DNA from: an uncultured Desulfobulbaceae bacterium
GTDB lineage: Bacteria > Desulfobacterota > Desulfobulbia > Desulfobulbales > CALZHT01
DNA: 64,000 bases
Direction of reading: 5' to 3'
Assembly: GCA_945787445.1 (NCBI GenBank)
Contig: CALZHT010000024.1
Location: forward strand, 2,398-66,397
Part shown: positions 1 through 64,000 of the stretch, piece by piece
How positions within the stretch are numbered: the first letter of the stretch is position 1
How the letters are laid out: the number at the start of each line of letters is the position of its first letter
Notes under the pieces: model-generated
Databases searched by the model: none
Told to the model about the DNA's origin: nothing
The model's input: the letters and a program-made list of their open reading frames with translations, nothing else
Translations under genes and position numbers: made by a program

Positions 1-139
1 GAGCTGCGCCATTATTTCTGCCAGAATGAATTGCTCGGTAAAATTTTTTGAGCCTATTCGTATCGTTGGTTTGCCCTTATCTTTTGCACAGCCAGAGAGA
101 AGAAAGGAAAAAAGGAAGAGAAATATAATTCCGATGAGA

Positions 140-340
140 CTCGAATAGCACTTCATATGTCGCATAGTTTTTCCCTTGATGCTCGTAACCGTTCACGGGG
201 GAAAAACACCGAATTTTCGGCTCCCCCAGGAATTGTAAGCGTTTATAGGTGTCGGAGATGTGCGTTTTCAGGGTGATCAGCTATACACCTGTATGCTGAT
301 TACACTGAAAACGTGCAGATTCGGTGCCTGTGAACGCTTA
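140..340 (-). promoter_or_regulatory. Copy 1 (most diverged) of a triplicated ~180-nt structured intergenic element, immediately downstream of the ABC permease gene and upstream of whatever lies beyond the window edge
   Basis: Shares the motifs gtaaccgttcac, gtaagcgtt and cctgtgaacgcttac with the elements at 1738-1934 and 3492-3661. It contains the same GTAAGCGTTCA / TGAACGCTTAC inverted half-sites. Confidence 0.45.
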
Positions 341-351
341 CATTGGCTGGC

Positions 352-987
352 TTATTTTCGTTTCCAGATAAGGCTTTCCACGAAACCAAGAAAAAAATCA
401 ATCGTCAGGGCTAAAATAGCAGCCGCGCCCGCACCGAGAAAAATCAGGTTCGTGTTATTCAGGGCAAGTCCCCGATTAATGAAATCACCCAAGCCCCCCG
501 CTCCTATAAATGATGAGAGTGTGGCAATCCCCACCCCAATAACCGCAGCTGTCCGAATTCCAGCAAAAATAACAGGCATGGCAAGAGGAAGTTCAACAAG
601 ACATAACATTTGCTTGGGAGTAAATCCCACTCCGGTTGCTGCCTCAATGATTTCATCGGAAATATTCGTTAAGCCGGTGTAGGTATTTCTGATAATCGGC
701 AAGAAGGCATAGAGAGTCAAGGCAACGATGGCAGGCTTGATGCCAATCCCCAGTATAGGGAGCAGAAAAGCCAGCATGGCAAGACTGGGAATTGTCTGGA
801 CAACGCCGGCTGCGGCTAGCACTGTGCCCCTAATAGTCTTATGGCGCGTAATGAGAATACCGAGTGGAACACCGGCTAGTATTGCAAACGAGGTCGAAAC
901 TCCGGTGAGCACTACATGCTCCCTGAATTTGATCAGTAATTCGGGACTTTTCTCAATCAAGAAATCAATCATGCCAAAGCAGTCCAA
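352..987 (-). CDS. ABC transporter permease, osmoprotectant (glycine betaine/choline/carnitine) OpuCB/ProW type
   Basis: 211-aa ORF, multi-pass hydrophobic, with a typical BPD-transporter inner-membrane signature. It overlaps the upstream ATPase gene by 19 nt, suggesting translational coupling. Confidence 0.8.
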   Translation of the reverse strand: MDCFGMIDFLIEKSPELLIKFREHVVLTGVSTSFAILAGVPLGILITRHKTIRGTVLAAAGVVQTIPSLAMLAFLLPILGIGIKPAIVALTLYAFLPIIRNTYTGLTNISDEIIEAATGVGFTPKQMLCLVELPLAMPVIFAGIRTAAVIGVGIATLSSFIGAGGLGDFINRGLALNNTNLIFLGAGAAAILALTIDFFLGFVESLIWKRK

Positions 988-1730
988 AAATCCTTTAACT
1001 GTTCCGCTGGTTTCGCAAAGAGGTTCCTGACAAATTGTGATGCGGGTTTTTGCAGGATTTCAGTTTTCGTCCCTATCTGTTCAATACGTCCCCCATGCAT
1101 AACAGCGATCCGGTCAGCAAGAATCAGGGCCTCAATGATATCATGGGTTACAAAAATGACAGTCTTCTGAAATTCATTTTTCAATTTCAGAAACTGCTGT
1201 TGTAATGCGTCTCGGGTCAGGGCATCTAAGGCGCCAAAGGGCTCATCCATGAGTAGATATTTGGGGTTGGCCGCCAGGGCCCTGGCGACTCCGACCCGTT
1301 GCTGCTGCCCTCCGGAGAGCTGAGCAGGATAACAGTTTGTGAAACGCTGTGGATCAAGTTCCACCATTTCGAGCATCTCTCGGGCACGGTCACGGCGTTG
1401 TTGACGACTCTTGCCGCAGAGGCGCAGGACAATAGAGATGTTGTCAGCCACGGTCATATGAGGAAAAAGTCCAATACCCTGAAAGGTATAGCCGATGGAA
1501 CGCCGCAAATCCTGGGGATTCTGTTGCAGAACATTTTTGCCGTCGACCTCGATACGGCCGTTGTCCGGTTCAATCAGCCGGTTAACCATTTTCAGGGTCG
1601 TGGTTTTTCCACAGCCGGATGTGCCCAGGAGGACCAGGGTTTCCCCTTCAAAAACGGTGAGGGAAAGGTGGTTCACCGCAAAGGTCTTTCCCCCATCAAA
1701 TGATTTGCAGACATCCCAAAGCTGAATCAT
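969..1730 (-). CDS. ABC transporter ATP-binding protein (OpuCA-like, no CBS tail)
   Basis: Walker A GTSGCGKTT, ABC signature LSGGQQQRV and Walker B LLMDEP. Sits directly upstream of the permease. Confidence 0.85.
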   Translation of the reverse strand: MIQLWDVCKSFDGGKTFAVNHLSLTVFEGETLVLLGTSGCGKTTTLKMVNRLIEPDNGRIEVDGKNVLQQNPQDLRRSIGYTFQGIGLFPHMTVADNISIVLRLCGKSRQQRRDRAREMLEMVELDPQRFTNCYPAQLSGGQQQRVGVARALAANPKYLLMDEPFGALDALTRDALQQQFLKLKNEFQKTVIFVTHDIIEALILADRIAVMHGGRIEQIGTKTEILQKPASQFVRNLFAKPAEQLKDFWTALA

Positions 1731-1737
1731 GCACTTC

Positions 1738-1934
1738 TCTCACAACCTGAATTGTAACTACTCACGTAATGGAATGCGTGTAACCGTTCACCGGGTTACG
1801 CTTCCGAACAATTGAGCAATCTATTGCGCTGTAAGCGTTCAGAAGTGCCTCAGATGTGCGTGAACAGTCTGGTGAAGCATAGTCTCCTATGTGAATCAGG
1901 CTGGTCGCGTGCAGGTGAGGTGCTGTTGAACGCT
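1738..1934 (-). promoter_or_regulatory. Copy 2 of the triplicated structured intergenic element, between the AsnB-like gene and the ABC ATPase gene
   Basis: About 90% identical to 3492-3661 over about 160 nt. A long-range 22-bp helix (GTAAGCGTTCAGAAGTGCCTCA ... TGAGGTGCTGTTGAACGCTTAC) encloses about 70 nt, and there are additional GTAACCGTTCAC and GTGCGTGAACAG half-sites. Confidence 0.55.
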
Positions 1935-3484
1935 TACGCATGCGTCAGGGTGCCGTCCATGGTTCCGCGAACTTCTTCACGTTCTTCGGCAAAATCAAAA
2001 CCGGTCCAGATGCCGATGGATTTCAGAATGGAATCCTGTGGATGAAATTCCCTGAAAATTTTGAAGTAGAGGGCCGCCTCCTTGCTGGTTATTGCGGCCT
2101 GGGGGTGATCATGCTGCAGCCTTGCCAGTTCGTCGTCGCTGATATCTTTTTCCGCAAGTTTTTCTCCCAATGATTCACAACCCGCACCCTGGGTGTACTG
2201 GACTTTGTAGCGCCAGAGTATTTCATCGGGAAGCAGGCCGCTATCGGTAAAGGCCTGGCGGAAAATCCATTTTTCGATTTTAGCGCCGTTTTCCTCCTTG
2301 ATCTTCAAGTGGGCCGGTATTTCCATGGCCAGGGCGATCATCTCCTTGTCGAGAAAAGGGACCCTCAGTTCGAGGTTGAAATACATGCCCATGCGATCGG
2401 CGCGCTGTAGATTGATATTATGCAGACCTTGGGTGCAGCGGCGCCCCTCTTCATTGAGCTTATCCAGAGGGAAATGTTTCATGTAGTGGTAGCCTGCAAA
2501 AAGCTCGTCCGCGCCCTCTCCGGTCAAAACCACAGTGACATGTTCGGCCGCAAGTTTACAGGTGAAATAACAAGGCACACTTTCCAGTTTTTTAATAACT
2601 TCAGGCAGGGCTGCGTAATAGTCTTCTTCGCTGAAGGCAAGTTCATGATGAGTGGAGCCGATATGCCTGGCCGCAATCCGGGCTGCCTTAAAATCATCAC
2701 TCTCGTTGCCCTCGTCGTCACGCATGCCGACAACAAAGGTATGCAGGTTTGGAATTTCCTCTGCGGCAATGGCCGCAACAAGGGAACTGTCCAAACCGCC
2801 GCTGCAGAATGAACCAACCGGCACGGTGGGGTCGGCCAGTAAACGTTTTTTGACCGATTGAATAAAAGTCGCCTTGATCTTGGCGCAGATGGCCTCGATA
2901 TCCGAGAGAGGCATCTGGGCTACCCGAGGAACGGTGTAATAGGCCACAAATCCATCTTCGGGCGTATAATAATGGCCGGGAGGAAACTCATGGGGTTCCG
3001 CAACCCCGGCCAAGCTCATGGCACCGAGTTCCGAGGCAAAATACATTACATCACCATGATAGCCGTAATAAAGCGGTTTAATCCCGATGGGATCACGCGC
3101 CAACATGAATGAGTCATTATCGAAAAGAGCAAAGGCAAACATGCCGTCAAGCTCACGCACGCATTCAGGACCTCGCTCTTCATAGAGGGCCAGAATTACC
3201 TCTGAATCGGAATGGGTTTGAAAAGGATATTGATCTGCAAGTCTCTCCCGGATGGCACGAAAGTTGTAGATCTCACCATTGGCAATTAATCCCTTTGAAC
3301 CATTTACATTGACAATGGGCTGGTGGCCGTGGGCAACGTCAACAATTGACAGCCTTGTATGGCCAAAAATCATCTTTTCTCTACTATGGAGACCACGGTC
3401 ATTGGGACCACGATGGACCAAAGCGTCCAGCATCAGGTTAACTGTTGTCTCATCCCTGGGCACCCACACAACCTGCAATACCAC
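1934..3484 (-). CDS. Asparagine synthetase (glutamine-hydrolysing) family protein, AsnB-like. The annotated frame starts with GTG and lacks the Cys2 nucleophile. The canonical MCGIAG start is in the -1 frame just upstream (ATG at 3488).
   Basis: PP-loop SGGLDSS and the AsnB synthetase domain are present. NLMLDALVHRGPND matches the AsnB N-domain. ATG TGT GGT ATT GCA GGT (MCGIAG), with a taaggag RBS, reads from 3488 but hits TGA after 12 codons. Confidence 0.75.
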   Translation of the reverse strand: MVLQVVWVPRDETTVNLMLDALVHRGPNDRGLHSREKMIFGHTRLSIVDVAHGHQPIVNVNGSKGLIANGEIYNFRAIRERLADQYPFQTHSDSEVILALYEERGPECVRELDGMFAFALFDNDSFMLARDPIGIKPLYYGYHGDVMYFASELGAMSLAGVAEPHEFPPGHYYTPEDGFVAYYTVPRVAQMPLSDIEAICAKIKATFIQSVKKRLLADPTVPVGSFCSGGLDSSLVAAIAAEEIPNLHTFVVGMRDDEGNESDDFKAARIAARHIGSTHHELAFSEEDYYAALPEVIKKLESVPCYFTCKLAAEHVTVVLTGEGADELFAGYHYMKHFPLDKLNEEGRRCTQGLHNINLQRADRMGMYFNLELRVPFLDKEMIALAMEIPAHLKIKEENGAKIEKWIFRQAFTDSGLLPDEILWRYKVQYTQGAGCESLGEKLAEKDISDDELARLQHDHPQAAITSKEAALYFKIFREFHPQDSILKSIGIWTGFDFAEEREEVRGTMDGTLTHA

Positions 3485-3491
3485 ACATACA

Positions 3492-3661
3492 ATCTCCTTA
3501 TTAGTTGTAACCGTTCACCGGGATACGCCTCTGAATAATTGAGCCATATATTGCGCTGTAAGCGTTCAGCAGTGCCTCAGATGTGCGTGAACAGACTGGT
3601 GAAGCATAGTAGTCATATGTGATCCAGGCTGGTCGCGTGCAGATGAGGTGCTGCTGAACGT
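3492..3661 (-). promoter_or_regulatory. Copy 3 of the triplicated structured intergenic element, between the SAM-MTase gene and the AsnB-like gene
   Basis: Same architecture as 1738-1934. The 22-bp long-range helix is perfect if G-T pairs are allowed, and the changes relative to copy 2 preserve pairing. Confidence 0.55.
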
Positions 3662-4903
3662 TTACAATTTGTTGATCTCAAAAATACCGACCAGACTGTG
3701 CCCCATACCGCTTCCCGGTTGCAGGTCAATTTCCAGTTTACGCAGGGAATAGCCTAGCTGCGGTTCAATGATATTGGCCCGTGGGTCGCCAAAACGCAAC
3801 ATACTGGCCGCCTCAACCACACCACGCATGGAGTTGATCGCATCCTTGAGCGGTTCTGGATAGAAAGGTTCAATTCGAGTTTCGGTCTCACCGTCATTGA
3901 GACCTGCCAACATGGCGATGGTGTGCTCTACCAGGGTGTTACAACACATGAAAAATGACTCAAAAAAATTATTCAGGTGGGTAAAACCGTCACGTGGGAC
4001 ATAATTGATCATTAAGCGCTCAAGATCCGTGCGCGTATAACTTTCAAATAGAGAATTTATTGGCAAACGCAGATCCTGGCAGTGTCTGTTATAATCTCCT
4101 GTTTCCAAGTGACGGCCGACGAGAATAGATCGATCAAAAAAAACAATCGGCTTTATCTCAACTCCCGTTTCTTTCCGAACACGGTCAATAATGGCCATGA
4201 TCTCATCCTTGATCATCAATCTCAGTGGAAATGCCGGGATATCTGCCTTGTCGCGCTCATCGGGAGAATAAATATAGGAAATGCGATAATCCATGAAATA
4301 CTCTTCATGGGGAGACATATGCCAGAGATCCTGCCATTCATAGGAGTACCGCCCCAGCCAGTCACCGACAAAAATAGCCTTTTCCGGTGCATGTCGGCAT
4401 ATTTCACTGATGACCTTCACCGCCTGATCATCATGAAAGTGGCTCATGGTTCCATACGAGGTCAGGTAGACGTCAAATGGATCTTCCCCCTCTGGCAGGC
4501 CGGCAGAAAGATCATGTTTTGCAAAGCGTATTTTCGGGTTGTGCTCATAATGACTGCGGGCCTGTTCCAGCAGATTATCGTTTATGTCTATGCCGAGATA
4601 GGCCTGCAGCATATCATCTGTCAGTGCCTGGTGGATATATTCATACAGTCCTGGATCTTTGGAGGTGACCCCCGAGATCAAATCAAAACCGTCTCCACTG
4701 CCGCAGCCCAAGTCGAGAATACGCAGTCGTTCAAGACGCTGACGCTTATAATCGACCATTTCATTAAGAACCGGGCGCAGGAATATGCCGGAAAGCTGGT
4801 CTTCCCAGAACCGTCTGACATTATCATACTTACCGGACAACCCGGAATCCTTGATATATTTGCCGGTACCTGCCGCCTGGTTATAGGCTTTAATTTCTGC
4901 CAC
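3662..4903 (-). CDS. Class I SAM-dependent methyltransferase with a long C-terminal extension (413 aa), substrate unknown
   Basis: Motif I ILDLGCGSGDG with a downstream acidic loop. GTG start with a gagggaga RBS. Embedded in the methyltransferase/transporter cluster. Confidence 0.65.
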   Translation of the reverse strand: MAEIKAYNQAAGTGKYIKDSGLSGKYDNVRRFWEDQLSGIFLRPVLNEMVDYKRQRLERLRILDLGCGSGDGFDLISGVTSKDPGLYEYIHQALTDDMLQAYLGIDINDNLLEQARSHYEHNPKIRFAKHDLSAGLPEGEDPFDVYLTSYGTMSHFHDDQAVKVISEICRHAPEKAIFVGDWLGRYSYEWQDLWHMSPHEEYFMDYRISYIYSPDERDKADIPAFPLRLMIKDEIMAIIDRVRKETGVEIKPIVFFDRSILVGRHLETGDYNRHCQDLRLPINSLFESYTRTDLERLMINYVPRDGFTHLNNFFESFFMCCNTLVEHTIAMLAGLNDGETETRIEPFYPEPLKDAINSMRGVVEAASMLRFGDPRANIIEPQLGYSLRKLEIDLQPGSGMGHSLVGIFEINKL

Positions 4904-4915
4904 TGTTCATCTCCC

Positions 4916-5326
4916 TCAAGATGCTTTGAGCCAGTCCAGCACGGCAAAAGCATCTATACAATGGGTATCAGCGCCGACCTTATCTGAAAATTCCTGTGAG
5001 GTTGGAGCCCCGCCAATGGCAATTCTCACTTCATTACGGAGTCCCTCCTCTTTCAGTTGGATGACAACTTCTTCCATCTTGCGCATAGTCGTAGTTAGTA
5101 AGGCCGACATGCCTAGGAAAGGAGCTTTTTCTTTTTTTACGGCATTGATTATTTTATCGGTTGAAACATCAACACCAAGGTCAATGACTTCATATCCTGC
5201 GCCCTTCAACATGATAGCAACGATGTTTTTGCCGATGTCGTGAAGATCTCCGGCCACCGTTGCGATAATAAATTTGCCTTTTGATTCAACTCCGGCTTTG
5301 AGCAGATGTGGGGTCAAAATATCCAT
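4916..5326 (-). CDS. Corrinoid (B12)-binding protein, Rossmann B12-binding domain part (MtgC/MttC-like)
   Basis: DxHxxG cobalt-ligand motif GDLHDIGKN and the GG..T motif. The N-terminus MDILTPHLL matches the helix preceding the B12 domain. Confidence 0.75.
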   Translation of the reverse strand: MDILTPHLLKAGVESKGKFIIATVAGDLHDIGKNIVAIMLKGAGYEVIDLGVDVSTDKIINAVKKEKAPFLGMSALLTTTMRKMEEVVIQLKEEGLRNEVRIAIGGAPTSQEFSDKVGADTHCIDAFAVLDWLKAS

Positions 5327-5526
5327 GCCTGCCCCAACTCCATGGAAGCGGTCAAGCCCTTGATCAGGATATCCCCAGGCATGAGACCCTGGGCCAAAGC
5401 CTCTGTAACCAACTCAGTTACCGCCGGCTGGTCTTCAAGGCCTTCGTCAAAACCTTCGTCTTCCGCTTCAACACGACCCTGGATAACGTTAATGGCAATT
5501 TGTTCCAGTATGTTTTCTGTTGTCAT
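5314..5526 (-). CDS. Corrinoid protein N-terminal cap (B12-binding_2) domain, a separate ORF overlapping the B12-domain ORF by 13 nt
   Basis: 70-aa ORF ending ...ILIKGLTASMELGQAWIF, typical of the MtmC/MtgC cap helix bundle. Its stop TGA overlaps the ATG of the next ORF (ATGGATATTTTGA). Confidence 0.6.
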   Translation of the reverse strand: MTTENILEQIAINVIQGRVEAEDEGFDEGLEDQPAVTELVTEALAQGLMPGDILIKGLTASMELGQAWIF

Positions 5527-5609
5527 TGGTCAATTCTCCTCGTCTATCAATTTTGATGCTTTCGCAGATAAGCGTAAGACATCGAAAAGTCTAAAATTTA
5601 AGATGGCCA

Positions 5610-7142
5610 TCAGATTTGTTTCAATCGTGGCAATACCCCTGGAATTTCTTGATAAATCTTTTCGATAATATCAGGGTCAAGATGCTTTGGCGGCCGAGAT
5701 TCCAGCTCACCCATATGAGCGAGAGCTTTTTCTAACACTCGGTCTTCCATATCTTTTGATTCAAATCGATAGGGCTCTGAAACATCCCCGGCCCGAACCG
5801 GTTTTCGGGTATGCCGAGTAAAAAGCTTATGACTGGTTGCCATGACCTTGCGCACTATTTCCAGGGCTTCCTGGCTTACGGCTGCATCGATCTTTGCCGG
5901 CCGCATGCAATGTTTGGCTAATCCCACCTGTTCGTTGTCCAGCACTGCCTGGAGTGGTGAAAAAGTATTGGTGCGATCCAACAGGCCGAAGGCATAATGA
6001 ATGTACTGCGCTCCGCTGGCCGCCATGTAGAGATGGGAAAATAATTTTTCAAAGGTGGCCTGCATACCCGGCACCTTGCTGTTGCCGACTCCGGTGCTGG
6101 AATAGCATGGCAGTTTGTAAAAACGAGCCAATTGCACGCAGTCGATATTGTATTGATTGAATTCCGGACAACCGTAGAGATCATGCAGGTCATCAAGGCG
6201 GGCCCGAACCGGAACAGAGCCATATAGAACTGGTGTGCCTGGACGAATAAGCTGGGTCAAAGCAATGCCGGTTAAAATTTCGGCATTAATCTGGGCCACT
6301 ATGCCGGCTTCCTGAATCGGTGCGGAGGAGCCCCCTTGGGGAGAAGAAGAAATTACCAGCGGCATTTCCTTTTCAACAATGGCAAATACTTTATCAGCTG
6401 TATCGTCGACGAGTTGCAAGGGGCTTTTAAATACGCAGGCAATAAATGACAAAACCGGATTTTCCCGAAGAGCTTGAGGGCCACCTGCAATAATTTCCGC
6501 CATCCTGATCACATCGTCCAGAGCATTTATACAGGTGAGTCCGGCCTGAACATGTTTGGTGATATTATTGAGGCTGGCAAAGAACTTGTTGACATCATGG
6601 TTCCTTGCATCAATATCGTCGTCCTGAATATTGACCGGTCTGATGAAAAAATCGAGATGCTCCAGCTGTTCACAGAGATGAGCAGCCCTGCACAACAATG
6701 CAGCACTCCCCCTTTTCTCGGTATGTCGAGGCAACATGCGCTTTTGGTTTTGATCTGCCGCTGAGACATACTCATCCAACTCGGTCTCCAGCCAGATATT
6801 GCTTTCTGAACCGGATCCGAAGTAAACTCGGGGAATTTCAGCGTTTATATCAAGCCGATTCTGGGGATCACGAGCCCCCAAGATAATTTTTGAGGGAGCA
6901 TTGGCTATTGCCTTGGTGATTAATGATTCCGGGATACGTACCCGCCAAAAAGTATCACTGGGACTTTCCTCCAGGACAACCTCGGCGCCATTGGCTTCAA
7001 AAAGTTCGGCAGCGCGGCGGTTGTAACACCAGATACCCGGATCTTCCAGGATGGCCATGGAAGCACGATGCAGTTCTGCCAATTGGTCTTGATTGAGTCG
7101 TTCGTACGGTTTGACAATATTTCCATCACGAAAAGTGTCCAT
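5610..7142 (-). CDS. MttB-superfamily methyltransferase (non-pyrrolysine; glycine betaine/quaternary amine:corrinoid methyltransferase, MtgB-like), paralog 2
   Basis: About 510-aa TIM-barrel MttB-family sequence with no in-frame amber codon. Start chosen at MDTFRDGN (ATG 7142), preceded by an aaaaaggagaaat RBS. The longer ORF-track start at 7190 would overlap the upstream gene. Confidence 0.8.
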   Translation of the reverse strand: MDTFRDGNIVKPYERLNQDQLAELHRASMAILEDPGIWCYNRRAAELFEANGAEVVLEESPSDTFWRVRIPESLITKAIANAPSKIILGARDPQNRLDINAEIPRVYFGSGSESNIWLETELDEYVSAADQNQKRMLPRHTEKRGSAALLCRAAHLCEQLEHLDFFIRPVNIQDDDIDARNHDVNKFFASLNNITKHVQAGLTCINALDDVIRMAEIIAGGPQALRENPVLSFIACVFKSPLQLVDDTADKVFAIVEKEMPLVISSSPQGGSSAPIQEAGIVAQINAEILTGIALTQLIRPGTPVLYGSVPVRARLDDLHDLYGCPEFNQYNIDCVQLARFYKLPCYSSTGVGNSKVPGMQATFEKLFSHLYMAASGAQYIHYAFGLLDRTNTFSPLQAVLDNEQVGLAKHCMRPAKIDAAVSQEALEIVRKVMATSHKLFTRHTRKPVRAGDVSEPYRFESKDMEDRVLEKALAHMGELESRPPKHLDPDIIEKIYQEIPGVLPRLKQI

Positions 7143-7153
7143 ATTTCTCCTTT

Positions 7154-7951
7154 TTATTTTGCCCGCCAAAACCTTGAATATTTTCGGCAATGACGGTCAC
7201 GCCCCATGATAGCCTCAGCGGTTTTCGCGGCCCCCACGAGTTCGTGATCAAGCACATTGAGTATGGCTCCGTCCAAACCGGCAAAAATAGCCATATGAAA
7301 AAAGGCGGTATTGAAAATCTTTCGTTTGGGTAGCCCAAAAGAGATATTGGAAAGGGCCATCACGGTTTTTGATTGCGGCAGCGCCTTTTTGATGGCACGG
7401 ATCGTATCAAGGGTAACTAACCCTTGTTGCACGTCCGTGGAAACCGGAAGAACCAATGGATCAAAATAAAGGTTTTCCAGGGGAACGCCGTTTTTTTCGC
7501 AGCCAGCGGCAATTTTCTCACAGGCAGCCACCCGCTTATCAACGGTCTTAGGAATTCCTTCCTCATCCATGGCCAGGCCGACCAAGGGGGCATTATATTC
7601 ACTGGCAAGAGGCACTACAGCATCAATGTATTTGTCTGATCCCTTGGTTGAGTTGATGAGAGCGGGACGCCCGTCACGTGCGGCAAGGCCGGCGGCAAGC
7701 ACTTTCGGGTCCGCACTGTCTATACAGAGCGGTACGTCGAATTTCTCCTGAATAGAGGTGACAGCCCAATGCATGGCCTCAATTTCGTCTTGCTGGTTAC
7801 CGGAACCGGTGCCAACATTGATGTCAATATAATCAGCCCAGGCCTGGGCCTGTACTTCGGCCAACTCTAAGAGCTTTGTTGTATCTTTTTGCTCAATAAT
7901 CTTTTTAGCCGATGGGATTGAGCCATTAATTTTTTCAGCAATAAAAATCAT
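7154..7951 (-). CDS. Methyl-corrinoid:tetrahydrofolate methyltransferase (pterin-binding, MtrH/MtgA-like)
   Basis: 265 aa with N-terminus MIFIAEKINGS typical of MtrH/MtgA pterin-binding (DHPS-like) barrels. Lies between the two MttB paralogs. Confidence 0.75.
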   Translation of the reverse strand: MIFIAEKINGSIPSAKKIIEQKDTTKLLELAEVQAQAWADYIDINVGTGSGNQQDEIEAMHWAVTSIQEKFDVPLCIDSADPKVLAAGLAARDGRPALINSTKGSDKYIDAVVPLASEYNAPLVGLAMDEEGIPKTVDKRVAACEKIAAGCEKNGVPLENLYFDPLVLPVSTDVQQGLVTLDTIRAIKKALPQSKTVMALSNISFGLPKRKIFNTAFFHMAIFAGLDGAILNVLDHELVGAAKTAEAIMGRDRHCRKYSRFWRAK

Positions 7952-7956
7952 TTCAT

Positions 7957-9420
7957 CTACTCCATGATAAAAGACTGGATGGCTGGTATTTCTGCTTTAA
8001 TCCAGTCTCTTACGTCTTGATCCAAGATATTTTCTGCCGGGGAATCCAGAACCTGTTTAACATAGGCGGTTGCCCGCTGCCAGGCGTCGGCGGAGCCTGC
8101 ATTCTGCCACTGTGAGCGGGTGTCACGGTCACTGAGTTGTGGGCGGTACTGCTCGGTACGCATATACTTTCTGGTATGTCTTGAGGAGACAAAATGACCG
8201 CCAGGCCCTGCCTTTTTAATTTCATCAAAGGCAATGGTCCGGTCGGTGACTTCGATTCCTTCCACGGCTCGCATTACCATGCCGATTATCTCATTATCGA
8301 CAACCAACTTGTCAAAAGACGCTGTCATGCAGAATTCGACAAAACCGGCAGCGTCATGAATAAAATTAGCCCCGGCCAGAGCAACCAGGGTTGAGGTGAT
8401 AGCTGATTCATAACCGGCCTGGGCATCAATCACTTTGGAGTCGGTCATACCGGCGGTTGCATAAAACGGCAGCTTATAGAACTGGGCCATCTGAGCCCCT
8501 GCCGCGTTCATCAAACCCATCTCAACAGCGCCGGACAGGTATTTCATGTCACGCAGATCGGTGATTGATGATATACAGCCGTAAATAGCGGGACAGCCGG
8601 AATTAAAAAGCTGGGTCATGATGATGCCGGCCAGGGTGTCGACATTCTGGACGACCAAGTTGCCGGCCAGGGTAATAGGGGCGGTGGCGCCGCACAAAGG
8701 TTCGGCAGGCACCACAATCGGGATTGAATTTTTGGCCGCTTCCACCGCCAGCATGCCATAGCTTTCATCAAGCTTAAAGGGACTAATTGGGCAGGCAACC
8801 ATGGAGATGAATGGCTTTTGGCGCAAAGCTTCAGGCGAACCGGCGATTTTTTCAGCCATGTGGATGACATTACGCACCCCATCCACGGTATAAACGCCGC
8901 CCATGATATGTTTGTTGGTGCTGTTTAAGGCAGCGCCAAAACGGTTTACATCAATTTCTTCCACCGGCAGATCGCTGGGATAGACGTTCAACATGTAAAA
9001 GTGGATGTTGTTCAGACTCTCCACCATCCGAGCCATATTCCTGACGTCTTTGAGCTGTGCACGCCGAGCAGTAGCACTGCCGGCCTCCTGAACATTCAGA
9101 GCGGTGCCGCCTGTGCCCATGTAGACCTTGGTTCCGCCTATTACAAGGTCATGTTCACCGAAAGGATCTCTGCTGTGTAGAACAATCGATTCAGGGACTT
9201 CTGCCAGAAGCCTTTTAACCTGATCGGCTTTTAGTTTAACTATATTTGTTTTATGATCAATCTCGGCTCCGGCCTCCTGAAAAGCGGCAAGGGCCTCAGG
9301 GTAATTAACTTGAATGCCGACTTCCTCGAAGACCTGCATGGAAGCCTGATGGATCTTGACAATATCTATTTCTGTCAGTGGCTTATAGGCGCCACCGTGA
9401 AGACCTTTTCTCGATTTCAT
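7957..9420 (-). CDS. MttB-superfamily methyltransferase (non-pyrrolysine), paralog 1
   Basis: 487 aa, homologous throughout to the 5610-7142 product. No amber codon. Confidence 0.8.
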   Translation of the reverse strand: MKSRKGLHGGAYKPLTEIDIVKIHQASMQVFEEVGIQVNYPEALAAFQEAGAEIDHKTNIVKLKADQVKRLLAEVPESIVLHSRDPFGEHDLVIGGTKVYMGTGGTALNVQEAGSATARRAQLKDVRNMARMVESLNNIHFYMLNVYPSDLPVEEIDVNRFGAALNSTNKHIMGGVYTVDGVRNVIHMAEKIAGSPEALRQKPFISMVACPISPFKLDESYGMLAVEAAKNSIPIVVPAEPLCGATAPITLAGNLVVQNVDTLAGIIMTQLFNSGCPAIYGCISSITDLRDMKYLSGAVEMGLMNAAGAQMAQFYKLPFYATAGMTDSKVIDAQAGYESAITSTLVALAGANFIHDAAGFVEFCMTASFDKLVVDNEIIGMVMRAVEGIEVTDRTIAFDEIKKAGPGGHFVSSRHTRKYMRTEQYRPQLSDRDTRSQWQNAGSADAWQRATAYVKQVLDSPAENILDQDVRDWIKAEIPAIQSFIME

Positions 9421-9479
9421 CTGATTTTTCCGGCTAAATATGTGTTTCTGTGGAAATGAACATCATTTCTGGACAGAGA

Positions 9480-10247
9480 CTAGTTGATTGTTTTAGCAGG
9501 ACTGCGTCTGGCGAGACAGTCCTTTTTAAAACAGTAGAAACAAGGGTTGTGTATTTTTGTCGTCGGCCCCCTCCCTTTCGGGTAGAGACCAAAAACAGCA
9601 GAAATTGATTTGCGTGGTGTCATCAGCGAACTTTTGTCCAGTGTCACACCAATGGCTCCGGCATCTACGAGCGAAAAGAGCTTGTGTTGCTCTGTTACAT
9701 GCCAGTCGCAATAACCGGGGCTGAAACGGATCCCAGCGGCAGTATGCACTTGGTGAGGTGAAAATTTCCGGTCAAAACCGGATTGAAATCTTTCAGCAAC
9801 AGATTCAACTGCTCCGGACCCCAAGGCATCACAGGTATAGGCATTAGCAATTTTGCCCTGATCCATCAGCTGCTCGACCTTCATATCAATTTTTCTGCCG
9901 ATGGTAGCAACAAAACAAACCAGCTGTTCTGCGCCGGTCATGGCTCTAGCCATCTTATGGCTTTTTAAAGTGAGCCCCGAGACAAATTCAATCTGGTCTT
10001 TTTCAATCGCAGCAATAGGAAAAACTCCCCAAACAACCCTTGGATGCAGCAATCGATACACTCCTTCGTGCATCTGCTGCAGTCGGTTTCTTGTCGAACG
10101 GGTTAAACTGCCGGCTTTTTGTCGACCGAGTAGCCTTTTGACGAAATCCATATCAAACTCCGGCTCATAATCTGCCAGTAAAGATGTCGCCTGGATGGAG
10201 GGCTCTATGAGGCTGACAGTTGATCTTATTTTGTTGGTCTGTTCCAT
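9480..10247 (-). CDS. Methionine-synthase activation-domain-like (Met_synt_B12 fold) protein with a C-terminal Cys cluster; putative corrinoid-cycle accessory protein
   Basis: RFSPGYCDWHVTEQHKLFSL resembles the MetH AdoMet-binding activation-domain core (..SPGYP.CPDH..K....LL). C-terminal CFYCFKKDC. First gene of the minus-strand cluster. Confidence 0.45.
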   Translation of the reverse strand: MEQTNKIRSTVSLIEPSIQATSLLADYEPEFDMDFVKRLLGRQKAGSLTRSTRNRLQQMHEGVYRLLHPRVVWGVFPIAAIEKDQIEFVSGLTLKSHKMARAMTGAEQLVCFVATIGRKIDMKVEQLMDQGKIANAYTCDALGSGAVESVAERFQSGFDRKFSPHQVHTAAGIRFSPGYCDWHVTEQHKLFSLVDAGAIGVTLDKSSLMTPRKSISAVFGLYPKGRGPTTKIHNPCFYCFKKDCLARRSPAKTIN

Positions 10248-10998
10248 ATTCTTTTTTTTGTTATTTGTAGGTTTTGAAAAACATCCGGGTACTTCCTATT
10301 CCTCTATCTCTGCTAATGTTGTTCGCTATTAGCGACTAAATCACTAGAAATCGGCGACCGATTCGCATAATTGAAACACTTCATTCTATAGGTGGATACT
10401 ATGCGTGTGGGAATCGCTGGCTATGGAAAAAGCTCGATTGGAGGGTTGAATAATTCGACTTTAAATATCTTAATAAGATTGATAATCATTAATCTGTCAA
10501 CTCCGAGGAATAATAGTTTTTATATGAAATCGTGTTACTATAACATTGTGCATAGAAATAACAAGTTGCATAGAAATAACAAGTTGCATAGGGATAACAT
10601 TCTTGTTGGTGAAAGCCAACTCCACACCCTAATTAATGATTACTTTGGTGGGAATTTCAAGCAGTTAAAAGGAAAAATGAAGTTCTTGGAAAGAGAGAGA
10701 AATGAGGATAAGCAGGAGGGTGCTGAAGAAGGGGGGAAAGTTTTAGCTGTGGAAAAGTACGTTTTAGCTATCATTATCTTTAATAAGATCAAAGTCAATA
10801 TTTGTTGCCATTATCTTGAATCGTGCAACTGATGGTCGAGTCATCACTTCCTTGCCACCATCTGAATTCGCTAAAAATGGCAACTCGTTCAATATGTAAT
10901 GTGGTTATGAAAGGTCATTTTTTTCAAAATGTCCTGGACAAGCTGCAATATAGAAACATTGACTTTCATTGTGGACAAACTCTTAGGGAGGTATATGG

Positions 10999-11150
10999 AC
11001 TCTATTCTTACCAGCAAGAGTCAAGCAAAGACGCGACCCCTTTTTTCTTGAGTCAAGCAAAGACGCGACCCCTTTTTTCTTACTTTTTTTTACTTACCAT
11101 TTTTGATACCAGCAAGAGTCAAGCAAAGACGCGACCCCTTTTGTAGTCAA
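10999..11150. repeat. Three direct copies of a 28-34-bp unit (ccagcaagagtcaagcaaagacgcgacccctttt) abutting the truncated IS30 gene
   Basis: Direct repeats read at 11008-11045, 11049-11080 and 11104-11141 with irregular spacing. They lie adjacent to an AT-rich island (10390-10990) that also carries 2x aataacaagttgcatag. Confidence 0.6.
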
Positions 11151-11460
11151 TAAAAAGACGCTGTGATATTTCTTCCGGTGACCATTGTTTTCTAAGCCTT
11201 GCTTCCACATACCGTACCAGACGCAGATTTTTCTTTCTGCGGTAATGCCGTGCCTTGCAAACTCTCTTTTTAGCTAAAGGTTGGCTCCAGTCATACCAAT
11301 AGATAGCGATTGGATATCGTGAATTCGCTCGTTTCAGTTCGCGGCTGATTGTTGAGTGGTGACGATTCAAGCGTCGTGCTATTTCTCGCAAACTAAATCC
11401 AGCTACCTTTAAATGGCTGATGACATATCGTTCTCGTTCGGTTAAATGGGTGTAGGACAT
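11119..11460 (-). pseudogene. IS30-family transposase, N-terminal HTH fragment only (113 aa of an expected ~340)
   Basis: MSYTHLTERERYVISHLKVAGFSLREIARRLNRHHSTISRELKR is the IS30 HTH_38 N-terminus. The ORF terminates where the tandem repeats begin. Confidence 0.65.
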
Positions 11461-11619
11461 GATGGGGCTCCTTCTGGCTTTGAGTTGGTCGTGCTTCTCA
11501 ATATACCAGAAACCCTGTCATGTCCTGTTGTTAACTCAAATGGTGCACTTTGAACTTGAATCTACCCTTCCTTGACCCCTTCCCAGACCCCTTCACTTCA
11601 TTCATTACTTTATGGTGTT

Positions 11620-12360
11620 CTATAATTTTGCAACTTCCATTCCCGCCTCTTTCCAGTCGGCGAAAACAGCCTGATTGATGTTCTTGTAGCCGAGTTTCAT
11701 CAATTTCCGGTAAGCGCTGTAGCTGCGGCCGCCGGAGTTGCAGTAGACGATTATCCTTTTCTTTTTGTCGAGAACGCTCGATTGCGAGGCAAAGGTGGCC
11801 ACCGGAATATTGATTGACCCTGGTATGCGGCCCTCCTGGAACTCTTCCGGATCCCGGACATCGACTACCGTGAATGTGTCGGCGCCGCTTTTCATCAGGG
11901 CATTGAGGTCGCCGGGAGAAATTGTTATGGTCTCAATGCGCTTCTCGTAATCCGGCCCGGTGTAAATCGGGAATCCCTTTTCCTCCCAGACCGGCATGCC
12001 CTCGGCATAGACAAAGATATTTTCATAGCCGATCTCCATGGCCTTCTTAGCTGCTTTTTTACTCTTGCCGCATTTGACGCCATTGCAATAAAAAACGATT
12101 TTGGCCGACTTATCCGCCGGCAGATGGGAGACATACGTATCCCACTGTTTGACCGGGATATTGATCGCCCCTTTGATGTGGACCTCCTGGTATTCCTCGG
12201 GATTCCTGGCATCGACCACGGTTATCTGTGCGCCTGAATCAAGGAGGTTTTTCAGCCCATTGGTGTCAATGACCCGGTAGCCTTCAATTGATTTAGCAAA
12301 AACGCTTGCCGCCATGACTGCCCAAAAGATGAATGCAAATAAAACTTTTTTCTTTCTCAT
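11620..12360 (-). CDS. Secreted tandem-rhodanese-domain sulfurtransferase
   Basis: Signal peptide followed by two rhodanese modules with active-site CNGVKCGKS and CNSGGRSYSA loops. Confidence 0.8.
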   Translation of the reverse strand: MRKKKVLFAFIFWAVMAASVFAKSIEGYRVIDTNGLKNLLDSGAQITVVDARNPEEYQEVHIKGAINIPVKQWDTYVSHLPADKSAKIVFYCNGVKCGKSKKAAKKAMEIGYENIFVYAEGMPVWEEKGFPIYTGPDYEKRIETITISPGDLNALMKSGADTFTVVDVRDPEEFQEGRIPGSINIPVATFASQSSVLDKKKRIIVYCNSGGRSYSAYRKLMKLGYKNINQAVFADWKEAGMEVAKL

Positions 12361-12916
12361 GATTTACTCCTCTCCGGTTGATTTGATAATCGTGATAAAC
12401 GACCTGACTTTAATGTGTCATTTCTGCAGCCATGGTCACCAGCATGCTGCAAAACTCCCCATGAAACGACTTAAAGACGAAACGTCGCATCAATAGTGAA
12501 GGAGTCACAGCCGGATCCGGCGGACCGCCTGGACAAAACACAATTTGATCGAGTAAATACGACAGCTTCAATCTTCAATGATCTGATGCATCCCATGCCT
12601 TACATTGGCAGGCCCGGCACCCTTTGCGATCTCTTGATGACATGAAGCCCTGAGAAGAGCTACTTCAGGAAGGGAATCAAAGGAATAGTGCCCGCCGTTA
12701 GCACACCCGGACCGGGTGGCTCCTTAAGGCACTTGGTTCAAAATTTTTGGTATATAATTGCAAACGTTTCCATGTAACCTATGTGATTGATGCTCCGTTT
12801 CGACCATTTAATAAAAAGTGCCCGATATGTCAAATAGGAAAAAACTATAAAACAGTCCGGGTGAATTTTTATTTCCTGTATCAGGAAAGCCATGCAACAT
12901 GGCTTTAGCAAATAAA

Positions 12917-12950
12917 AAGGGATTCAACCGAATTGGTTGAATCCCTTATC
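12917..12950 (-). terminator. Rho-independent terminator immediately 3' of the tRNA-like element
   Basis: Minus-strand read GGGATTCAACCAATTCGGTTGAATCCC followed by TTTTTATTT. Confidence 0.6.
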
Positions 12951-12955
12951 AATTG

Positions 12956-13005
12956 TGGTGACCGGGGCGAGAATCGAACTCGTACAGGGACAAGCCCCGA
13001 GGGAT
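12956..13005 (-). other. tRNA-like 3' element with T-arm, acceptor 3' strand and CCA but no matching 5' acceptor strand, D-arm or anticodon arm. Likely a tRNA 3' remnant (old att site) or a small tRNA-like RNA.
   Basis: Minus-strand read ...ACGAG-TTCGATT-CTCG-CCCCGGTC-A-CCA with a terminator right after. GACCGGG is absent in the preceding 180 nt, which run into katG. Confidence 0.3.
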
Positions 13006-13131
13006 TTTAAGACCTTTCAATTTCGATTAAAAAACTTTATTGATTTCAGTAAATTACTGATTTCAAATCAAAAGAGGCCTTATAAAATCGTAGATCGAAT
13101 TATTTATTTATAACTTTTTCATCTGCCAAAT

Positions 13132-15330
<2,199 letters not shown>

Positions 15331-15530
15331 TTACCTCCTGTTGTTAATATCTCTATAGTCAATACAATCGCCTATTTTTTATTTACAAGTTATCTGTCTT
15401 GGGTTGATCCTATAACGATATGTTTTGAAGAATCAACAAATCAAATTTTTTAGATAGATTATTATTTAATATTTATTCTTTTATAGGAATATTTCTTATC
15501 AAAGGATCAAAAAATATATGACCGATATTG

Positions 15531-15962
15531 TTAAGGTTGCCTTGCACATGCCTTACAAATTCCTTCAAGAACAGCATTTCTTCTGATTACTTTTCCCCAG
15601 CCAACAACGGCTTTTGGAACCTGAACCTCGTCAAAATGATCCCAGGTGAAATCTGTAATGGTTCTGCAACGGCTGCATACTACATGATGGTGTTTATCCA
15701 TTTTCGCCTCATAACGGGCCTGGCTTTCTATGGTCTGCACCCGAGTTATTAATCGGTGTTTTTCTAAAGTGGCTAAGGTTCTGTATACGGTATCGAGAGA
15801 AAGGGTAGGCAGTTTTTTTATGAGCCGTTTATAAAGCGTTTCAGCTGAAGGGTGATCTTCAGCCTGTGCAAGTTCTCTATAAAGCTCAAGGCGCTGATGC
15901 GTGACCTTCAGATCTGCTTCGCGACAGGCGTTTTCAAATTCTTTCATCAATTTTGACAAAGT
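15531..15962 (-). CDS. Fur-family regulator, PerR-like, directly upstream of katG on the same strand
   Basis: HHxxC....CxxC metal sites (HHHVVCSRCR; ICKACA) and a winged HTH. The shorter start MTLSKLMKEF was chosen, but the start is uncertain. Confidence 0.75.
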   Translation of the reverse strand, partial: TLSKLMKEFENACREADLKVTHQRLELYRELAQAEDHPSAETLYKRLIKKLPTLSLDTVYRTLATLEKHRLITRVQTIESQARYEAKMDKHHHVVCSRCRTITDFTWDHFDEVQVPKAVVGWGKVIRRNAVLEGICKACARQP

Positions 15963-16290
15963 CATAAAAAGTCTAAAAACCGAATTTGGTCGACGGGAGT
16001 TCATTAATTTATGAGCAGAATACCCGTCGGCGGAGTGCTTTTTACGAAGTCGACAATTTATACAGGTCAGCTTTTATCGGCTTCATGTTAGGATAATTTA
16101 GTAATTAGGAATTATTCTTGTTTAGTATATTATTTATTTGCCATCTATATGTCAACTTTTTTCCAAAAGATATTGTCTTACTCTCGAGTAAAGATGAATC
16201 ATATTAGTCATATCCAGAAACGTTTCAGCCCGGCATTCGTATTGATGCCAACCGTTAGGAAAATAACCACCATTTCATAACCAACTTTTG

Positions 16291-16365
16291 ATGAAATCGT
16301 AAAAATACGATTTCATCGATGTATTGCGTTGTAACTAGTTGAAATTGCATGGCACGTTAACCGCT
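16291..16365 (+). promoter_or_regulatory. Perfect palindrome (ATGAAATCGTA-AAAA-TACGATTTCAT, putative enhancer/UAS) followed 34 bp later by a sigma-54-type -24/-12 element TGGCAC-gttaa-CCGCT, oriented toward the AAA ATPase gene
   Basis: GG-N10-GC spacing is canonical. The same composite element recurs at 40495-40690 and, inverted, at 41247-41475. Confidence 0.5.
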
Positions 16366-16557
16366 TTCCAGACTTTTTACGGGTAGGTCAATGATTGATT
16401 CTGGATAACGTAAACGGGATTGTTTGTCAACAGGGGAGGAATTTCGGGTGTGGTTCCCATTACCATGAGAAGTCAAATGCAGGTTTTACCATTGGTGGAT
16501 AATTTGGTTTATATTTGGGTGCATATTTGTCAGGTAATACAAAAAGGAGCCGTTGTT

Positions 16558-16770
16558 GTGAACAAGAAAGGTGCGCAGAAAAAACACAAAGACATCTCAA
16601 CGATTGACCAGGAATCGAAAAGAACGCGTGGCTGGTATGTCAGGGTTCATCATTGCTGCAAGACCTTTGCGAAGTTTTTTTCTGATATGTGTTTATTTCG
16701 GGCACACCCGCTAAACTCGATACTTCGCAAAAGGGGATTTTTCTCCTATGCACGTGTTTTCGGGCAATGA
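16558..16770 (+). CDS. Small basic hypothetical protein (70 aa), possible first gene downstream of the sigma-54 promoter
   Basis: GTG start 8 nt after aaaaaggag. The product VNKKGAQKKHKDISTIDQESKRTRGWYVRVHHCCKTF... has no recognisable family. Confidence 0.25.
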   Translation: MNKKGAQKKHKDISTIDQESKRTRGWYVRVHHCCKTFAKFFSDMCLFRAHPLNSILRKRGFFSYARVFGQ

Positions 16771-16915
16771 CACTCTTTGTTGACATTGAAAAATGTGGCT
16801 TTTATATGTGCAAATGGAACATTAAAGTTCAAAGAGCTATCATAGTAAGAGCATAAAAGTTTGCGGGAATTTTTTATGAGAGTTCCCGCTTTATTATTTT
16901 CAAGCGGAGGGAAGT

Positions 16916-17995
16916 ATGGAATTAGCATACGAACACCTAGAACCGGAAGAGTGCTCAACCTCGATTTTTGAGCACTGCGGTCTTAAAATTGATCCTGAAC
17001 CAGCTAGAGAATTGTGGGAAAAGATCTTACAGCACAAGTGGGGCCTGTCCGAAAAACTGGGACGGGATGTGGGGACCAGGGTCGCTTGCGTTGATTTTAT
17101 CGAAAACATCGCACATTTGCATAATGATCACCACGACACCGAAAGTATCCAGCTGCTCAAGTCGCTTGGCGCCCGGATGATCGACCAGTCGATCTGGAAC
17201 ACTATCTCGGAATCTCAGCCTCCTAAACAGATCGTTAATAAGAGAATAATACTCCCGCTGACGGTGGCGGATCTCGCTCGCAAACATGCAGTGATTCCGC
17301 CCCGAACCCTGATCTTTTTCGGCCCCCCAGGGACCGGCAAAACTCATTTTGTCCAAGCCATCGCGGGGATACTCCAGTGGTGGTATGTTGAGGTCAGCCC
17401 CAGCACCTTGATGGCCGACGGAGAAGACCGTCTCGGTGCGAACCTGAAAAGATTGATGGAAAAAGCCGGCAGTTTGGATAAGGTCGTTCTTTTCATCGAT
17501 GAGTTCGAGGAGATTGCAGGGAGCCGGGATCAAGCCTCCCGAATCGACAAATCAATTACCAACGAATTTCTCAAACTGATACCTCTCCTCAAGAGTCAGG
17601 AAAGAAAGAACCTTTTGGTATGCGCCACCAATTATATTCAACAATTGGATGCCGCCTTATTGCGCCCCGGCCGTTTTGATTGCATCATCCCGGTTGGCGG
17701 ATTGGATGATCTTGGTCGCCGGACTATTTTCGAGCATTTTCTGGCCGACACCAATCATGGCAATGTGGATGTAGACAGAATCGTCTCGGTGATTGAGCTT
17801 TTTACTCCCGCCGACATTGAATACCTTTTCCAAAAGGTGAGACAAGTCGCTTTTGAAAGAGAATATGAAAACGGGGGTAACTATAGTGTTACGACGGAAA
17901 CCTTTCTGGAGATCATCCCTGAAGTCCCATCGACACTCACTCATGAAATCATAATGGAATTCGAACAAAATTGCGTCCAATATACTCGTTATTAA
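16916..17995 (+). CDS. AAA+ ATPase with a roughly 125-aa N-terminal domain of unknown function
   Basis: Walker A GPPGTGKT, Walker B LFIDEFEE, sensor-1/Arg-finger RPGRFD and an ggagggaagt RBS. Confidence 0.8.
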   Translation: MELAYEHLEPEECSTSIFEHCGLKIDPEPARELWEKILQHKWGLSEKLGRDVGTRVACVDFIENIAHLHNDHHDTESIQLLKSLGARMIDQSIWNTISESQPPKQIVNKRIILPLTVADLARKHAVIPPRTLIFFGPPGTGKTHFVQAIAGILQWWYVEVSPSTLMADGEDRLGANLKRLMEKAGSLDKVVLFIDEFEEIAGSRDQASRIDKSITNEFLKLIPLLKSQERKNLLVCATNYIQQLDAALLRPGRFDCIIPVGGLDDLGRRTIFEHFLADTNHGNVDVDRIVSVIELFTPADIEYLFQKVRQVAFEREYENGGNYSVTTETFLEIIPEVPSTLTHEIIMEFEQNCVQYTRY

Positions 17996-18039
17996 TACCT
18001 CACAAGCTCTTACAGTAAGGGGTATGCTGTCTTTTGGGA

Positions 18040-18078
18040 AAAACAAAAAAGGGGTTGTCCTCTTCAGGACAATCCCTG
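18040..18078 (-). terminator. Rho-independent terminator for the minus-strand two-component operon
   Basis: Minus-strand read GGGATTGTCCTGAAGAGGACAACCCC followed by TTTTTTTGTTTTT. Confidence 0.55.
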
Positions 18079-18617
18079 GCGGTACCCGGTGGAGGCAACC
18101 GGATTTGACCTGGCAGCGGTTTTACAATCGCTGCCAGATCCGTCTCATTGTTTTTCAATAACGAGGCTATGACCTCTCTTCTATTTCGACCTTCAAGGCG
18201 ATGTTTACCTCGTTGCCGGAGGAATCCTGGCCTTGATAAAACTTTATCTCAATCTCATGCGCATTGGCCGGGATCTGGACGGCGCAGATATAGTGATCGA
18301 AGCTGTGATTTTCGTGCTCGATCCTTGTCTCCCTGGTGATGAGGTATTTGCTGCCGCCAACCATGATGGAATAATTGGATTGATCAAAGGAATATGACGG
18401 GCGCCCCTCTCTTTCTATTTTTCGGTAGCGCCCAAATCCTGAGAACTCGGCAAGAGACCGGTCCGGCTCCTCACAAAACGCCTAAATTTGATGTTTTTTC
18501 TAATCAGATATTTCCATAAACTTTAGGCACTTCAAACTTTAGCGCACTTTAGGCACTGAAATGGCTCGCTCCTGTCCGGTATCATGACAAATTCTACCGA
18601 GGTCAGGTTATCTGAAA

Positions 18618-20021
18618 TTACTCGGCGTCACCTTTGTCAAAACCATACCTGTCCAATTTGTAGCGGAGGGCACGGTAGGTGATCCCCAGGAGTTCTGCGG
18701 CCTTGGTCTTGTTGCCCTGCGTCTCATCAAGCGCGCGGACAATCAGATACTTCTCAACATGCTCAAAATTATTATCCAAACGCAGGTTTTCACCAAAGGC
18801 AACTTCTTTTGCCAGTATATCTTCTCCGGAAAGATGAGGCAGGAGTTGCGAGGAATGGATCCATGGACCGTCTGTCATGATGACCGCTCTTTCAATTATG
18901 TTCTCCAGTTCTCTTACGTTTCCGGGCCAGTCATAGCTCATCAGCAACAGGATGGCTTCGGTGGTAAATCCTTTGATGTCCTTATTGTTTTCCTTGACAT
19001 ACTTTCTTAGTAAATGCTCCGCGAGTAGCGGGATGTCTTCTTTGCGCTCACGCAGAGGCGCAAGATAGATGGGCAGGACATTGAGTCTGTAGTACAAGTC
19101 TTCCCGGAAATTTCCTTTCTTTATTTCTTCGTACAGGTCCTTGTTAGAAGCAGCAATGACCCGGACGTCCGCACTGATGGTCTGGTTGCCCCCCACCCGT
19201 TCAAAATTTCTCTCCTGCAAAAAGCGAAGCAGGCTGACTTGTACACCTGCATCAATCTCCGAAACTTCATCGATAAACAAAGTCCCATTGTGGGCTGCCT
19301 CAAACTTTCCTATTTTGGTTGTTTGGGCTCCGGTAAAAGCGCCTTTCTCATAGCCAAAAATTTCGCTGGCCAGTAGGCTTTCCGGAATAGAAGAACAGGT
19401 CAGCGTCACAAAGGGACCATTTTTTCGCAGGCTGTTGTAGTGGATGGCGCTTGCTACCATCTGCTTGCCGGTGCCGCTTTCACCCAGGATCAAGACCGTG
19501 GCATTGGTCGCTGCAACCTTCTCAATATTCTGATAGACCTCCTGCATTTTGTAGCTTTTGCCGATGATGTTGCCAAATGAATGCCGTAAATAAAGCTCCT
19601 GGCGGAGCGTATCGATTTCCTGTTGCAGCCTTTTCTTTTCCAGAGCCTTTTCGAGGTATATGAGTAGTTCATCCAAATTCAACGGCTTGGTAAGGTAATC
19701 ATAAATGCCCCGTTTCATGGCATCGACTGCCTGCTGTATAGTGCCAAAGGCTGTCATGACAATAATCTGCACATCGGGCGCCTTTTCCTGCAGTGCATCG
19801 ACCAGGGAAAGATTGGACAACCCTTTCATTTTCATATCCGTGAGGATGACGTCAACAACAACTTCTGAAAGGAGCTCTATGGCCCGGTCGCCATTTGCCG
19901 CAGCATGCACTTCATAGCCGCGTCGGGTCAGGAAATCCGTTATCCCCTGGCGGAGATGGGCCTCGTCTTCAATGACCATAATGGCGCCCTTTTCTGTTGC
20001 TGTTTTTTCTACTTTATCCAT
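18618..20021 (-). CDS. Sigma-54-dependent response regulator (NtrC family: receiver + AAA+ sigma-54 activator + Fis-type HTH)
   Basis: Receiver with D54-equivalent (ILTDMKM), GESGTGK, GAFTGA and ESELFGYEKGAFTGA motifs, and a C-terminal HTH. Confidence 0.9.
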   Translation of the reverse strand: MDKVEKTATEKGAIMVIEDEAHLRQGITDFLTRRGYEVHAAANGDRAIELLSEVVVDVILTDMKMKGLSNLSLVDALQEKAPDVQIIVMTAFGTIQQAVDAMKRGIYDYLTKPLNLDELLIYLEKALEKKRLQQEIDTLRQELYLRHSFGNIIGKSYKMQEVYQNIEKVAATNATVLILGESGTGKQMVASAIHYNSLRKNGPFVTLTCSSIPESLLASEIFGYEKGAFTGAQTTKIGKFEAAHNGTLFIDEVSEIDAGVQVSLLRFLQERNFERVGGNQTISADVRVIAASNKDLYEEIKKGNFREDLYYRLNVLPIYLAPLRERKEDIPLLAEHLLRKYVKENNKDIKGFTTEAILLLMSYDWPGNVRELENIIERAVIMTDGPWIHSSQLLPHLSGEDILAKEVAFGENLRLDNNFEHVEKYLIVRALDETQGNKTKAAELLGITYRALRYKLDRYGFDKGDAE

Positions 20022-22383
20022 GACACATACCTCCTTTGACCGGCAGTTTCACGATAACACAGGTGCCTTTGCCGACCTCACTCTCTATTTCAATGGTGCC
20101 GTCATGCTGTTCAATAATCAACTGCGTCAAGGGCAGGCCGACGCCCATGCCTCCTTCCTTAGTACTGAAATGAAAGTCAAAGGCATGTCTGATCTCTTCC
20201 GGCGTTATCCCGCTGCCGCTATCAATCACCCTGATCACACTCCATTCTTTATCCCTCTGGAACTCTATCATGATTTCAGAGGAATCAGGCATGGCATCCA
20301 TCGCGTTTTGCAGGATGTTTGCAAGGGCCAGGGTGAGCCGCTCTCGATCACACTCGATACATATTTGTTCAGGGGGTGCTGCAATTTTTACTTCCCCGCT
20401 CTTCATTTCCAGGGCCGTTCGAACTCTGTACAAAGCGCCATGCACAATATCCTCAAGAATGCACGGAATCGGTTTCAACTTTGTTTCGTGCGGGACCATG
20501 GATCGGACAAATTTTTCCAAGAAGCGATTCAATCGCTGAATTTCAGAAGCAATAATTGAAAAGTATTGTGCAGGGCCATTACTTGCAGTGGCCTCTATTC
20601 TGCATTCGTCTTCAAGATTTTTTAAATTCACATCAATGGAAGCAAGAGGATTTCTGATCTCATGGGCCAACCCGGCCGCCAACTGGCTCACGGCCGCCAG
20701 TTTTTCTGATACGACCAGACGCCTTTCCAGACGCTTCTTTGCCTGATTTGCCGCTATCACCCCTGTCATGTCCTGGGCCACACAGACGATACCCTCAATT
20801 TTTCCCCCTTCATTGCGCATGGCGGAACTTGAGAAAGAGACGGGAACTCTCCGGCCATCCTTGCCGATATAGGTCATTTCAGCGGAACGGATATTACATT
20901 GCTTCGCGCCATTCTCAACAGGTAGCCCATGCTCAATAATTTTTTCAACCGGCCGGCCGATAAGTTCCTCTTTCTCGTATCCCAGTAACAGGCAGATAGC
21001 ATCATTCACCGTACGGATGGTGCCGGAGGGAGAAATAACGAAGAGGGTGTCGCACATGGTGCTGAGGATATCGTCGGTATATTCTTTTGCACTGATAATT
21101 TCCTCTTGTGATTGCTGCAGGGTTTCGGCCATTTTATCAAAGGACCGGGCCAGTTGTCCCAACTCATCCTTGGCCTGTAGGCCGATGCGGTGGTCGAGCT
21201 GTCCCATACCGACCATCTCTGTCCCCTTGGTGAGCTGTCTGAGGGGCATGATAACTCCTCTGACCAGATTGAACATGAAGAAGCCGATTATGGAAAGCAC
21301 GATACCTGACACAAATACCCCTTCCAGCCCCGCCATAGTGGTCATTGTCAGCAGCCTTTGCATCGCTTGGTCTATGTCTTGGTGGGCATACTCTATCTCC
21401 TGCCGGACATTGCGCAACAGGGTCAGTTCAACGAAAGGATGAAGCTTGGTTTCAACAAACGCCATCAGTTCTTGCGGTTGATCGTTCTTCTTTTTGGTAA
21501 TGGTTTGGGCAGCCATAAAATGGAAGGTTTGGTGATGTTTCTCAAGATCGACAATCCTTTGCAAGGTGTTTCCATTAGCGCTTTCCCAGCCGAGTGCGTT
21601 GCGATTTGTCAAGGCTTTGGTCAAGGCCTGCATGTTAGTTTTTGCATCCAGACCATGTTCTTCGAATGCTCCCAGCTCTCTTTCCTGACCCGACACCTGA
21701 TAATCCATTAATTCCCGGAACTGCATGCAAATGTTCACAAACACCTTGTCCGCCCTGAGGAAATATTCAATGGAGTTACGGGCCACATTGATATGCTTGA
21801 TAACTCTTCTGGACCCCCAGGGAGCATTCCCTATTTTCAGCAGGACATTATTGAAAGCAGTATTAACATCGTTCAATTCATTCGTCTCAGCCGCATCAAT
21901 CTCCTGAGACAACACATGGTTGATCCAGCGTTCCACCGTTTCTTCCAGGATGTCGTAGGCAGCTTCCTTTTCCCCGGCATCGGCAAGGTTAAAGGCCTGA
22001 TCCACTGTTTTTTTGACTTCACTGTACTTACGCTCTACTTCTGCAGCCAAGGCAATATCAAATTGTTCATCTTCTCCGAGCTCGCTCCGTCTCTCTATTG
22101 CTGCCACCCAGGCAGCGTGGGCCTCATCAACCAGAGCGGCTGTTTCATCAATGGCTCTTTTCTTCTGATTATTTTGATAAAAAAGATAGTCCATGGTCCG
22201 AGTGATATGCGTGACAATGGCTGCCCGTGTTTTCAGCACTGCATGCAGTTCGTCAAGGGCGGCTGCGGCAGAGTGTATCTGCAGGTGGGCCTCTCTGCTG
22301 TCCCAGAACATTTTGGCCGCAAACAGGATAAACAGCATGAGAATAACAGATAATATGACGACAAGTTTCCCTTTAATGCTCAT
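20014..22383 (-). CDS. Sensor histidine kinase (periplasmic sensor, HAMP, PAS, HisKA, HATPase_c)
   Basis: N-terminal TM, long periplasmic region and a second TM. H-box LAHEIRNPL and G-boxes DSGSGI / GGMGVGL. Overlaps the RR gene by 8 nt. Confidence 0.85.
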   Translation of the reverse strand: MSIKGKLVVILSVILMLFILFAAKMFWDSREAHLQIHSAAAALDELHAVLKTRAAIVTHITRTMDYLFYQNNQKKRAIDETAALVDEAHAAWVAAIERRSELGEDEQFDIALAAEVERKYSEVKKTVDQAFNLADAGEKEAAYDILEETVERWINHVLSQEIDAAETNELNDVNTAFNNVLLKIGNAPWGSRRVIKHINVARNSIEYFLRADKVFVNICMQFRELMDYQVSGQERELGAFEEHGLDAKTNMQALTKALTNRNALGWESANGNTLQRIVDLEKHHQTFHFMAAQTITKKKNDQPQELMAFVETKLHPFVELTLLRNVRQEIEYAHQDIDQAMQRLLTMTTMAGLEGVFVSGIVLSIIGFFMFNLVRGVIMPLRQLTKGTEMVGMGQLDHRIGLQAKDELGQLARSFDKMAETLQQSQEEIISAKEYTDDILSTMCDTLFVISPSGTIRTVNDAICLLLGYEKEELIGRPVEKIIEHGLPVENGAKQCNIRSAEMTYIGKDGRRVPVSFSSSAMRNEGGKIEGIVCVAQDMTGVIAANQAKKRLERRLVVSEKLAAVSQLAAGLAHEIRNPLASIDVNLKNLEDECRIEATASNGPAQYFSIIASEIQRLNRFLEKFVRSMVPHETKLKPIPCILEDIVHGALYRVRTALEMKSGEVKIAAPPEQICIECDRERLTLALANILQNAMDAMPDSSEIMIEFQRDKEWSVIRVIDSGSGITPEEIRHAFDFHFSTKEGGMGVGLPLTQLIIEQHDGTIEIESEVGKGTCVIVKLPVKGGMCHG

Positions 22384-22425
22384 TGAGCTACCTCACTTTC
22401 CTGTTTTCTTACAAAAATAGATTCA

Positions 22426-22836
22426 TTAAAAAAATAAGGGTATCCTTCCTGTGGTAAAGGAAGGGGGAAGAGGCACACCTGATGCTGCCATCAGGGCCGT
22501 TGCTGCGATCCTATCCCCGGCAAGGCTGGTGGAACGGAAGGTGTTAACAACCCTGGCCCCTGCAATTTCCAGTGCTCCGGCATAGCTTATGCATAGGGGA
22601 GTTATGGATCTCAGGACATACAAATCATGCCGGGGCCGGATCTCGGCGATATCCAGTGGTCCACCCTCTGGTACAATCAGATCGACCTGAGTTCCCATTT
22701 CCCGAAGGCGGGTAATGGTTTCGGCCGTCACCGGACTGATATGGGGAACACGGGTCTCAGGTTCCAGTGCGTTAAGCAGAAATACGATTCTCATGATATA
22801 CATCTCCTTGGTCAGTAATGCGCTCCAGAAGGTCAT
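22426..22836 (-). CDS. Pre-ATP-grasp (RimK N-domain-like) only protein, a short paralog of the upstream ATP-grasp gene
   Basis: 136 aa resembling the first 110 aa of the 22772-23671 product but lacking the nucleotide-binding half. Overlaps that gene's 3' end. Confidence 0.4.
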   Translation of the reverse strand: MTFWSALLTKEMYIMRIVFLLNALEPETRVPHISPVTAETITRLREMGTQVDLIVPEGGPLDIAEIRPRHDLYVLRSITPLCISYAGALEIAGARVVNTFRSTSLAGDRIAATALMAASGVPLPPSFTTGRIPLFF

Positions 22837-23671
22837 CGGCGATGTGGTCGGCCACTCCCGGTATGCCGGTGAAGTTGGGAAATTCGTTTACTTCAATGAC
22901 CGCCAACCCATCCGGGGTTTCGATGGTGTCGACGCCGTAAATATCGAGGCCAAAGGTTTTGCCGCATTTTAAAGCCAGATCAGCCATCGCCCCGTCCGCG
23001 TGGACCTGTTGCGACGCTGCATTTGGATCACTATTGAAAGGAGCAGGCTTACGCACCGCAAAAACTTTCCGGCCGCATACATAGAGTTTCAAATCATATC
23101 CATAGTTAGGAAGATAATGTTGGGCCAGAACCATGTCTGTACCCCAGTGAATATCGCTCAGGTCCTCCGCTTTCCGGATGAAGCGCAAACCCTGACTATT
23201 ATCCCCATAAGTCGCTTTCAGGATGAGCGGAAAATTTTCCTTTGGCAACCTGGCAAGGACGGAGACGTCCTCGGCAAGATAGGTTGGGGGGCAGGGCACG
23301 CCTGCCCGCGCAAGGGCGATGGCCATTTTCGCTTTGTCCCTGACCTGCTGCGTGGCTGTGTGGCTGTTGATGGCCGGAATCCCTGCGACTTCCGCATAGC
23401 GAAGCATGGCCAGACCCAAAGGTTTGCGGTTTCTGGAAATGATGATCTCATAGCTGTTGAGATTGAGACAGGTGCCTTCTTCTATAGAGAGAAAGCCTGA
23501 TTCAGGATCAAAACAACAGCCTTGCGGGCAAATGATATCAGTGGCCACATCTCTGGCTTTGAGAGCCCGGATGACAGCGCCGGGCAAGTTCTGCCCGAGG
23601 TAGCGTCTTTCCACGATCACGCCGATTTTTATCGGATCGTTACTAAAATGAATGATATTGCTGGATGTCAT
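22772..23671 (-). CDS. ATP-grasp family protein (RimK/GshB-like ligase)
   Basis: ATP-grasp fold motifs (KATYGDNSQG; EVNEFPNF). Start set at MTSSNII (ATG 23671) behind a ccaaggagg RBS, because the longer ORF-track start runs into the conserved leader. Confidence 0.7.
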   Translation of the reverse strand: MTSSNIIHFSNDPIKIGVIVERRYLGQNLPGAVIRALKARDVATDIICPQGCCFDPESGFLSIEEGTCLNLNSYEIIISRNRKPLGLAMLRYAEVAGIPAINSHTATQQVRDKAKMAIALARAGVPCPPTYLAEDVSVLARLPKENFPLILKATYGDNSQGLRFIRKAEDLSDIHWGTDMVLAQHYLPNYGYDLKLYVCGRKVFAVRKPAPFNSDPNAASQQVHADGAMADLALKCGKTFGLDIYGVDTIETPDGLAVIEVNEFPNFTGIPGVADHIADDLLERITDQGDVYHENRISA

Positions 23672-23677
23672 GGCAAG

Positions 23678-23801
23678 AAACCTCCTTGGACAGCGACATA
23701 GAATGAGCAATGTCCCTCATGTGCCATCGCTCTTACTCCTTGTCTTTATGACCTAGTAGATTGCCATATCCGTGCCAAACTGTAACTAATTGATATTGTA
23801 G
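23678..23801 (-). promoter_or_regulatory. Conserved ~125-nt leader with a sigma-54-type promoter (minus strand TGGCAC-ggata-TGGCA at 23762-23777) and RBS, upstream of the ATP-grasp gene. Paralogous to 24793-24913.
   Basis: About 80% identical to the region upstream of the lipoprotein gene. GG-N10-GC spacing is canonical, and the RBS AAGGAGG is conserved. Confidence 0.5.
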
Positions 23802-23998
23802 TGTTTTGTGTTTTTAGTTTTTGCTTGCCATGAAGGTTGTTTCATAGCGTCACCCTCTGATTATGAAAAAGATTTCATAGTTGGGTTGAGAAACGAAACC
23901 CAACCTACCTTGCTGAAGTATATCAATAGTTAGAAATAAAAAAGGGCGGGAAGAGACCCGCCCTTGATGACATCCGCATTTATGCGGTTCAATATATG

Positions 23999-24787
23999 TT
24001 ATTCCCTGTTGGTGCTATGCAGCAAGATTGCCGATTTTATGTCATATCCGTGATAGCTTCCTTCGACTGCGTGTTTGAGTTCATGCGGCAGTGAAGGCAG
24101 TCCGATGTCTTTGTAATGCATTTGCGCCCAGTAATAGCTGTCTGCGTAATTTCTCCAGCTTCCATTATTAGTCAACGAAGCCAAATCTTCTACATGCATA
24201 ATTGTATGAGGCGGGGTAAGGGGGCCTGGATATCCCGGACTGGTGCGATGGTTATAAAGCGCGAGCCACATGGTGGTGGCGCTGTATTTTATATACCCCC
24301 TGCACATGCCGTTTGCGCTTCGGTCGCAGGGGAATCCCCAATGGTCGACGATTACTATGGTGTAATTGCTCAAGGCGCTTTGTATTTCTGCCGACAATTC
24401 CGGATAAAGAACTTCGGTTTCCGCTACCCGCTTAATTATCATTTGCTCGACCATGGCGTTGATTTCTCCTCTGTCCGTATATATCCAGCCGCCGTAAAAC
24501 AGCCCGTGTTCATACAATGATGGATCTATCCGTACGTCGCTTCCAGCCAGGTTCACGGACGAGACAGGTATGTCATATGTATATGTAATGTGAGATTTCA
24601 CTTCCCCCGGTCCAGGTCCCGAATCTCCACCTCCACATCCGGCCAGAACTAACAACGATAGACATCCCAACAAACCCAACACTATCAGATGTCTTTTATG
24701 CATGTGCTGCCTGGGATATAGTTTTTCAACGATTTCGACGACTTTCATGGAAATGCTATCGGATTTTACTATGTTTATAAATTTCAT
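23999..24787 (-). CDS. Lipoprotein of unknown function with an HExxH-like motif (HELKH)
   Basis: Lipobox LLVLAGC after MHKRHLIVLGLL. Start set at MKFINIV (ATG 24787) behind an aaggagg RBS. Confidence 0.55.
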   Translation of the reverse strand: MKFINIVKSDSISMKVVEIVEKLYPRQHMHKRHLIVLGLLGCLSLLVLAGCGGGDSGPGPGEVKSHITYTYDIPVSSVNLAGSDVRIDPSLYEHGLFYGGWIYTDRGEINAMVEQMIIKRVAETEVLYPELSAEIQSALSNYTIVIVDHWGFPCDRSANGMCRGYIKYSATTMWLALYNHRTSPGYPGPLTPPHTIMHVEDLASLTNNGSWRNYADSYYWAQMHYKDIGLPSLPHELKHAVEGSYHGYDIKSAILLHSTNRE

Positions 24788-24792
24788 GGTAA

Positions 24793-24913
24793 AACCTCCT
24801 TGGACAGTGACATAGAATGAGCAGTGTCCTGCACGTGCCATCACTATTACTCCTGCCTCTTATTACATAGTGGTGCCATATCCGTGCCAAACTGTAACTA
24901 TTTGATATTGTAG
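24793..24913 (-). promoter_or_regulatory. Second copy of the conserved sigma-54 leader (minus strand TGGCAC-ggata-TGGCA at 24874-24889), upstream of the lipoprotein gene
   Basis: See 23678-23801. Confidence 0.5.
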
Positions 24914-25442
24914 AATGAAATGTTTTTTACCTGACAAAACATGAAGAATGCTTCATAGCTTTACGCGGCAACTATGAAAAACATTTCATAGTGGGGATGA
25001 GGAAGAGGGAACTGCTACTTGCTGAGGAAAATAACTACAGGAGGCATTTAGGCGCTCTGCGCCAAAAGATAACAAATAAATTTGTTATGCTGTGTTTTAT
25101 ATTGTTAAATCAAGCAATTACTTGCCATAAATTTAGCTCTGACTTTAATAGCGGCGTAGGCGCGTTTAATAAGCCGGCTTCACTGATATAGTAAACGAGA
25201 AGCAACTGGGTAATTGTCTTGCTTCAAGATAATTTCCGGCTCAGCCGGCTTATGTATGGAACCAAAGGAATAAAGGGATTGCGGGATAAAAAAAAGCAGA
25301 GCCTTTATGACTCTGCCTTCTTGGAAACGATGAATTCCAAATTATTTCTTCTTTCTTCTGATTGTCGTTCCTGCCAGGACGATTATTTTTTTATCGTTGA
25401 GTCTTTTCTTTATATGGCATCTACTAGTAGCGCCGGATTCTA

Positions 25443-26048
25443 TTATTCCGAACTGCATAATTTGCACGGTCTGAACCCCGCCTTTTTAGCTTCCTTTAGG
25501 CTATTGAAAACAGCCGTACAGGTTGAGCTGTTGTAATTGTTGCACGTCCGGAGATGGAAAACATGGGTGTTTTTATTGCCGAAATACGCTTGCTCGGCAG
25601 GGGAGGGCGCAGACTTTTTCGATTTACTTTTCTTGGCAGGATTAATCTTCTGTTCTTGAAAATATGAAATATGGCCGATTTCCTGTTGTAATAACTCCTT
25701 GTGAATTTTTTTGGCGAGATTGCCTACGGAATATTTATCCAATGATTTTAGTTCCTCCATCCGGAACTGAACTTTCCCGTTTTTCCTTTTCAAATCTTTT
25801 GACTTGGTATCAGGCTGATAGATCCCTTTAATAAATGTATCAAGTCGAGCCAATTCAACACCAAACAGGATTTTATTTATTCTGTTTTTGCTCAGTTTGC
25901 GGAGCTTGCCGTCACAGCGACAGAGAGCCGAACCTTCATTGTTATAATTAAAGCTGATGATGTCTATTTTTGAGGCTTCGTGAAAAAATTCATCACAGAG
26001 AATATTTTGTTTATCCTTAATCTTTTTGAAGCGAAGCAATGGTTCCAT
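25443..26048 (-). CDS. Hypothetical protein with a C-terminal Ada-type zinc-binding-like domain
   Basis: C-terminal ...HVFHLRTCNNY...NSLKEAKKAGFRPCKLC resembles the Ada N-domain metal site (H.PSCP....F.S.EEA...GYRPCK.C). Confidence 0.45.
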   Translation of the reverse strand: MEPLLRFKKIKDKQNILCDEFFHEASKIDIISFNYNNEGSALCRCDGKLRKLSKNRINKILFGVELARLDTFIKGIYQPDTKSKDLKRKNGKVQFRMEELKSLDKYSVGNLAKKIHKELLQQEIGHISYFQEQKINPAKKSKSKKSAPSPAEQAYFGNKNTHVFHLRTCNNYNSSTCTAVFNSLKEAKKAGFRPCKLCSSE

Positions 26049-26124
26049 TTTTACCTCCTTTTTTCAAAACGGTTATTTACAGGATTTTCAAGGGAGTTCA
26101 TCCGGTCAAATTATCCTTTTATTC

Positions 26125-26604
26125 TCACTCAGAAAGCTTTTTGCATAACTCCGCCACCCGTTGCCCCAGCTTGAAGCCGTCCTGGGCAGCTGACTCATCC
26201 GGGGAACCGACGCAGCCAACACCATAGTGGCCTGAGGCATCCATGGGATCTCCCACAATGATCATACCGTAAATGAGCATGCACTGCAGGATGGAAAACA
26301 TGGTGGTTTCCTTACCGCCGGTATGATGACCGCCGGTGGCAAAGGCTGCTCCCACCTTGTTCTCCATTTTCCGCCGGGTGCCGACAAAATCATCAAACAC
26401 TTTTTTCAGTTCCGCGGCCATGACCCCGAAATATACAGGTGAGCCGGCAACAACACCGGAGGAATTGAGAAAATCATCCTTGCTCACTTCCTGGGTAGTC
26501 TTAAGAACTGCTTCAACCCCTGTTGCGGAAACGCCCTTGGCAATCTCTTCAGCCAGCTTCCTGGTATTGCCGCCCTTGGAAAAATACAGAACAAGAACCT
26601 GCAT
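26125..26604 (-). CDS. Flavodoxin-like fold FMN-dependent NAD(P)H oxidoreductase / flavodoxin family protein
   Basis: MQVLVLYFSKGGNTRKLAE... (flavodoxin_2 / WrbA-like phosphate-binding loop). Confidence 0.65.
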   Translation of the reverse strand: MQVLVLYFSKGGNTRKLAEEIAKGVSATGVEAVLKTTQEVSKDDFLNSSGVVAGSPVYFGVMAAELKKVFDDFVGTRRKMENKVGAAFATGGHHTGGKETTMFSILQCMLIYGMIIVGDPMDASGHYGVGCVGSPDESAAQDGFKLGQRVAELCKKLSE

Positions 26605-26628
26605 AATGCACCTCCGAATATTAATTGG

Positions 26629-27045
26629 TTATTCCTGATTCTTTTTTAATTTTTTTTCCAGATCTGCAAACAGGTCCTGTTTCTTTTTGTCTAATTCGGC
26701 TTGAACCGACTCAACCTTATTGGTAATATCCTGCCTGCTCTTCCGAAACTTTTCAATTTCTTTGTCAATACCGCTTTCTTTCTTTTCTTTTGAAATCTCT
26801 TCAAGCTTCAGGTGGTTTCCCACGAAGAGCTTAACATTGTAGGGTGTTTCGGTGACAATAACCGCACCTGTTTTACTTAGTTTCCCGGCTACAGTGGAGC
26901 CCCAGTCCAGGGAGCGGGAAAGCAATTGGCAAACCTCCTCCACAGAAGGGGGAGCGCCTTTCTGATGGGCAAGGACCCGTATTGCCGCAACAAAAAGATG
27001 CGCTTCGTCATAGAAGTCAATAGTTTTACCCATAGCGATCACCAA
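26629..27045 (-). CDS. Hypothetical protein with a coiled-coil C-terminus
   Basis: ORF with a K/E-rich tail and no recognised motif. Confidence 0.35.
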   Translation of the reverse strand: MVIAMGKTIDFYDEAHLFVAAIRVLAHQKGAPPSVEEVCQLLSRSLDWGSTVAGKLSKTGAVIVTETPYNVKLFVGNHLKLEEISKEKKESGIDKEIEKFRKSRQDITNKVESVQAELDKKKQDLFADLEKKLKKNQE

Positions 27046-27097
27046 GTTGAGTTTGTTGCTGGTTCCCCAATATTTTTTGTCAGGGAGTTTCAGCTTC

Positions 27098-27242
27098 TAT
27101 ACACAGCGCCATAAGTCCGATACATCCCATCATGCTTTGTCACTTGCTGAGGTGCCTGCTCATCCCGCTACAGCGGGACTCCGCCGGCTCCTCGCTCTTT
27201 CCTCGCCTGGTTGGTCGCCTCGAACTTATGTCGCTGTGTATA
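27098..27242. mobile_element. MITE-like element, family B, copy 1 (about 145 bp with ~23-bp terminal inverted repeats TATACACAGCGCCATAAGTCCGA)
   Basis: Second copy at 47101-47262, about 80% identical. Internal hairpin CCCGCTACAGCGGG. Confidence 0.6.
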
Positions 27243-27494
27243 AATCATTACATATAGCTCATATTTTGACGAAATTAAAGTCTGAGATGATTTATGCCAG
27301 GTAAAGTGCTTGCAAGCAAATTGTGGAGATCTATTATCTGTCCACTTTTCGCATCCGTATCATACAAAGTTCCTGGTAAAATTCCATGATCTATGAAATA
27401 AATGTTTACGCAAAGAGAACCGCAAATGATACGAAAAAGAGGGTAATATTTTGCCTAGGATTGGAGAAAAAGTTGTTAAGTAATAAAGGAGGAA

Positions 27495-28019
27495 ATGATG
27501 AATCCGGCACTCAATTTTATTTTTTCCAGACGCAGTGTGCGAAAATACCAGAAGAACAGGGATATTCCCCGGGAGATGATTACCGATATGCTGCAGGCGG
27601 CCATGGCTGCGCCCTCGGCAGTTGCCAAAGATCCCTGGCATTTTCTGGTGATCCGTGAACAGGAGACGCTCAACAAGGTCGCGGATGTTCTGCCCCACGG
27701 GCAGATGCTGCGTCATGCCGGGGCGGCTTTTATTGTGTGCGGCGAAATCAGCAGGGCTCACGATCAGTTGGAATCGTATATGCTGCAGGACCTGAGCGCT
27801 GCAGTGGAAAACATCCTCTTGGCCGCCACGGCCCTGGGGCTCGGATCCTGCTGGTTGGGCATGCATCCACGTAAGGAGAGGATGGAGGATATTCGCAAGC
27901 TCTTCAGCTTGCCTGACGGCATCATCCCCATGTGCGGTATTGCTTTGGGATGGCCGGCTGAACAACCGCCGCCCCGAACTCGTTATAGGGACGAATGTGT
28001 ACACAACGACAAGTGGTAG
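27495..28019 (+). CDS. Nitroreductase family protein
   Basis: RRSVRKY motif and the nitroreductase fold. 174 aa with an aaaggagga RBS. Confidence 0.8.
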   Translation: MMNPALNFIFSRRSVRKYQKNRDIPREMITDMLQAAMAAPSAVAKDPWHFLVIREQETLNKVADVLPHGQMLRHAGAAFIVCGEISRAHDQLESYMLQDLSAAVENILLAATALGLGSCWLGMHPRKERMEDIRKLFSLPDGIIPMCGIALGWPAEQPPPRTRYRDECVHNDKW

Positions 28020-28309
28020 AGTGAGATACAGTGTTCACGCTTGAGATATTTTCCGATTATGTTTGACCGTTCTGTTGGCTGGCGGAGCCGGCCCTGACTG
28101 AATTGGTAGGCAGGGAGCCTGGGATAACCCTTCGATGGCGCGCCTTTGAACTCCGCCCCGATCCGGTACCGACCCTTGATCCGCGCGGCGAATATCTGAC
28201 GAGTATTTGGCGTGATCATGTGTATTCATACCTTGAAAAAATTATAATTCCGGTATATCAGTGAATGATTGCTGCACGTATTAGTTTCTTGCCAACCGGG
28301 GTGAAGATA

Positions 28310-29566
28310 ATGATAAAATGTATGATCCAAAGGAAAGCAACCGCACAAAGGGTGTTGCTATGGTTTTTTATGGTCTGGGTTGTTCTGGCCCTGAACTCCC
28401 AGGCTCATGCCCAGCCAATATACTCTTTTATCGTGACAGGTGATACACGTACCGAACCTTATATGCCAGGCGGACCGGAACAGGAAAATGACATGCGGGA
28501 TATTCTCAAGATCCGTTACGGCAAAAAGGGTGAAACAGCACGCCTGGTTTTTGATGAGCACGAGCTGCAGCTGGTTCGAGTTGAGATCAAGGAAAAAGAC
28601 GGTTCATTCCTGACCCTCAATTATCATGACGGTTGGCCCCGTTCCATTACCAGAACACAAAACAAGGAAAAACGGGTGATAATGCGTGAAGCCGGTCGGC
28701 AATGGGTTTTTGACCGGGTTGCAGCAACGATTTCCAAGGCCGCCAGAGGGGTTGATGGCGAGGCCCAGTTTTTAGTGCATTGTGGTGATATCTCCCTCTT
28801 TGGCTTGCAAGGTAAGAGATTGGACGTGAATCCATACTGGCAGATTTTTGAAGAGGAACTGCTCTCCCGGATTCCTCCACCGGATATGTATATGAACCTG
28901 CCCGGCCGTGTTTTTGCGGCAGTGGGCAACCATACCACTTGGCAGGACGAAGAGATAAAAGGTCTTCTTACAACATTGCCGTGGCTCTCACAATTTGGCC
29001 TGCGTCACGACCGGCGGATCTATTCCTTTCCATTCAAAAACAGTCGATTCATCATTCTTGATTCCGGCGGCTATGATCCTTCTGGTACGGCTTGGAGCAG
29101 CAAGGCTCCGCCATTTAAGGCGCAGATGGATTTCTTGGCTACCGAGTTAAAGGAGGCGGAGCGAAAAGGAACGAAGCATGTTTTTGTGGTGTATCATAAA
29201 CCTTCTTTTGTCAGAGTCGGTCATGATCCTCTCCCCAAAGACCAGAGTCCTCACAATATTCTGAAGCAATACGCTGCAAAATTGAAAATTTTTGTTTTTA
29301 ACGGCCACAACCATACCACGGAACAATATCAGGTTGACGATGTACATTATCTGGTTCTTGGCGGTGGTGGCTCCCCCCAGAAGTTTGAGTTGGCCAAGCA
29401 TCCCTCTCAGAATAGAGAACTGTATTGGCAAGGCCTGAGCCGTGTAGAGGAATATAACTATCTGGAAGTTAAGGTGAAAGGCAAAAAAATAAAGGGCTTA
29501 CTGCACCGCTTTCGGCCGACCCAAACAAACAAGCCCTTTGAGGTGGTGGAATTGTTCAGGCGCTAG
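28310..29566 (+). CDS. Secreted calcineurin-like metallophosphoesterase
   Basis: GDTR, GNHT and GHNH metallophosphatase motifs with a signal peptide. Start is uncertain (28265, 28310 or 28322). Confidence 0.65.
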   Translation: MIKCMIQRKATAQRVLLWFFMVWVVLALNSQAHAQPIYSFIVTGDTRTEPYMPGGPEQENDMRDILKIRYGKKGETARLVFDEHELQLVRVEIKEKDGSFLTLNYHDGWPRSITRTQNKEKRVIMREAGRQWVFDRVAATISKAARGVDGEAQFLVHCGDISLFGLQGKRLDVNPYWQIFEEELLSRIPPPDMYMNLPGRVFAAVGNHTTWQDEEIKGLLTTLPWLSQFGLRHDRRIYSFPFKNSRFIILDSGGYDPSGTAWSSKAPPFKAQMDFLATELKEAERKGTKHVFVVYHKPSFVRVGHDPLPKDQSPHNILKQYAAKLKIFVFNGHNHTTEQYQVDDVHYLVLGGGGSPQKFELAKHPSQNRELYWQGLSRVEEYNYLEVKVKGKKIKGLLHRFRPTQTNKPFEVVELFRR

Positions 29567-29744
29567 GAGCCTGTCGGAGAACTCGATTTGTCATGAGATT
29601 GAGCGAAAATTTTGTGAGCATGACGACAAGCCCAAAATCCCCGGAAGCATAGCCGTAGCTATGTTGAGGAGAATTTGGGCTTGGCAACGCAGAACACGAA
29701 ATTTGCAGCCAATTGTAATAAAATGGAGTTCTCCGACAGGCTCC
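29566..29744. mobile_element. MITE-like element, family C, copy 1 (179 bp with a 19-bp perfect TIR GGAGCCTGTCGGAGAACTC)
   Basis: Fills the whole intergenic gap. About 88% identical to the inverted copy at 47328-47505. Confidence 0.7.
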
Positions 29745-29753
29745 TAGATACTT

Positions 29754-30530
29754 TCATTGACTGGCAGAAAGCTTTTTAATAGACTGCTCTGCCTGTTTTT
29801 GAAGTTCCTTATTTAATGTTTTGTCGGCTATCTCTGCCAAGGTAGGTTTGTATTTTGGTAAACCTGAGGAGGCAAGCACCTTACAGAACCATACCGTTGT
29901 CTCTATAAGATTAGTATCTTCCGGATCTTTGTCGTATAGTTGAAGTAACTGTTCATTGACAATATCATATACTTTTTCTTCCACATTCTTTGACCTGTAT
30001 ATCCTTCTGGCGCCATCTCTTTTTATTGATATATTTTCTGACGTAATCATGTTGATGGCTCGTATTATTTCAGGGGGCATATCTGGATCAAAATATTTTT
30101 TTTCAGCAATTTCTTTATTTCGTAAGGCATAATAATCAACTAAATTGAAATTTTGTAAAGCAGTATCCTGCACTTTCGTATTGTTCGAATTATTATAAAT
30201 TTCCTGCAATGTTTTTTTGTATTTGGAATTTCCAGAAGAAGCCAGTGCTTTACATAACCAGGTTATTTCTTCAATATGATCTTTGTCAGCCGTTTTGCTG
30301 TTATAAATTTTCAATAAAATATCATTTATGATATCGAATAGCTCCGGATCCGTTAGCCCGGAATCGGTTATTTCCTTTGCAGCGTCTATTCTTGTAAGTA
30401 TTTCAGATGATTGGATTTTTTTTCTATATGCATTGATTTCCGCTGTTCTGTCCCCAATCGCATATACAGTGTTTATAGAAAAAACTGGGCCAAACAGAAG
30501 CATGATTAAATAAATTAATATTTTTTTCAT
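29754..30530 (-). CDS. Secreted repeat protein, paralog A (internally duplicated ~110-aa module), unknown function
   Basis: Signal peptide followed by two copies of the ...ITRI(D/E)AAKEI..SGLTDP.LFD.IND.LL... module. Low GC. Confidence 0.55.
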   Translation of the reverse strand: MKKILIYLIMLLFGPVFSINTVYAIGDRTAEINAYRKKIQSSEILTRIDAAKEITDSGLTDPELFDIINDILLKIYNSKTADKDHIEEITWLCKALASSGNSKYKKTLQEIYNNSNNTKVQDTALQNFNLVDYYALRNKEIAEKKYFDPDMPPEIIRAINMITSENISIKRDGARRIYRSKNVEEKVYDIVNEQLLQLYDKDPEDTNLIETTVWFCKVLASSGLPKYKPTLAEIADKTLNKELQKQAEQSIKKLSASQ

Positions 30531-30585
30531 AACCTAACCCCTTTTTCCCAGAATATTTTGATGGTTGTATACTTCGGGCTAAAGA

Positions 30586-31362
30586 TTATTGCAGATAAGA
30601 AAGTGTTTTGATGCCCTCATCCGCATATCGTTTGAGTTTTGAATTGTCTGTAGTGCTGGAGATCTGTTCCAATGTTGCGGTGTATTTAGTATGGCCGGAT
30701 GCAGCAAGAACTTTACAGAACCATGCCATTGTATCCACTGCAGTATTGTCTTGCAGGTTTGTGTTAAAGAGTTCCAGTAATTCTCCATTAACTATATCAT
30801 ATACTTTTTCATCAGGAGCCCCGGAGCGAAATATTTTTTTCGCTCCATCTCTTTTAAGCGTTATAATGTCTGATTTTATCATATTGATTAATCGTATCGA
30901 TTCAGGTGATAAATCAGGATCAACATAATTCGTACTGGCAATATCTTTGTTTCTCTGTGCATAGTCATCAACAAGATTGAGGCTTTGCAGCGCATAATTT
31001 TGAATTTTCATATCTGATGAATTCGTAGAAATTTCTTCTAATGTGCTTTTATATTTTGGATTCCCTGATGATGCCAAGGCTTTACATAACCATGAAATTT
31101 CATCAATAATATTCTTCTCACCACTTGCAGTAATATATTTGTTTAATAATATATCATTTATCAAATCGAATAATAGCGGATCTGTTAATCCTGAGTTTGA
31201 TATTTCTTTTGCCGCTTCTATTCTTGTAATGATATTAGATGATTTTATTTTTTTGATATACTGATTAACTTCTTCAGTTCTATCGCCTGATGCATGAACT
31301 GAGCTGAACATAAAAAAGATAACAAAGATGATTGTTAATACATAACGGAAAAAAAATTTCAT
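30586..31362 (-). CDS. Secreted repeat protein, paralog B (tandem duplicate of 29754-30530)
   Basis: About 50% identical to paralog A with the same two-module structure. Start MKFFFRYV behind an agaggtgg RBS. Confidence 0.55.
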   Translation of the reverse strand: MKFFFRYVLTIIFVIFFMFSSVHASGDRTEEVNQYIKKIKSSNIITRIEAAKEISNSGLTDPLLFDLINDILLNKYITASGEKNIIDEISWLCKALASSGNPKYKSTLEEISTNSSDMKIQNYALQSLNLVDDYAQRNKDIASTNYVDPDLSPESIRLINMIKSDIITLKRDGAKKIFRSGAPDEKVYDIVNGELLELFNTNLQDNTAVDTMAWFCKVLAASGHTKYTATLEQISSTTDNSKLKRYADEGIKTLSYLQ

Positions 31363-31869
31363 AGCCCCACCTCTTTTTTTGACATTATTTATGAAAACAA
31401 TGAACTCCCGCCTACGTGTGTTTAACTGAGCATTCACCACGACTTGTGACTGATTAGGCATTATTAACAGTTACGTTATAATTATAAATATTTGCCAGGC
31501 ATAGAGGCCGTGGAAAGCTTTACTTTTTATACTCCTTGCTCTATAACCTATCGTGCAGCAAAGGGGAAATCATCCTTATGTCCACGCTGCCGAAGGATAA
31601 AGAAACCGAATTTTTAATGTGTGCCTTTCGTAATTGATCACTGGGTAAGGCAACAACGTATTACGTTCGCATCTCTGTCCGTAATCGGTCACATGGTGCC
31701 GCAGTTCCGCGAAAGAGGCGTGTACGCTGTATATTGCCTATACTGCCGCGCCGCTAACAAAGGAGATGCAGTTCCCTGTTACCGCTTATTGCAATTCAGG
31801 TTTAATAAAACGTTAGAGCGGAAAAAAGATGAACAGTCAAGAAAAAAAATAAAAACTGGAGATTCAAAA

Positions 31870-33126
<1,257 letters not shown>

Positions 33127-33334
33127 GCAATTAAAAACTCCATAATAAGTCAGGTTTATCTGGTCAACCTGTACCGAAAATATCTCCGGGAATTAACAAG
33201 TTATTTTTTGCCCTTCTAGAGGCGACTCGCGCAAAAAATATCAAACCGGTTCCAAACAAAAATATTGTTGCCGGTTCAGGTATGGGAGATATGCTTCCAG
33301 AAACCGAGCTTTTCGTATTTTCAATGTTTCCTTG

Positions 33335-33682
33335 CTATGAATCGTAAGGAGAAAAAACCACATTATTTTCAAAAGCCGTTGTTCTCCGGTCTACCGGCAA
33401 CACTTCCAAAAATCCTGATGGATCGTATAAATCCCTTTGCAGGAAATTGTTGCTAGTGAGTGGATCAGGAAAATCAGGCCGAATATGAATATCCTCTAGA
33501 TCATGGGGACTCATCGGTAAATCCAGGATAGTAAGGCTGGGCCAAAGCTTTTCAACTGATCTGGAGATTGAAGAGCCGCTGATCGGGTCAGCATACAGCA
33601 TATTGTTCAAGAAAGGTGCGGTAAATAAAAAGCAACACATGAACAAGAAGAACGTAAACATTTTTTTTATTCCCTTACACAT
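33335..33682 (-). CDS. Small secreted hypothetical protein
   Basis: N-terminal hydrophobic signal. AT-rich and no recognised motif. Confidence 0.3.
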   Translation of the reverse strand: MCKGIKKMFTFFLFMCCFLFTAPFLNNMLYADPISGSSISRSVEKLWPSLTILDLPMSPHDLEDIHIRPDFPDPLTSNNFLQRDLYDPSGFLEVLPVDRRTTAFENNVVFSPYDS

Positions 33683-33897
33683 GACTCACCCCCATTTAAG
33701 TTATGCGTTATGGGTCATCACTTATAAGATATTTAAGTATTTTTTCTCCCTCTCAATGTTTTTGCTTTCCTCAAAAAAGCATGTACACGATTTATGCGAA
33801 TGTAGACTCTCTTCAAAACAAATAAGGAGCTGCAGTCAAAAGACCTTTACAATGTATTTGTAACCCTTGAAAATATTTGTTTTATCACCTCCCCCAA

Positions 33898-34015
33898 ATT
33901 AAAAAGGCCGAGCGTACCCAAAGAATAAACCTTCGGCAGCTCGGCCATCCGCACCTTGCGGATCCGCAACTTTCCTCCCCATTCTCACGAAGGGTTTGGC
34001 TTTATCGGGTATGAT
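33898..34015 (-). repeat. About 118-nt sRNA-like element copy 1: minus-strand hairpins ending in GGCCGAGC...GCTCGGCC + TTTTT, i.e. terminator-capped
   Basis: About 75% identical to 34563-34680. The 24-nt core cacgaagggtttggctttatcggg is perfectly conserved. Confidence 0.45.
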
Positions 34016-34133
34016 TATTTTCCATCATGCTCATACTTAGAACGCATCACATCCATTATGAGGTGTCAAGAAATAAAAAATGCAAAAAAAATCAATTTGT
34101 TACATCGTGTACCTCAAAGGCTTGTTGAACCGT

Positions 34134-34520
34134 TTAGGGATTCACATAGGTAATTATGGAAATCATTGCGCCCTGGGGATCCTGGATGAGACAAAATCGC
34201 CCGACATTTGGAATATCCCGCGGCGGCATCATTATTTTTGCGCCTAATCCTTCAGCTTGAGCAGCAGTTGCGTCAACATCATCTACGGTTACGTAAACCC
34301 CCCACATCGGAGGTGTCCCTTTGGCTTCCGGCGGTGTGGCCATGATGCCGGCAACTTCCTTGCCGCTAACCTTAACTACGGTATAGGTCATCCCCTCCAT
34401 GGGCATATCTTCCAGGACCCAGCCAAAGAGTTTGGTATAAAAATCTTTGGCAGCGCCAGCATCTTCGGTCATCAGTTCAAACCAGCTGAATGCTCCGTGT
34501 TGCATAAGTTGTTCGTCCAT
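34134..34520 (-). CDS. VOC family (glyoxalase/bleomycin-resistance fold) protein
   Basis: 128 aa with a single βαβββ module and the typical H/E metal positions. Confidence 0.75.
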   Translation of the reverse strand: MDEQLMQHGAFSWFELMTEDAGAAKDFYTKLFGWVLEDMPMEGMTYTVVKVSGKEVAGIMATPPEAKGTPPMWGVYVTVDDVDATAAQAEGLGAKIMMPPRDIPNVGRFCLIQDPQGAMISIITYVNP

Positions 34521-34562
34521 GATCGTCTCCTTTTCAAAAGGTTATTAAAAGTATTTACAATA

Positions 34563-34680
34563 AAAAAAGCCGGGCAAATCCAAAGTATTACCTTCGGCAG
34601 CCCGGCCATACGCCTGAGGCGTACCCGTTGCTTTCCGCCCCCTTCTTACGAAGGGTTTGGCTTTATCGGGAAATTGTATT
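34563..34680 (-). repeat. sRNA-like element copy 2, upstream of the glyoxalase gene
   Basis: See 33898-34015. Its terminator hairpin reads GGCCGGGCTGCCGAAGG...GCCCGGC + TTTTTT on the minus strand. Confidence 0.45.
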
Positions 34681-35019
34681 CATTTTCATTCTACTATGAG
34701 AAAAACATTGAATGTCAAACCAAATAATTGATTGCCCTAAAGATGTGGTTTGTCGGTTGAGAGAGGGCCGAGTATACTTGCTCTTGTTCGGTATCATGAC
34801 AAATTCACAGAGTTGCGGTTATTTGAGTTCATTTCACAGATTAGTGGGAAAGGGAAGTGAAACAGTACATACAATTTTTTTCTGATTACTGCTGATTTGC
34901 AGCTAATTCGGTAGGATTTTGTAACCTCTTGATTTATTGATTAAATAATTAAGGTTGTCTTTTCGACCAACGGGAGAAATCTTCAACTCCGGAAATACGA
35001 TTTCTCACCTTCGTTCGAA

Positions 35020-35919
35020 ATGACAGATAAAATCGCAACCTTTCTATCAAAAAGGCTGAAGTTTGATGGTAATCAGAATTTTTTATGCTGTGCACCACGA
35101 AAAGAATTTGAGGATTTTGCCGTGTCTGACTATGATGGGACCGTAATCCATAAAAACCGGGATACTTTTGGCGAGCTTATAGTAGCGGAAAGCGGCTTGG
35201 TCCGATCCCTTTATTTTGGCAAGCGTTCGGTCCAGAGCAGCATGTTCATCGACTTTCCGGACGATTTGGTGCTCTATTATTCCAGGGCGATAATGAGCGC
35301 TTTGATTTTCAACCGCTACCCGAAAAGGGCCTTGATTATTGGCCTGGGCGGCGGATCCCTGGTTAAATTTTTATTGCGTGCATGTCCTGACTGCAGGATT
35401 ACCGTTGTTGAGCTGCGGCAGAAGGTAATCGAGCTTGCCCATGAATATTTTTCTCTGCCGGAAAACCATGCCAATCTGCAGATTATCAATGCAGACGGCT
35501 GGCAATATATCATGGATAGGCGGATAGAGGAGAGTAGTCCGTTTGACCTCATATTTGTTGATGCCTATGACGACTCCGGTCTGGCAACCGCTGTTGAGGG
35601 CATTGATTTTATGACTAAATGCAAACAATGTCTGAGCAGGGATGGGGTTCTTGCTTATAACCTCTGGACAGGTCCCAATGGTAATTTCCCACGCTGCCGG
35701 GATATGCTTGACAGGGTGTTTGACGGCTCCGTGTTGCAGCTTGTTTTACCTGGCAAGAAAGGGCATGCCCTGGTTTTTGCCTTTCAGAAAATGGCCATAC
35801 TGCGTAACCTGAAAAAACTGCGGAAAACGGCCCGTCAGTTACGGTCCGATTTTCATATAGATTTTGCTAAATTTCTGGACACCATCCGCCAACAGAACAA
35901 CCGCTTCTTCATTGTGTAA
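35020..35919 (+). CDS. Spermidine/spermine synthase-like class I methyltransferase-fold protein
   Basis: GLGGGSLVKFL and DLIFVDAYDD motifs (PABS family). Confidence 0.65.
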   Translation: MTDKIATFLSKRLKFDGNQNFLCCAPRKEFEDFAVSDYDGTVIHKNRDTFGELIVAESGLVRSLYFGKRSVQSSMFIDFPDDLVLYYSRAIMSALIFNRYPKRALIIGLGGGSLVKFLLRACPDCRITVVELRQKVIELAHEYFSLPENHANLQIINADGWQYIMDRRIEESSPFDLIFVDAYDDSGLATAVEGIDFMTKCKQCLSRDGVLAYNLWTGPNGNFPRCRDMLDRVFDGSVLQLVLPGKKGHALVFAFQKMAILRNLKKLRKTARQLRSDFHIDFAKFLDTIRQQNNRFFIV

Positions 35920-36042
35920 CCGGGTAAAGCTTGATAATGTCATCCGATGATACCCGATCGTTATCAGGAATTTCCCTGTCTGCAACTTGATCTCTTTGAA
36001 ATAACATGGTAAAAGGGCCATCCTTTTACCTTAAGAGAGAGG

Positions 36043-36480
36043 TTGACCATGAAAGTAGAACAGATTTCGGTGTATTTAAAAAATGATCCGAGCAGCCTTG
36101 CCAATATCGCCAATTTCCTGGCTGGTAACGGCATAAATATACAGGCCCTTTCCATGTTCGAATCCGGAGAATTCGGGGTATTGCGGATAATTGTAAACGA
36201 CACTGAGAAAACTGCCCAGATCCTCAAAGAAAACGGCTATACCCTTGAAAAAAACGAAGTCCTGGTTCTGGAAGTGCCGGACAAGCCCGGTGGTCTGGCA
36301 AGCGTGCTGAATGTCCTTGATGAAAATGGGCTTTCAGTTGAATATATTTACGCCCATTCGCAGAAGTCAGGGGAAATTGGCCTGATCATTTTCAGTATTC
36401 TGGAACTTGAAAAGGCTGTTAAGGCATTAAGCAACGCCGGGGTCAGGATCCTCTCCTCTGCAGAGGTTTGCGCTATGTAA
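36043..36480 (+). CDS. Tandem ACT-domain protein
   Basis: Two ~65-aa βαββαβ modules (ISVYLKNDPSSL...; LVLEVPDKPGGL...). Confidence 0.65.
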   Translation: MTMKVEQISVYLKNDPSSLANIANFLAGNGINIQALSMFESGEFGVLRIIVNDTEKTAQILKENGYTLEKNEVLVLEVPDKPGGLASVLNVLDENGLSVEYIYAHSQKSGEIGLIIFSILELEKAVKALSNAGVRILSSAEVCAM

Positions 36481-36591
36481 TTGTTGCAAAATCCACCACT
36501 TCTCATGGTGGATCTGAATAGGTTCTCCCGGGCCGGCGAGATCGGTTGTTACCCCTTTCTGTTTTTTTCCCTGATGGTATACTATAAAACT

Positions 36592-38031
36592 ATGCATCCT
36601 CTGGAAAAAGAAGTCCTTGCCACTGCCCAAAAAGAAAAGGTTTTCCGGGCCCATAAAAATGTTATTGTGGGCGTGTCGGCAGGACCGGATTCCATGGCCC
36701 TGCTTCATATCCTCTGCGCCCTAACTGATGAACTTGGTATTTCGATTATCGCTGTTTACCTTAATCACGGGTTGAGGCCGAAAGAAGCGGCAAACGAAGA
36801 ACATCTGGTGCGGCTTGAAGCTGAACGCCTGGGAATCCAGGCCCACATCGGCAGTATTGCGGTCCGGGAATATGCCGGAAAACACGGCCTTTCCCTGGAA
36901 CACGCCGCCCGGCAGCTCCGCTATGGTTATCTTGATGAGACCGCCCAACGAGAAAACGCGGATAAAATAGCAGTCGGCCATACCGCCGATGATCAGGTCG
37001 AGGAATTGCTGCTGCGCCTGATCAGAGGATCTGGCCGCCCAGGCCTATCCGGTATGAAAATAATCCGGCAGGGAAAAATTGTCCGGCCGCTTCTCAATAC
37101 TCCCAAAAAGAGAGTCATCCAATATCTGCAAGACAGAAAGATTCCGTATCTTGTGGACAGCTCCAATCAGGACCGGCGGTATCTGCGCAACCGGGTCCGC
37201 CTGGATCTTCTTCCCTTTCTTGAAAAGGATTTCAATCCGGGCGTCAGGGAGACGCTGCTGCAAACCGCTGCAATCCTCCAGGAGGAAGAGGCCCTGCTGG
37301 CCGGCCTGGTTGACAAGGCATACAGGGTCTGTGTTGAAGAAAACAAGGTGCCCGGAGCAGACGAAAGGCTGCTGGGAATAGATCTTATCCTGGCAAGGTT
37401 CCACAGCCTGCCAATGGCCATCAAGCGCAGGATTGTTGAAAAAGTTTTGTTACAGATGACGGCCAAGCCTTCCTTCCGTCATATCGAAAAGGTTCTTTCT
37501 CTGGGGAAAGCGGGAGGGGGCGAGGCAATATTACATCTGGCCTTAGGCCTACGTATGCAGAAATTGGCTGGCCGGCTTGTTTTTTCTTATCCGGCCGGTA
37601 AAAAAGGAGGCCGTGGCAATCTTACTGAGCACCGTGCTCCGGATTTTGAAATTAGAATCGAACGGCCGGGCAGGTATATACTGGAAGCGCTCGGCAAAGC
37701 TGTCCATCTTGAGATCTATGAGACACGACCGGACATAAGCGAAATCGCCAAGGAAAAGGCGGATTTTCTCGATGCTGAAAATATGGAATTTCCCCTGGTA
37801 ATCCGATCGGTGAGGCCGGGCGACAGATTCCGACCTCTGGGCGGTCCGGGAAGTCAGAAAGTTAGTGATTTTTTTATCAATAACAAGATACCGAAAAAAG
37901 AGCGCTGGAAAGCTCCCTTGTTGATTGCCGGCGGAGAGATTGCCGCAATCTTGGGGCTCCGGATTGATCATGATTTCCGTATTTCTTCCCTGACCCGCAG
38001 AGTGCTTAAAGTAACAGTAGAATCCATATAA
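36592..38031 (+). CDS. tilS: tRNA(Ile)-lysidine synthetase
   Basis: PP-loop SAGPDS at the N-terminus, overall TilS length, and the adjacent tRNA gene. Start chosen at MHPLEKE (the ORF-track start at 36481 lacks an RBS). Confidence 0.8.
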   Translation: MHPLEKEVLATAQKEKVFRAHKNVIVGVSAGPDSMALLHILCALTDELGISIIAVYLNHGLRPKEAANEEHLVRLEAERLGIQAHIGSIAVREYAGKHGLSLEHAARQLRYGYLDETAQRENADKIAVGHTADDQVEELLLRLIRGSGRPGLSGMKIIRQGKIVRPLLNTPKKRVIQYLQDRKIPYLVDSSNQDRRYLRNRVRLDLLPFLEKDFNPGVRETLLQTAAILQEEEALLAGLVDKAYRVCVEENKVPGADERLLGIDLILARFHSLPMAIKRRIVEKVLLQMTAKPSFRHIEKVLSLGKAGGGEAILHLALGLRMQKLAGRLVFSYPAGKKGGRGNLTEHRAPDFEIRIERPGRYILEALGKAVHLEIYETRPDISEIAKEKADFLDAENMEFPLVIRSVRPGDRFRPLGGPGSQKVSDFFINNKIPKKERWKAPLLIAGGEIAAILGLRIDHDFRISSLTRRVLKVTVESI

Positions 38032-38087
38032 AGAGCTTTACGAAATCTGCGTAAAATGGTATTTACGGGTTTCCTTTTCTATAATGT

Positions 38088-38164
<77 letters not shown>

Positions 38165-38665
38165 CTGCAATGAACACGATTAGCGAGCCCATTCCCAGTC
38201 CCGCTTCAGCGGGACTGCGGGGTTAGCGAGCGAATGAAAAAATAGTTAGAAGGTATCTTACGTACTGAGATTGTCTGCTCACTACGTTGCGCGGACGTGA
38301 AGATTCCATACACGAAAAGGGTCCGGAAGCAATTCCAGGTTGATATTTTTAAATTAGTTGTTCAAATTCCCCGCGGCTTTTTGTAGCGAAGCGGAAATCC
38401 CGCTTAGACGGGGCCGCGGGGAGCTTCAATTTTTAAACTAACCTATTTCCGTGTGTCCAATGCATGGTGTTTTGGTCGCATTTTGGAAGAGTCATAATCC
38501 CTACCTTACTACATGCCCTAATTTCCTTCGTGAAGAGTCAAGTGCGCCCAGAGGAAGTCGTTGGTAGGCCAACGTGCCGGGATGGAGAAAGAGAAATTTC
38601 TCCCCACCAGATTATCGCCTGTAACTCTCCCGGCGATGTTCCGCCGCGGTCATTATGACAATGTC

Positions 38666-38896
38666 TTATTCACGGTTTATTTGATAGAAGAACCGGTAAG
38701 CGCCAATGCGATAACGCCAAATGGGCGGATCAAAATTAAGCAGTTTTTTGATATTGGCGCCGAAATCAGGCGACTTTTTCAATTGAGGATATACATACTC
38801 CCGCAACTTCTTCTTAATCTTTTCGCGTCGGCCTTCGAAGTCCCTTTCCAAATCAGATAGAAAACCGTCTGTCTCGAAAATTCTATACATCGACAA
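38666..38896 (-). CDS. RelE/ParE-superfamily toxin
   Basis: 76 aa ending ...IWRYRIGAYRFFYQI, typical of RelE/YoeB-like toxins. Overlaps the upstream antitoxin gene by 14 nt. Confidence 0.7.
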   Translation of the reverse strand: MSMYRIFETDGFLSDLERDFEGRREKIKKKLREYVYPQLKKSPDFGANIKKLLNFDPPIWRYRIGAYRFFYQINRE

Positions 38897-39128
38897 ACGA
38901 GCCTTTCATCTTTTCTATTTCCTTTGCGCCTCGCTTCAGGCGTTTCATCAGCACCGGATTGGCAAGGATTTCCTCCATTTCTATCTCATCCACAAAGGAT
39001 TCCTCGTCAAGTTTCTGCAGGGCCAGGAAACTTATCAGGTTGGAAATGGATCGTTTTACACTGCCGGCAGCCCTGGAGAGTTTTTCATATTCTTCGTCGG
39101 ATAGACGAAGGGTAATGGTTTTGGGCAT
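38883..39128 (-). CDS. Ribbon-helix-helix antitoxin
   Basis: MPKTITLRLSDEEYEKLSRAA is an RHH β-strand/helix signature. Cognate upstream partner of the toxin. Confidence 0.65.
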   Translation of the reverse strand: MPKTITLRLSDEEYEKLSRAAGSVKRSISNLISFLALQKLDEESFVDEIEMEEILANPVLMKRLKRGAKEIEKMKGSFVDV

Positions 39129-39312
39129 GGTGCACCTCCTTTTGCTTCATATGTATTCAATATAGTTCATTATGAATACAAAGCAGGAAAGAAAATGAGT
39201 CCCCATTTCTAATTTTATGCCCATTTTTATTGTTTTTAGCGTATATGATGTTCTGAAAAGTTGAATCTGATAAAATTCAGTTGCATTATGATTGCACTTA
39301 GGCGCTAAATAG

Positions 39313-39452
39313 TAATATCCTGAATCCGTGAGCGCCCGTCAGCGGCCTGCCTGCTTTGTCGGAAACTCTTCGATATCCACTCAAGGATAATCGAATTCGT
39401 TCCCTTCGCGCTTTCAGACCACTGACGAACGCTCACGGATTCAGGAATATTT
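39313..39452. repeat. 140-bp palindromic element with perfect 21-bp terminal inverted repeats (ATATCCTGAATCCGTGAGCG), MITE-like, single copy in the window
   Basis: Terminal inverted repeats read directly. Internal sub-palindromes CGCCCGTCAGCGG / CCACTGACGAACG. Confidence 0.5.
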
Positions 39453-39554
39453 TTCTGCGCAAGAATGGATTGTCGTCGATTATGATATTGCGAAAAAATA
39501 TGATTTTTTGGGACTGCTTAGAAATTTGAAAACATAGTTTGAAGGAGAAGAAAA

Positions 39555-40202
39555 ATGTATAAAACAATTATTTCAGGTATGCTCTGTATCTTTTTAGTGG
39601 CTGCATGTGCTCCCCAGACCCAAACACAGAAAGGCGGGATGTACGGCACTGCCGGAGGTGCCGCTGTAGGGGCGATACTTGGTCAGGCAATAGGCAAGGA
39701 CACGGAAGCAACCCTCTGGGGTGCAGCTATCGGTGCAGCGATCGGCGGTCTGGGCGGCGCCGGGGTGGGCCGGATGATGGACAATCAGGAAAGGGATATG
39801 CGGGCTGCTTTGGCAGCGTCCGAGGCCGCGGCAGTGCGCCGGGAAGGCAATCTGTTGGCAGTGACTTTTAAAAGCGACTTGACATTTGATACCAACTCGG
39901 CCGCTGTAAAACCTGGCTTTCATACCGAACTGGACCGGGTATCAAATATTCTGGTCCAATATCCACAAACCCTTATCAGGGTGGAAGGCCATACTGACAG
40001 CACCGGGTCGGAAACATACAATATGAATCTTTCGCAACAACGCGCCGAGGCGGTAAAAAACCTGCTGGTGCAACGTGGCGTGGCCGGCAGCCGTCTGGAA
40101 GTTATCGGTTTTGGCGAAACAATGCCGGTGGCGAACAATTCCGCTGAAGCGGGGCGCCAAAAAAACCGGCGGGTGGAGTTGAAGGTTGTTCCGCAAGTGT
40201 AA
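39555..40202 (+). CDS. OmpA-family lipoprotein (Gly-rich linker + OmpA C-terminal peptidoglycan-binding domain)
   Basis: Lipobox LVAAC, a GAAIGAAIGGLGGAG linker and the OmpA_C motif NL.LSQQRA.AV. Confidence 0.8.
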   Translation: MYKTIISGMLCIFLVAACAPQTQTQKGGMYGTAGGAAVGAILGQAIGKDTEATLWGAAIGAAIGGLGGAGVGRMMDNQERDMRAALAASEAAAVRREGNLLAVTFKSDLTFDTNSAAVKPGFHTELDRVSNILVQYPQTLIRVEGHTDSTGSETYNMNLSQQRAEAVKNLLVQRGVAGSRLEVIGFGETMPVANNSAEAGRQKNRRVELKVVPQV

Positions 40203-40494
40203 CAGGCTTCGCACAAAAAATACGGAGGTCGTGAGTTTCAGGCGGCCCTGCCATAATTTGCAAGGGATTACAGCCGATGGTTGTGATCCCTTTGTTATCT
40301 AAAGCGGCTGCATTTTACTACCATCGTTTACCAAGTTTACTAGATGCTATTAGTAAAATGTGATGTTGTTGGAAATGCGGCATTGGGGACCAGGGAAAGG
40401 CATCAATCGATTGAATTGACGAACGGAAATATTAGTATGACCCAATTGGCGCTTAGTGCCTATATGTAACAAAAATTTTGTCTATATTGATGTT

Positions 40495-40690
40495 TGATGA
40501 AATCGTAAAAAATACGATTTGTCTGCTTCGCGGACGCGTTAACCGTTATAAGTCCTTGCAATGAAATAGACGATAAGTTCAGCAACTGCTTTTAGTCATG
40601 TTATTGCCAGTTCAGCGATGTATTACCTTGTAACTGGTTGAAATTACATGGCACGTAACCGCTTTCCCGACTTTTTGCGGAATCATCATT
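40495..40690 (+). repeat. Left arm of a ~200-bp imperfect inverted repeat flanking the RRM gene. It contains a UAS-like palindrome remnant and a sigma-54-type element (40649-40664).
   Basis: Homologous to 16291-16385 (with a ~95-bp insertion) and to the reverse complement of 41247-41475 (~75%). Confidence 0.55.
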
Positions 40691-40957
40691 TTTGTCTTGT
40701 TGAATTAGTTTGTTCCGGAAAGGGTAAGCCTGGTTAAAGCTTTATAACGACGAAGTCGCATTTAACACAAAATTGCTGTAGTTCGCAATTTTGCGTAGGT
40801 CCTTGTTGAAGCAGCTAACTATTTTTATTGTAATTAAAATATTTGATATCTCGCAAATTCTTTACACGCCAATTTCGCAGCCGCGCAGCAATTCACGCCC
40901 AGGTTACATGCCGTCAAAGTTTCTGCAGATAACGTAAAACGTAAATAGGAGAATATT

Positions 40958-41224
40958 ATGAAACTGTATGTCGGCAACCTTCCATACGGCCTCAGCGAAA
41001 CAGAACTTACCGACCTTTTCACCCAATATGGGTCCGTGGTGAGCGCGAAAATTATTTCCGACCGTTACACCGGACAATCGAAAGGCTTCGGTTTTGTCGA
41101 GATGTCTGACCGGTCCGAAGGGCATAAGGCAATGGAGGAACTGAACGGCACCTCGGTCAGCAACCGCTCCCTTACCGTCAACGAGGCCCGCCCGCAGAAA
41201 AAGAGGAGTTCAAACCGCTGGTAA
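40958..41224 (+). CDS. RRM-type RNA-binding protein (glycine-poor, 88 aa)
   Basis: RNP-2 LYVGNL and RNP-1 KGFGFVEM motifs with an aggagaatatt RBS. Confidence 0.9.
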   Translation: MKLYVGNLPYGLSETELTDLFTQYGSVVSAKIISDRYTGQSKGFGFVEMSDRSEGHKAMEELNGTSVSNRSLTVNEARPQKKRSSNRW

Positions 41225-41246
41225 TCGATTGGTTCCCCATTTTTGA

Positions 41247-41475
41247 CATTTCCGCAAGAATTCGGGAAAGCGGTTAATGTGCCATGTAATTTCAAGGACT
41301 TACACCGTGCCCTGAGTGCAAGCGAAGAAATCCTCTTGGGGATATTACAACGATGAACTGGTATAAGTACTGCTAGAAATCCAAGCTGCGCTTATCGCCC
41401 GATTCATCACAAGGGGTCATGGCGGTTAACGCGTCCGCGCAGCAGACAATTCGTAGTTTTTACGAATGCATCATT
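41247..41475 (-). repeat. Right arm of the inverted repeat, carrying an inward-facing (antisense to the RRM gene) sigma-54-type element at 41269-41284
   Basis: Minus-strand read catGGCACattaaCCGCTttcc with GG-N10-GC spacing. Also carries the gcggacgcgttaaccg and cgtaaaaactacgaat modules shared with the left arm. Confidence 0.5.
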
Positions 41476-41760
41476 TTTTTTAAGTAATGTCCCACTGGCC
41501 ATTGACCACCTTGCAGGCTGAATTTCCAGGTGCAAAATAGGTAGGTTCGAGTGGACCTGAAAACAGTTCTGAAGGGTGCATATCGCTGCCTTAACCTGCG
41601 CTTGCCTTCTTTCACCTGACACCCATTTCCGGTTTATTCACTTTATTTCGTCATAAAAACAGGAAAATTACCCGGCCGTCTTGCCGATGCAATGTTAATG
41701 TGCTCGGCAGTCGGGACCAATGTCCTGTTTTTTTAACACAGTTCACAGAGAGGAATTTTA

Positions 41761-43107
41761 ATGAGTTTTACAGAATTTAATTTTAACAGCCAAATAACCG
41801 CCGGGATTCGGGCCTGCGGCTATACTTCACCTACTCCGATCCAACAACAAGCGATCCCGCAAATTCTCGAGGGACAAGACCTGATGGGACTTGCACAGAC
41901 AGGAACGGGCAAAACCGCTGCTTTTGTGCTGCCTATCCTGCAGCGTCTTATGAAAGGGCCGCGGCGCACAATACGTGCCTTGATCGTTGCCCCGACCCGG
42001 GAACTGGCTGAACAGATTCATGAGAATATTTTCAACTTGGGCAAGAAAACCGGGCTGCGCAGTGTTGCAGTTTATGGTGGAGTCAGCAAATTCGGACAGA
42101 TCAAGAAAATCAGGTCCGGGGTGGAAATTGTAGTCGCCTGTCCGGGCAGATTGCTCGATCACCTTGATGACGGTGCTATTAACCTGGCAAAGGTCGAGAT
42201 GCTTGTTCTGGATGAGTCTGATATTATGTTCGATATGGGCTTTATGCCGGCCATCCGTCGGATACTGAAACGCTTACCGCAACAGCGGCAGACCCTGCTT
42301 TTTTCCGCCACCATGCCGGGGGCGATCAGGCAGCTGGCCCACGAGGTCTTGAAGAATCCGGCAACCGTTCAGATAGGTCATTCAAAACCGGTGGCAACTG
42401 TATCTCATGTTCTCTATTCCGTGGAGCGGCAACATAAGACAGCGTTGTTGAAAAGCATCATCAACCAAAAAAACATGGAGACCACCCTGGTTTTTACCCG
42501 CACAAAGCATGGCGCCCGAAACCTTGCCCACCATTTACAGAAGGCGGGCTATAGAGCGACATCATTGCAAGGCAACCTGTCCCAACAAAAAAGGCGTCAG
42601 GCGCTCGATGGCTTCAAACAGGGCAAATTCAAAATTCTGGTGGCCACGGATATTGCGGCACGAGGCATAGACGTTTCCGGCATATCGCACGTGGTCAACT
42701 ATGACATGCCCAATACCGCCGATGCTTACACGCACCGGATCGGCCGCACCGGTAGGGCCTCCTGCACCGGAGAGGCCTGCACCTTTGCCGGCCGTGAAGA
42801 TAGAAGAATGGTCAAGATCATCGAGCGATCCCTTGGCAGCAAAATAAAATGGCAATCGGCAACCATTGTAAAAGGCCAGGTTCCAGTAGATGACACCATG
42901 GTCGCGGCTCCTCGGCGTCATGACCGGGTCAGGAAAAACAATGACACCGGTAATTGCCGTCCCCAAAAGCAAAGGAATCAACAAGATCAAACAACATCCG
43001 GCAAAGTGCGGAGAAGGCGGCGGGTTTTTCCATTCGGCTTTCCCATGGAATGCGAAATGCCCCAGATCCCGCAACGTCGAAAGCGGCCGCAAGCAAACAA
43101 CAGATAA
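41761..43107 (+). CDS. rhlE: DEAD-box ATP-dependent RNA helicase (RhlE-like) with a basic C-terminal tail
   Basis: Q-motif, AQTGTGKT, PTRELA, DE(S/A)D, SAT and HRIGRTGRA motifs. Confidence 0.85.
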   Translation: MSFTEFNFNSQITAGIRACGYTSPTPIQQQAIPQILEGQDLMGLAQTGTGKTAAFVLPILQRLMKGPRRTIRALIVAPTRELAEQIHENIFNLGKKTGLRSVAVYGGVSKFGQIKKIRSGVEIVVACPGRLLDHLDDGAINLAKVEMLVLDESDIMFDMGFMPAIRRILKRLPQQRQTLLFSATMPGAIRQLAHEVLKNPATVQIGHSKPVATVSHVLYSVERQHKTALLKSIINQKNMETTLVFTRTKHGARNLAHHLQKAGYRATSLQGNLSQQKRRQALDGFKQGKFKILVATDIAARGIDVSGISHVVNYDMPNTADAYTHRIGRTGRASCTGEACTFAGREDRRMVKIIERSLGSKIKWQSATIVKGQVPVDDTMVAAPRRHDRVRKNNDTGNCRPQKQRNQQDQTTSGKVRRRRRVFPFGFPMECEMPQIPQRRKRPQANNR

Positions 43108-43318
43108 CGTATTTAGGGAAATACAGATCTCTGCGAAATAATTGTTTGCTGAGCCAGCCAGATAAAAAGCGATCAAGAGGTTTCTTTTTTTATTGTGATG
43201 GAGTATATAAGCGTTCTGATCACAAGCGGCAAAGGAATTTCCATTTATGGTAAAAATATCAAGGAGATCGTCATTTTTTGAACGCCGCCACCGCAAAATA
43301 TAAAACTTTACAAAGAGG

Positions 43319-43849
43319 ATGAGAATGAGTGAGTTGATTGCAGTAATTGAAACAAACAAGGGTACTATCCGTTTGAAACTCTTTGCCGACAAGGTGCCGC
43401 TCACGGTGGCCAACTTTGTCAATCTTGCCAATCGTAATTTTTATAATGGCCTGAAATTCCACCGGGTCATTGCCAATTTCATGATCCAGGGCGGCTGTCC
43501 CTTGGGATCCGGTACCGGCGAACCGGGCTACAGATTTGAAGACGAGTTTGATCCGGAACTGCAGCACGATCGTCCCGGTGTTTTTTCCATGGCTAATGCC
43601 GGCCCCAATACCAACGGCAGTCAGTTTTTTATTACCCATGTGCCGACTCCATGGCTTGATATGAAACATACTGTTTTCGGCATGATCGAAAGTGACAAGG
43701 ACCAGGAGGTCGTAAACTCCATCGCCCAGGGCGACTCTATTACCCGCATTGCCATAGAGGGTGACACTGCTGAGCTTTTTGCAAAGACACAATCCAGAAT
43801 CGATGAGTGGAACGGAATCATTGACCAGAGATTTCCTGATCTCTCCTGA
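43319..43849 (+). CDS. ppiB: Cyclophilin-type peptidyl-prolyl cis-trans isomerase
   Basis: FHRVI.NFMIQGG and S...GSQFFI motifs. 176 aa, cytoplasmic type. Confidence 0.85.
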
Positions 43850-44006
43850 TTGTCTTTGTTGAGAGGGGATTATTTGGGAGAATAAAGGAGAGTATCCAGA
43901 AAAAGGATTAAAAAAAGATGCAAATTACGCTATAACAAAAGAAGTAAAAAATTCTTTGGCAGTTTTGCATGTTTAGGACCAAAATTATTGACTTTTTTCT
44001 AAAATT

Positions 44007-44396
44007 GTGGCGGCAGCACCGGATATAAAAATACTGGTTGTTGATGACTCCGCGATCATGCGACGGATCATCAAAAACCACCTTGCAATACTCGGTTATA
44101 AAAACATCCGGGAGGCACCTAATGGACGGAAAGCCCTTGAAGTGCTTTCGGGCGAAAAAATTGATCTGATTCTTTCCGACTGGTGCATGCAGGGCATGTA
44201 TGGTATTGATCTCCTGCGAGCGGTCCGCACCGATACAAGCCTTGCAAATATCCCCTTTATCATGATTTCGGCAGAGGCCCAGCAGCATTTCATTGATGAG
44301 GCCTTTGACGAAAAGGTCAACAGTTATATCATCAAACCCTTTACCCGCGAGATGCTGGAAAAGCAAATCTCTGAGGTATTGATAGACAGGGTATAA
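44007..44396 (+). CDS. Stand-alone CheY-like response-regulator receiver domain
   Basis: DD pair (VVDDS) and phospho-acceptor D (LILSDW) with a conserved K (IKP). GTG start. Confidence 0.7.
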   Translation: MAAAPDIKILVVDDSAIMRRIIKNHLAILGYKNIREAPNGRKALEVLSGEKIDLILSDWCMQGMYGIDLLRAVRTDTSLANIPFIMISAEAQQHFIDEAFDEKVNSYIIKPFTREMLEKQISEVLIDRV

Positions 44397-44794
44397 TTTG
44401 GGCAGGACGGTTCACCCTCACCTTCCTGCATCATGTCATAAAATGACTCATTGCCATCTCCTTTCCCAGGAAATTGTTCCCATGTATTTATTCTCCCCTT
44501 TCACTTTTTCATGATTTTTTTTCTGTAGTACTCCAGACATTTGAAGCTCCCCACGGCCCCGTCTAAGAGGGATTTCCGCTTCGCTACAACAAACTGTGGA
44601 TAATCTCCGCACGTAAGGATTTTTATATTATTTTTCATGCGTTCGCTGATCGTGTTCAGTTGATACCAGTCGAACATACTCCACAAGGCCGATAATCGGG
44701 GCAGGGCGCTGATCCTTACTCGCAATGGCCTGATTTTATTGCCTTTGCGGGTTGCAATTTTTCTTTGTCAGTGTATCCTATTAATAATAAATGT

Positions 44795-44925
44795 AAATTT
44801 TGAAGGCTAATACCAAGTTGCATTCAAAGAGGTAACAAGCCGACGACGCAGCCAATTCAGTTCAATCCCACTTGAGGGGGACAAAGTTTAGAATTTGAAT
44901 GCGACGCGGTATAAGTGGTTACTGC
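44795..44925 (+). promoter_or_regulatory. Conserved structured 5' leader upstream of the HAD/SPS operon. It is homologous to the leader of the RRM gene at 47517-47789.
   Basis: A long-range stem GCATTCAAA (44818) / TTTGAATGC (44893) encloses the hairpin TCCCACTTGAGGGGGA. About 85% identical to the reverse complement of 47826-47975 apart from a 45-bp indel. Confidence 0.5.
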
Positions 44926-45735
44926 ATGAAAAAAGATGCTCTCCTGGCTAGTGACATGGATGGCACTGTCATCCCACTGGACGATAAAGAAGAACGCGCC
45001 GAAGAGATTCAGCATTTTAATACGCTTATTGAGCAACATTCAGGTGTTGCCCTTGCCTATGTGACCGGCAGGCACCTCGAGTTGGGCCTGGCCGGTGTCG
45101 AACAATACAGCCTCCCGTTGCCACATATTTTTGTCTGCGATGTGGGTACCACCATTTACCTGCGCGAGAATGGCCGGTGGAACCAGGACCAAGAGTATAA
45201 AAAAGACCTGTCCCGAGCATGGGGCGGCAGAACCGGTAAAGATATTGCGGTTTTTTTAGCGGAAGATAGCATACTAACCGCCCAAGAAGAAGAGAAACAA
45301 AAGGAATTCAAGCAAAGTTATTATGTTTCTCTCTCTATCGATCACAAAACTATCGTCAGTACAATTGAAAACCTCCTAGCGGAGAAAGGCGTAAAGGCCA
45401 ACGTTATATACAGTGTGGACACCAAAAAACATGTCGGCCTTGTTGATGTGCTACCCAGTGTTGCTGCCAAGGATTATGCTTTAAGTTATTTATGGAAGCG
45501 TCTTGAACTTGACATGGAAAGGATCGTCTATGCAGGAGATTCAGGCAACGACCTTCTTGCCTTTGTGAGCGGTTTCAACGCCATAGTGGTGAACAATACC
45601 GCTGCAGCAGTCAAAAAAGAGGTGCGTTGCCAGGCGCGGGATAAGGGCATCGAGCACAGGATCTTTTTTGCCGACCAAAAGTATGTGAAGGGCGTGATTG
45701 AAGGTTGTTATCATTTCAAACTGTTTACGGAGTAA
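44926..45735 (+). CDS. HAD-IIB family phosphatase, sucrose-phosphate phosphatase-like
   Basis: DxDGT motif (SDMDGTV), the C-terminal GDSGND motif, and genomic pairing with an SPS-like glycosyltransferase. The alternative start at 44899 lies inside the conserved leader. Confidence 0.65.
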   Translation: MKKDALLASDMDGTVIPLDDKEERAEEIQHFNTLIEQHSGVALAYVTGRHLELGLAGVEQYSLPLPHIFVCDVGTTIYLRENGRWNQDQEYKKDLSRAWGGRTGKDIAVFLAEDSILTAQEEEKQKEFKQSYYVSLSIDHKTIVSTIENLLAEKGVKANVIYSVDTKKHVGLVDVLPSVAAKDYALSYLWKRLELDMERIVYAGDSGNDLLAFVSGFNAIVVNNTAAAVKKEVRCQARDKGIEHRIFFADQKYVKGVIEGCYHFKLFTE

Positions 45736-45738
45736 TCG

Positions 45739-47097
45739 ATGGGATTGTACATTCAGATGCACAGCATGCACGGTTTATTCAGGAGTCATCATCTTGAATT
45801 GGGACGGGACGAAGATACCGGCGGGCAGATCCTGTATGTCCGGTATCTTGCTATCGAACTGGCCAAGCTTCCTGAGGTGGACAAAGTCGATATTATTGTT
45901 AGGCGGATTATTGATCCCGAGTATCCGGGATATGCGGATGAGATCGAAGAAGTTTCTCCGGATGTCAATATTGTGCGGATTGAATGCGGTCCTGAAAAAT
46001 ATATCATGAAGGTGGACCTCTGGCAGTACCTGCCGGAATTTGTCGAGAACTGCAAGGGATATATCGAGAGGATAGGCAGGAAGCCCGATATTCTGCACAG
46101 TAATTATGCAGATTCCGGCCTGGTATGCGCGATATTGTCAAAAGATTTGGGGATCCCCCAGGTGCATACCGGCCATTCGTTAGGAAAGCCCAAAATGGCC
46201 CGTCTTGCTGTTAACGACGAAAATTTTGCGAAGATGGATTCCATATATCATTTCACGGAACGGCTGGATGCTGAGCAGAAAACCATTGATAATGCCGCGG
46301 CCATAGTGGTCAGTACCGAAGAAGAGCGTCTATGCCAGTATAATATGTACCATGTGAACATTGATGACGGCAGATTTCAGGTTGTGCCGCCGGGAGTAAA
46401 TCTGAATAAGTTTTATCCAACGGGCGCCAACAGTAGGCGGGAATGGGACGTGAATGCCCGGCAGCGCTTGCTGGACCTTTTTGCTGCAGAACTCGACGAT
46501 CCGCAAAAACCTATAGTGTTTACGATTAGCAGGTTGGACTACAGGAAAAACCTGATCAGTCTGGTTAAAGCCTATGCATATGATGAGGAGCTGCAGGATA
46601 AGGTCAACCTTGTGATGGTGACAGGGACTCTCGGCAAAATGGGTAAGAATGAACAGACACTAATGGATGAAATGCTCCGTCTTGTTGATAGATGCAATCT
46701 GATGGGTAAGGTTTGCATTGTGAGGCATCTTGAATATAAGACGGAAGGAGGAGAAATTTACCGGATAGTCTATGATTCGAAAGGTGTGTTTGTTAATCCT
46801 GCCTTTCATGAACCTTTTGGCATCACCGTGATTGAGGCAAGCGCCACAGGTATTCCCGTGGTGGTCACCGACAATGGCGGGCCGGTGGAAATCCTTGAAA
46901 ACTGTGAATGCGGAGTGCTTGTTGATCCAAGAAATACCATGGCCATCGCCAAATCATGCTTACAGATCATCAATGACCCACCACTGTGGGAAGAGTATTC
47001 ACAAAACGGCATTGCCTTGACCAGAAAACATTATTCCTGGGAAGCAACCGCCAAAAGGGAACTCGCTCTTTTCAATCAGATTTTACGTAGTGAATGA
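45739..47097 (+). CDS. Sucrose-phosphate synthase-like GT-B glycosyltransferase (glucosyltransferase domain only)
   Basis: N-terminal HGLFRSHHLELGRDEDTGGQILYV matches the SPS signature (HGL.R....ELGRD.DTGGQV.YV). C-terminal GT1 E..G...EA motif. Confidence 0.75.
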   Translation: MGLYIQMHSMHGLFRSHHLELGRDEDTGGQILYVRYLAIELAKLPEVDKVDIIVRRIIDPEYPGYADEIEEVSPDVNIVRIECGPEKYIMKVDLWQYLPEFVENCKGYIERIGRKPDILHSNYADSGLVCAILSKDLGIPQVHTGHSLGKPKMARLAVNDENFAKMDSIYHFTERLDAEQKTIDNAAAIVVSTEEERLCQYNMYHVNIDDGRFQVVPPGVNLNKFYPTGANSRREWDVNARQRLLDLFAAELDDPQKPIVFTISRLDYRKNLISLVKAYAYDEELQDKVNLVMVTGTLGKMGKNEQTLMDEMLRLVDRCNLMGKVCIVRHLEYKTEGGEIYRIVYDSKGVFVNPAFHEPFGITVIEASATGIPVVVTDNGGPVEILENCECGVLVDPRNTMAIAKSCLQIINDPPLWEEYSQNGIALTRKHYSWEATAKRELALFNQILRSE

Positions 47098-47100
47098 TTT

Positions 47101-47262
47101 TATACATAGCCACATAAGTCCGATACATCCCATCATGCTTCGTCACTTACTGCGGTGCCTGCTCTCAGCGCTCCCAGGCTGCTCCGCCGGCTCCTCGTTC
47201 GTTCTTTATGCCCCCAGGGTGCTCGCCTGGCTGGGCGCCTCGAACTTATGTCGCTATGTATA
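47101..47262. mobile_element. MITE-like element, family B, copy 2
   Basis: TIR TATACATAGCCACATAAGTCCGA ... TCGAACTTATGTCGCTATGTATA. See 27098-27242. Confidence 0.6.
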
Positions 47263-47327
47263 GCAAGATCCAGGAAGAGCGCTTGAGAGGAAGATGCAAT
47301 CGAGCAACCGATCGACCCAAGCGTTTT

Positions 47328-47505
47328 GAGCCTGGCGGAGAACTCCATTTTATTACGATTGGCTGCAAATTTCGTGTTTTGCGTTGCCAAGCTCAAAATC
47401 TCCTCAACATAGCCACGGCTATGCTTCCGGGTATTTTTAGCTTGCCGCCTTGCTCACAAAATTTTCGCTCAATCTCATGACGAACTGAGTTCACCGACAG
47501 GCTCC
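47328..47505. mobile_element. MITE-like element, family C, copy 2 (inverted relative to copy 1), abutting the family-B copy
   Basis: GAGCCTGGCGGAGAACTCC ... GAGTTCACCGACAGGCTCC. See 29566-29744. Confidence 0.7.
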
Positions 47506-47516
47506 TATGTCAAGTT

Positions 47517-47789
47517 TTAATATCTCGGTCTGCGTTTCGGACGATCTTCCCGTGGCCGCGCTTGATTGACCTTGATGTTTCTTCCTTTTACCGCAGTGCC
47601 GTCCAGAGATTTGATGGCCTCTTCCGCCTCGGCCTGGGTGGGCATTTCAATGAAGCCAAAGCCTTTTGACTGGCCGTTATATTTATCTTTAATGATAATG
47701 GCTTCCGATACTTCACCGTACTCGGCAAAAACGTCTTTCAACTCCTCCTCAGTCAAGCTGTAGGACAAGTTCCCTGCATAAATCTTCAT
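47517..47789 (-). CDS. RRM-type RNA-binding protein (90 aa), second paralog
   Basis: RNP-2 IYAGNL and RNP-1 KGFGFIEM motifs. Confidence 0.9.
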   Translation of the reverse strand: MKIYAGNLSYSLTEEELKDVFAEYGEVSEAIIIKDKYNGQSKGFGFIEMPTQAEAEEAIKSLDGTAVKGRNIKVNQARPREDRPKRRPRY

Positions 47790-47975
47790 CTATCTATCCC
47801 TCACCTTTTGTGCGTTGCCTCTACCAAGTCGCATTCAAATTCTAACTTTGTCCCCCTCAAGCGGGGACTGAATTGAATCGGCAGCGTCGTCGGCTTCCTT
47901 GATCCGCCGCGGTGGACCTCCGGAGCCTTCTTCTTAGCGGCCTTGTTATCTCTTTGCATGTAACTTGGTATTAAA
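47790..47975 (-). promoter_or_regulatory. Conserved structured 5' leader of the second RRM gene (paralog of 44795-44925)
   Basis: Contains the GTCCCCCTCAAGCGGGGAC hairpin and the GAATTTGAATGCGAC / TTGCATGTAAC long-range partner. Confidence 0.5.
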
Positions 47976-48170
47976 TTACTATCGAATAATCATCCGCACA
48001 AATTAGACGATAGTGAATTGCCAACCATTGGCCAATTTCTCCCCATATATTCTCCAAGCGCTCACCATCAATACCCCCGGACGGCACAGCGCTAAACCTC
48101 CCCACCCAATCAAAAACCGGCCGTACAAAACATAAAAACAGCAACACAGTAACTAATCGGTGCATGAGGG

Positions 48171-48752
48171 CTATCCAGTACTTATACTATTTTTTCTAAT
48201 AATACTATACCTAAAACAATCAATAATATGATCGTTGACCATACCAACTGCCTGCATAAAAGCGTAACAGATTGTTGTGCCGACAAATTTGAAGCCTCTT
48301 TTTTTCAAATCTTTGCTCATCGCATCTGATTCGGGCGTACTTGCCGGAATATCAGATACTTTTGTCCATGAATTCTGTATAGGCTTTCCATCAACGAATT
48401 GCCAGACATATTTGTCAAAGCTTCCAAACTCATGTTGAATTGTACAAAAAGCTCTTGCGTTTGTGATAGCCGCATTAATTTTGAGTCTATTTCTGACAAT
48501 CTGGGGATTTGCGAGCAACTGAGAAATTTTATTATCGGTGTATCGCGATATTTTTTGGACTTCAAAGTTATCAAAGGCCTTTCGATATCCTTGTCGTTTT
48601 TTAAGAATGGTGACCCAGCTTAATCCCGCCTGAGCGCCTTCCAGGATCAGAAATTCGAACAGCAACCTGTCATCATGTACCTGGACACCCCATTCATTAT
48701 CATGATAGCTTTGCAGAATATCACTCGCATTTGCCCATGCGCACCGGTTCAT
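48171..48752 (-). CDS. tag: DNA-3-methyladenine glycosylase I
   Basis: Signature RC.WA.....YHD.EWG, the HhH fold and a C-terminal zinc site (C...H...C). Confidence 0.85.
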   Translation of the reverse strand: MNRCAWANASDILQSYHDNEWGVQVHDDRLLFEFLILEGAQAGLSWVTILKKRQGYRKAFDNFEVQKISRYTDNKISQLLANPQIVRNRLKINAAITNARAFCTIQHEFGSFDKYVWQFVDGKPIQNSWTKVSDIPASTPESDAMSKDLKKRGFKFVGTTICYAFMQAVGMVNDHIIDCFRYSIIRKNSISTG

Positions 48753-48768
48753 TTTCTTTTCTTAATTT

Positions 48769-49668
48769 TTATTTTTTTTCCGGATCGTCATATAATTTGA
48801 ATTCAGGATAAACCTTTGGAGCACATTCCGGACAAATACCATGGCTGAATTCTACGTCGGAATAAGTAGAAATATAGGATTCCATGCGTTTCCAATATCC
48901 GGAATCATCACGAATTTTTTTACAGTGTGTGCAAATCGGTAAAATCCCTTGCAGGATTTTTATTTCTTTAAGAGCTTTTTGAAGATTTTTTTTCTCGAGA
49001 ACAAGATTTTGATGTTCCGTAACAAGTTTTTCATGAATCAGAAACCGTAATAATTCTATGCCATATGCAAAAAAGGAAACCATGCTGAATGTAACAACAA
49101 ATCTTACAACAAGACCGGTATCGTAAGGGTACGTTTCCAGCATATTTGGAAAAAGGATCAACATAACGGCAGGTAGAAAGAGGGCCAAAATCCATAATAA
49201 GCCTTCCTTCTTGCCAAGAAAGAAGAGGGCCAGGGGCGGGAAAATATACATCCACAAAATCATTGATCCGTCATGGCCGCCTTCTGCAACGCTATAGAGC
49301 AATAAGACTGCTAACAGGACCGCGATAACTCTAAAGATTCCCTGCGTGTTGGAGAGTGACTTGTAGGAGGCTAGAATTATTGAGAATCCGATGCCGACGA
49401 CAAGGAGTATATACCCTGTAATTTTCGTCCCTGCATAAAAATGATATGATGCAAAGCCAAATTGTAAAAAAATTCCGAGCAGCATGAAAAAGGCGAGTAA
49501 AATTCTACGCAATTTAGCTTCCGCGTCTATATAAGGCAGACTGGATATGATACCAAATAGCGGCCACACTTTTTTATCAGTAATTATTGAATTCATATAA
49601 TTCCCCGCTATGATTGCCAGGATTTTTTTTGAAAGAAGAGGTGTCGCATACCAGGATTGCTGGTCCAT
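48769..49668 (-). CDS. Polytopic membrane protein with a C-terminal cytoplasmic Cys4 zinc-ribbon-like domain
   Basis: About 6 TM helices followed by a coiled coil, then ICTHCKKIRDDSGYW...SHGICPEC. Confidence 0.45.
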   Translation of the reverse strand: MDQQSWYATPLLSKKILAIIAGNYMNSIITDKKVWPLFGIISSLPYIDAEAKLRRILLAFFMLLGIFLQFGFASYHFYAGTKITGYILLVVGIGFSIILASYKSLSNTQGIFRVIAVLLAVLLLYSVAEGGHDGSMILWMYIFPPLALFFLGKKEGLLWILALFLPAVMLILFPNMLETYPYDTGLVVRFVVTFSMVSFFAYGIELLRFLIHEKLVTEHQNLVLEKKNLQKALKEIKILQGILPICTHCKKIRDDSGYWKRMESYISTYSDVEFSHGICPECAPKVYPEFKLYDDPEKK

Positions 49669-49987
49669 TTTAAACGAAAGTGAAGATGGGGATTTAATCT
49701 GATTCGATTCACCTTCATTTCAAAAACGGATTTCATAAACAGCCATAGGCATTGCAGAATGGCCAATGTTTATTGTTTGCCACTATCTCATTGTTTCTGT
49801 TTCTTCCTTTTTTTTCTCCGTTATCAATTATATAGTAATTTGATTTTGCTTGCAGAAGGAATTTGATATTCCGGCAAGGCTTGAAAGTCAACAAAATATC
49901 TATTAGGACTATAACTAATTCCCATCCGGAAAGTTGCAGACTTTACGGATGCTGGAACACGTTGTTTCTGGATGGAAGCTAAATAAT

Positions 49988-52639
49988 TCAGCGGTTAAGC
50001 CTCCAATCATAAGGCGTGTGGTGCACTTTCAACTGATCCGTATTTGTATGCAGCCACTCTTTTTTTTCGGCATTATAAAGATACCCGGCAATAAACCTGA
50101 GGAGTTCTGGTTGGGTTTTGTCAAAATCAGAACTGTACCATTTGAATATCATAGAAATATCAACTTTTTTTTCTTTTCGGTTGATTTTGGTAGTGGCATT
50201 GATGAATACCTGGGCCGAGGCGTCGAGCTGTCGGTCGAGATGTTCAGGCGTGTAAGTCTCAATGGGCGGGCAGGTGCGGCTGGCGCAGACCAGAGCAAAG
50301 TGGATCCTCGGGTCCGGCTGCTGCACCCTGAAGGCAAGGCGTGGATCGGCAGCTTTGAATCGTCTATGCCACCGGTAGGGCGGCACTCCATTGCCGCGTA
50401 AAATACCATGCTCAATATCGCTAAGGGTGTAAAGATGATTGCCGATGGTGTACTGGACCCGCTCGAAAAACAACGGCACCTCCTTGACCGATTCGTTAAT
50501 TCCCAATTCGATAACACCGTGGATGACCAGAGCGTTAAATACGTTGGCCCAGAAAGCGATGCGAGCTTTGTCATCTGCCAGGGAGGATGGATCAAAATGT
50601 TTGAGGCAGGCCACGGCCCGTTGAAAATTGCGATAATAGTCGGAATGGCGGATGAGGGGGTAATCGATGCGTTGGCGATGGCCGTCATAAAACTGGCCGC
50701 GCAAGACATTCATGATCCTTTTGACTTCTTGACCGGGATCTTCTATAGCGGTTGTCTCTTCGTGAGACATATCAGGGCTGAGATTTCTGATTCGCAAAAG
50801 GAGCCTGGCCTTTTCCATAATCGGAATGGGCGGCGGCACCGGTTTTTCCCGCCTGGCATCAATATATTCAAGCACAGTTATGGCATAGCCGATGTGGGAG
50901 AAGGCCTGGGGAAAGTTGCCGGTAATTTCCTGAAACGTCGTATCATATTCTTCGCCGAATAGACCGAGATGGTTGGCATAGTTGTCAACCCGGCGCAGAT
51001 ATCCTTCCACCTCGTCAAAGCGTTTCTGGCGGATGAGACAGCGCAGATACCAGAACAAGCAGATGAGCCAGCCATGCTCCCGGCCGGGCAGGCCATCGTC
51101 GTTCTTGTAACGCAATGGAATGCCGCCAATGAGTAACTCTTTTTCAATTGCCTCGATGGTGCCTGCCATTCTCGGATCGTCGGCCGGCAGGAATCCAACC
51201 AGTGGAATGAGTAAGAGGGCGGCATCCACCTCGTTCGTTTCATAATGCTGGGTAAAAGTGTTGCGCCTGGAATTAAAGCCATTTTTCAGGATGTCTTCCC
51301 TGACCATCTCCCGTTCCTGCTTCCATTTATCGAGATCAGCCGGAAATCCGTAATGTTCGGCAATTTTGATGCCACGGTCAAGGGCAACCCAACACATCAC
51401 CTTTGAATGAGTAACATGGTGCGGCCCGGTTCTGAGTTCCCAGATGCCATTGTCTTTGTCGCGCCAGATTGTAACTACATGGTCAACCTGCCGCCTGACA
51501 AAGATCCAGTAGTCAGGATCAATTTTACCCACCAGCCGCGACATGGAGAAGATCATTTCCAGAAATTCACCATATATATCATGCTGATGCTGGCCGATGT
51601 TAAATTGTCCGGTCAGGACCGGACGTGAACCTTTATAACCCTTGAGATGTTCAAGCTGGTTTTCGCCATCGGGCGGAAGGGGCTCGCGAAGTTTATAGAG
51701 TACCTCAAAATGTGCTCCGCCCTCTCCTTTGGCGAGCTGTTTTACCCAGTCGAGATAGAGAGATACCTCCTGGATATGACCCAGCTCATAGAGGGCGGCC
51801 AAGGTCATGCTGGTGTCACGCACCCAGCTGAAGCGATAATCCCAGTTGCGTTGGCCGTAAACAATGGTGGGCAGGGAACAGGAAGCGGCAGCGGCAATGG
51901 CGCCGGTGTCCCTGAACTGGAGAAGCTTGAGCACCAAGGCGGAGCGGTCGAGTCCATCCTGCCAGAAGCCGTGCAACGGATATTTGCCGGTTTCCTGGGC
52001 CCGGGTCCATTCCAGCCAATATTTTTTTGTAGCGTTTAATAATTCCTGCAGAGCAGAAGGGGGCAGGCGCACATTTTTCTCGCCGTAGGTAGTGGAGAGC
52101 CATATTGTCTCATCCTGATTCAGAATGAAAATGGCCTGCTCGTTATGCCAGTCAAGATCTTTACTGCTGTAAAGAAAGAGAGTGTACTCATCTGCCTTTA
52201 TTTTGAATCCACCACCGGTAATGGGATGCCAGTCAGGAGCCAATCTGCCGTATTCGAACCGTGGGGAGCATTGGACCACCAAACGAATCCGACCTTTTAT
52301 CCCTCTAATACAGCGGATTAAACGGGTGGCGTTGGCAGGATCTTGTTCCGCTTCAGGCCCGGCGGCCATGAAATCGATGAGTTCCGCTTCGCCGTTTACG
52401 GTTCGGAATGTAGTAGAAAGGATATTTGTTCTGGGAATGTAGGTCTGTGCAGAATCCCATGGATCGGTAGGCTGAACCAGGAAACTCCCTCCTTTGTCAT
52501 CATCCAGGATAGCTCCAAACACTGATGATGAGTCGAGATACGGGAAGCACATCCAGTCAACCGCACCGTCATTGCCGACCAAAGCCAAGGTAAGACCATT
52601 GCCGATAATGCCGTATTCGCCGATTTTTTTAAAAGCCAT
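49988..52639 (-). CDS. Glycoside hydrolase family 15 (trehalase/glucoamylase-like) fused to a C-terminal DUF547 domain
   Basis: N-terminus GIIGNGLTLALVGNDGAVDWMCFPYLDSSSVFGAILD matches the GH15 N-domain. The (α/α)6 catalytic region is followed by an extra ~280 aa (DUF547-like HFALVCASRTCP). Confidence 0.7.
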   Translation of the reverse strand: MAFKKIGEYGIIGNGLTLALVGNDGAVDWMCFPYLDSSSVFGAILDDDKGGSFLVQPTDPWDSAQTYIPRTNILSTTFRTVNGEAELIDFMAAGPEAEQDPANATRLIRCIRGIKGRIRLVVQCSPRFEYGRLAPDWHPITGGGFKIKADEYTLFLYSSKDLDWHNEQAIFILNQDETIWLSTTYGEKNVRLPPSALQELLNATKKYWLEWTRAQETGKYPLHGFWQDGLDRSALVLKLLQFRDTGAIAAAASCSLPTIVYGQRNWDYRFSWVRDTSMTLAALYELGHIQEVSLYLDWVKQLAKGEGGAHFEVLYKLREPLPPDGENQLEHLKGYKGSRPVLTGQFNIGQHQHDIYGEFLEMIFSMSRLVGKIDPDYWIFVRRQVDHVVTIWRDKDNGIWELRTGPHHVTHSKVMCWVALDRGIKIAEHYGFPADLDKWKQEREMVREDILKNGFNSRRNTFTQHYETNEVDAALLLIPLVGFLPADDPRMAGTIEAIEKELLIGGIPLRYKNDDGLPGREHGWLICLFWYLRCLIRQKRFDEVEGYLRRVDNYANHLGLFGEEYDTTFQEITGNFPQAFSHIGYAITVLEYIDARREKPVPPPIPIMEKARLLLRIRNLSPDMSHEETTAIEDPGQEVKRIMNVLRGQFYDGHRQRIDYPLIRHSDYYRNFQRAVACLKHFDPSSLADDKARIAFWANVFNALVIHGVIELGINESVKEVPLFFERVQYTIGNHLYTLSDIEHGILRGNGVPPYRWHRRFKAADPRLAFRVQQPDPRIHFALVCASRTCPPIETYTPEHLDRQLDASAQVFINATTKINRKEKKVDISMIFKWYSSDFDKTQPELLRFIAGYLYNAEKKEWLHTNTDQLKVHHTPYDWRLNR

Positions 52640-52926
52640 GCTTCATTACGCCTTTTTCACTGTTGTAAATTTTCGTAACAGCTTGATATGATTTTTCTAT
52701 GCTTCCAGCCAGTATATCCAAAAATATACGAGAATATTATGAAAATCAAAAAATGGTTCGTTATTCCGTTTTTAAATATTAATAATTTTTCTCAAGTAGT
52801 GGTCTTGACATCGATATTTTTTTTGTGGTGCAATGACAAAACATTCCAAGACTACTGGTATAAACATATTAGAAATGTCTTAAGCATAGTAACAATATAT
52901 ATTCTAAGATTTGCAAGGAGGGGAGT

Positions 52927-53211
52927 ATGGCCAAGGCGATATGGAACAATGCGGTGCTGGCTGAGAGTGCCCATACAATTGTAGTTGAGGGCAATCATTA
53001 TTTTCCGCCGGACTCCGTCAGCCGGCAGTTTTTCAAGGAAAGCGATACCCATAGCACCTGTCCCTGGAAAGGGGAGGCAAGTTATTACCATATTGAGGTT
53101 GCAGGCCAGACCAATGAGGACGCAGCCTGGTACTATCCTGAACCAAAAGAGGCGGCCGCCCAGATCAAGAACCATATAGCCTTCTGGAAAGGTGTAAAGG
53201 TGGAGGGGTAA
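52927..53211 (+). CDS. DUF427 domain protein
   Basis: 94 aa (…CPWKGEASYY…DAAWYYPEP…) behind a strong aggaggggagt RBS. First gene of the ergothioneine-type operon. Confidence 0.6.
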   Translation: MAKAIWNNAVLAESAHTIVVEGNHYFPPDSVSRQFFKESDTHSTCPWKGEASYYHIEVAGQTNEDAAWYYPEPKEAAAQIKNHIAFWKGVKVEG

Positions 53212-53218
53212 TTCTCTT

Positions 53219-54313
53219 ATGCATGTCAATAACTGTATGCAGCACCATGATCTGGTGCATGCTTTTCAAGATGCCCTGGCCGAGAATTCCAGTCTGCTTC
53301 TGCGCAGATCACATGGCAACAATCCCGGCCATGATTTTGCCCTCTCCGTTGTCAAGGGTCTTGCCAAAATACCACGCCAACTCGATTGCCGCTTTCTCTA
53401 TGATGCCCATGGCAGCGAGCTGTATGAAAAGATCTGCCGGCAGCCTGAATATTATCCAACCCGGACAGAGGCTTCAATTCTCCGCCGGTTTGCCAAAGAG
53501 ATCAGGAGGATTACCGGACCGGTAACCCTTATCGAACTGGGCTCGGGCAGTTCGGTAAAAACCGACCATCTGCTTGCCGCCTATCTGGAGAAAGATCCCT
53601 CCGCATGTTACGTTCCCATTGATGTCAGCGAGACCGCTCTGCAACAGGCCGGGCATGCCATCACCGCGCAACGGCCCAATGTGCAGTTTATCGGCATCCA
53701 CGGCACCTATCATGACGGTTTCCCATTGGTCAACTGCGCCACTCCTGCCATGGTAATTTTTCTGGGCAGCACCATCGGTAATTTTACCGAGCAGGATACC
53801 GGTATCTTCCTCCAGTGGCTGTGGGACCATCTTGCCCCTGATGATTATTTTCTGCTGGGCATTGACCTGGTCAAAGACACTCATTTGTTGGAGGCGGCAT
53901 ATAACGATGGAGCAGGGGTGACCGCATCCTTTACAGAAAATTATTTTGCCAGGATGAATCGGGAACTCAAGAGCGGTATCGATATGGACGCTGTAGCGCA
54001 TTATGCTTTTTTTAATGAAAAGAAAAGTCAAGTTGAGATCTATGGGCACTTCAACCGTCCCCAAACCATCCATGTTGCCAAGTTCAATAAAAATTTTGCT
54101 GTGGAACGCGATGAAAAAATCCTGGTTGAAATCAGCCGCAAATTCAAGCTTAATGAGTTCATTCCTTATCTCGAGTCCCTTGGTTATGCATTGCGAAGGG
54201 GCTTCACCGACGAAAAAAAATGGTTCGCCCTCCTGCTCCTGCAGAAATCGGATACGCTAGTTAGAATTAATGACCGTAAGAACTCGAGACAGTATCGACC
54301 CAAGGAATCATAA
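53219..54313 (+). CDS. EgtD-like histidine N-alpha-methyltransferase (Methyltransf_33 family)
   Basis: EYYPTRTE...IL, LIELGSGSSVKT (SAM motif I), YVPIDVS and FLGSTIGNF motifs in EgtD order. Confidence 0.7.
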   Translation: MHVNNCMQHHDLVHAFQDALAENSSLLLRRSHGNNPGHDFALSVVKGLAKIPRQLDCRFLYDAHGSELYEKICRQPEYYPTRTEASILRRFAKEIRRITGPVTLIELGSGSSVKTDHLLAAYLEKDPSACYVPIDVSETALQQAGHAITAQRPNVQFIGIHGTYHDGFPLVNCATPAMVIFLGSTIGNFTEQDTGIFLQWLWDHLAPDDYFLLGIDLVKDTHLLEAAYNDGAGVTASFTENYFARMNRELKSGIDMDAVAHYAFFNEKKSQVEIYGHFNRPQTIHVAKFNKNFAVERDEKILVEISRKFKLNEFIPYLESLGYALRRGFTDEKKWFALLLLQKSDTLVRINDRKNSRQYRPKES

Positions 54314-54316
54314 CCT

Positions 54317-57300
54317 ATGGGGCTAAACTCGACCAGAGACGGACTTTGCGGCATATGTCCGGCAGGTTGCTGGGTCCGGGCCCATCTTGTTGATGAACGC
54401 ATTGTCAAAGTGGAAGCGCTTCCCGGTCACAGCTTAGGTATGATCTGCCGGCGGGGAATCCATTCTCCTGAAATCATCTATGATCCGAACAGGTTGAAGA
54501 CACCACTCAAAAGGCGAGGTCCCAGGGGCACCCATGAATTTGAATCCATCTCTTGGGATGATGCCTTCGGGATTATCGTTGAAAAACTACAGGCTCTCAA
54601 AAAAACAATGGGACCGGAATCAACCGCAATCTACACGGGCCGTGGCAGTTTCGACATGGCCATGTGCGATTTTTTCCAACCCCGGGATGTTGCGGTTTCC
54701 TCCGCCTCCAGTGTTTTGTTTCCATTCGGCTCCCCCAACACTCTGGGGGTAGGTGCTCTCTGTTATGTCTCTTTTGCCATGATCGCACCACATGTGACCA
54801 TGGGTGAGATGCTGATCACCATGGATATGGATATCGAACAGGCCGAATTCATTGTCATCTGGGGCGCCAATCCTGCCACTGATTCCCCGCCTTTGGCGCA
54901 CCGCCAGATCCTGCAGGCCAGGCAGCGCGGCGCCAGAATTGTTGCCATTGATCCGTATCGCAACCAAACTGCACGGGAGACCGAAGCAGATTGGGTACCG
55001 GTGCGGCCGGGTACGGACGGCGCTCTGGCTTTGGCCATGATTCAGGTCCTCATTGAGGAAGAGTTGTATGATGAGGAATTTGTTAATAACTGGACCATAG
55101 GATTTGACGAACTCAGCCGAATGACCCAACATTACCGGCCTGAGGTGGTTGAATCCATCACCAGTGTCCCGGAAGAAACTATCCGCAAACTGGCCCGGGA
55201 CCTTGCCGCGGCGAGGGGCGCCTGCCCGGTCATGTACACAGGTCTGGAATATTCGGACAGCGGCGTGCAAGCCATCCGGGCCGTATTTGTGCTCTGGGGC
55301 CTGGCCGGGCAGCTTGATGTGCCGGGCGGTTTACTCTTTCGCATGAAGGAGAATATATTTCCGCAGAACAGAAAGGGACTCCTTGCCAATCCTGACGTGC
55401 GCAAGGCCCTGGGTCGGGACCGCTTTCCGGTCTATAGCATGTACCGGGGCGAATCCCATGCCATTGGACTGCCAGATGCCGTGCTCAACGGAGATCCTTA
55501 TGCCATCCGGGCCCTTATTATCCTGGGTGGTTCCATCTGCACCTCCTGGCCCAACCCGGCCCTGTGGAAAAAAACCTTGAAAGCCCTTGATTTTCTGGTG
55601 TGCATCGACCGCTACCATACAGCAGATTCAGCCTATGCCGACATTGTCCTTCCAGCCACTACCATGTATGAGATCACATCTTATATGCGGTACGGACCGC
55701 TTTTCAAGATTCGTGAAAAGATGATCGAACCGGTGGGAGAGGCGCGCAGTGATTTTCTCATCCTGGCCGAGCTGGCTGAATGGCTTGGCTACGGCCATCT
55801 GTATCCTCAAACCGAAGAGGACATCGTGGCAAAGGCGCTTGATGGCACCGGTTTCACTGTTGAGGAGGTGCGCAGGCAGGACGGTGCGGTTCAAATACCC
55901 CCGGTCATGTTGCAGTACAAAAAATGGGAAAAGGGTCAGCTCAGATATGACAAAAAACCGGGCTTCAATACCCCAACCGGTAAATTTGAGATTTCTTCCA
56001 CAATTTTGGAGGAGCATGGCTATGACCCCCTGCCGGTATACACCGAACCTGGGGAAGGCCCTTTGACCCGGCCGGACCTGGCAAGGAAATATCCCTTGAT
56101 TTTCAACTCCGGCACCCGCACCAACTATGATTTCCGCAGCCAACACCATGGGGTCAAGGGATTGGTTGAAAACCATCCAGATCCCCAGGTGACCATCAAC
56201 AGAAAAGATGCAAAAAAGAGAGGTATTTCGAACCGTGACTGGGTATGGGTGGAGACTACACGCGGCAGGGTAAAATTTCGAGCCATGGTCACCGATGATA
56301 TTGTCGAAGGTGCTGTTGACGCCAACATGGGCGGTGGCGGCCCGCTCGGCCCGCCATCCTGGCAGGACTGCAATGTCAACGAACTCACCGATCTCAAGCA
56401 CTGCGATCCCATCTCTGGTTTTCCTATCTTCAAGACCTTACTCTGCGAGGTAACAAAGATCGAGGGCCAGCACGTAGATGTGGTCCGTAGCATGCAGGTT
56501 GATGAAGAGACCGAGCCTGTTACGTTTGGACCAATTCCCAAGGCATCGACCCGCAGGGTCTACCTAGACCATAACGCCACCACCCCGATTGATCCGGAGG
56601 TGACCGAAGCAATGCTTCCCTTCCTGCAGAAAGAGTGGGGCAACCCTTCCTCCATCCACAGTTTGGGCAATCAGGCGCACACCCAGATGGAGGCCGCCCG
56701 CCGTAAAGTGGCGCAAGCATTGAATTGCACGGCCAGGCGTGTGCTTTTCACCAGCGGCGGCTCCGAAGCCAATAACCTGGTCATCCAGGGTGTGGTGCAC
56801 AGCCATAAGGGTAGGTGCCATCTCATTACCTCTTCTGTGGAACACCCGGCAGTGCTTGCCACCTTCAGGGCCATGGAGAAGATGGGCAGCGAGATAACAG
56901 TGCTTTCCGTTGATAAAGGAGGGAGAGTGTCGCCGGATGACCTTCGCAGGGCTATTCAAGCAAACACCGCCCTGGTCAGTATTATGTATGCCAACAATGA
57001 GACCGGCACCATCGAGCCTATTCAGGAGCTGGCTTGCATTACCCATGAACATGGCATCCTCTTTCATACCGATGCGGTGCAGGCATTGGGCAAGGTACCG
57101 CTGGATGTGGATGAGCTTGGGGTGGATATGTTGTCGGTGTCAGCCCACAAAACCTATGGCCCAAAAGGGATAGGTGCGTTGTATGTCAGAAAAGGAGTGG
57201 AGCTGTCGCCGCTTATTTACGGCGGCGGCCAGGAACACGGCCTGCGCTCCGGCACCGAAAACGTGGCAGGTATCATTGGATTCGGCAAGGCTAGCGAACT

Positions 57301-57712
57301 GGCACAGCGATGGCTTAACCAGGGCGATATGAGGAGGGTAAAAAATTTGCGGGACCGATTGGAACAGGGAATCCTCTCTATAGTACCAAAGGCATTAAGT
57401 AACAGCCCTCCTAAATCTCGTCTGCCCAATACACTAAGTATGACTTTGACTGGAATTCGGGGAGAATCCCTGGTGTTGATGCTCGATCGCCTTGGAGTGT
57501 TTTTCTCTTCCGGTTCAGCCTGTAAATCGGGAAATCCCGCACCATCGGGCACTCTCCTTGCCATGGGTCTCACCGAAGAACAGGCCCATTGTACGATTAG
57601 GCTTTCGCTCGGGGTAGGAAATACAGAGGAGGATATTGACTATTCCCTGGAATGCCTGCGAGAGGTTTTAACAGATAAAGGCAAAGCAGTTCGTTTTAGC
57701 CCCTGCAGATAA
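54317..57712 (+). CDS. Fusion protein: N-terminal molybdo/tungstopterin bis-PGD oxidoreductase domain (~740 aa, with 4Fe-4S CxxCxxxC...C) plus C-terminal class-V PLP cysteine desulfurase (IscS/NifS-like). Metallopterin-dependent ergothioneine synthase-like architecture.
   Basis: CGICPAGCWVRAHL...C Fe-S cluster motif, then Mo-bisPGD domains. Desulfurase signatures follow: VYLDHNATTP, SAHKTYGPKGIGALYVRKG and the catalytic-loop SSGSACKSG. Start is 3 nt after the EgtD-like stop. Confidence 0.7.
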   Translation: MGLNSTRDGLCGICPAGCWVRAHLVDERIVKVEALPGHSLGMICRRGIHSPEIIYDPNRLKTPLKRRGPRGTHEFESISWDDAFGIIVEKLQALKKTMGPESTAIYTGRGSFDMAMCDFFQPRDVAVSSASSVLFPFGSPNTLGVGALCYVSFAMIAPHVTMGEMLITMDMDIEQAEFIVIWGANPATDSPPLAHRQILQARQRGARIVAIDPYRNQTARETEADWVPVRPGTDGALALAMIQVLIEEELYDEEFVNNWTIGFDELSRMTQHYRPEVVESITSVPEETIRKLARDLAAARGACPVMYTGLEYSDSGVQAIRAVFVLWGLAGQLDVPGGLLFRMKENIFPQNRKGLLANPDVRKALGRDRFPVYSMYRGESHAIGLPDAVLNGDPYAIRALIILGGSICTSWPNPALWKKTLKALDFLVCIDRYHTADSAYADIVLPATTMYEITSYMRYGPLFKIREKMIEPVGEARSDFLILAELAEWLGYGHLYPQTEEDIVAKALDGTGFTVEEVRRQDGAVQIPPVMLQYKKWEKGQLRYDKKPGFNTPTGKFEISSTILEEHGYDPLPVYTEPGEGPLTRPDLARKYPLIFNSGTRTNYDFRSQHHGVKGLVENHPDPQVTINRKDAKKRGISNRDWVWVETTRGRVKFRAMVTDDIVEGAVDANMGGGGPLGPPSWQDCNVNELTDLKHCDPISGFPIFKTLLCEVTKIEGQHVDVVRSMQVDEETEPVTFGPIPKASTRRVYLDHNATTPIDPEVTEAMLPFLQKEWGNPSSIHSLGNQAHTQMEAARRKVAQALNCTARRVLFTSGGSEANNLVIQGVVHSHKGRCHLITSSVEHPAVLATFRAMEKMGSEITVLSVDKGGRVSPDDLRRAIQANTALVSIMYANNETGTIEPIQELACITHEHGILFHTDAVQALGKVPLDVDELGVDMLSVSAHKTYGPKGIGALYVRKGVELSPLIYGGGQEHGLRSGTENVAGIIGFGKASELAQRWLNQGDMRRVKNLRDRLEQGILSIVPKALSNSPPKSRLPNTLSMTLTGIRGESLVLMLDRLGVFFSSGSACKSGNPAPSGTLLAMGLTEEQAHCTIRLSLGVGNTEEDIDYSLECLREVLTDKGKAVRFSPCR

Positions 57713-57864
57713 TGGGTTATAGCCCGTCACTTTTCCAGCTTGCCCGATTTTAGAGTTGACATCGTTGTTTATGTTATTCATATTGCCTAACATATTTTCA
57801 TGAAAGGTCTTAAAAGACATGGCGAATTACAGACATCAATTAACACAAATAGAAGGGGAGTAAA

Positions 57865-58434
57865 ATGAATCAACATCAGACATTAATTTACAAAATTTTC
57901 GTATTAATTTTGACAATCTTGCTTATGATCGGCTGCGCAACGCAGATCTCAAAACCTACAAGAGAACCGTTGCCTTCTAAGGTGCGGTTCGGAGAATTTA
58001 CCAATATCGAAATGAAAGCGGTGGGGATCAGTGAAACCTATGCAGAAGCCGAGGCTAACCAGAAAGCATTGCGAAAGATAGATGAGATACTATTCAATGA
58101 TATGAGAATGCTTTATCCCAACCTCAAACGGATTGAAAACGGTGAAGATTTTTCAAAAGCAAGCGACAAGACCTTGCAAATTACTCCAATTATTAAAGAA
58201 ATAAAATTCGTCGGCGGAGGAGCACGTTTTTGGGTTGGTGCTATGGCAGGGAGTTCAGCGGTTCTGATGGAGGCCATCTTTCGTGACGGTTCAAGCTCTG
58301 AAATTATTGCTGACCCGGAATTTATTCGGGTAGCAAACGCGTATTCTGGCGGATGGAGTATGGGAGTCACTGATAACAAAATGCTGGAAGACATTGCCAG
58401 GGATATTGTGAATTACGCTTCTGTAAATAAATAG
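57865..58434 (+). CDS. Lipoprotein of unknown function
   Basis: Lipobox LLMIGC. No recognised catalytic motif. Confidence 0.5.
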   Translation: MNQHQTLIYKIFVLILTILLMIGCATQISKPTREPLPSKVRFGEFTNIEMKAVGISETYAEAEANQKALRKIDEILFNDMRMLYPNLKRIENGEDFSKASDKTLQITPIIKEIKFVGGGARFWVGAMAGSSAVLMEAIFRDGSSSEIIADPEFIRVANAYSGGWSMGVTDNKMLEDIARDIVNYASVNK

Positions 58435-58629
58435 ATAGTTTATGAATTGGAAACAACATGTTCCAGCATCCTCCAAGTCTGCGACTTTCCGGATGGGAGC
58501 TAGATAGAAAAAGATAGGCTCAAGGCCATCGGAGAAATGTTGGATGGCCTTTAGCCTGATGATAAGAGCCTTTTTTTTCTTTGACTTCAGCACTGTAAGC
58601 AGTGAAAAAGGGGGAATTTTTTTTGAAAG

Positions 58630-59259
58630 ATGAAAACTACAGATAGGATTTCCCTCGTTATTGCCATATTCCTTCTAATTTTTCTTGTCCCGTTTGATTC
58701 TCTGGCTCTCAGGTGCGGCAACCGGCTGGTGAGCAAGGGTGACAGAAAAATCGAAGTGTTGGAGAAATGCGGCGAACCTGCATTGGTTGAAGAATGGCGG
58801 GAAGAACTTGAAATCTTCAAAGGCAGGAAAGGAAAAAAATTTAAAAGCATACGTAATTTGTATATAGAAGAATGGACATATAACTTCGGTTCGAAGCGAT
58901 TTCTGCAATTCCTGATATTCAAGAATGGTAGGCTGTATACGATAATCGAAGGCGAGAGAGGATACGATGGGGAGATTCCAGCGCTTTCAGACAAGACTCG
59001 ATGCGGAAAAATGCTGGACATAGGGGACAGGAAAATTGAAGTGCTTATCAAGTGCGGTGAACCTACTTTGAAAGATGTGCGGATTGAAGAGCGTGTGGAT
59101 GAAAGGTTTGATAAAGATAATAATATCCATGAAGATCGCACCGTAGAAGTAACTACCGAAGAGTGGTCCTATAACTTCGGACCCCATAGTTTTCTGCAAT
59201 TCATCAAGATCGAAAACGGCAGGGTAATAAGTATAGAACAGGGGGGGTATGGATTTTGA
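58630..59259 (+). CDS. Secreted DUF2845-like protein with two tandem repeats
   Basis: Two copies of RCG..L...GDRKIEVL.KCGEP...........W.YNFG...FLQF..I.NGR. Confidence 0.55.
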   Translation: MKTTDRISLVIAIFLLIFLVPFDSLALRCGNRLVSKGDRKIEVLEKCGEPALVEEWREELEIFKGRKGKKFKSIRNLYIEEWTYNFGSKRFLQFLIFKNGRLYTIIEGERGYDGEIPALSDKTRCGKMLDIGDRKIEVLIKCGEPTLKDVRIEERVDERFDKDNNIHEDRTVEVTTEEWSYNFGPHSFLQFIKIENGRVISIEQGGYGF

Positions 59260-59456
59260 CTCCTTTTCGTAACATCTTATCTCCATATATCTTTTCAGCA
59301 CAAAGAAAATTGTCATTTTTCCTTGCTCGGCCTTGACATGGAAGTTAATTGTTGCATTACAATAATTATATCGCAAACACAAACAGAAATGGAAAATATG
59401 CGGCATTTACTACCTGCTGTATATTTTGGTGATGAAACTGTAACAAAGGGTGGTTT

Positions 59457-59891
59457 ATGGAAATTAAAGATCCTAATGTGCATCAGAAATTGATTGAAAT
59501 GTGCGATTGCTATATGGAGACAGACCATATCCAGCAATTGAAGAGACTGGCCAATTCGGAGAGCAAGGATATTGATGAGGATGCGGTGAAATATCTTGCT
59601 CTTGCTCTTCTCCATGCCGTGTCTGAGAAGGCGAGAAAGCTTACTTTCAAGAAGAAGAAGGGGAAATACACCATATTATATGAAAACGACGGCAAGAACT
59701 CTCTGCCGATCCCTGCTCATGATATTATCGAAAAAATTTTCGCAAACTGCCGTTCCATTATGCACCTTGAAGAGGATAAGGGAAAGATGCCCTTGTCCTT
59801 AGGCCTCAAAAACGACAGCATAGAAGTGCAGATGAAAATTGAATTGAAAGGCGATGACGAAGCCTTGAAATTCAAAATGCCTGCGCTCTAA
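59457..59891 (+). CDS. Hypothetical protein
   Basis: 144-aa ORF with no motif recognised. Confidence 0.3.
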   Translation: MEIKDPNVHQKLIEMCDCYMETDHIQQLKRLANSESKDIDEDAVKYLALALLHAVSEKARKLTFKKKKGKYTILYENDGKNSLPIPAHDIIEKIFANCRSIMHLEEDKGKMPLSLGLKNDSIEVQMKIELKGDDEALKFKMPAL

Positions 59892-60044
59892 AAACAGGAC
59901 TGGAAAAGTCCAAGGGCTTCAGTGCTTTCCCGGCTTCTTATTTCAGATAACCTGATCACGGCAGATTTATAACTTATACCTACTTTAAAGAAGTGCCTAA
60001 AGTGCCTAAAGTCATGGTATTTATGCCCCCTTGCGGGGTGCTTT

Positions 60045-60665
60045 TCTGATTAGATGATTTTAACTAGTCTCAGTTAAGGTTTAAGCCCCCGCCTTGAGGC
60101 GGGTAGATTTATCACTTCCAATAGATGTTGTATACTGCCTCCAAAATATGGAGGTAGAGCATGGAATACAGATATGGAAGTCATACAGTTTTCAATATTA
60201 AATATCATTTTGTTTGGGTAACCAAGTATCGGTATAAAGTTCTGGTTGGCGATGTAGCATTACGAGTACGAGAATTAGTCCGCCAAACCTGTGAGTCATT
60301 TGAAATAGAGATCATAAAAGGTGTAGTGAGTAAAGATCATGTTCATTTGTATGTATCAGCACCTCCGACAATGGCACCAAGCGAAATAATGAGGCGAATA
60401 AAAGGGCGCTCATCGAGTAAATTGTTTGAAGATTACCCCAAATTACGAAAGAGATTTTGGGGACGTCATTTCTGGGCTCGTGGATATTTTTGTGTGTCAT
60501 CGGGTCAAATAACAGACGAGATGATTAAAACATACTTAGAACATCATTTTGAACCAAGTAAAGATGATAATTTTAGGACAGAGTCATAACGGGTCTTGGA
60601 CCCGTATCCGGACTTTCAGTCCTTAATAATAACCCTCCGTCTTTAGACGGTGGTTGTTAAGTTTA
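60045..60665 (+). mobile_element. IS200/IS605-family insertion sequence (tnpA only) with subterminal hairpins
   Basis: Left-end hairpin CCCCCGCCTTGAGGCGGG and right-end CCGTCTTTAGACGG flank the Y1 transposase gene. Confidence 0.7.
60161..60589 (+). CDS. tnpA: IS200/IS605 family Y1 (HUH) transposase TnpA
   Basis: HuH motif HVHLYVS and the catalytic Y in the ...RGYFCVSSG region. 142 aa. Confidence 0.9.
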   Translation: MEYRYGSHTVFNIKYHFVWVTKYRYKVLVGDVALRVRELVRQTCESFEIEIIKGVVSKDHVHLYVSAPPTMAPSEIMRRIKGRSSSKLFEDYPKLRKRFWGRHFWARGYFCVSSGQITDEMIKTYLEHHFEPSKDDNFRTES

Positions 60666-60719
60666 GGCACTTTTCTGTAACTCCTTGAAATTACATTTCG
60701 AACTCAGGAGTTCTGAATT

Positions 60720-62456
60720 TTATTTGCTTTTGCCTATGGCGGAAGGTTCTCCATTGTTATTAAGGCCACGAACGATATTGCTCGCTCCGAGTATTGCCGC
60801 AGACCCTTCAAGACCGCTTCCTTCGCCGGCCACAAGGATCTGGGGTATTTTTACGATATCTGAATTTTCCACTGCCGCGGTCAGGACTTTATCCAAAACT
60901 GCCAACTGCATAACCTTATCCTTGCCCAGCACGGCAACTTGCTGTTTCTGACCTGTGGCTATCTCAATGAGCTTGAGCTTTTCCCCTTCGCCCGTAAGTT
61001 TGGCAGCCTGCTTGTCCTTTTCCGCTATCTTTACCCGGATTTCAGCAGCCACCAATTCCGGCTGCTGGTCTGCGGTTGCCCGAGCCTTCTCGGTCTCGAT
61101 CCGCTGATTCTGCGCTTCTTTTTCTCTTTTGAAAGTCTCTTCCAGTTGGCCGGCCAATTGTTCCCGCAACCTTGCCACTAGAAGCTCCGGAGGAACCACG
61201 GAATCAACCAGCCTGACATCCTTGATAGTGACACCCGCTTTTTTACCCTCCGGGATAACTGCCTCTTCTATGTTTGCTTCAACGGTTGCGCGGTTTTCAT
61301 CAATAAGGCTTAAAACTTTTTCCGCGCCGCATATATTACGGACAACCGATCTGATCGATGGGCTTACCACTTTGTCCTCGGCAGCCTCGACCTTTCCCAC
61401 CGAAGCGACAAGAAAGGGCGCATCCTTGGGCTCAACCTGAACCTGCACGCGAAGCTCCTGCGGCACAAGCCATCCTTCCATTCTGGTAAATATGGCGGAA
61501 TCAGCAGCGTGCTCAGGGATGGATACTACCTCTGCCCGTTCTTTTTGCACTATTTTGCCGTCCTGGGTGACTTCAAGGTCTATATAGCGCCGCTTATAGC
61601 CGCCCTTGTAGTTCCAGGTCTGCACCCTGGTGTCGACAGCCGTCACATTATATGCCACGTTATTGAGATAATAACGCCCCGGCGGAAGGGGCTCAACCCA
61701 TATGCCGACGGAACCTTTATTAACAAGAGGAACAGCCAGGGAGCCCAGCAAATCGTGAGGGACATCAGCAGCTTCCCATTCAGGGGTTTCCTGCACGTTC
61801 GATTTTACCACTCCGACAAAACCTGCGGGAATGTCAGTGGCATCATGATAATCCACGGAAAAAAGATAGGTATTCAAGCGGTACTTGCCCGGCGGCAACA
61901 CAGTCAATTGGGGACCCCTTTGCCCGCCGTTTTTAAGAAAATATTTTGCTTCCAGCCATTTCTGAAAATTATTCTGCGGCCAGGCATCTGCCAGATATTG
62001 TCCTTTCCTGAGCGGTGCGCCATCTTTGGCGACCACATAACCATATTGCCCGTCAGGCACTTCAATTAATGGCACTTCCCTGACGTCATAGAGAACGTTT
62101 AACAGCAATTTAAAATGGAATCCGGGCGGCAATATCCTGGCTTGCGGTCCTTTCTGGCCATCAAAGGCGATAATCTGACCAGGCTCCATGGATTTGCCCA
62201 GATAAATCCGTTCCATTTGCCCGATTTTATCTGCATCGATGATAACGTATGACGTTGAAAGCAAAAGAAAGACCGCCAGAAAAATCGCGCCTATCTGAAT
62301 GTATTTCCGTACCCAGCCAAATGGTGATTCCATAAACATCTCAATAGGCTCTTCTTCACCGTCTGCCAGAGTTTTCTGTTTTTTTGTCCTGAAAATGAGC
62401 TTTGGAGCAATAGACGCAAGGATAAGCAAAAGCACAATCAGAAACAATCGTAACAT
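60720..62456 (-). CDS. SPFH/band-7 (flotillin/YqiK-like) membrane protein
   Basis: Two N-terminal TM segments and an SPFH domain, followed by a long Ala/Glu-rich coiled coil (…AEIRVKIAEKDKQAAKL…). Confidence 0.65.
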   Translation of the reverse strand: MLRLFLIVLLLILASIAPKLIFRTKKQKTLADGEEEPIEMFMESPFGWVRKYIQIGAIFLAVFLLLSTSYVIIDADKIGQMERIYLGKSMEPGQIIAFDGQKGPQARILPPGFHFKLLLNVLYDVREVPLIEVPDGQYGYVVAKDGAPLRKGQYLADAWPQNNFQKWLEAKYFLKNGGQRGPQLTVLPPGKYRLNTYLFSVDYHDATDIPAGFVGVVKSNVQETPEWEAADVPHDLLGSLAVPLVNKGSVGIWVEPLPPGRYYLNNVAYNVTAVDTRVQTWNYKGGYKRRYIDLEVTQDGKIVQKERAEVVSIPEHAADSAIFTRMEGWLVPQELRVQVQVEPKDAPFLVASVGKVEAAEDKVVSPSIRSVVRNICGAEKVLSLIDENRATVEANIEEAVIPEGKKAGVTIKDVRLVDSVVPPELLVARLREQLAGQLEETFKREKEAQNQRIETEKARATADQQPELVAAEIRVKIAEKDKQAAKLTGEGEKLKLIEIATGQKQQVAVLGKDKVMQLAVLDKVLTAAVENSDIVKIPQILVAGEGSGLEGSAAILGASNIVRGLNNNGEPSAIGKSK

Positions 62457-62593
62457 GTATATTCCTCCTGCAATCAGTTGATAAACGAGGGCGCTATTAT
62501 ATGGCCGTATCCTCCGTTGATAGAAAACAAAGGGAGCACTAAGAGATGAAAGGGCATAATAACTAGTTTAGTCGATCTTGAAAAAAGCCATTT

Positions 62594-63886
62594 TTAGCCA
62601 CAGAGGGCCGATTCAATTCTGCTTGAATAACGGATATTCTGCCGCCATAATTTTCCAAGCAGAAAAAAAAGAACAAAAAAGGAAAGCAACTCCCTCAGTT
62701 TCCTGAGGATGATCCTCATATTATGTCCGGCACCACACAAGAGAGCATTGATTTTGTCTCCGATACTTCCCTTCAGCCAGTTTCTGCCTAATTTCCCGTC
62801 TTCCTTCATATGCCCGATGATTGGCTCCACTGCACTTCGACGTTCCACCCCGTGGCCGCGATATCCTCGGTCAACATAACATCGCTCAGGAACAACACCG
62901 GTCACTCGACTCACTTGATCAAGCGCACCTTCAAGCGTATGACCGTCAAAGGGATTGCCCGGCAGGGCCTGCATGCCGACAACAAAATTATCCCGACTTG
63001 TCGTGACAACGCTCACCTTGACTCCAAACTCATATTTCTTGTGCACCTTGCCCTTGGCGATGCATTCAACTTCCGGCGCATGGATACTGTAAAGTTTGTT
63101 CTTGTCCTGCTTCTGTTGATCAAGCATCCGTTCCGTCAGCTCAAGTTCTTCATGAAATTCGGCATGAAGGTCGGGATCCGGCAAAATCTTCCGCAGAATA
63201 TCCCGATACACTCGGCCAAGATAGGTCTTCAATGTCCGTATTTCTTTTTTGGCACGTTTGAACTGGCGGGCATGAGCGTAAGAAGACGCTTTCCGCAAAG
63301 CCCTGGGGCCGAGCCGGGAATAACTCTGCCGAAGATTGATGCCGAACGTCTGGGCCAGGCGTACCAATCTTTCGCGGCATCGATTGTAGGAACGAGAGTC
63401 TGTTGGATATCGGACTGCCTTAGGCTGCACGGTTGTGTCTACGTTGACTCGCTTCAGGCTTGTCTCCTTCACCGCGCCACTGCGAAGTCCGGCCTGCAGT
63501 GTTTCCGCCAGGATCATTTCACATCCTTTTTCACCAATACGTTTACGCCATCTTGACAGGGTAGAAAAATCGATGGGGAGTTGGTGTTGAAAGTACGTCT
63601 CACCGCAGAAGTATTGCCAGTAAGGGTTCTCAACCCATTTCATTACAACCGCTTCATCGGATAAACCATAGGCATGACCAAGATAGCTCAGGCCAACCAT
63701 GAGCCGAATGGGAATTCCGGGCCGTCCTTTTTTTGCGGAGTAAAATTGGCCGAACTCCTTCTCGAAAACATCCCAATCAATGAGAAGAGCGAGCCTATAA
63801 AGCTCATGGTTACGATTCAGAATGTTTTCGAGTCGTTCACGAAAAAGCTCCATCCGACGATCTTCTTTTTTGCTCGAAGGCTGCAT
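62594..63886 (-). CDS. IS5-family (IS1182-like) DDE transposase
   Basis: 430 aa with a DDE_Tnp_1-type organisation (…VDTTVQPKAVRYPTDS…YVDRGYRG…). Confidence 0.75.
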   Translation of the reverse strand: MQPSSKKEDRRMELFRERLENILNRNHELYRLALLIDWDVFEKEFGQFYSAKKGRPGIPIRLMVGLSYLGHAYGLSDEAVVMKWVENPYWQYFCGETYFQHQLPIDFSTLSRWRKRIGEKGCEMILAETLQAGLRSGAVKETSLKRVNVDTTVQPKAVRYPTDSRSYNRCRERLVRLAQTFGINLRQSYSRLGPRALRKASSYAHARQFKRAKKEIRTLKTYLGRVYRDILRKILPDPDLHAEFHEELELTERMLDQQKQDKNKLYSIHAPEVECIAKGKVHKKYEFGVKVSVVTTSRDNFVVGMQALPGNPFDGHTLEGALDQVSRVTGVVPERCYVDRGYRGHGVERRSAVEPIIGHMKEDGKLGRNWLKGSIGDKINALLCGAGHNMRIILRKLRELLSFFVLFFLLGKLWRQNIRYSSRIESALCG

Positions 63887-64000
63887 TCAAATCACCAGAA
63901 AATGTAGGGTTAAGTGCAATATTCTTGCAATTTATGGTGATGTAAATTTAGCATATTTTTGAATTATTTCAAAGCATTATATGTTTTTCAAGACCGATTA

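Follow-up and report, generated by a model that had tools for sequence, protein, structure and literature searches.

A conserved Desulfobacterota gene cassette proposed to combine solute synthesis with corrinoid-dependent demethylation

The window, a 64,000-nucleotide stretch of DNA from an uncultured Desulfobulbaceae bacterium, carries a set of corrinoid-dependent methyl-transfer genes joined to a SAM-dependent methyltransferase (MTase), an AsnB-like amidotransferase and a betaine-type importer. Our preferred explanation, in which we place roughly even confidence, is a two-module operon: the MTase and AsnB-like enzymes would make a solute, the corrinoid genes would demethylate it, and the MttB paralogue MttB2 would be the dedicated demethylase. 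The original prediction held that an amidotransferase and a SAM-MTase within such a cluster had not been described, and our literature searches likewise turned up no account of the cassette.

Gene content and lesions of the locus

All nine genes of the original prediction lie on the minus strand in the order first given, and Pfam and NCBIfam confirmed their families. In transcriptional order, the features are:

9480..10247, minus: ActD, stand-alone MetH-type activation-domain protein (255 aa; Pfam Met_synt_B12, 44 bits against a gathering score of 25)
7957..9420, minus: MttB1, non-Pyl MttB-family substrate:corrinoid methyltransferase (487 aa; Pfam MTTB, 358 bits)
7154..7951, minus: methylcorrinoid:tetrahydrofolate methyltransferase, MtgA/AcsE-like and pterin-binding (265 aa; Pfam Pterin_bind; NCBIfam NF005719, 284 against a cutoff of 259)
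5610..7142, minus: MttB2, divergent non-Pyl MttB paralogue (510 aa; Pfam MTTB, 205 bits)
4916..5526, minus: corrinoid protein gene, disrupted (cap-domain frame from ATG 5526; B12-binding domain as a separate ORF, 4916-5326)
3662..4903, minus: class I SAM-dependent methyltransferase of an uncharacterised family, the MTase (413 aa; helical C-terminal half)
3502..3661, minus: intercistronic repeat copy 1, a long imperfect hairpin in the MTase/AsnB-like gap (folding energy -50 kcal/mol, z = -3.55)
1934..3488, minus: AsnB-like amidotransferase gene, type A, disrupted (Pfam GATase_7 and Asn_synthase)
1775..1938, minus: intercistronic repeat copy 2, in the AsnB-like/ABC ATPase gap (folding energy -52 kcal/mol, z = -3.44)
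969..1730, minus: ABC ATPase, ProV-like, without CBS domains (253 aa; TIGR01186, 309 bits)
352..987, minus: ABC permease, OpuC/ProW-like (Pfam BPD_transp_1)
185..345, minus: intercistronic repeat copy 3 (diverged), in the permease/substrate-binding-protein gap
1..165, minus: substrate-binding lipoprotein gene, ProX/OpuAC-like, 5' part only, cut by the window edge (read from the sequence)

The start codon of MttB2 is ATG 7142 rather than TTG 7190; its relatives are 510-513 aa long. Repeat copy 2 is absent from the corresponding place in locus L007. The partial lipoprotein reads MRHMKCYSSLIGIIFLFLFSFLLSGC (the lipobox) and then IRIGSKNFTEQFILAEIMAQL, which matches the N-terminal Lys13 motif of Archaeoglobus fulgidus ProX (AfProX). 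This gene at 1-165, the corrinoid lesion and the AsnB-like lesions are three points absent from the original prediction.

The corrinoid and AsnB-like genes had been taken as intact, and in this respect the first gene calls need correction. A 67-bp deletion at 5338/5339, seen in comparison with every relative examined, interrupts the corrinoid gene, taking out EVGKKFETGEYLIPDMLAAAEA of the cap domain and shifting the frame. Its relatives are 224-227 aa long with B12-binding_2 and B12-binding domains; in the window, a 136-aa ORF matches Pfam B12-binding and has the DLHDIG (DxHxxG) motif. In the AsnB-like gene, one base is inserted in the G run at 3454-3456, so that the true frame (MCGIAG...) ends after 12 codons, and 27 bp are deleted in frame at 2578/2579 with loss of YDPSLVRCA. 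Values of dN/dS lie at 0.06-0.26 over every gene, the two broken ones included (0.06-0.16 except for ActD at 0.21-0.26; MttB1 against its relatives, 0.06-0.10), which indicates purifying selection on every gene, corrinoid and AsnB-like included. The lesions in these two genes are recent and disabling, and the operon is probably non-functional as sequenced in this genome.

Conservation of the cassette and its methyl-transfer genes

The order ActD, MttB1, pterin methyltransferase, MttB2, corrinoid protein, MTase and AsnB-like recurs in approximately 160 related Desulfobacterota loci, and relatives of the MTase are encoded in 409 species-level genomes. The cassette of seven genes is kept in hundreds of genomes of sulfate reducers. 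In neighbourhood counts based on the MTase (80 loci kept), the corrinoid gene was found in 79/79 cases, MttB2 in 64/64, the pterin methyltransferase in 58/61, MttB1 in 54/57, ActD in 49/52 (upstream of the MTase) and an AsnB-like gene in 59/65 (downstream of the MTase), the latter being missing beside the MTase in six of the 65. Counts based on MttB2, from 80 metagenome loci retrieved with this protein, were uniform: corrinoid 64/64, MTase 46/46, AsnB 37/37, pterin methyltransferase 66/66, MttB1 51/51 and ActD 44/44, again upstream. The arrangement persists as MTase identity falls from 95% to about 60%, and is seen in Desulfobulbales, Desulfobacterales, Syntrophobacterales, Desulfatiglandales, Syntrophales and Desulfobacca. 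Desulfurivibrio dismutans and Desulfoferrobacter suflitae are cultured carriers. Co-conservation, proposed at the outset as a check, is thus strongly positive: the MTase and AsnB-like genes track the MttB genes across several Desulfobacterota orders, so that the association cannot be set aside as a chance neighbourhood. Such an accident, with a housekeeping asnB and an unrelated methyltransferase lodged between a betaine demethylase cluster and a transporter, might be suspected given that asnB, metK and ahcY are housekeeping genes and that type A AsnB-like proteins score above the AsnB cutoff. It is extremely improbable with the order preserved across these groups, and is already refuted by the reciprocal co-conservation and by AsnB-MTase fusions.

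The original prediction of two non-Pyl MttB paralogues was borne out. Neither MttB1 nor MttB2 contains an in-frame stop codon, and both fall under the TIGR02369 cutoff (452 against 525 for MttB1). Met325 of MttB1 aligns with the Pyl residue of 7XCL; MttB2 has Val at this position and an insertion of approximately 45 aa (142 bits against 7XCL). The closest solved structure to MttB1 is Desulfitobacterium hafniense MtgB (2QNE/9YCE, 269 bits). In ActD, an RFSPGYCDW motif and four cysteines (C180, C236, C239 and C244) are invariant in five orthologues.

The methyl-transfer genes resemble the D. hafniense MtgB/MtgC/MtgA system, and likewise Methanolobus vulcani MtgB and Eubacterium limosum MtpB/MtcB/MtyB, in having a non-Pyl MttB, a corrinoid protein with cap and B12-binding domains and a pterin-binding methyltransferase. 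In contrast to these Mtg-type systems, the cassette has two MttB paralogues on one corrinoid protein, a SAM-binding activation domain of MetH type, carrying a Cys cluster, as its proposed reactivase in place of RamA, and an obligate link to a SAM MTase and an AsnB-like gene. Its corrinoid protein falls under the NCBIfam MtgC cutoffs (206-213 bits against 370). Ruegeria pomeroyi MtgB/MtgC/MtgD(/MtgE) also comprises separate MttB, corrinoid and pterin genes, tied to the SAM/methionine cycle (PMC12478193). That system is aerobic and alphaproteobacterial, uses a homocysteine-binding MtgE and RamA/DUF1638 reactivation, lacks a SAM methyltransferase/AsnB partner, and has scattered genes rather than one cassette (PMC12478193).

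R. pomeroyi MtgC and MtgD function in methionine synthesis as well as in demethylating glycine betaine (PMC12478193), a precedent for reading the cassette as a split methionine synthase or SAM-cycle device, with MetH-like corrinoid, pterin methyltransferase and activation components and a methyl cycle completed by MTase, MetK and AhcY. The domain set is that of MetH minus its homocysteine domain, and MetK and AhcY adjoin in some loci (10/41 and 7/41 long loci, respectively). We nonetheless consider this very unlikely: no S-methyl_trans (homocysteine-binding) domain was found in the cassette or in conserved flanking families, and the AsnB-like gene, the betaine importer and the stand-alone AsnB-MTase-importer units would be left unexplained.

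The AsnB-MTase pair and its importer

The AsnB-MTase pair also exists apart from demethylation genes. Fusion proteins of 901-949 aa join the two enzymes (P0151, P0162 and P0271-P0273). The fused gene (in L089, L090 and the P0151 contig) and an overlapping AsnB/MTase pair (L175/L176) each directly precede genes for an ABC ATPase of 255 aa and a permease-OpuAC fusion, and neither MttB nor corrinoid genes occur over 8-10 kb around these units. A further overlapping pair, in L092, lies within a different ABC operon. In other lineages and phyla, the stand-alone pair adjoins a ProX-like betaine importer, often with MetK, AhcY, Usp, MscS and Na+/H+ antiporter genes nearby.

The importer of the stand-alone units is the same as that of the window operon: the window ATPase is 50% identical to the one following the fused gene in L089, and the window permease shows 48% identity to the corresponding part of the permease-OpuAC fusion in L089. 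Family matches and a ligand signature uphold the earlier assignment as betaine-type. The AfProX residues K13, Y63, T66, Y111, R149, F190 and Y214 in this signature, whose roles in AfProX were reportedly described by Schiefner et al. in 2004, are common to 18/18 substrate-binding proteins examined. AfProX binds glycine betaine and proline betaine. The cassette-system binding proteins score 208 bits against AfProX and keep the Tyr cage and the Lys/Thr/Arg carboxylate ligands, with a conserved Y190F change; unlike OpuA/OpuC, the cassette ATPase has no CBS domains.

The AsnB-like proteins fall into three types, all of which keep the synthetase-site residues. Types A and A' exceed the AsnB equivalog cutoff of 499 on NF006949 (597 bits for the intact type A orthologue in L007; 574 for type A'). 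They have the active-site residues of ordinary short-type bacterial AsnB, and asparagine itself may be all that they produce. In type B, the form seen most often in Desulfobacterales, the glutaminase nucleophile is gone along with four other residues of the glutaminase site, and the chemistry may be different. These two points, and the six loci without an AsnB-like gene beside the MTase, weigh against the two-module operon. Type B reaches only 98-119 bits on the lasso-cyclase model, far under the cutoff of 525. The MTase weakly matches solved carboxyl O-methyltransferases (JHAMT, E = 3e-4).

These data bear on the original idea that the accessory enzymes modify a catabolic substrate or product. 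A purely catabolic locus would have both MttBs demethylate an imported quaternary amine, with the AsnB-like enzyme and MTase processing substrate or product, by carboxylate amidation or esterification for example, for degradation or detoxification. The apparent single operon with a betaine importer, a MarR regulator in the same operon in relatives, the carboxyl O-methyltransferase matches and the dead glutaminase domain of type B, which marks those proteins as something other than ordinary asparagine synthetases, all fit such a scheme. We judge it rather unlikely, since the occurrence of the pair with a ProX-like importer, fused or coupled, without MttB or corrinoid genes implies a primary role independent of demethylation, and that role looks biosynthetic. 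Adjoining MetK and AhcY suggest that SAM flux is high, which typifies the making of a solute and not a side reaction, and types A/A' resemble true asparagine synthetases.

The same stand-alone pairs, found in several lineages, make it highly doubtful that the AsnB-like enzyme and MTase modify a methyl-transfer protein or cofactor, whether by an MttB2 modification replacing pyrrolysine or by a modified corrinoid. Type A, which reaches AsnB equivalog level, is moreover glutamine-dependent, and the low type B lasso-cyclase scores also argue against it.

Another use of the importer can be envisaged, in which a methylated precursor would be taken up and the AsnB-like enzyme and MTase would finish an osmoprotectant, its methyl groups being recovered later by the MttBs. 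Choline is turned into glycine betaine in this manner by OpuB and GbsAB of Bacillus subtilis. Translational coupling of the importer to AsnB and MTase, and a binding site suited to a ligand already bearing quaternary ammonium and carboxylate groups, agree with precursor conversion, but a trimethylammonium ligand needs no more N-methylation, and types A/A' keep the residue set of ordinary AsnB. Clusters that couple synthesis of a solute with its recapture are no less common, and we give precursor conversion only a slim chance.

A proposed scheme for synthesis and demethylation

In the two-module operon that we favour, module 1 would consist of ActD, MttB1, the pterin methyltransferase, MttB2 and the corrinoid protein. 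Each MttB would transfer a methyl group from a quaternary amine to the Co(I) corrinoid protein, and the pterin methyltransferase would pass it on to tetrahydrofolate. ActD would rescue oxidised Co(II) corrinoid by SAM-dependent reductive methylation, standing in for the ATP-dependent RamA. Module 2 would comprise the MTase, the AsnB-like amide synthetase and the ProX-like ABC importer, together with MetK and AhcY in many relatives. Its product, probably a methylated osmolyte that the module also re-imports, would by our inference be an N-methylated betaine with an alpha-carboxylate, derived from asparagine or a similar amide; the AsnB-like enzyme would give the amide and the MTase would add N-methyl groups from SAM. 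Against this, literature searches found no microbial report of asparagine betaine or trimethylasparagine.

MttB2 is never found apart from the MTase, and is for this reason our candidate for the dedicated demethylase of the MTase-made solute. MttB1, the paralogue nearest glycine betaine MtgB, probably acts on imported glycine-betaine-like compounds or in a second demethylation step. We know of no non-Pyl MttB that demethylates a tertiary amine, and a two-step role for MttB1 and MttB2 is to our knowledge without precedent. Synthesis and degradation modules in one apparent operon would run as a futile cycle unless regulated after transcription.

Parts of the scheme have counterparts in known solute pathways. 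In the NAGGN pathway (Ngg and the AsnO amidotransferase), an AsnB-family enzyme likewise makes a compatible-solute amide. The cassette AsnB-like proteins, however, score far under the cutoff of the NAGGN amidotransferase model (109-277 bits against 570), and the cassette has no Ngg ligase, its partner being a methyltransferase. The GSMT/SDMT genes for glycine betaine synthesis (Methanohalophilus, Halorhodospira and Aphanothece) are often clustered with metK and ahcY. The cassette MTase shares only 13-15% identity with GSMT/SDMT, and its conserved helical C-terminal half is an addition. Its pairing with an AsnB-like protein is obligate, at times as a fusion, whereas glycine methylation by GSMT/SDMT needs none.

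Genes of the SAM cycle and of osmotic stress near the cassette or its MTase also speak for the two-module operon. Besides MetK and AhcY, TrkAH and MscS lie near the cassette in Desulfoferrobacter suflitae, NhaA and MscS adjoin a distant MTase, and Usp genes are found nearby, in one case as a Usp-MTase fusion (P0181).

Conservation of the methyl-transfer cassette

The original prediction placed nine genes on the minus strand, in the order of a quaternary-amine methyl-transfer locus followed by an importer. This order was borne out, with each family confirmed by Pfam and NCBIfam, and a tenth gene encodes the substrate-binding lipoprotein (SBP) of the importer. A promoter and terminator scan yielded sites no more numerous than in shuffled sequence.

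Genes of the locus, in order of transcription (whole-window positions)
9480-10247, minus strand: ActD, a MetH-activation-domain protein
7957-9420, minus strand: MttB1, 487 aa
7154-7951, minus strand: pterin-binding methyltransferase (PF00809; NF005719, 284 bits against a cutoff of 259)
5610-7142, minus strand: MttB2, 510 aa
4916-5526, minus strand: corrinoid protein gene, disrupted
3662-4903, minus strand: 413-aa class I SAM methyltransferase (MTase)
1934-3488, minus strand: AsnB-like amidotransferase gene, disrupted
969-1730, minus strand: ProV-like ATPase without CBS domains
352-987, minus strand: ABC permease
from 165, continuing past the window edge, minus strand: SBP lipoprotein of the importer

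The MTase family is highly conserved: more than 120 homologues share at least 59% identity with the MTase, nearly all of the named ones coming from Desulfobacterota. When one genome per species was scanned, 409 genomes had MTase relatives. We kept 80 MTase loci for counting and scored each gene only where flanking sequence sufficed. Upstream of the MTase, the counts were 79/79 for the corrinoid gene, 64/64 for MttB2, 58/61 for the pterin methyltransferase, 54/57 for MttB1 and 49/52 for ActD; downstream, 59 of 65 loci had an AsnB-like gene. In the reverse test, with MttB2 as the query against metagenome contigs, every locus scored had the corrinoid gene (64/64), the MTase (46/46), AsnB (37/37), the pterin methyltransferase (66/66), MttB1 (51/51) and ActD (44/44). 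The AsnB-like and MTase genes had been singled out as unusual accessories that might have been there by chance; since the cassette from ActD to the AsnB-like gene is conserved in both search directions, we reject a chance neighbourhood.

Hosts of the cassette include Desulfobulbales, Desulfobacterales, Syntrophobacterales, Desulfatiglandales, Syntrophales and Desulfobacca, with three cultured carriers: Desulfoferrobacter suflitae, Desulfurivibrio dismutans and Desulfurivibrio sp. D14AmB. Clustering of all flanking ORFs revealed no additional universally conserved partner; among loci of 15 kb or more, the recurring extras were an Opu-type transporter (14/41), MetK (10/41), MarR (8/41) and AhcY (7/41). 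Three loci (L043, L063 and L075) retain just MttB2, the corrinoid gene, the MTase and AsnB, which marks these four as the tightest core. In many Desulfobacterales (loci L057, L059, L061-L063, L066, L067, L084 and L088), a second, different MttB cluster adjoins the cassette. Besides a corrinoid gene and a pterin methyltransferase, it holds two MttB genes that share 30-37% identity with MttB1, and the two clusters together form a small methylotrophy island.

MttB paralogues and the corrinoid module

In anoxic sediments, sulfate reduction, acetogenesis and methane formation all draw on quaternary amines as a major source of methyl groups. To our knowledge, substrates have been assigned to only a handful of MttB-family enzymes. 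MttB1 and MttB2 match PF06253 with 358 and 205 bits, respectively, and both are uninterrupted ORFs without an amber codon, as originally predicted. The pyrrolysine (Pyl) residue of the solved trimethylamine methyltransferase 7XCL aligns with Met325 in MttB1 and with Val in MttB2; the codon at this position is AUG or GUx, with no UAG. Scores against TIGR02369 (452 and 260 bits) both fall under its cutoff of 525 and, together with the absent UAG, rule out a Pyl-dependent trimethylamine methyltransferase. Both proteins are thus non-Pyl members of the MttB superfamily. Among solved structures, MttB1 is closest to Desulfitobacterium hafniense MtgB (269 bits, against 252 for MttB), while MttB2 is far more divergent, with MttB as its best match (142 bits) and MtgB at 128.

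A full-length match to the Rfam family PYLIS_3 lies inside MttB1 (8349-8448, minus strand; 67 bits against a gathering score of 38). It starts at an AUG codon, the UAG of the model being aligned with Met325, the Pyl-equivalent position. We set aside a working PYLIS and read the match as homology of conserved coding sequence; it could nevertheless mean that MttB1 descends from a Pyl-encoding ancestor.

The cassette has no gene for a RamA-like ATP-dependent reductive activase. In ActD, the MetH-type motif RFSPGYCDW is present and four Cys residues are invariant, and on these features it probably fills the place of RamA; with its SAM-binding activation domain and Cys cluster, it is a candidate alternative to RamA for corrinoid reactivation. 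In the pathway we propose, an MttB would move a methyl group from a quaternary amine to the corrinoid protein in its Co(I) state, as in MtgB/MtgC/MtgA systems, and the pterin methyltransferase would hand this group on to tetrahydrofolate, with ActD probably reactivating Co(II) by SAM-dependent reductive methylation. Compared with the MtgBCA type, this demethylation half is a variant in which two MttBs share a single corrinoid protein and the reactivase is of another kind. We also considered a split cobalamin-dependent methionine synthase (split MetH). The homocysteine-binding S-methyltransferase domain PF02574 is missing from the nine genes and from the conserved families of 83 related loci, and this reading was rejected on that ground. 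The demethylation half is also reminiscent of the split MetH/betaine system of Ruegeria (PMC12478193), but lacks a homocysteine domain.

The MTase and AsnB-like pair and its putative product

The MTase family is narrow, with only 340 clusters in a profile search of 1.84 billion representative proteins. Its members include AsnB-MTase fusions of 901-949 aa and a Usp-MTase fusion. In two related loci (L089 and L090) and on the contig of one further family member (P0151), genes for a 255-aa ABC ATPase and a permease-OpuAC fusion come immediately after the fused AsnB-MTase gene; in L175/L176, the same two genes directly follow an AsnB/MTase pair that overlaps. None of these units has an MttB or corrinoid gene within 8-10 kb. 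MarC and Usp genes are often near such stand-alone units; a MarC-family membrane protein of approximately 205 aa lies directly beside the AsnB/MTase/ABC unit in unrelated lineages (L003/L004, 13015-13626; L089, 15148-15765; L090, 7932-8552), and may be a further component of it, possibly with a role in efflux. The MTase of the Microscillaceae subfamily has no AsnB neighbour. More distant MTases overlap an AsnB gene within another ABC operon (L092), lie near AsnB and glutaminase genes on a cyanobacterium-like contig (L091) or adjoin NhaA and MscS genes (L094).

Searched against the PDB by sequence and by profile, the MTase had no matches beyond weak, JHAMT-like ones. Judged by sequence or by close structural similarity, substrate-binding residues included, it falls outside the GSMT/SDMT methyltransferases that synthesize glycine betaine. 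The likeness of the AsnB and MTase half to GSMT/SDMT-plus-MetK betaine operons, and to the AsnO step of NAGGN synthesis, is one of logic only; it belongs to neither. Searches of the full-text literature turned up no account of the cassette or of the MTase family, and no microbial pathway to an asparagine or glutamine betaine.

Three types of AsnB-like protein follow the MTase. Type A, the Desulfobulbales form to which the window belongs, begins MCGIAGC; type A' begins MCGIAGIWG; and type B, the commonest form in Desulfobacterales, begins MSG or MAG. Against the asparagine synthase B model NF006949 (cutoff 499), type A scores 597 bits in the intact orthologue of a close relative (L007), which starts MCGIAG and has a conserved PP-loop, type A' scores 574 and type B 364. 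In type B, the Cys nucleophile and four more residues of the glutaminase site are gone, and the PP-loop and synthetase-site residues are kept, so the enzyme must draw on free ammonia or some other amine, or else pair with a type A' protein; types A' and B are both present in five loci. The active-site differences from Escherichia coli AsnB (TT to SL/DL/AL, K376, D384N, N389D and K390R) are common to ordinary short-type bacterial AsnB, and we rejected them as the mark of a new substrate.

The importer of the window is 50% (ATPase) and 48% (permease) identical to that of the stand-alone unit L089. All 18 SBPs compared, from cassette and stand-alone loci alike, carry K13/Y63/T66/Y111/R149/F190/Y214 in the numbering of Archaeoglobus fulgidus ProX (AfProX), matching its Tyr cage and its Lys/Thr/Arg carboxylate ligands; AfProX binds glycine betaine and proline betaine, and its residues are reported to have these roles (Schiefner et al. 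2004). The SBP of the window itself ends at the window edge after approximately 55 aa, so that only the Lys13 motif is visible. By its aromatic cage and carboxylate ligands, the importer is predicted to be a compatible-solute ABC importer of the ProX/OpuA type.

The cassette ties one MttB paralogue to a narrow MTase family and an AsnB-like enzyme. This linkage singles out one particular biosynthetic pair, and what the pair makes is likely to be the substrate of that MttB. Most plausibly, the MTase, AsnB-like protein and importer make and recapture an alpha-carboxylate betaine derived from asparagine. We infer this from the AsnB fusions, the coupling to a ProX-like importer, the neighbouring SAM-cycle genes, the neighbouring osmotic-stress genes and the occurrence of the unit without the methyl-transfer genes. 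MttB2 would then demethylate the product, and is the natural candidate because it and the MTase are never apart in Desulfobacterota; MttB1 may take glycine-betaine-like imports. The main weakness of this scheme is that synthesis and degradation, if co-transcribed, would be futile without post-transcriptional control. Two alternatives are live: that the AsnB-like protein and MTase are purely catabolic, and that the unit with the importer brings in a precursor and converts it.

Returning to synthesis, we tentatively suggest, as something possible rather than probable, that the AsnB-like protein and MTase make an undescribed compatible solute, that MttB2 is the first member of its superfamily dedicated to a self-made betaine, and that sulfate reducers of marine and saline sediments make the solute and recover its methyl groups via tetrahydrofolate. 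The most likely candidate for such a solute would be N-alpha-trimethyl-asparagine or a close amide betaine. If this were true, a new quaternary amine would be added to the anoxic methyl cycle. There is a realistic chance that behind the cassette lie an osmolyte pathway and an MttB substrate that are both new; a product that proved to be a new betaine would mean a new osmolyte pathway across several phyla, corrinoid methyltransferases with a new class of substrate, and synthesis and methyl recovery encoded together.

Lesions, repeats and other genes of the window

The corrinoid and AsnB-like genes are present in the order originally predicted, but both are disrupted, which that prediction had overlooked. 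Alignment of the region with the nearest relatives (L007 and L008, approx. 90-94% nucleotide identity by segment; L009, 93-94%) showed three changes in these genes specific to the window. The corrinoid gene has a 67-bp frameshifting deletion at 5338/5339, flanked by short imperfect direct repeats, which takes out a conserved segment of the cap domain; a cap fragment of 69 codons remains, along with a separate B12-binding ORF of 136 aa that carries DLHDIG (DxHxxG). In relatives, the protein is intact at 224-227 aa; the combination of a four-helix cap, a Rossmann B12-binding domain and DxHxxG is found in the cassette family and not in the window copy. In the AsnB-like gene, the G run at 3454-3456 has gained 1 bp, possibly through a sequencing error; this insertion stops the true MCGIAG frame after 12 codons and splits the N-terminal Cys from the remainder of the protein. 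A 27-bp in-frame deletion at 2578/2579 removes YDPSLVRCA, nine residues of a conserved loop. This corresponds to the YDVTTIRAS loop of E. coli AsnB, which mutagenesis has implicated in beta-aspartyl-AMP formation.

Pairwise dN/dS is 0.08-0.16 for every gene, the two broken ones included, except ActD (0.21-0.26). These low values indicate that the lesions are recent, and on them we reject long-term gene decay; the operon is probably inactive in this genome as sequenced. The window also lacks the MarR gene found ahead of the cassette in L007, L008 and other loci. In its place is an AT-rich stretch with short tandem coding-like repeats (NNKLHRNNKLHRDN) at 10392-10832 (plus strand) and approximately 10773-11600, homology to L007 stopping near 10772. 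In L007, the closest relative, the ABC ATPase gene after the AsnB-like gene has shrunk to a 123-aa remnant (10046-10436), while the window has a full transporter but no MarR, and two of its other genes are lesioned; close strains are thus losing different parts of the operon.

An intercistronic element of approximately 150 nt occurs three times in the locus, with no further copy in the other 60 kb.

Copies of the intercistronic element (whole-window positions)
3502-3661, minus strand: gap between the MTase and AsnB-like genes
1775-1938, minus strand: gap between the AsnB-like and ATPase genes
185-345, minus strand: gap between the permease and SBP genes, a diverged third copy

The first two fold into long imperfect hairpins of approximately 100 nt (-50 and -52 kcal/mol, respectively; z approx. 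-3.5) that match no Rfam family, and an inverted repeat, GTAACC...GGTTAC, marks the 3' end of all three copies. Relative to L007, the second copy, in the gap after the AsnB-like gene, is an insertion. The element may be a REP- or MITE-like repeat, or one that stabilizes or processes mRNA.

Elsewhere in the window, an EgtD-like histidine-specific methyltransferase (53219-54313, plus strand; Methyltransf_33, 319 bits) would make hercynine (histidine betaine). It is followed at 54317-57712 (plus strand) by a 1131-aa fusion of a molybdopterin oxidoreductase and a class V aminotransferase, the latter possibly an EgtE-like C-S lyase, and an unusual anaerobic pathway of the ergothioneine type is possible for the two genes. 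Other osmoadaptation-type genes nearby encode a sucrose-phosphate phosphatase with a sucrose-phosphate-synthase-like glycosyltransferase (44899-47097, plus strand), a GH15/trehalase-like-DUF547 fusion (49988-52639, minus strand) and a Na+/H+ exchanger (31621-33126, plus strand).

Follow-up and report, generated by a model that had tools for sequence, protein, structure and literature searches.

The stretch of DNA analysed here (the window, 64,000 nt) carries three homologous copies of one non-coding cassette, designated S1, S2 and S3, all of them intergenic. S1 precedes a small ORF and an AAA ATPase gene, whereas S2 and S3 flank a gene for an RRM RNA-binding protein in inverted orientation. 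The divergent neighbour of S1 is a Fur-family gene, and two classical MITE families are present elsewhere in the window. The genes and comparison promoters are as follows.

16558–16770, + strand: 70-aa ORF downstream of S1, GTG start, ribosome-binding site AAAAAGGAG, match to the N-terminus of the AP2 family
16916–17995: AAA ATPase gene (domain match)
18618–20021, − strand: NtrC/AtoC-like sigma-54 activator with REC, AAA+ (with GAFTGA) and HTH_8 domains (response-regulator/Sigma54_activat/HTH_8 match)
20014–22383: HAMP-PAS-HisKA-HATPase kinase (domain match)
23762–23878, − strand: comparison promoter A, TGGCACGGATATGGCA at 23777–23762, heading an ATP-grasp/kinase/EBP operon
24874–24989, − strand: comparison promoter B, a paralogue of A, upstream of a 281-aa gene
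40958–41224, + strand: RRM_1 RNA-binding protein gene, 88 aa (PF00076, E=7e-23)

The neighbourhood of S1 is as originally predicted: the small ORF, which begins with GTG at 16558 behind a good ribosome-binding site, is followed by the AAA ATPase gene, and an NtrC-family activator with its kinase (18618–20021 and 20014–22383) lies 0.6 kb beyond the latter. Residues ~6–44 of the 70-aa ORF match the N-terminus of the AP2-domain family and the homology is gone after FFSD, so that the ORF looks like a truncated AP2-like remnant or a short paralogue; a word-indexed search for homologues returned only the ORF itself, and a scan of viral contigs returned none.

S1 is the short form of the cassette, and its parts are listed below.

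16289–16390, + strand: cassette copy S1, short form, 102 bp (alignments; nhmmer E=2.6e-24 for the proximal block)
16290–16317, unstranded: inverted repeat with 12-bp perfect arms and an AAAA spacer, putative enhancer-binding protein (EBP) site or hairpin
16330–16349, + strand: IHF-like motif TGTAACTAGTTGAAATTGCA, adjoining the −24 element
16350–16365, + strand: −24/−12 element TGGCACGTTAACCGCT, GG-N10-GC (exact pattern searches)
16374–16390, − strand: right terminal inverted repeat TGACCTACCCGTAAAAA, the left end TGATGAAATCGTAAAAA (16289–16305) in inverted form

The sequence described in the original prediction as a perfect 26-bp palindrome, ATGAAATCGTAAAAATACGATTTCAT, is indeed located at 16291–16316; its AAAA centre is not self-complementary, however, and the structure consists of the arms GATGAAATCGTA (16290–16301) and TACGATTTCATC (16306–16317) with a 4-nt spacer between them. 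It does lie upstream of TGGCACGTTAACCGCT, at a gap of 33 nt rather than the predicted 34. The full 26-mer occurs only once in the search, even with 3 mismatches allowed, and perfect inverted repeats of this kind (arms ≥10 bp, loops 3–8 nt) number only three in the 64 kb, the S1 repeat among them, against a mean of 0.6 in shuffled sequences. From the usual −12 to +1 distance, transcription is predicted to start at ~16376, which places the centre of the inverted repeat at ~−72 and the right terminal inverted repeat across the predicted start site. The IHF-like motif reads TTTCAACTAGTTA on the opposite strand (IHF consensus, WATCAANNNNTTR). A Fur/PerR box was rejected for the S1 palindrome, which by eye is unlike a 7-1-7 box.

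S2 faces the RRM gene, 270 nt ahead of its start codon.

40495–40688, + strand: cassette copy S2, long form, 194 bp (alignments, nhmmer)
40500–40520, unstranded: inverted repeat AAATCGTA-AAAAA-TACGATTT, 8-bp arms, centre ~−164
40521–40545, + strand: block 2 GTCTGCTTCGCGGACGCGTTAACCG, 24/25 identical to the S3 block
40629–40648, + strand: IHF-like motif TGTAACTGGTTGAAATTACA (motif search)
40649–40663, + strand: −24/−12-like element TGGCACGTAACCGCT, N4 spacing (GG-N9-GC) (alignment)
40672–40688, − strand: right terminal inverted repeat TGATGATTCCGCAAAAA, 1 mismatch to TGA-N6-CGTAAAAA

Its block 2 contains GTCTGC-N3-GCGGAC, a small imperfect inverted repeat, as well as a string, CGTTAACCG, that recurs in the promoter. 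S2 was missed by both the exact N5 search and the TGGCAC-N7-GC search. Sigma-54 tolerates no change in the −24/−12 spacing, and the distance from GG to GC in S2 is 1 nt too short; S2 is therefore probably inactive as a sigma-54 promoter. Apart from the bad spacing S2 is well conserved, which is unexpected if promoter function alone was selected.

S3, in antisense orientation, begins 20 nt past the RRM stop codon and faces back into the gene from its 3′ end.

41244–41473, − strand: cassette copy S3, long form, 230 bp (alignments)
41449–41467, unstranded: inverted repeat ATTCGTA-AAAAC-TACGAAT, 7-bp arms, centre ~−200
41423–41447, − strand: block 2 GTCTGCTGCGCGGACGCGTTAACCG (alignment)
41285–41304, − strand: IHF-like motif TGTAAGTCCTTGAAATTACA (motif search)
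41269–41284, − strand: −24/−12 element TGGCACATTAACCGCT, correct GG-N10-GC (exact pattern searches)
41244–41260, + strand: right terminal inverted repeat, TGACATTTCCGCAAGAA as read on the + strand, 2 mismatches

Relative to S1 and S2, the inverted repeat of S3 carries one compensatory change from A:T to T:A, by which pairing is kept, and the predicted start at ~41258 would be read antisense to the RRM gene. The module had been predicted on both flanks of this gene; both copies are present, but one is a nucleotide short and the other runs on the minus strand into the gene's 3′ end. Similarly, TGGCAC-N5-CCGCT was found at 16350 (+) and 41284–41269 (−), whereas the third of the three predicted sites, 40649–40663, reads TGGCACGTAACCGCT with N4. 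The claim that the palindrome recurs 34 bp upstream at 40.5 and 41.5 kb did not hold, as the arms there (AAATCGTA-N5-TACGATTT and ATTCGTA-N5-TACGAAT) lie ~164 and 200 nt before the predicted starts. What the three sites do share is an inverted repeat, an IHF-like site and a −24/−12 element, and of the S1 arms only the inner 8 or 7 bp recur.

Read 5′ to 3′, the cassette opens with an imperfect terminal inverted repeat, followed by a hairpin-type inverted repeat, the IHF-like motif adjoining the −24 element, TGGCAC-N5-CCGCT and, across the predicted start site, the other terminal inverted repeat; the long forms S2 and S3 alone contain the second conserved block and a variable middle, and by alignment S1 corresponds to a long form from which ~115 bp separating the inverted repeat from the promoter-proximal block are missing. 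A 17-mer, TTGAAATTRCATGGCAC, is exact at all three copies, and with up to 3 mismatches it gave 5 matches in the window against a chance expectation of 0.56. Pairwise identity among the copies is 80–82% with motif-free spacer DNA included (82% over 107 aligned nt for S1 and S2), with nhmmer E values of 1e-20 to 1e-24, and nhmmer found no further copy in the window or the comparison loci. Between S2 and S3 the left 70 nt are identical at 58/70 positions without a gap and the right 60 nt at 51/61 with 1 gap, while the middle contains 47 gap columns; their promoter cores are identical at 32/33 positions, although the whole copies reach only ~80%. Since the non-functional spacer is conserved as well, the copies are duplicates of one repeat and not convergent members of a regulon, contrary to the proposal that a module had been reused independently as regulatory sites. 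Between-copy similarity stops ~15 nt past the predicted start, and thus there is no shared transcript body.

The similarity among copies starts and stops at inverted copies of TGA-N6-CGYAAAAA. TGA-N6-CGTAAAAA has 4 exact matches in the window, namely the three left ends and the right end of S1, and the right ends of S1, S2 and S3 deviate from it by 0, 1 and 2 mismatches, respectively. These terminal repeats are weak and imperfect (about 11–15 of 17 matching), and pairing of the two ends was seen in folding of S2. Reading of the flanks revealed no target-site duplication at S1–S3, where T- or A-runs of unequal length are found, and no transposase with ends matching the cassette was detected in the 64-kb window. 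The exact promoter-core pattern gave 0 matches in GTDB representative genomes and 0 in JGI metagenomes; a relaxed pattern gave 13 matches in metagenomes, which we attribute to chance because all of them lack flanking similarity. Folding z-scores of the copies ranged from −2.0 to −2.9. In Rfam 15 there was no gathering-level match in any copy and only noise at E<=5.

The promoter-like anatomy was compared with other sites in the window. The inverted-repeat motif common to the three copies is AWTCGTA-N5-TACGAWT, and its centres (~−72 in S1, ~−164 in S2 and ~−200 in S3) fall within the 70–200 bp predicted for an activator site, mutually out of helical phase. Correct GG-N10-GC spacing is found only in S1 (16350–16365) and S3 (41284–41269), whose −12 region, CCGCT, matches TTGCW at the GC and the W and has C at both T positions; in the clear sigma-54 promoters of the window this region is TGGCA. 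Exact TGGCAC-N7-GC sites number 5 in 64 kb against 1.8 expected, and in four of them (S1, S3, A and B) the motif TGTAACNNNTTGAWATT ends exactly 3 nt from TGGCAC. This motif occurs 8 times in the window against 0.10 expected, in 5 cases at 3 nt from TGGCAC, and the IHF-like motif is found away from sigma-54 promoters too, at 10653, 34088 and 60676. Its orientation in the cassette is opposite to that in promoters A and B. An ECF-sigma reading (TGTAAC ... CGT) was rejected for its overlong 19-nt spacer and because promoters A and B carry the motif in inverted orientation.

The window contains one GAFTGA-bearing EBP, the NtrC-like regulator at 18618–20021, and together with two canonical TGGCACGGATATGGCA promoters this points to a genome that uses sigma-54; no ORF with an RpoN box was found in the 64 kb. 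Promoter A has a perfect IHF consensus adjacent to it, and both A and B carry two TATGAA-N6-TTCATA enhancer sites. Judged by their motifs, these two are textbook examples of sigma-54 promoters whose tandem enhancers precede the EBP operon. Their enhancer motif differs from the AWTCGTA-N5-TACGAWT of the cassette, and the suggestion that the neighbouring regulator activates the cassette, for which these enhancers of its own operon provide the comparison, is not supported.

We examined orthologous loci for conservation of the cassette. A terminator-like hairpin and U-tract (16863–16899) sits between S1 and the AAA+ gene, and AAA+ orthologues have a conserved sigma-70-like promoter with a hairpin/U-tract leader directly upstream; the sigma-54 element and the cassette are absent from the four orthologous regions. 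A sigma-54 promoter conserved at AAA+ orthologues was thereby rejected in favour of the sigma-70-like promoter and its leader, and the predicted targeting of the AAA+ gene by S1 is not supported in view of that promoter and the intervening hairpin. Locus L081 is 99.9% identical to window positions 10084–27995. The RRM gene has a conserved leader and, at a conserved position, a weaker sigma-70-like promoter candidate. The cassette is absent from five RRM orthologous loci (L086, L087–L089 and L105), and none of 80 further RRM loci has TGGCA[CT]-N5-NNGC within 700 nt upstream; conservation of a sigma-54 promoter at RRM orthologues was likewise rejected. At L086 (86% identical), 35 nt separate the RRM stop from the conserved upstream region of a helicase, versus 265 nt here; S3 is lacking, but a possible 16-nt vestige matches the outer end of S3 at 12/16 positions, so that the difference could reflect a deletion in L086 rather than an insertion here.

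These results are best explained, in our view, by a lineage-specific, duplicated repeat of sigma-54 promoter type that was copied to three intergenic sites and is possibly MITE-like, a reading in which our confidence and our doubt are about equal. Part of this explanation is that the entire cassette was duplicated or mobilised (a 'mobile promoter') to give the copies, as opposed to regulon promoters that evolved independently. If the cassette functions, a sigma-54 activator would bind the inverted repeat at ~−72 (S1) or −200 (S3), an IHF-like protein would bend the DNA at ~−32 to −48, and the activator would remodel sigma-54 holoenzyme held at −24/−12, with transcription predicted to begin near 16376 (+) and 41258 (−). 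The S1 transcript would span the truncated AP2-like ORF and next reach the hairpin/U-tract in front of the AAA+ gene. That of S3 would be antisense to the RRM gene and could dampen it by convergent transcription or by pairing, whereas S2, lacking 1 nt of the invariant −24/−12 spacer, is probably dead.

The best-surviving alternative, unlikely yet credible, is an inert, decaying repeat that was once a MITE or arose by recombinational duplication; its likeness to sigma-54 promoters would be a relic or incidental, and it would drive no regulated transcription now. The terminal-inverted-repeat-like ends, the MITE-typical size, the presence of copies in either orientation (including at a gene 3′ end without evident function), the broken spacer of S2, the gene remnant faced by S1, the orthologous loci without the cassette and the abundance of other MITEs in the window are all consistent with it. 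Against it stand the 32/33 identity of the promoter cores of S2 and S3 despite ~80% overall identity and an indel-rich middle, palindrome pairing preserved through a double change, and an IHF-like motif whose 3-nt offset is matched in two canonical sigma-54 promoters unrelated to the cassette. A further reading, which we regard as doubtful, is that the cassette is a transposable, self-contained enhancer-dependent promoter (a 'sigma-54 MITE') with activator site, bending site and −24/−12 element between terminal inverted repeats.

Improbable on the present evidence is a regulon of three sigma-54 promoters, serving the AAA+ ATPase, the small ORF and the RRM gene and activated through the palindrome by the NtrC-like regulator and kinase at 18618–22383. 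The EBP and kinase are real and only 0.6 kb beyond the AAA+ gene, and the outer arms of S1 (ATGAA...TTCAT, N16) are half-sites of the enhancers of the regulator operon, with N16 and N6 differing by one helical turn. These outer arms are missing from S2 and S3, however, where only the inner AWTCGTA/TACGAWT is shared, and ATGAA-N4-18-TTCAT is not rare (7 in the window, against an estimated ~3 by chance). Moreover, the EBP operon has two sigma-54 promoters of its own with TATGAA-N6-TTCATA, the AAA+ gene, behind a terminator-like hairpin, has a promoter and a leader of its own, both conserved, the spacing of S2 is wrong, and S3 is antisense. Very improbable is a structured nucleic-acid element, be it a small RNA or leader, or a single-stranded DNA hairpin moved by an IS200/IS605-type transposase (PATE-like), with the palindrome as functional hairpin: the folding z-scores, the one compensatory pair change and a 21-nt cassette match (TGTAACTCCTTGAAATTACAT) just outside the right end of an IS200-like Y1 transposase copy (60161–60589) speak for it, but the z-scores are modest and due to one hairpin, Rfam gave no match even at E<=5, similarity between copies ends ~15 nt past the predicted start, the end hairpins of the IS200 copy are unrelated in sequence, and the 21-nt match is the IHF-like motif, which stands beside unrelated promoters too. 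Derivation of the cassette from the IS200-like element was rejected, as the 21-mer they share equals the general IHF-like motif and is located beyond the IS ends.

Enhancer-dependent sigma-54 promoters with upstream activator and IHF sites include nifH, glnHp2 and Pu. Like known sigma-54 promoters, S1 and S3 have TGGCAC at −24 and GC at −12 with GG-N10-GC, the cassette places an inverted repeat 70–200 bp upstream and an IHF-consensus-like site between, and the host genome is of deltaproteobacterial type and probably EBP-rich; the Desulfovibrio orp operons offer a comparison (PMC3897727). In contrast to such promoters, the −12 region is CCGCT and not TTGCW, the IHF-like site adjoins −24, and the cassette is duplicated whole with its spacer, one copy being antisense and another N4.

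Families of duplicated promoters have been documented as putative mobile promoters (PMPs; Matus-Garcia et al. 2012, PMC3488235), which are defined regardless of sigma factor and whose largest reported family belongs to a relative, Desulfurivibrio alkaliphilus (PMC3488235). S1 and S2 fall within that definition (at least 50 nt upstream, at least 80% identity, non-homologous genes, one genome), as the AP2-like ORF and the RRM gene downstream of them are non-homologous. The cassette differs from PMPs in being of sigma-54 type with its own putative enhancer and in its occurrence at a gene 3′ end too. Exact-pattern scans of GTDB representative genomes gave no match, and thus no evidence that it belongs to the D. 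alkaliphilus family.

MITEs bearing promoters or IHF sites are also known, such as the Correia elements of Neisseria (CREE, PMC2649163) and ERIC and other small mobile sequences (PMC2229807, PMC3184786). Like these, the cassette is 100–230 bp, non-coding and intergenic in either orientation, has inverted-repeat ends and an internal IHF-type site, and exists in long and short (internally deleted) forms; the ability to supply promoters to neighbours or to flank genes would be a shared trait. Correia elements, however, have terminal sigma-70 promoter pieces and a TA target duplication, whereas the cassette has weak terminal repeats, no duplication seen, three known copies and an internal promoter of sigma-54 type. 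Intragenic and antisense sigma-54 sites have been described in enterobacteria (Bonocora et al. 2015, PMC4591121; Samuels et al. 2013, PMC3844500), and S3 resembles them as a well-formed sigma-54 site antisense to a gene. The enterobacterial sites are found within coding regions and conserved along with the gene; S3, by contrast, is intergenic, repeat-borne and absent from orthologous loci.

Motif evidence alone is insufficient to place the AAA+ and RRM genes in a sigma-54 regulon or under the adjacent two-component system, and should the cassette have no function, it would simply add to the lineage-specific intergenic repeats of a MITE-rich genome. If it were a 'sigma-54 MITE', each insertion would wire adjacent DNA to one EBP signal, sense or antisense, including antisense control of a cold-shock-type RRM gene. 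If functional, the cassette would exemplify regulatory rewiring by copying a complete enhancer-dependent promoter instead of evolving one. Because sigma-54 promoters stay silent unless their activator is present, a mobile copy would be an unusually 'safe', tightly switchable portable promoter; S3 would then offer a natural instance in which antisense transcription against an RNA-chaperone gene is gated by an activator.

Alignment placed the three copies of the cassette, a non-coding sigma-54-promoter-like repeat, as follows.

Cassette copies in the window, from alignment
16289-16390, plus strand: S1, short form without ~115 bp found in S2 and S3
40495-40688, plus strand: S2, homologous cassette copy
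41473-41244, minus strand: S3, homologous cassette copy

The cassette sequences are real and non-random, and S1, S2 and S3 are almost certainly homologous copies of a single repeat: the 17-mer TTGAAATTRCATGGCAC matched exactly in all of them, and copy-to-copy identity was 80-82% with spacer DNA devoid of recognisable motifs included, which argues for duplicates rather than convergent promoters. S2 and S3 were identical at 32/33 positions of the promoter core and, over their well-conserved ends, at 58/70 (no gaps) and 51/61 (one gap), with 47 gap columns in the middle. Similarity was bounded on both sides by inverted copies of TGA-N6-CGYAAAAA; this exact terminal pattern matched four times in the window (the three left ends and the right end of S1), and the right ends of S2 and S3 carried one and two mismatches. 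The right terminal repeat overlaps the predicted start site, suggesting that the cassette is a promoter unit only, and no shared transcript body was found downstream among the three copies.

The original prediction envisaged one module with a perfect 26-bp palindrome at all three sites. The homologous cassette was present at each, but the full 26-mer, ATGAAATCGTAAAAATACGATTTCAT at 16291-16316, occurred in the window only at S1, even with up to three mismatches tolerated, and it is not a perfect palindrome: 12-bp perfect arms (16290-16301 and 16306-16317) enclose an AAAA spacer that is not self-complementary. Despite this imperfect centre the S1 inverted repeat is exceptional; a search of the 64 kb for perfect inverted repeats (arms ≥10 bp, loops 3-8 nt) gave 3, versus 0.6 in shuffles. 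In S2 and S3 the palindrome is represented by its inner arms alone, AAATCGTA-N5-TACGATTT and ATTCGTA-N5-TACGAAT respectively, and these differ by a single two-sided A:T to T:A change. The distance from inverted repeat to predicted start was ~72 nt in S1, ~164 nt in S2 and ~200 nt in S3.

The S1 element TGGCACGTTAACCGCT lies at 16350-16365, 33 nt beyond the 26-mer. Canonical spacing, proposed for all three sites, held for S1 and S3 (GG-N10-GC), whereas the S2 element, TGGCACGTAACCGCT, is one nucleotide too short. Because sigma-54 is intolerant of a 1-nt change in -24/-12 spacing, S2, the sole copy facing the RRM gene (40958..41224, plus strand), is probably inactive. Within the window, the sigma-54 reading is best supported by a pair of predicted textbook promoters, A and B, near-consensus TGGCACGGATATGGCA elements at 23777-23762 and 24889-24874 (minus strand), paralogous to each other and unrelated to the cassette, each with two TATGAA-N6-TTCATA enhancers and a perfect IHF consensus (TATCAATTAGTTA / TATCAAATAGTTA). 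A conserved 80-nt leader (repeat D5) follows both promoters (regions 23762-23878 and 24874-24989, minus strand).

The motif TGTAACNNNTTGAWATT, which holds the IHF consensus WATCAANNNNTTR in full or nearly so, was observed 8 times in the window versus 0.10 expected. In 5/8 cases (S1, S2, S3, A and B) its end lies exactly 3 nt from TGGCAC, with the orientation in A and B opposite to that in the cassette copies. Since the remaining three copies lie off sigma-54 sites, two of them near sigma-70-type or other regions, the motif is probably a general bending-protein site. In Desulfovibrio, sigma-54 promoters that depend on IHF are known (PMC3897727). No Rfam family matched the cassette, and its folding z-scores of -2.0 to -2.9 came chiefly from a single hairpin. 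S1 and S3 have a credible sigma-54 anatomy, and the chances that both are active sigma-54 promoters are about even; transcription would then start at the predicted sites, with an activator binding at the cassette and IHF bending the DNA.

Elsewhere in the window, two c-di-GMP-I-GGC riboswitch aptamers lie 661 nt apart at 33931-34009 and 34592-34670 (minus strand; 59.6 and 68.1 bits), one before a 128-aa ORF and the first with both a sigma-70-like promoter and an IHF-like TGTAAC motif on its upstream side. A 67-bit match to Rfam PYLIS_3 (mttB pyrrolysine insertion sequence; 8349-8448, minus strand) implies that this Desulfobulbales-like genome encodes a pyrrolysine-containing trimethylamine methyltransferase.

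We then considered the genes around the cassette. S3 begins 20 nt past the RRM stop codon in antisense orientation and might exert an antisense effect on this gene; enterobacteria are known to have sigma-54 sites in antisense and intragenic positions (PMC4591121). The RRM gene and its 86% orthologue in comparison locus L086 have a common conserved leader of ~110 nt. A sigma-70-like candidate upstream is conserved in position and weak in the window, where a consensus scan upstream of the gene found no plus-strand sigma-70-like site. The cassette is missing from orthologous loci: neither it nor any sigma-54 site was present in L087-L089 and L105 (74-76% RRM orthologues) or in 80 more distant loci. 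From the RRM stop to the conserved upstream region of the DEAD-box helicase gene, the distance was 35 nt in L086 versus 265 nt in the window; L086 matches the outer end of S3 at 12/16 positions, which keeps deletion there as an alternative to insertion in the window. The RRM gene is followed by the helicase gene (RhlE-like) with its long conserved upstream region (40958-43107), and the clustering of RRM, DEAD-box helicase and cold-shock-domain genes in L087 suggests a cold-shock-type RNA-chaperone locus.

The neighbours described for S1, namely the ORF, AAA+ ATPase, NtrC-type activator and HAMP-PAS histidine kinase, were all confirmed. The activator (18618-20021, minus strand) has REC, Sigma54_activat with GAFTGA, and HTH_8 domains; its gene and that of the kinase (20014-22383) close a minus-strand operon with promoter A at its head and promoter B before the preceding gene. 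As A and B head a 281-aa gene and this ATP-grasp (RimK-like)/kinase/enhancer-binding-protein operon, the regulator is probably autoregulated. It is improbable as the cassette activator: the A and B enhancers are unlike the cassette's common repeat, ATGAA...TTCAT occurs among the copies in S1 only, at N16 rather than N6, and such pairs are not rare (7 in the window versus an estimated ~3 expected), leaving proximity as the sole link.

S1 itself faces a 70-aa ORF (16558-16770). Over its first ~44 residues this ORF matches the N-terminal part of an AP2-domain protein family, with similarity lost after FFSD, so the ORF appears truncated relative to the 150-200-aa members. The AAA+ gene (16916-17995), 70-87% identical to orthologues across Thermodesulfobacteriota, has an independent promoter and leader (16781-16915, plus strand), with TTGACA at 16781 and a hairpin at 16863-16899 of 12 bp plus U-tract directly before the RBS. 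Three orthologues with unrelated neighbours (L082, L085, L090) retain the same sigma-70-like promoter and hairpin/U-tract with compensatory changes, which makes the gene its own transcription unit, and the predicted terminator-like hairpin stands between it and S1. This leader, with no Rfam match, may be an attenuator or other cis-regulatory RNA. Divergent from S1 are genes for a catalase-peroxidase (KatG-type, 731 aa) and a Fur-family (PerR-like) regulator (13132-16004, minus strand), with a TTCGTAAAAA string at 16039-16048 (minus strand) just upstream of the Fur-family start. We reject the view that the three copies form a promoter regulon controlled by the adjacent two-component system.

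Scanned for the exact pattern, GTDB representative genomes and JGI metagenomes yielded no cassette copy; a relaxed scan returned only chance matches, and nhmmer with models of both cassette halves no further copy in ~105 comparison loci. Locus L081 (GCA_945787035.1) is 99.9% identical to the window across 17.9 kb; RRM relatives occur in Desulfurivibrio, Desulfobulbus and Electrothrix at 62-70%. The window also holds two classical MITE families and other repeats.

MITE families in the window
29563-29747 and 47328-47507: family 1, 185 bp, 27-bp near-perfect terminal inverted repeats (TAGGAGCCTGTCGGAGAACTC...)
27098-27242 and 47098-47262: family 2, ~145-165 bp, ~38-nt terminal repeats (TATACACAGCG...)

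Further dispersed repeats lie at 44808-44911 and 47822-47973, and at 38366-38429 and 44541-44604; one pair, inverted, flanks sucrose-phosphate phosphatase and sucrose-phosphate-synthase-like genes (44899-47094), the same layout as the RRM gene. An IS200-like element (59990-60675, plus strand; Y1 transposase 60161-60589, PF01797, E=2e-43) has inverted AAGTGCCTAAA motifs at its bounds, and a solitary 21-nt copy of the cassette IHF-like motif (60676-60696) adjoins its right end. The intergenic repeat GAGTCAAGCAAAGACGCGACCCCTTTT (27-36 nt) has three copies inside 135 nt at 11009-11142 (plus strand).

Duplicated "mobile" promoter families are documented, the largest in Desulfurivibrio alkaliphilus (PMC3488235), and the nearest mobile analogue of the cassette is the Correia-type MITEs carrying IHF sites and promoters (PMC2649163, PMC2229807). 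Mobility of the cassette, now or formerly, is a tentative proposal that we hold to be somewhat unlikely. The sequence, homology, spacing and orientation of the copies were established directly. The description that fits best is a sigma-54 promoter cassette that is lineage-specific, duplicated and possibly MITE-like.

What the first reader, a model, noticed from the sequence alone, without database searches (positions are those of the whole stretch)
40495..41475. RRM RNA-binding protein gene bracketed by ~200-bp inverted-repeat arms that each carry a sigma-54-type promoter
The left arm (40495-40690) and right arm (41247-41475, inverted) are about 75% identical. They share the UAS-like module, a gcggacgcgttaaccg module and a TGGCAC...CCGCT element. 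The left promoter points into the rbp gene through a ~300-nt leader, and the right one points back into it from downstream. If active, the right promoter would make an antisense RNA covering the whole rbp mRNA. Alternatively the arms are the ends of a composite mobile unit that captured the rbp gene. I am not aware of either arrangement being described for bacterial rbp genes.
Basis: seen in the sequence. Interest (0 to 1): 0.7.

Follow-up and report, generated by a model that had tools for sequence, protein, structure and literature searches.

The report
Small dispersed repeat flanking rbp gene
The two "arms" around this RNA-binding-protein gene are real, but they are two separately inserted copies of a small repeat that resembles a miniature transposon (a third copy lies 24 kb away), not a conserved part of the gene's regulation, so the arrangement is probably incidental.

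Summary
The inverted repeat is real. L is 40495-40688 (+) and R is 41244-41473 (-). They are about 76-80% identical, with blastn E 8e-18 and 6e-13. They flank an 88-aa RRM gene (40958-41224).

Three results change the interpretation.
1. A third, internally deleted copy (C3, 16289-16390) lies upstream of unrelated DNA. All copies share sharp TG...CA ends and imperfect 17-bp terminal inverted repeats.
2. The closest syntenic ortholog locus (L081, Rbp 86% identical, rbp then DEAD-box helicase) lacks R. The stop codon lies about 37 nt from the conserved helicase leader there, against about 265 nt here. None of eight related rbp loci has either arm.
3. Related rbp genes share a sigma-70-like promoter and a conserved leader. 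The leader maps downstream of L.

The sigma-54-like box has correct GG-N10-GC spacing in R and C3. L has a 1-nt spacer deletion (GG-N9-GC).

Best reading: a lineage-specific MITE-like repeat, or "putative mobile promoter", inserted twice near rbp. Antisense transcription from R remains possible but untested. A composite unit that captured rbp is not supported. Genome-wide copy number could not be measured.

The parts
40495..40688 (+). Copy L of the repeat (194 bp), from TGATGAAATCGTAAAAA to TTTTTGCGGAATCATCA
   Evidence: nhmmer E 1.5e-63. Terminal inverted repeat matches 13/17, P about 1e-4. Flanks are unrelated to those of the other copies.
41244..41473 (-). Copy R of the repeat (230 bp), inverted, inserted between the rbp stop codon and the conserved helicase leader. 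It carries a 35-37-nt block absent from L (about 41305-41341).
   Evidence: It is absent from the syntenic ortholog L081, which serves as an empty site. TIR 10/17, P about 4e-3.
16289..16390 (+). Copy C3 (102 bp). It is an internal-deletion derivative that keeps both termini and the sigma-54-like core.
   Evidence: (89% over 71 nt and 96% over 28 nt to L). TIR 12/17, P about 2e-4. It is identical in a second assembly of the same organism.
40649..40663 (+). Sigma-54-like box of L, TGGCACGTAACCGCT. GG and GC are separated by 9 nt, one short of canonical.
   Evidence: Read from the sequence and the alignment. It is not matched by the canonical-spacing pattern.
41269..41284 (-). Sigma-54-like box of R, TGGCACATTAACCGCT (GG-N10-GC). 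The inferred start is near 41258 on the - strand, reading into the rbp 3' end.
   Evidence: The start-site position is an inference from -12 geometry.
16350..16365 (+). Sigma-54-like box of C3, TGGCACGTTAACCGCT (GG-N10-GC).
40500..40520 (+). Subterminal palindrome or hairpin of L, AAATCGTA-aaaaa-TACGATTT. Its counterparts are 41449-41467 in R (ATTCGTA-N5-TACGAAT) and 16290-16317 in C3.
   Evidence: One A-T to T-A double change in R keeps the palindrome (read from the alignment).
40958..41224 (+). rbp, a gene for an 88-aa single-RRM RNA-binding protein.
   Evidence: Pfam RRM_1 E 7e-23. Homologs occur across Desulfobulbales-type genomes.
40806..40957 (+). Candidate native sigma-70-type promoter (TTGAAG-N17-TGTAAT, 40806-40834), followed by the conserved rbp leader (blocks 40853-40863 and 40916-40926).
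   Evidence: Alignment with five ortholog leaders and complementary conserved blocks. The promoter assignment in the window is an inference.
41482..41760 (+). Conserved leader upstream of the DEAD-box helicase gene (41761-43107). It marks the right edge of the R insertion.
   Evidence: Alignment to L081. Helicase Pfam DEAD/Helicase_C.

Best explanation
The arms are two independent copies, in opposite orientation, of a lineage-specific, non-coding dispersed repeat of about 100-230 bp. [quoted passage not shown] It has sharp TG...CA ends, imperfect 17-bp terminal inverted repeats, a subterminal palindrome, and internal indel variants. Near one end it carries an outward-facing sigma-54-type -24/-12 box preceded by an A/T-rich IHF-like stretch. 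rbp sits at its ancestral position next to the DEAD-box helicase gene and has its own promoter and conserved leader. One copy landed upstream of that promoter (L) and one landed between rbp and the helicase leader (R). The bracketing is therefore most likely a by-product of two insertions into A/T-rich intergenic DNA, not an evolved regulatory architecture. Shown: homology, boundaries, the third copy, absence of R in the ortholog, and box geometry. Inferred: mobility (by a transposase acting in trans, or by recombination) and any promoter activity. If the box is active, only R and C3 have the correct spacing. R would then start an antisense RNA about 34 nt outside the rbp stop codon.
For: Three copies with identical start (TGATG) and end (TCA) and unrelated flanks. 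TIR matches are 13/17, 12/17 and 10/17, with P about 1e-4 to 4e-3. C3 retains both termini despite a roughly 95-nt internal deletion. R is missing from the syntenic locus L081, whose flanks align on both sides of the insertion. No arm-like sequence occurs in eight related rbp loci. The conserved sigma-70-like promoter and leader of related rbp genes correspond to window sequence downstream of L. Similarity between copies runs through the whole element at 76-85%, not only through short binding-site motifs. That pattern fits common descent, not convergent regulatory sites. The element is non-coding, with no shared stop-free frame, and matches no Rfam family. Families of similar 'putative mobile promoters' are documented, and the largest (93 copies) is in Desulfurivibrio alkaliphilus, a relative of this lineage (PMC3488235).
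Against: Only three copies could be seen, because I could not search the rest of the genome. Target-site duplications are ambiguous: R is flanked by T runs, L by TT/TTTTT, and C3 by nothing clear. No cognate transposase or autonomous element with the same ends was found in the window; the IS30 fragment at 11119-11460 is unrelated. No copies turned up in JGI metagenomes (only 4 chance hits in coding DNA), viral contigs, plasmids or phages. No empty site is available for L, because the L081 contig ends 185 nt upstream of rbp. The best-conserved part of the element is the sigma-54-like core, which could reflect selection for promoter function instead of transposition.
Confidence: 0.62

Rival explanations
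1. The copies are working sigma-54 promoter cassettes (palindromic activator site, IHF-like site, -24/-12 box) that wire unrelated genes to one enhancer-binding protein. L adds a second, long-leader promoter to rbp. R makes a regulated antisense RNA that represses rbp, or drives divergent regulation around the helicase. This reading is compatible with a mobile origin.
For: TGGCAC plus GC at canonical spacing in R and C3 (3 matches in the window against 0.46 expected). The core is the best-conserved part of the element. The organism uses sigma-54: an NtrC-type activator lies at 18618-20021, and there are two good TTGGCACGGATATGGCA promoters with upstream palindromes. L and C3 face downstream + strand ORFs. 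The palindrome is kept by a double change in R.
Against: L has a 1-nt spacer deletion; by established knowledge of sigma-54 promoters this normally abolishes function. The -12 element is CCGCT, not TTGCW. The palindrome-to-box distance varies from about 45 to about 135 to about 170 bp. R is absent in the closest ortholog, so antisense control is not a conserved feature of rbp. The ORF downstream of C3 is an orphan with no homologs. No transcript data are available.
Confidence: 0.22
2. A purely local rearrangement, meaning an inverted duplication of the rbp upstream region to the downstream side with no mobile element involved.
For: The two copies are only about 560 bp apart and inverted. No unambiguous target-site duplication is seen.
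Against: A third copy with the same exact termini lies 24 kb away in unrelated DNA, and it is closer to L (85%) than R is (76%). Both arms have the same sharp boundaries and terminal inverted repeats.
Confidence: 0.08
3. The arms are the ends of a composite transposon, or of an invertible segment (inverton), that carries rbp.
For: A gene flanked by inverted repeats is the formal architecture of both.
Against: rbp is in its ancestral place, because rbp -> helicase synteny exists without arms in L081 and L085. There is no transposase in the arms and no recombinase among the neighbours, which are OmpA-like, a toxin-antitoxin pair, the helicase and a cyclophilin. The arms are 76% identical with indels, which is poor for recombination. 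The whole promoter-plus-gene unit lies inside, so inversion would not switch rbp.
Confidence: 0.04

Closest known systems
Bacterial MITEs with regulatory cargo, e.g. Correia repeat enclosed elements (CREE) of Neisseria (PMC2649163; review PMC3184786)
   Same: Both are small non-coding elements of about 100-230 bp with terminal inverted repeats and size variants from internal indels. Both are intergenic and show presence/absence differences between related genomes. Both carry an IHF-like site and an outward-facing promoter-like sequence that can affect neighbouring genes in sense or antisense.
   Different: There is no sequence similarity to them. The TIRs here are short and imperfect (10-13 of 17). 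No clear target-site duplication is seen, whereas CREE duplicate TA. The promoter-like box is of the sigma-54 type instead of sigma-70. Copy number is known only as 3 in 64 kb.
Putative mobile promoters (Matus-Garcia et al. 2012, PMC3488235)
   Same: Homologous non-coding stretches of at least 50 nt at 80% identity or more lie upstream of non-homologous genes (L and C3: 71 nt at 89%). Such families are large in the related Desulfurivibrio alkaliphilus (93 members).
   Different: The copies lie about 180-290 nt upstream of the next start codon, outside that study's 150-nt window. One copy (R) lies downstream of a gene. Homology to the published families could not be checked because no supplementary sequences were held.
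Sigma-54 (RpoN)-dependent promoters with upstream activator sites
   Same: TGGCAC at -24 and GC at -12 with canonical spacing in two copies. An upstream palindrome and an A/T-rich IHF-like stretch are present. The genome encodes NtrC-type activators.
   Different: The -12 element is CCGCT. One copy has the wrong spacing. The palindrome distance is variable. Homology covers the whole 100-230 bp, not just the protein-binding sites. No evidence of transcription is available.
REP/REPIN and BIME elements
   Same: They are also dispersed intergenic repeats, sometimes with IHF sites.
   Different: REPs are GC-rich hairpins of about 20-40 nt. This element is A/T-rich (38-47% GC), much longer, and does not fold into a dominant hairpin (z -1.9 to -2.9).

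Membership tests
MITE (miniature inverted-repeat transposable element) | Small (<~600 bp) and non-coding | tested here: met
   Copies are 102, 194 and 230 bp. No stop-free frame is shared by the copies.
MITE (miniature inverted-repeat transposable element) | Terminal inverted repeats | tested here: met
   The first 17 nt against the reverse complement of the last 17 nt match at 13/17 (L), 12/17 (C3) and 10/17 (R), with P about 1e-4, 2e-4 and 4e-3 against random window 17-mers. All ends are TG...CA. The repeats are imperfect, and the three copies are not independent tests.
MITE (miniature inverted-repeat transposable element) | Target-site duplication flanking each copy | tested here: inconclusive
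   R is flanked by T runs on both sides (TTTTT / TTTTTTTT), L by TT / TTTTT, and C3 by nothing evident. The low-complexity flanks prevent a call.
MITE (miniature inverted-repeat transposable element) | Multiple dispersed copies in the genome | tested here: inconclusive
   Three copies in 64 kb, plus one marginal 22-nt fragment at 60675-60696.
MITE (miniature inverted-repeat transposable element) | Insertion polymorphism (filled versus empty site in relatives) | tested here: met
   R is absent from syntenic L081, and both flanks align. No empty site is available for L or C3.
MITE (miniature inverted-repeat transposable element) | Cognate autonomous IS with matching ends | not testable with these tools
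   None is present in the window; the IS30 fragment at 11119-11460 has unrelated ends. The whole genome would be needed.
Sigma-54-dependent promoter | GG (-24) and GC (-12) separated by exactly 10 nt | tested here: met
   Met in R (41269-41284 -) and C3 (16350-16365 +). Not met in L, where the spacing is 9 nt.
Sigma-54-dependent promoter | Full consensus TGGCAC-N5-TTGCW | tested here: not met
   The -24 half is perfect, but the -12 half is CCGCT in all copies. None is found by the consensus pattern with 1 mismatch.
Sigma-54-dependent promoter | Activator (bEBP) binding site upstream, and bEBP/sigma-54 encoded by the organism | tested here: inconclusive
   A palindrome is present in all copies, but about 45, 135 and 170 bp from the box. 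An NtrC-type EBP gene is in the window. rpoN itself is not in the window.
Sigma-54-dependent promoter | Mapped transcription start dependent on RpoN | not testable with these tools
   No expression data are available.
Putative mobile promoter (PMC3488235) | At least 50 nt at 80% identity or more, within about 150 nt upstream of non-homologous CDSs | tested here: not met
   The identity and length criterion is met (L against C3: 71 nt at 88.7%). The position criterion is not: the element ends lie about 270 nt (L) and about 170 nt (C3) upstream of the next start codon, and R is downstream of a gene.
Composite transposon | Flanking IS copies that encode a transposase, with the cargo displaced from its ancestral context | tested here: not met
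   The arms are non-coding. rbp -> helicase synteny is retained in L081 and L085 without arms.
Invertible segment (inverton) | Site-specific recombinase nearby, with both orientations observed | tested here: not met
   No recombinase is among the neighbouring ORFs. The second assembly only reaches 41300 and gives no orientation information. Orientation heterogeneity could not be tested.

The most novel reading that the evidence does not exclude
The element is a mobile sigma-54 promoter cassette: a miniature transposon whose cargo is an activator-dependent -24/-12 promoter with its own activator palindrome and IHF-like site. Each insertion would recruit neighbouring DNA into one enhancer-binding-protein regulon. 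Here the R copy would create a newly evolved, condition-dependent antisense RNA against a cold-shock-type rbp gene that the closest relative lacks.
Probability: 0.15. Interest if true: 0.6.

Novelty: new member of a known kind. Interest (0 to 1): 0.3.

Why it matters
If my reading is right, this is an ordinary case of small dispersed repeats landing in A/T-rich intergenic DNA. It matters mainly as a caution: symmetrical "architecture" around a gene can arise from two independent insertions. It would become more interesting only if the sigma-54-like box proves active. MITE-borne promoters described so far are of the sigma-70 type as far as I know. An activator-dependent promoter that spreads by transposition would give a direct way to watch regulon growth and the birth of an antisense RNA, because R is present here and absent in the nearest relative.

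Tried and rejected
- **Genome-contig scan with the Rbp protein.** None contained the box.
- **Metagenome scan with CATGGCACN{1,2}TAACCGCTTTCC.** It gave four hits, all chance matches inside coding sequence with no flanking similarity.
- **Viral contigs scan, and blastn of R against plasmids and phages.** Nothing was found.
- **Exact-protein look-ups of Rbp, the helicase and the OmpA-like protein.** None was on record.
- **Second assembly of the same organism (GCA_945787035.1).** It was reached through the orphan ORF and the cyclophilin. Its contig starts at window 41300, inside R. That assembly's other contig ends fall inside ordinary genes, so I do not count the break as evidence of repetitiveness.
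- **Protein search with a concatenate of all stop-free translations of the element.** The aim was to catch spurious ORFs called on other copies. No hit reached E <= 10.
- **Rfam at gathering and at permissive thresholds.** No family matched in the arms, the leader or the intergenic region.
- **Long-hairpin (REPIN or foldback) idea.** Folding gave only modest z-scores (-1.9 to -2.9) and no dominant hairpin.
- **IS200/IS605-type and Tc1/IS630-type insertion signatures.** There is no conserved target tetranucleotide and no TA duplication at the flanks.
- **IS30 transposase fragment at 11119-11460 as a possible partner.** Its ends and repeats are unrelated.

Full report
**1. Observation**

The region holds an 88-aa ORF (40958-41224, +), a single-RRM protein (Pfam RRM_1, E 7e-23). 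It is flanked by two homologous stretches in inverted orientation.
- The repeat finder reports arms 40495-40583 / 41385-41473 (89 nt, 80%), 40656-40682 / 41250-41276 (27 nt, 93%) and 40629-40654 / 41279-41304 (26 nt, 88%).
- The global alignment of left(+) against right(rc) has 79% mean column identity. R carries one block of 35-37 nt that L lacks.
- blastn E-values within the window are 7.6e-18 and 5.9e-13.
- The 16-mer GCGGACGCGTTAACCG is exact in both arms and unique to them.

The sigma-54-like box is TGGCACATTAACCGCT in R (GG-N10-GC). In L it is TGGCACGTAACCGCT, one base short.

**2. A third copy**

The canonical-spacing pattern also hits 16350-16365. Reading that region and running blastn and nhmmer shows a 102-bp copy, C3 (16289-16390, +).
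- C3 has the first ~25 nt of the element (96% to L) joined directly to its last ~75 nt (89% to L).
- It is an internal-deletion derivative that keeps both termini.
- Pairwise identities are 75.8% for L-R, 85.1% for L-C3 and 80.4% for R-C3.

All three copies begin with TGATG and end with TCA, and their flanks are unrelated. The first 17 nt match the reverse complement of the last 17 nt at 13/17 (L), 12/17 (C3) and 10/17 (R). The corresponding P values against random window 17-mers are about 1e-4, 2e-4 and 4e-3.

A subterminal palindrome is kept in all copies: AAATCGTA-N5-TACGATTT in L, ATTCGTA-N5-TACGAAT in R, and a longer form in C3. R shows one A-T to T-A double change that preserves it. No other copy exists in the 64 kb, apart from a marginal 22-nt fragment at 60675-60696 (E 0.055).

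**3. Comparison with related rbp loci**

Rbp homologs point to a Desulfobulbales-type organism; named hits include Desulfurivibrio, Desulfocapsa, Desulfobulbus and Electrothrix. I fetched eight loci with Rbp 69-86% identical (L081-L085 and L092-L094). None contains arm-like sequence (blastn).

L081 is the closest (86%) and is syntenic, with rbp followed by the DEAD-box helicase gene.
- In L081 the stop codon is ~37 nt from the conserved block CCCACTGGCCATTGACC. In the window it is ~265 nt away.
- Flanks align on both sides: GTTCCC... on the left and ...TTTAA.T...CCCACTGG on the right.
- R is therefore a ~230-bp insertion, or was precisely lost in L081.
- L085 also shows rbp -> helicase without any element.

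The L081 contig ends 185 nt upstream of rbp, so L has no empty-site test.

**4. The native rbp promoter and leader**

Seven of the eight related loci include upstream DNA (L094 has almost none).
- Six of them share a TTGCAA-like hexamer (TTGCCA in L085). About 16-18 nt further on lies an A/T-rich -10-like hexamer (L081-L085; L092).
- The same six share a conserved leader. Its blocks are GCAnATTCTTTTCACGTCA, GCCGTCAAAGTTTCTGC and CACTTAAAGGAGA. I did not inspect the upstream DNA of L093.
- The window has the leader blocks at 40853-40863 and 40916-40926, downstream of L.
- A candidate TTGAAG-N17-TGTAAT promoter lies at 40806-40834 (my inference).
- The two blocks are complementary, pairing GCAnA..CTTT with AAAG..T.TGC. 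The pairs are invariant, so there is no covariation evidence.

L is therefore not the ancestral rbp promoter.

**5. The sigma-54 question**

The organism plainly uses sigma-54.
- The window encodes an NtrC-type activator (18618-20021, -) next to a histidine kinase.
- Two good promoters, TTGGCACGGATATGGCA, lie at 23762-23777 and 24874-24889 (-). Each has a TATGAAA-N4-TTTCATA palindrome ~100 bp upstream.

Against that background, R and C3 have a perfect -24 half and correctly spaced GC, but CCGCT instead of TTGCW. L has the wrong spacing. The palindrome-to-box distance is ~45 bp in C3, ~135 bp in L and ~170 bp in R.

The box and the A/T-rich stretch before it form the best-conserved segment. On the other strand that stretch reads TTTCAA-N4-TTA, which is IHF-like (a resemblance I recalled, not a test). 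Function is therefore possible, but nothing here demonstrates it. If R is active, transcription would start near 41258 (-). It would enter rbp antisense after ~34 nt.

**6. What it is**

Similarity extends over the whole element. The copies have shared sharp termini with TIRs, indel variants, A/T-rich intergenic locations, both orientations, and a filled/empty difference with the nearest relative. Together these features fit a small non-autonomous dispersed repeat (MITE-like).

The element also matches the concept of "putative mobile promoters". The largest reported family of those (93 members) is in Desulfurivibrio alkaliphilus (PMC3488235).

The closest functional analogue is the Correia element of Neisseria. 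It combines inverted repeats, an IHF site and promoter generation at its ends (PMC2649163).

The element is not REP-like. It is A/T-rich at 38-47% GC, with fold z-scores of only -1.9 to -2.9 and no dominant hairpin. No Rfam family matches.

The composite-transposon and inverton readings fail for three reasons: synteny is retained, the arms are non-coding, and no recombinase is nearby.

**7. Limits**

- Copy number beyond the window is unknown.
- The metagenome scan found only chance matches.
- The viral, plasmid and phage searches were empty.
- A protein-space trick to find spurious ORFs on other copies found nothing.
- Target-site duplications are ambiguous.
- No partner transposase was identified.

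**8. Verdict**

The repeat is real and statistically solid. The arrangement is best explained by two insertions of a lineage-specific MITE-like element, a new member of a known kind. Its possibly active sigma-54-type box keeps a modest chance (~15-20%) of a more interesting story: a mobile activator-dependent promoter and a newly born rbp antisense RNA.

Noticed in passing
window 40853-40863 and 40916-40926 (rbp 5' leader): Two leader blocks, GCAAATTCTTT and AAAGTTTCTGC, are complementary to each other. They are conserved in the five ortholog loci of 69-86% Rbp identity that were aligned (L081-L085), enclosing about 50-60 nt. No Rfam family matches. This may be a conserved, possibly cold-responsive, rbp leader structure. 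The pairs are invariant, so there is no covariation.
   Followed up: partly
window 41482-41760: The long untranslated region upstream of the DEAD-box helicase gene is highly conserved with L081 (the CCCACTGGCCATTGACC...GAGTGGACCTG.AAACAGTTCTGAAGGGTG part). It is a likely structured helicase leader or a small RNA. No Rfam hit.
   Followed up: partly
window 23762-23777 and 24874-24889 (- strand), with palindromes near 23870-23890 and 24975-24995: Two near-identical sigma-54 promoters (TTGGCACGGATATGGCA), each with a TATGAAA-N4-TTTCATA palindrome about 100 bp upstream. They head consecutive genes (281-aa unknown; RimK-like ATP-grasp) of a cluster that ends in a histidine kinase and an NtrC-type activator (18618-22383).
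   Followed up: partly
window 16290-16317: The deletion junction of copy C3 creates a 12-bp-arm palindrome, GATGAAATCGTA-N4-TACGATTTCATC. Its outer half-sites, ATGAAA/TTTCAT, equal those of the neighbouring sigma-54 activator palindromes but are spaced 10 bp further apart. This may be coincidence or a fortuitous activator site.
   Followed up: no
window 16450-16770: The ORF downstream of C3 (annotated as a 106-aa protein in a public assembly) has no homolog except itself among 5.8 billion proteins. It contains a GWYVRV...KFFSD stretch reminiscent of AP2-type DNA-binding domains, but has no Pfam hit.
   Followed up: partly
window 47517-47789 (- strand): A second single-RRM gene (90 aa) lies 6 kb away, without any copy of the repeat.
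   Followed up: no
window 11119-11460 (-) and 11015-11140: A truncated IS30-type transposase N-terminus (113 aa, HTH_38) lies next to three direct repeats of about 28 nt (GAGTCAAGCAAAGACGCGACCCCTTTT).
   Followed up: partly
window 8349-8448 (-); 33931-34009 and 34592-34670 (-): Rfam finds a pyrrolysine insertion element of mttB (67 bits) and two c-di-GMP-I-GGC riboswitch aptamers about 660 nt apart.
   Followed up: no
window 60675-60696: A 22-nt stretch, CTGTAACTCCTTGAAATTACAT, matches the pre-box segment of the repeat (95% to R) but has no TGGCAC after it. It is either a remnant or chance (nhmmer E 0.055).
   Followed up: partly
window 38088-39128: A tRNA gene (38088-38161) is followed by a small RHH antitoxin / ParE-like toxin pair on the minus strand (38666-39128), about 1.4 kb upstream of copy L.
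   Followed up: no

Follow-up and report, generated by a model that had tools for sequence, protein, structure and literature searches.

Synthesis of ergothioneine, an antioxidant, by the metallopterin-dependent ergothioneine synthase (MES) route requires no oxygen and has been known since 2022 (Beliaeva and Seebeck, JACS Au, PMC9516567). Four MES homologues (CaMES, AbMES, EaMES, and hvMES) gave ergothioneine in E. coli, and CaMES alone was sufficient in this host, without DUF427 (PMC9516567). Sulfur transfer in CaMES is intramolecular; mutating K952, C1074, C1135, or C153 abolished ergothioneine, and mutating Cys1097 lowered CaMES only 2-fold (PMC9516567). Here we describe a locus in which an EgtD-MES pair, one more uncharacterised member of a pathway with four tested enzymes, is preceded by a DUF427 gene. 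New here is the DUF427 link; the EgtD-MES pathway itself was already known.

Organization of the locus

Three closely spaced, non-overlapping ORFs lie in the same direction on the forward strand at positions 52927–57712 of the window, i.e., the whole 64-kb stretch of DNA analysed. They are the DUF427 gene (52927..53211, 94 aa), encoding a candidate ergothioneine-associated accessory protein, the EgtD gene (53219..54313, 364 aa), encoding a predicted SAM-dependent L-histidine N-alpha-trimethyltransferase with hercynine (trimethylhistidine) as product, and the MES fusion gene (54317..57712, 1131 aa), encoding a putative metallopterin/cysteine-desulfurase protein. An earlier note on this DNA had delineated the same DUF427-EgtD-fusion arrangement; the ORFs are exactly as it gave them and Pfam agrees. 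A gap of 7 nt separates the DUF427 stop from the EgtD ATG, and one of 3 nt the EgtD stop from the ATG of the fusion. A Shine-Dalgarno-like purine run is located 5' of all three starts, with AAGGAGGGGAG read immediately 5' of the DUF427 ATG. Because the genes are tightly packed but do not overlap, their translational coupling is only plausible.

The operon's promoter presumably lies in the AT-rich intergenic stretch 52640..52926 (forward strand) between a divergent GH15/DUF547 gene and DUF427. It contains one sigma-70-like match (52663–52692), and matches in 52640–52926 equal the shuffled expectation. As no promoter or terminator at the DUF427-EgtD-MES locus exceeded chance in comparison with shuffled sequence, we infer the operon purely from spacing and synteny. 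No Rfam riboswitch, including those of the Moco and SAM families, was found in 52640..52926. The 64-kb window contains no genes for Mo/W cofactor biosynthesis or molybdate/tungstate transport, and there was no EgtB-like gene among its scanned proteins. The MES gene has EgtD and an unannotated 189-aa ORF as its neighbours. A single rhodanese gene occurs in the window (11620–12360), 40 kb from the operon.

The MES fusion protein

The fusion aligned end to end with CaMES, whose sequence was recovered from a Caldithrix abyssi contig (L065), with 62% identity over 1129 aligned residues. All nine family-defining or mutated CaMES residues (the four Fe-S cysteines, Cys153, Lys952, Cys1074, Cys1097, and Cys1135; residue set from the main text and Table S1 of PMC9516567) are kept, which bears out the MES match proposed in the earlier note and supports the assignment of the fusion as a probable metallopterin-dependent ergothioneine synthase. 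The identity and E-values of the locus proteins are far beyond chance.

The N-terminal metallopterin module (bis-MGD type; residues 1–714; 54317..56458) matched Pfam models (Molybdopterin 59–488, Molydop_binding 596–707), its best solved structure being acetylene hydratase 2e7z (E 2.2e-66). Molybdop_Fe4S4 scored 21.5 bits at residues 9–55, slightly below the Pfam cut-off of 22.7. The N-terminal CxxCxxxC...C motif is present, with the predicted [4Fe-4S] cysteines C11, C14, C18, and C44 (codons 54347–54448) mapping to CaMES C14/17/21/48. Cys149 (codon 54761–54763), the predicted Mo/W ligand, maps to CaMES C153 and sits in GVGALCYVSFAM. Between the Pfam boundaries 707 and 748 lies the poorly conserved inter-module linker (residues 715–747; 56459..56557), the columns of which have no consensus in the alignment.

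The C-terminal PLP-dependent cysteine desulfurase module (residues 748–1131 plus stop codon; 56558..57712) matched Aminotran_5 at 748–1109 (E 1.5e-86), cysteine desulfurases in the PDB down to E 2.7e-105, and NifS/IscS models with 370–495 bits. A housekeeping NifS/IscS was rejected as the identity of the fusion (TIGR03402 NifS, 495 vs 530.75 bits; TIGR02006 IscS, 371 vs 643 bits). The module is thus predicted to work like a NifS/IscS desulfurase, yet it is fused and not an orthologue. Its putative PLP lysine Lys945 (57149–57151) is part of an SAHK motif and maps to CaMES K952, and the predicted persulfide Cys1069 (57521–57523) in the loop SSGSACKSG maps to C1074; both the [4Fe-4S] motif and the intact desulfurase-loop cysteine noted earlier are accordingly present. 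Cys1092 (57590–57592) maps to CaMES C1097 and the penultimate, putative relay residue Cys1130 (57704–57706) to C1135, the protein ending in ...FSPCR and the gene, as read, in TGC AGA TAA. All these features are on the forward strand.

Essential residues are kept across the 85 MES sequences collected, contig-truncated copies aside. The positions of Cys149, Lys945, and Cys1069 are invariant (85/85), the Fe-S cysteine positions are identical wherever covered (84 or 85 of 85), and variation is confined to the position matching CaMES Cys1097. At least 589 GTDB species-level genomes from many phyla encode a MES relative. EgtD adjoins MES in 68 of the 80 GTDB loci examined, a frequency that no other gene family near MES approaches in these loci. 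These data confirm that predicted oxygen-independent, Mo- or W-dependent ergothioneine synthesis is widespread. The pathway had been called sparsely sampled, which holds for experiments but not for sequences.

The histidine methyltransferase EgtD

The 364-aa ORF matched PF10017 (histidine-specific methyltransferase; E 3e-95) and the PDB structure of EgtD 4uy7 (E 1.4e-58), and scored 313.3 bits against the TIGR03438 egtD equivalog model (cut-off 290.9). EasF was rejected as the identity of the methyltransferase (162 bits vs cut-off 205.6). Seven of eight histidine-contact residues (Y39, Y56, N166, Y206, T213, E282, and S284 in 4uy7 numbering) are identical and correspond to Y61, Y78, N188, Y228, T235, E304, and S306 of this EgtD, so that its placement in the EgtD family by the earlier note was well founded. 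Substitutions relative to 4uy7 are F47 to Y69 and M252 to I274. A role of EgtD Met252 was reportedly described by Vit and co-workers in 2015. Histidine-contact roles have been described for Tyr39, Phe47, Tyr56, Asn166, Tyr206, Thr213, Glu282, and Ser284 (M. smegmatis/M. tuberculosis numbering; PMC8593015), and an Ile at the Met252 position also occurs in the EgtD found alongside an active MES in Abyssubacteria (PMC9516567 Figure S1).

DUF427 and its genomic context

The 94-aa ORF matched PF04248 (DUF427; E 7.8e-35) and belongs to the beta-tent fold of the 3djm type, a fold that MsrB, GFA, and the ligand-binding CULT domain also have. Over 32 sequences, twelve aromatic residues (W6, Y25, F26, H42, W47, Y53, Y54, W68, Y69, Y70, F86, and W87) are invariant, as is Cys45, which sits in the motif H-x-x-C-P-W-K-G-x-A-S-Y-Y. 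An 'aromatic cage plus Cys' site is an idea suggested at the sequence level.

At least 8000 close DUF427 homologues were scored. The order DUF427-EgtD-MES also occurs in the locus of the closest MES relative (L162, 70% identical), which has different flanking genes and an 11-nt overlap of DUF427 with EgtD, and it recurs in L137. In L005 and L034 an intact DUF427 gene comes immediately downstream of MES, and in L010 and L030 decayed DUF427 remnants precede EgtD-MES. Co-occurrence of DUF427 and MES, which the earlier note had singled out for checking, is thus recurrent in several loci but limited to about 1/12 of MES loci, with DUF427 absent from ~90%. MES-linked DUF427 copies do not form a clade (mean identity 0.61 among themselves and 0.62–0.63 to all others); the link therefore spans the whole DUF427 subfamily.

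Among the 80 closest metagenomic relatives of DUF427, 23 have EgtB, EgtD, or MES within 5 kb; for those flanked by 1.4 kb or more on each side the count is 13 of 32. We estimate, rather than compute from a control, a chance of ~0.3% for a single-copy gene to lie within 5 kb of another. These metagenomic loci are not phylogenetically independent, two of their architectures (A and C) each being clade-like. The loci combining DUF427 with ergothioneine genes display at least four gene orders. The commonest immediate neighbour of DUF427 is an EgtB-family sulfoxide synthase (17/80 loci; median gap 31 bp; same strand in 16/17), followed by EgtD. One order consists of class-V aminotransferase, DUF427, disulfide reductase, ProV-like ATPase, EgtU-like permease-binding protein, EgtB, and EgtD; the EgtB of this cluster scored 527 bits (cut-off 360), and the top PDB match of its binding domain is 'ergothioneine transporter EgtUC' (E 5.6e-53). 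DUF427 stands between the EgtE-like lyase and the EgtU-like importer in full ergothioneine clusters. Other neighbours are an EgtU-like importer, a flavoprotein disulfide reductase, a peroxiredoxin, and a GST. In an independent sample of four long contigs, one carried EgtB-EgtD-DUF427 and three had no egt gene near DUF427; overall, DUF427 lies away from any ergothioneine gene in ~60–70% of its loci.

A genomic association of DUF427 with ergothioneine genes is hence observed in many unrelated bacteria; we found no such link in the literature. The view that DUF427 may be an additional component gains comparative genomic support, although the gene accompanies a minority of MES loci. DUF427 is neither essential nor exclusive to the ergothioneine pathway, its dispensability following from the function of CaMES in E. 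coli without it.

Proposed mechanism and alternative explanations

The best explanation, to which we assign a probability of roughly 0.88, is that DUF427, EgtD, and MES constitute a single operon for making ergothioneine without oxygen; in our best reading, DUF427 would handle the product afterwards. With SAM as donor, EgtD would place three methyl groups on the alpha-amino nitrogen of L-histidine, yielding hercynine. The C-terminal PLP domain of MES would convert L-cysteine to alanine and hold the sulfur as a persulfide on Cys1069, from where it would pass to the Mo or W bis-metallopterin centre within the same polypeptide, relayed by the penultimate Cys1130 on a flexible C-terminal tail. In the N-terminal module, Cys149 would ligate this metal centre, with the [4Fe-4S] cluster nearby on C11/C14/C18/C44. 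Attack of the hercynine imidazole C2 on the metal-sulfido species would then release ergothioneine. Desulfuration, relay, and C-S steps are attributed to the present protein by homology with the Caldithrix enzyme, for which they have been either demonstrated or proposed. The function of DUF427 we infer from its context and fold: after synthesis, the betaine may be bound by the invariant aromatic residues, and Cys45 may take part in thiol/disulfide exchange, either for redox recycling or for ergothioneine-dependent reduction, with a flavoprotein disulfide reductase as possible partner in some organisms.

We tentatively propose, at clearly less than even odds, that the ~93-aa DUF427 subfamily is a dedicated ergothioneine component that goes with EgtB-, MES-, and import-type (EgtUV-like) modules and acts as a monothiol ergothioneine-binding 'ergoredoxin', with a neighbouring flavoprotein disulfide reductase as partner in some genomes. 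At similar odds, DUF427 may instead be a small protein of general thiol-redox or stress function, often co-regulated with antioxidant genes, including those for ergothioneine, and not specific to ergothioneine. Such a role would suit the many DUF427 loci without an ergothioneine gene that carry Bcp/AhpC peroxiredoxin, GST, RclA/MerA-like flavoprotein reductase, YCII, or ThiS-like genes, the three long contigs free of egt genes, and the fact that CaMES requires no partner in E. coli. It is less easily reconciled with the EgtB family and EgtD as first and second immediate neighbours, with the position of DUF427 inside full ergothioneine clusters, and with an association common to EgtB and MES, sulfurising enzymes of unrelated chemistry. 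It is improbable that DUF427 is a true third biosynthesis component, for instance by delivering or holding hercynine or by protecting or reducing a reactive sulfur intermediate. DUF427 directly adjoins biosynthetic genes, as seen in the EgtD overlap in L162 and the short gap after EgtB, and its invariant surface, rich in aromatic residues, might accommodate a trimethylammonium group; however, EgtB and MES have unrelated mechanisms and intermediates, so a common helper step is hard to name, most MES loci lack the gene, MES alone suffices in E. coli, and DUF427 also occurs with importer and reductase genes, where a biosynthetic part is less obvious.

A role of the fusion unconnected with ergothioneine, as a respiratory or detoxifying sulfur reductase (polysulfide or thiosulfate type) or as an acetylene-hydratase-like enzyme, in either case with an acquired desulfurase, we regard as very improbable. 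Its partial matches to PhsA/polysulfide reductase (NF012032, 281 bits; 2vpw, E 4e-62) contrast with a PhsA cut-off of 694 bits, and the comparison with respiratory reductases suggested earlier gave no score reaching the curated cut-offs for thiosulfate/polysulfide, DMSO, nitrate, or formate enzymes. The fusion has no twin-arginine signal, its N-terminus leading straight to the Fe-S motif without RR, and no PsrB/PsrC-type partner genes are adjacent. Its similarity to a proven ergothioneine maker, with every probed residue kept, and the adjoining EgtD, here and in most homologous loci, also argue against a reductase.

With DUF427 read as acting on ergothioneine after its synthesis, the gene offers a concrete, testable handle on cellular ergothioneine use and recycling, especially in anaerobes. 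This lead builds on its position beside synthesis genes of two unrelated chemistries, an ergothioneine-type importer, and a disulfide reductase. Ergothioneine would be the first functional context for the DUF427 Pfam domain, and the 'ergoredoxin' idea, if true, would give DUF427 a role and bacteria, anaerobes included, an enzymatic ergothioneine redox cycle.

Comparison with known systems

The fusion resembles CaMES in its two-module architecture, its length (1131 vs 1136 aa), its overall identity, and its key residues; both have acetylene hydratase as their closest solved structure (PMC9516567), and EgtD is co-encoded in most MES-carrying genomes. It differs in lineage, this MES being nearest to MAGs labelled Desulfuromonadales, Deltaproteobacteria, or Myxococcales. 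EgtD is immediately upstream here, whereas the L065 contig stops 51 nt upstream of the Caldithrix MES match, and DUF427 leads the operon here, whereas the MES paper makes no mention of DUF427 (PMC9516567). The published description of the DUF427 structure 3djm from Rhodobacter sphaeroides has no ergothioneine context. The beta-tent fold group comprises MsrB, GFA, cereblon CULT, Yippee/Mis18, and RIG-I CTD (Lupas et al. 2015, PMC4287342); DUF427 has the fold alone in common with MsrB and GFA (5–10% identity).

The EanB/EgtD system of Chlorobium and archaea is likewise oxygen-independent, uses EgtD-made trimethylhistidine, and brings persulfide-derived sulfur straight to the imidazole C2, but EanB, a rhodanese-like sulfurtransferase, lacks both a metal cofactor and a fused desulfurase. 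The aerobic EgtB/EgtD(/EgtC/EgtE) pathway, present in mycobacteria and numerous other bacteria, has EgtD and the end product in common with the MES route, and in this survey DUF427 adjoins EgtB-EgtD pairs as well as EgtD-MES. In contrast, it forms the C-S bond with a non-heme iron sulfoxide synthase that depends on O2 and then employs a PLP C-S lyase; the present operon encodes no homologue of EgtB, EgtC, or EgtE. Eukaryotic Moco sulfurases (ABA3/MOCOS) and XdhC-type systems are similar to MES in that a persulfide of a NifS-like desulfurase provides the terminal sulfido ligand of the molybdenum cofactor. There, sulfuration is a one-off maturation of xanthine-oxidase-family enzymes, whereas in MES it must recur at every turnover and the sulfur exits in the product (PMC9516567).

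Operon structure and identity of EgtD and MES

ORF calling recovered three co-directional genes exactly where the earlier note had placed them, namely DUF427 (52927–53211, 94 aa; PF04248, E = 7.8e-35), EgtD (53219–54313, 364 aa; PF10017 histidine-specific methyltransferase, E = 3e-95), and the metallopterin-dependent ergothioneine synthase (MES) fusion (54317–57712, 1131 aa; Pfam domains Molybdop_Fe4S4, Molybdopterin, Molydop_binding, and Aminotran_5). All lie on the same strand, with gaps of 7 nt (DUF427/EgtD) and 3 nt (EgtD/MES). DUF427 is preceded by an AT-rich region of ~290 nt and a divergent GH15/DUF547 gene, and MES is followed by a 152-nt gap and a gene at 57865 without family match. 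Counts from promoter and terminator consensus scans equalled the shuffled expectation and did not inform transcript boundaries, and an Rfam search of 52300–58800 for riboswitches or other RNA elements gave zero matches at E ≤ 1. It is thus from spacing and from the gene order kept elsewhere, not from signals, that we infer an operon. An ORF overlapping the DUF427 start (52688–52984, + strand, 98 aa) and antisense ORFs inside the three genes were treated as spurious.

MES was described in 2022 as an N-module akin to tungsten acetylene hydratase with a fused, working cysteine desulfurase; four homologues converted trimethylhistidine to ergothioneine in E. coli, and sulfur transfer works within one polypeptide only (PMC9516567). 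In the characterised Caldithrix abyssi enzyme (CaMES), mutation of K952, C1074, C1135, or C153 abolished ergothioneine production and C1097S halved it, and homologues were defined by conserved Cys153, Lys952, Cys1074, Cys1097, and Cys1135 (PMC9516567, Table S1). Pairwise alignment of the window MES to CaMES (1136 aa, taken from the C. abyssi contig, locus L065) showed 62% identity over 1129 positions and conservation of all nine functional residues, in support of the MES reading of the fusion proposed earlier. CaMES C14/17/21/48 correspond to C11/14/18/44 of the window MES, C153 to C149, K952 to K945, C1074 to C1069, C1097 to C1092, and C1135 to C1130. Where contigs are not truncated, the essential residues are invariant across 85 collected MES sequences; variation is confined to the position equivalent to CaMES C1097, in agreement with the mutagenesis. 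Three otherwise full-length homologues (L030, L042, L066) carry Ser or Gly at the equivalent of window Cys1092, which fits the published half-activity of C1097S. An MES near-identical to that of the window is encoded on a 5.5-kb contig of MAG GCA_945787035.1.

The earlier note had also considered that the fusion might group with respiratory reductases. Polysulfide/thiosulfate reductase did follow among the solved-structure matches of the N-module, behind acetylene hydratase as the best one (2e7z, E = 2.2e-66). None of the NCBIfam models of respiratory or assimilatory Mo-enzymes came near its curated cut-off for the window MES, the protein begins straight with the Fe-S motif and lacks a Tat signal, and no electron-transfer or membrane subunit genes adjoin it. 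Structure match, NCBIfam scores, N-terminus, and neighbouring genes together therefore exclude a respiratory reductase. Mo/W cofactor and Mo/W transport genes were absent among the ~40 ORFs scanned in the 64-kb window.

The window EgtD scored 313.3 bits against the NCBI equivalog cut-off of 290.9, the related EasF model failed, and Mycobacterium smegmatis EgtD (4uy7) was matched with an E-value of 1.4e-58. Of the residues compared in the 4uy7 alignment, Phe47 is replaced by Tyr and Met252 by Ile. Met252 reportedly has a role in specificity (work of Vit et al. 2015). Ile also occupies this position in the Abyssubacteria EgtD that partners an active MES. Tyr39, Tyr56, Asn166, Tyr206, Thr213, Glu282, and Ser284, with roles in histidine binding described in PMC8593015, are kept.

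Distribution and neighbourhood of MES

More than 120 full-length MES fusions with 66–71% identity to that of the window were found by protein search, and scanning a single genome for each GTDB species revealed an MES relative in at least 589 genomes. The pathway, previously called sparsely sampled, is so with respect to experiments, not to sequences. Among the matches listed, the nearest relatives were encoded in MAGs labelled Desulfuromonadales, Deltaproteobacteria, or Myxococcales. Neighbourhoods were compared for the best 80 loci (L001–L080) of the at least 589 genomes, all with full-length identities of 60–69%. The MAGs and isolates concerned are labelled as Desulfuromonadales, Geobacter and relatives, Desulfomonilaceae, Gemmatimonadota, Acidobacteriota, Myxococcales, Scalindua, Nitrospirota, Magnetococcales, Actinomycetota, and further groups. 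Other labels of MES-bearing MAGs are Chromatiaceae, 'Rickettsiales', and Actinomycetes. With these and with Gemmatimonadota, Myxococcales, and Acidobacteriota, the range as judged by MAG labels extends beyond the 'exclusively anaerobic' distribution given in 2022.

EgtD adjoins MES in 68 of the 80 best loci, and in most of the others the contig breaks off close to the gene. Clustering of all flanking ORFs of these loci revealed no other general MES partner; the remaining recurrent clusters consisted of antisense shadow ORFs or of neighbours confined to particular lineages. OpuC/EgtUV-type ABC transporter genes occur at some loci (ATPase in nine, fused binding-protein-permease in six), a hint that transport of trimethylhistidine or ergothioneine is sometimes encoded beside the synthase. 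Given at least 589 genomes and this regular pairing, the MES-EgtD pair of the window is an ordinary additional member of a known family and of modest interest by itself. It is the association with DUF427, not the EgtD-MES core, that makes the locus worth following up.

Genomic surroundings of the operon

Compatible-solute sugar genes flank the operon (44899–47097 and 49988–52639) and encode a sucrose-phosphate phosphatase, a sucrose-phosphate-synthase-like glycosyltransferase, and a divergent GH15 trehalase-like protein fused to DUF547. Just 3' of the operon are IS200/IS605-type and IS5-family transposases (60161–60589, 62594–63886), and at 58001–60000 the G+C content falls locally to 0.41 with a jump in GC skew; a segment that is mobile, or was rearranged recently, may lie close to the operon.

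A quaternary-amine demethylation cluster is located 45 kb from the operon (5610–10247, - strand, plus 352–1730), with an ABC transporter nearby. It comprises two full-length MttB-family methyltransferases (5610–7190 and 7957–9420), a pterin-binding methyltransferase (7154–7951), and a corrinoid-activation-like protein (9480–10247), all on the - strand. No in-frame stop is apparent in either MttB gene, so both proteins are apparently of the non-pyrrolysine type. The MttB family acts on betaines, a class of compounds that includes the trimethyl betaines hercynine and ergothioneine. At 11620–12360 and 13132–15327 (- strand), the window encodes a rhodanese with two domains and the catalase-peroxidase KatG. 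KatG suggests that the host meets oxygen or peroxide despite the oxygen-independent pathway. Because of KatG, and because many MES lineages are not obviously strict anaerobes, 'anaerobic' describes the chemistry of the operon and not necessarily the lifestyle.

DUF427 recurs beside ergothioneine genes

The earlier note had proposed to examine whether DUF427 co-occurs with MES homologues. Among the 80 GTDB loci, only a few had DUF427 near MES. Intact copies directly follow MES in L005 and L034, and L050 has a truncated copy. Two MAGs labelled Deltaproteobacteria have decayed copies upstream of an intact EgtD-MES pair, as a short fragment (L010:1471–1557) or with in-frame stops and a frameshift (L030:324–600). 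These remnants suggest that the DUF427-EgtD-MES operon is ancestral and tolerates loss of DUF427. The closest MES relative found (L162, 70% identical), in a different MAG and between different flanking genes, likewise has the order DUF427-EgtD-MES; there, the DUF427 and EgtD genes share 11 nt.

The reverse search started from the window DUF427 and took its 80 closest relatives from metagenomes (62–76% identical). A core ergothioneine gene lies within 5 kb of DUF427 in 23 of the 80 loci, and in 13/32 of those with flanking sequence of at least 1.4 kb on either side; by our own rough estimate, two genes present once each in a genome of 4 Mb would lie this close by chance in ~0.3% of cases. An EgtB/OvoA-family sulfoxide synthase (DinB_2 + FGE-sulfatase) is immediately upstream in 17/80 loci (same strand in 16 of the 17 pairs, median gap 31 bp), EgtD is present in 14/80, and full-length MES in three (L101, L137, L145); L095 has a shorter MES-like ORF close to DUF427.

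Five gene orders were distinguished: (A) LysR, EgtB-like, DUF427, PhnD-like binding protein, Bcp; (B) EgtB, EgtD, DUF427; (C) SufS/EgtE-like class-V aminotransferase, DUF427, RclA/MerA-like flavoprotein disulfide reductase, ProV-like ATPase, EgtU-like fused permease-binding protein, EgtB, EgtD; (D) DUF427 together with EgtD and MES, variously arranged; and (E) DUF427, then the disulfide reductase alone. Since order A and order C each behave like a clade, not every locus counts as independent. The order C supercluster was seen in the metagenomic contigs L110 (4702–12230), L125, L156, and L117. Its EgtB scored 527 bits against a curated cut-off of 360, the best PDB match of its binding domain was the ergothioneine transporter EgtUC (9egi, E = 5.6e-53), and its flavoprotein (for example L117:1956–3338) is a candidate ergothioneine-disulfide reductase. 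Four separate long, Pfam-annotated contigs (one EgtB-EgtD-DUF427, one with an adjacent peroxiredoxin, two with unrelated contexts) fit the rate seen in the census.

DUF427 copies linked to MES resemble one another no more closely (mean identity 0.61) than random pairs of the set do (0.62–0.63), which argues that the ergothioneine link runs across the subfamily and is not confined to one clade. At loci without nearby ergothioneine genes, DUF427 often neighbours a gene for a GST-like protein or for a peroxiredoxin of the Bcp/AhpC type (L087, L107, L148, L155; L082, L098, L100, L107, L166). A ThiS/MoaD-like 95-aa gene is located just upstream of DUF427 in eight loci. The common theme of these neighbours is thiol or sulfur redox. 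As judged by comparative genomics, the recurrent, multi-architecture association of this DUF427 subfamily with ergothioneine genes is a real signal. In the literature searched, no paper mentioned both 'DUF427' and 'ergothioneine' and no gene-neighbourhood study or MES follow-up reported such a link; the association is, as far as searched, unreported.

Possible role of DUF427

At least 8000 DUF427 homologues were scored. Conservation is strong: among 32 sequences with source labels from several phyla, identity was 68–80%, and the invariant residues include His42, Cys45, Trp47, Lys48, Tyr53, Tyr54, Trp68, Tyr69, Tyr70, Phe86, and Trp87. AlphaFold modelled DUF427 with high confidence (pLDDT 97). 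In 2015, DUF427 was assigned to the group of beta-tent folds, with neither a zinc site nor a function (PMC4287342).

From context and fold, we favour a role after ergothioneine synthesis, because CaMES makes ergothioneine without a partner, EgtB and MES have no intermediate in common, and DUF427 is also found beside an importer and a disulfide reductase. Two weaker readings are a biosynthetic helper and a protein of general thiol stress that shares no more than its regulation with the ergothioneine genes. In the favoured role after synthesis, DUF427 would bind the ergothioneine betaine and would exchange thiol and disulfide via Cys45, by analogy to the monothiol redoxins that serve mycothiol or bacillithiol.
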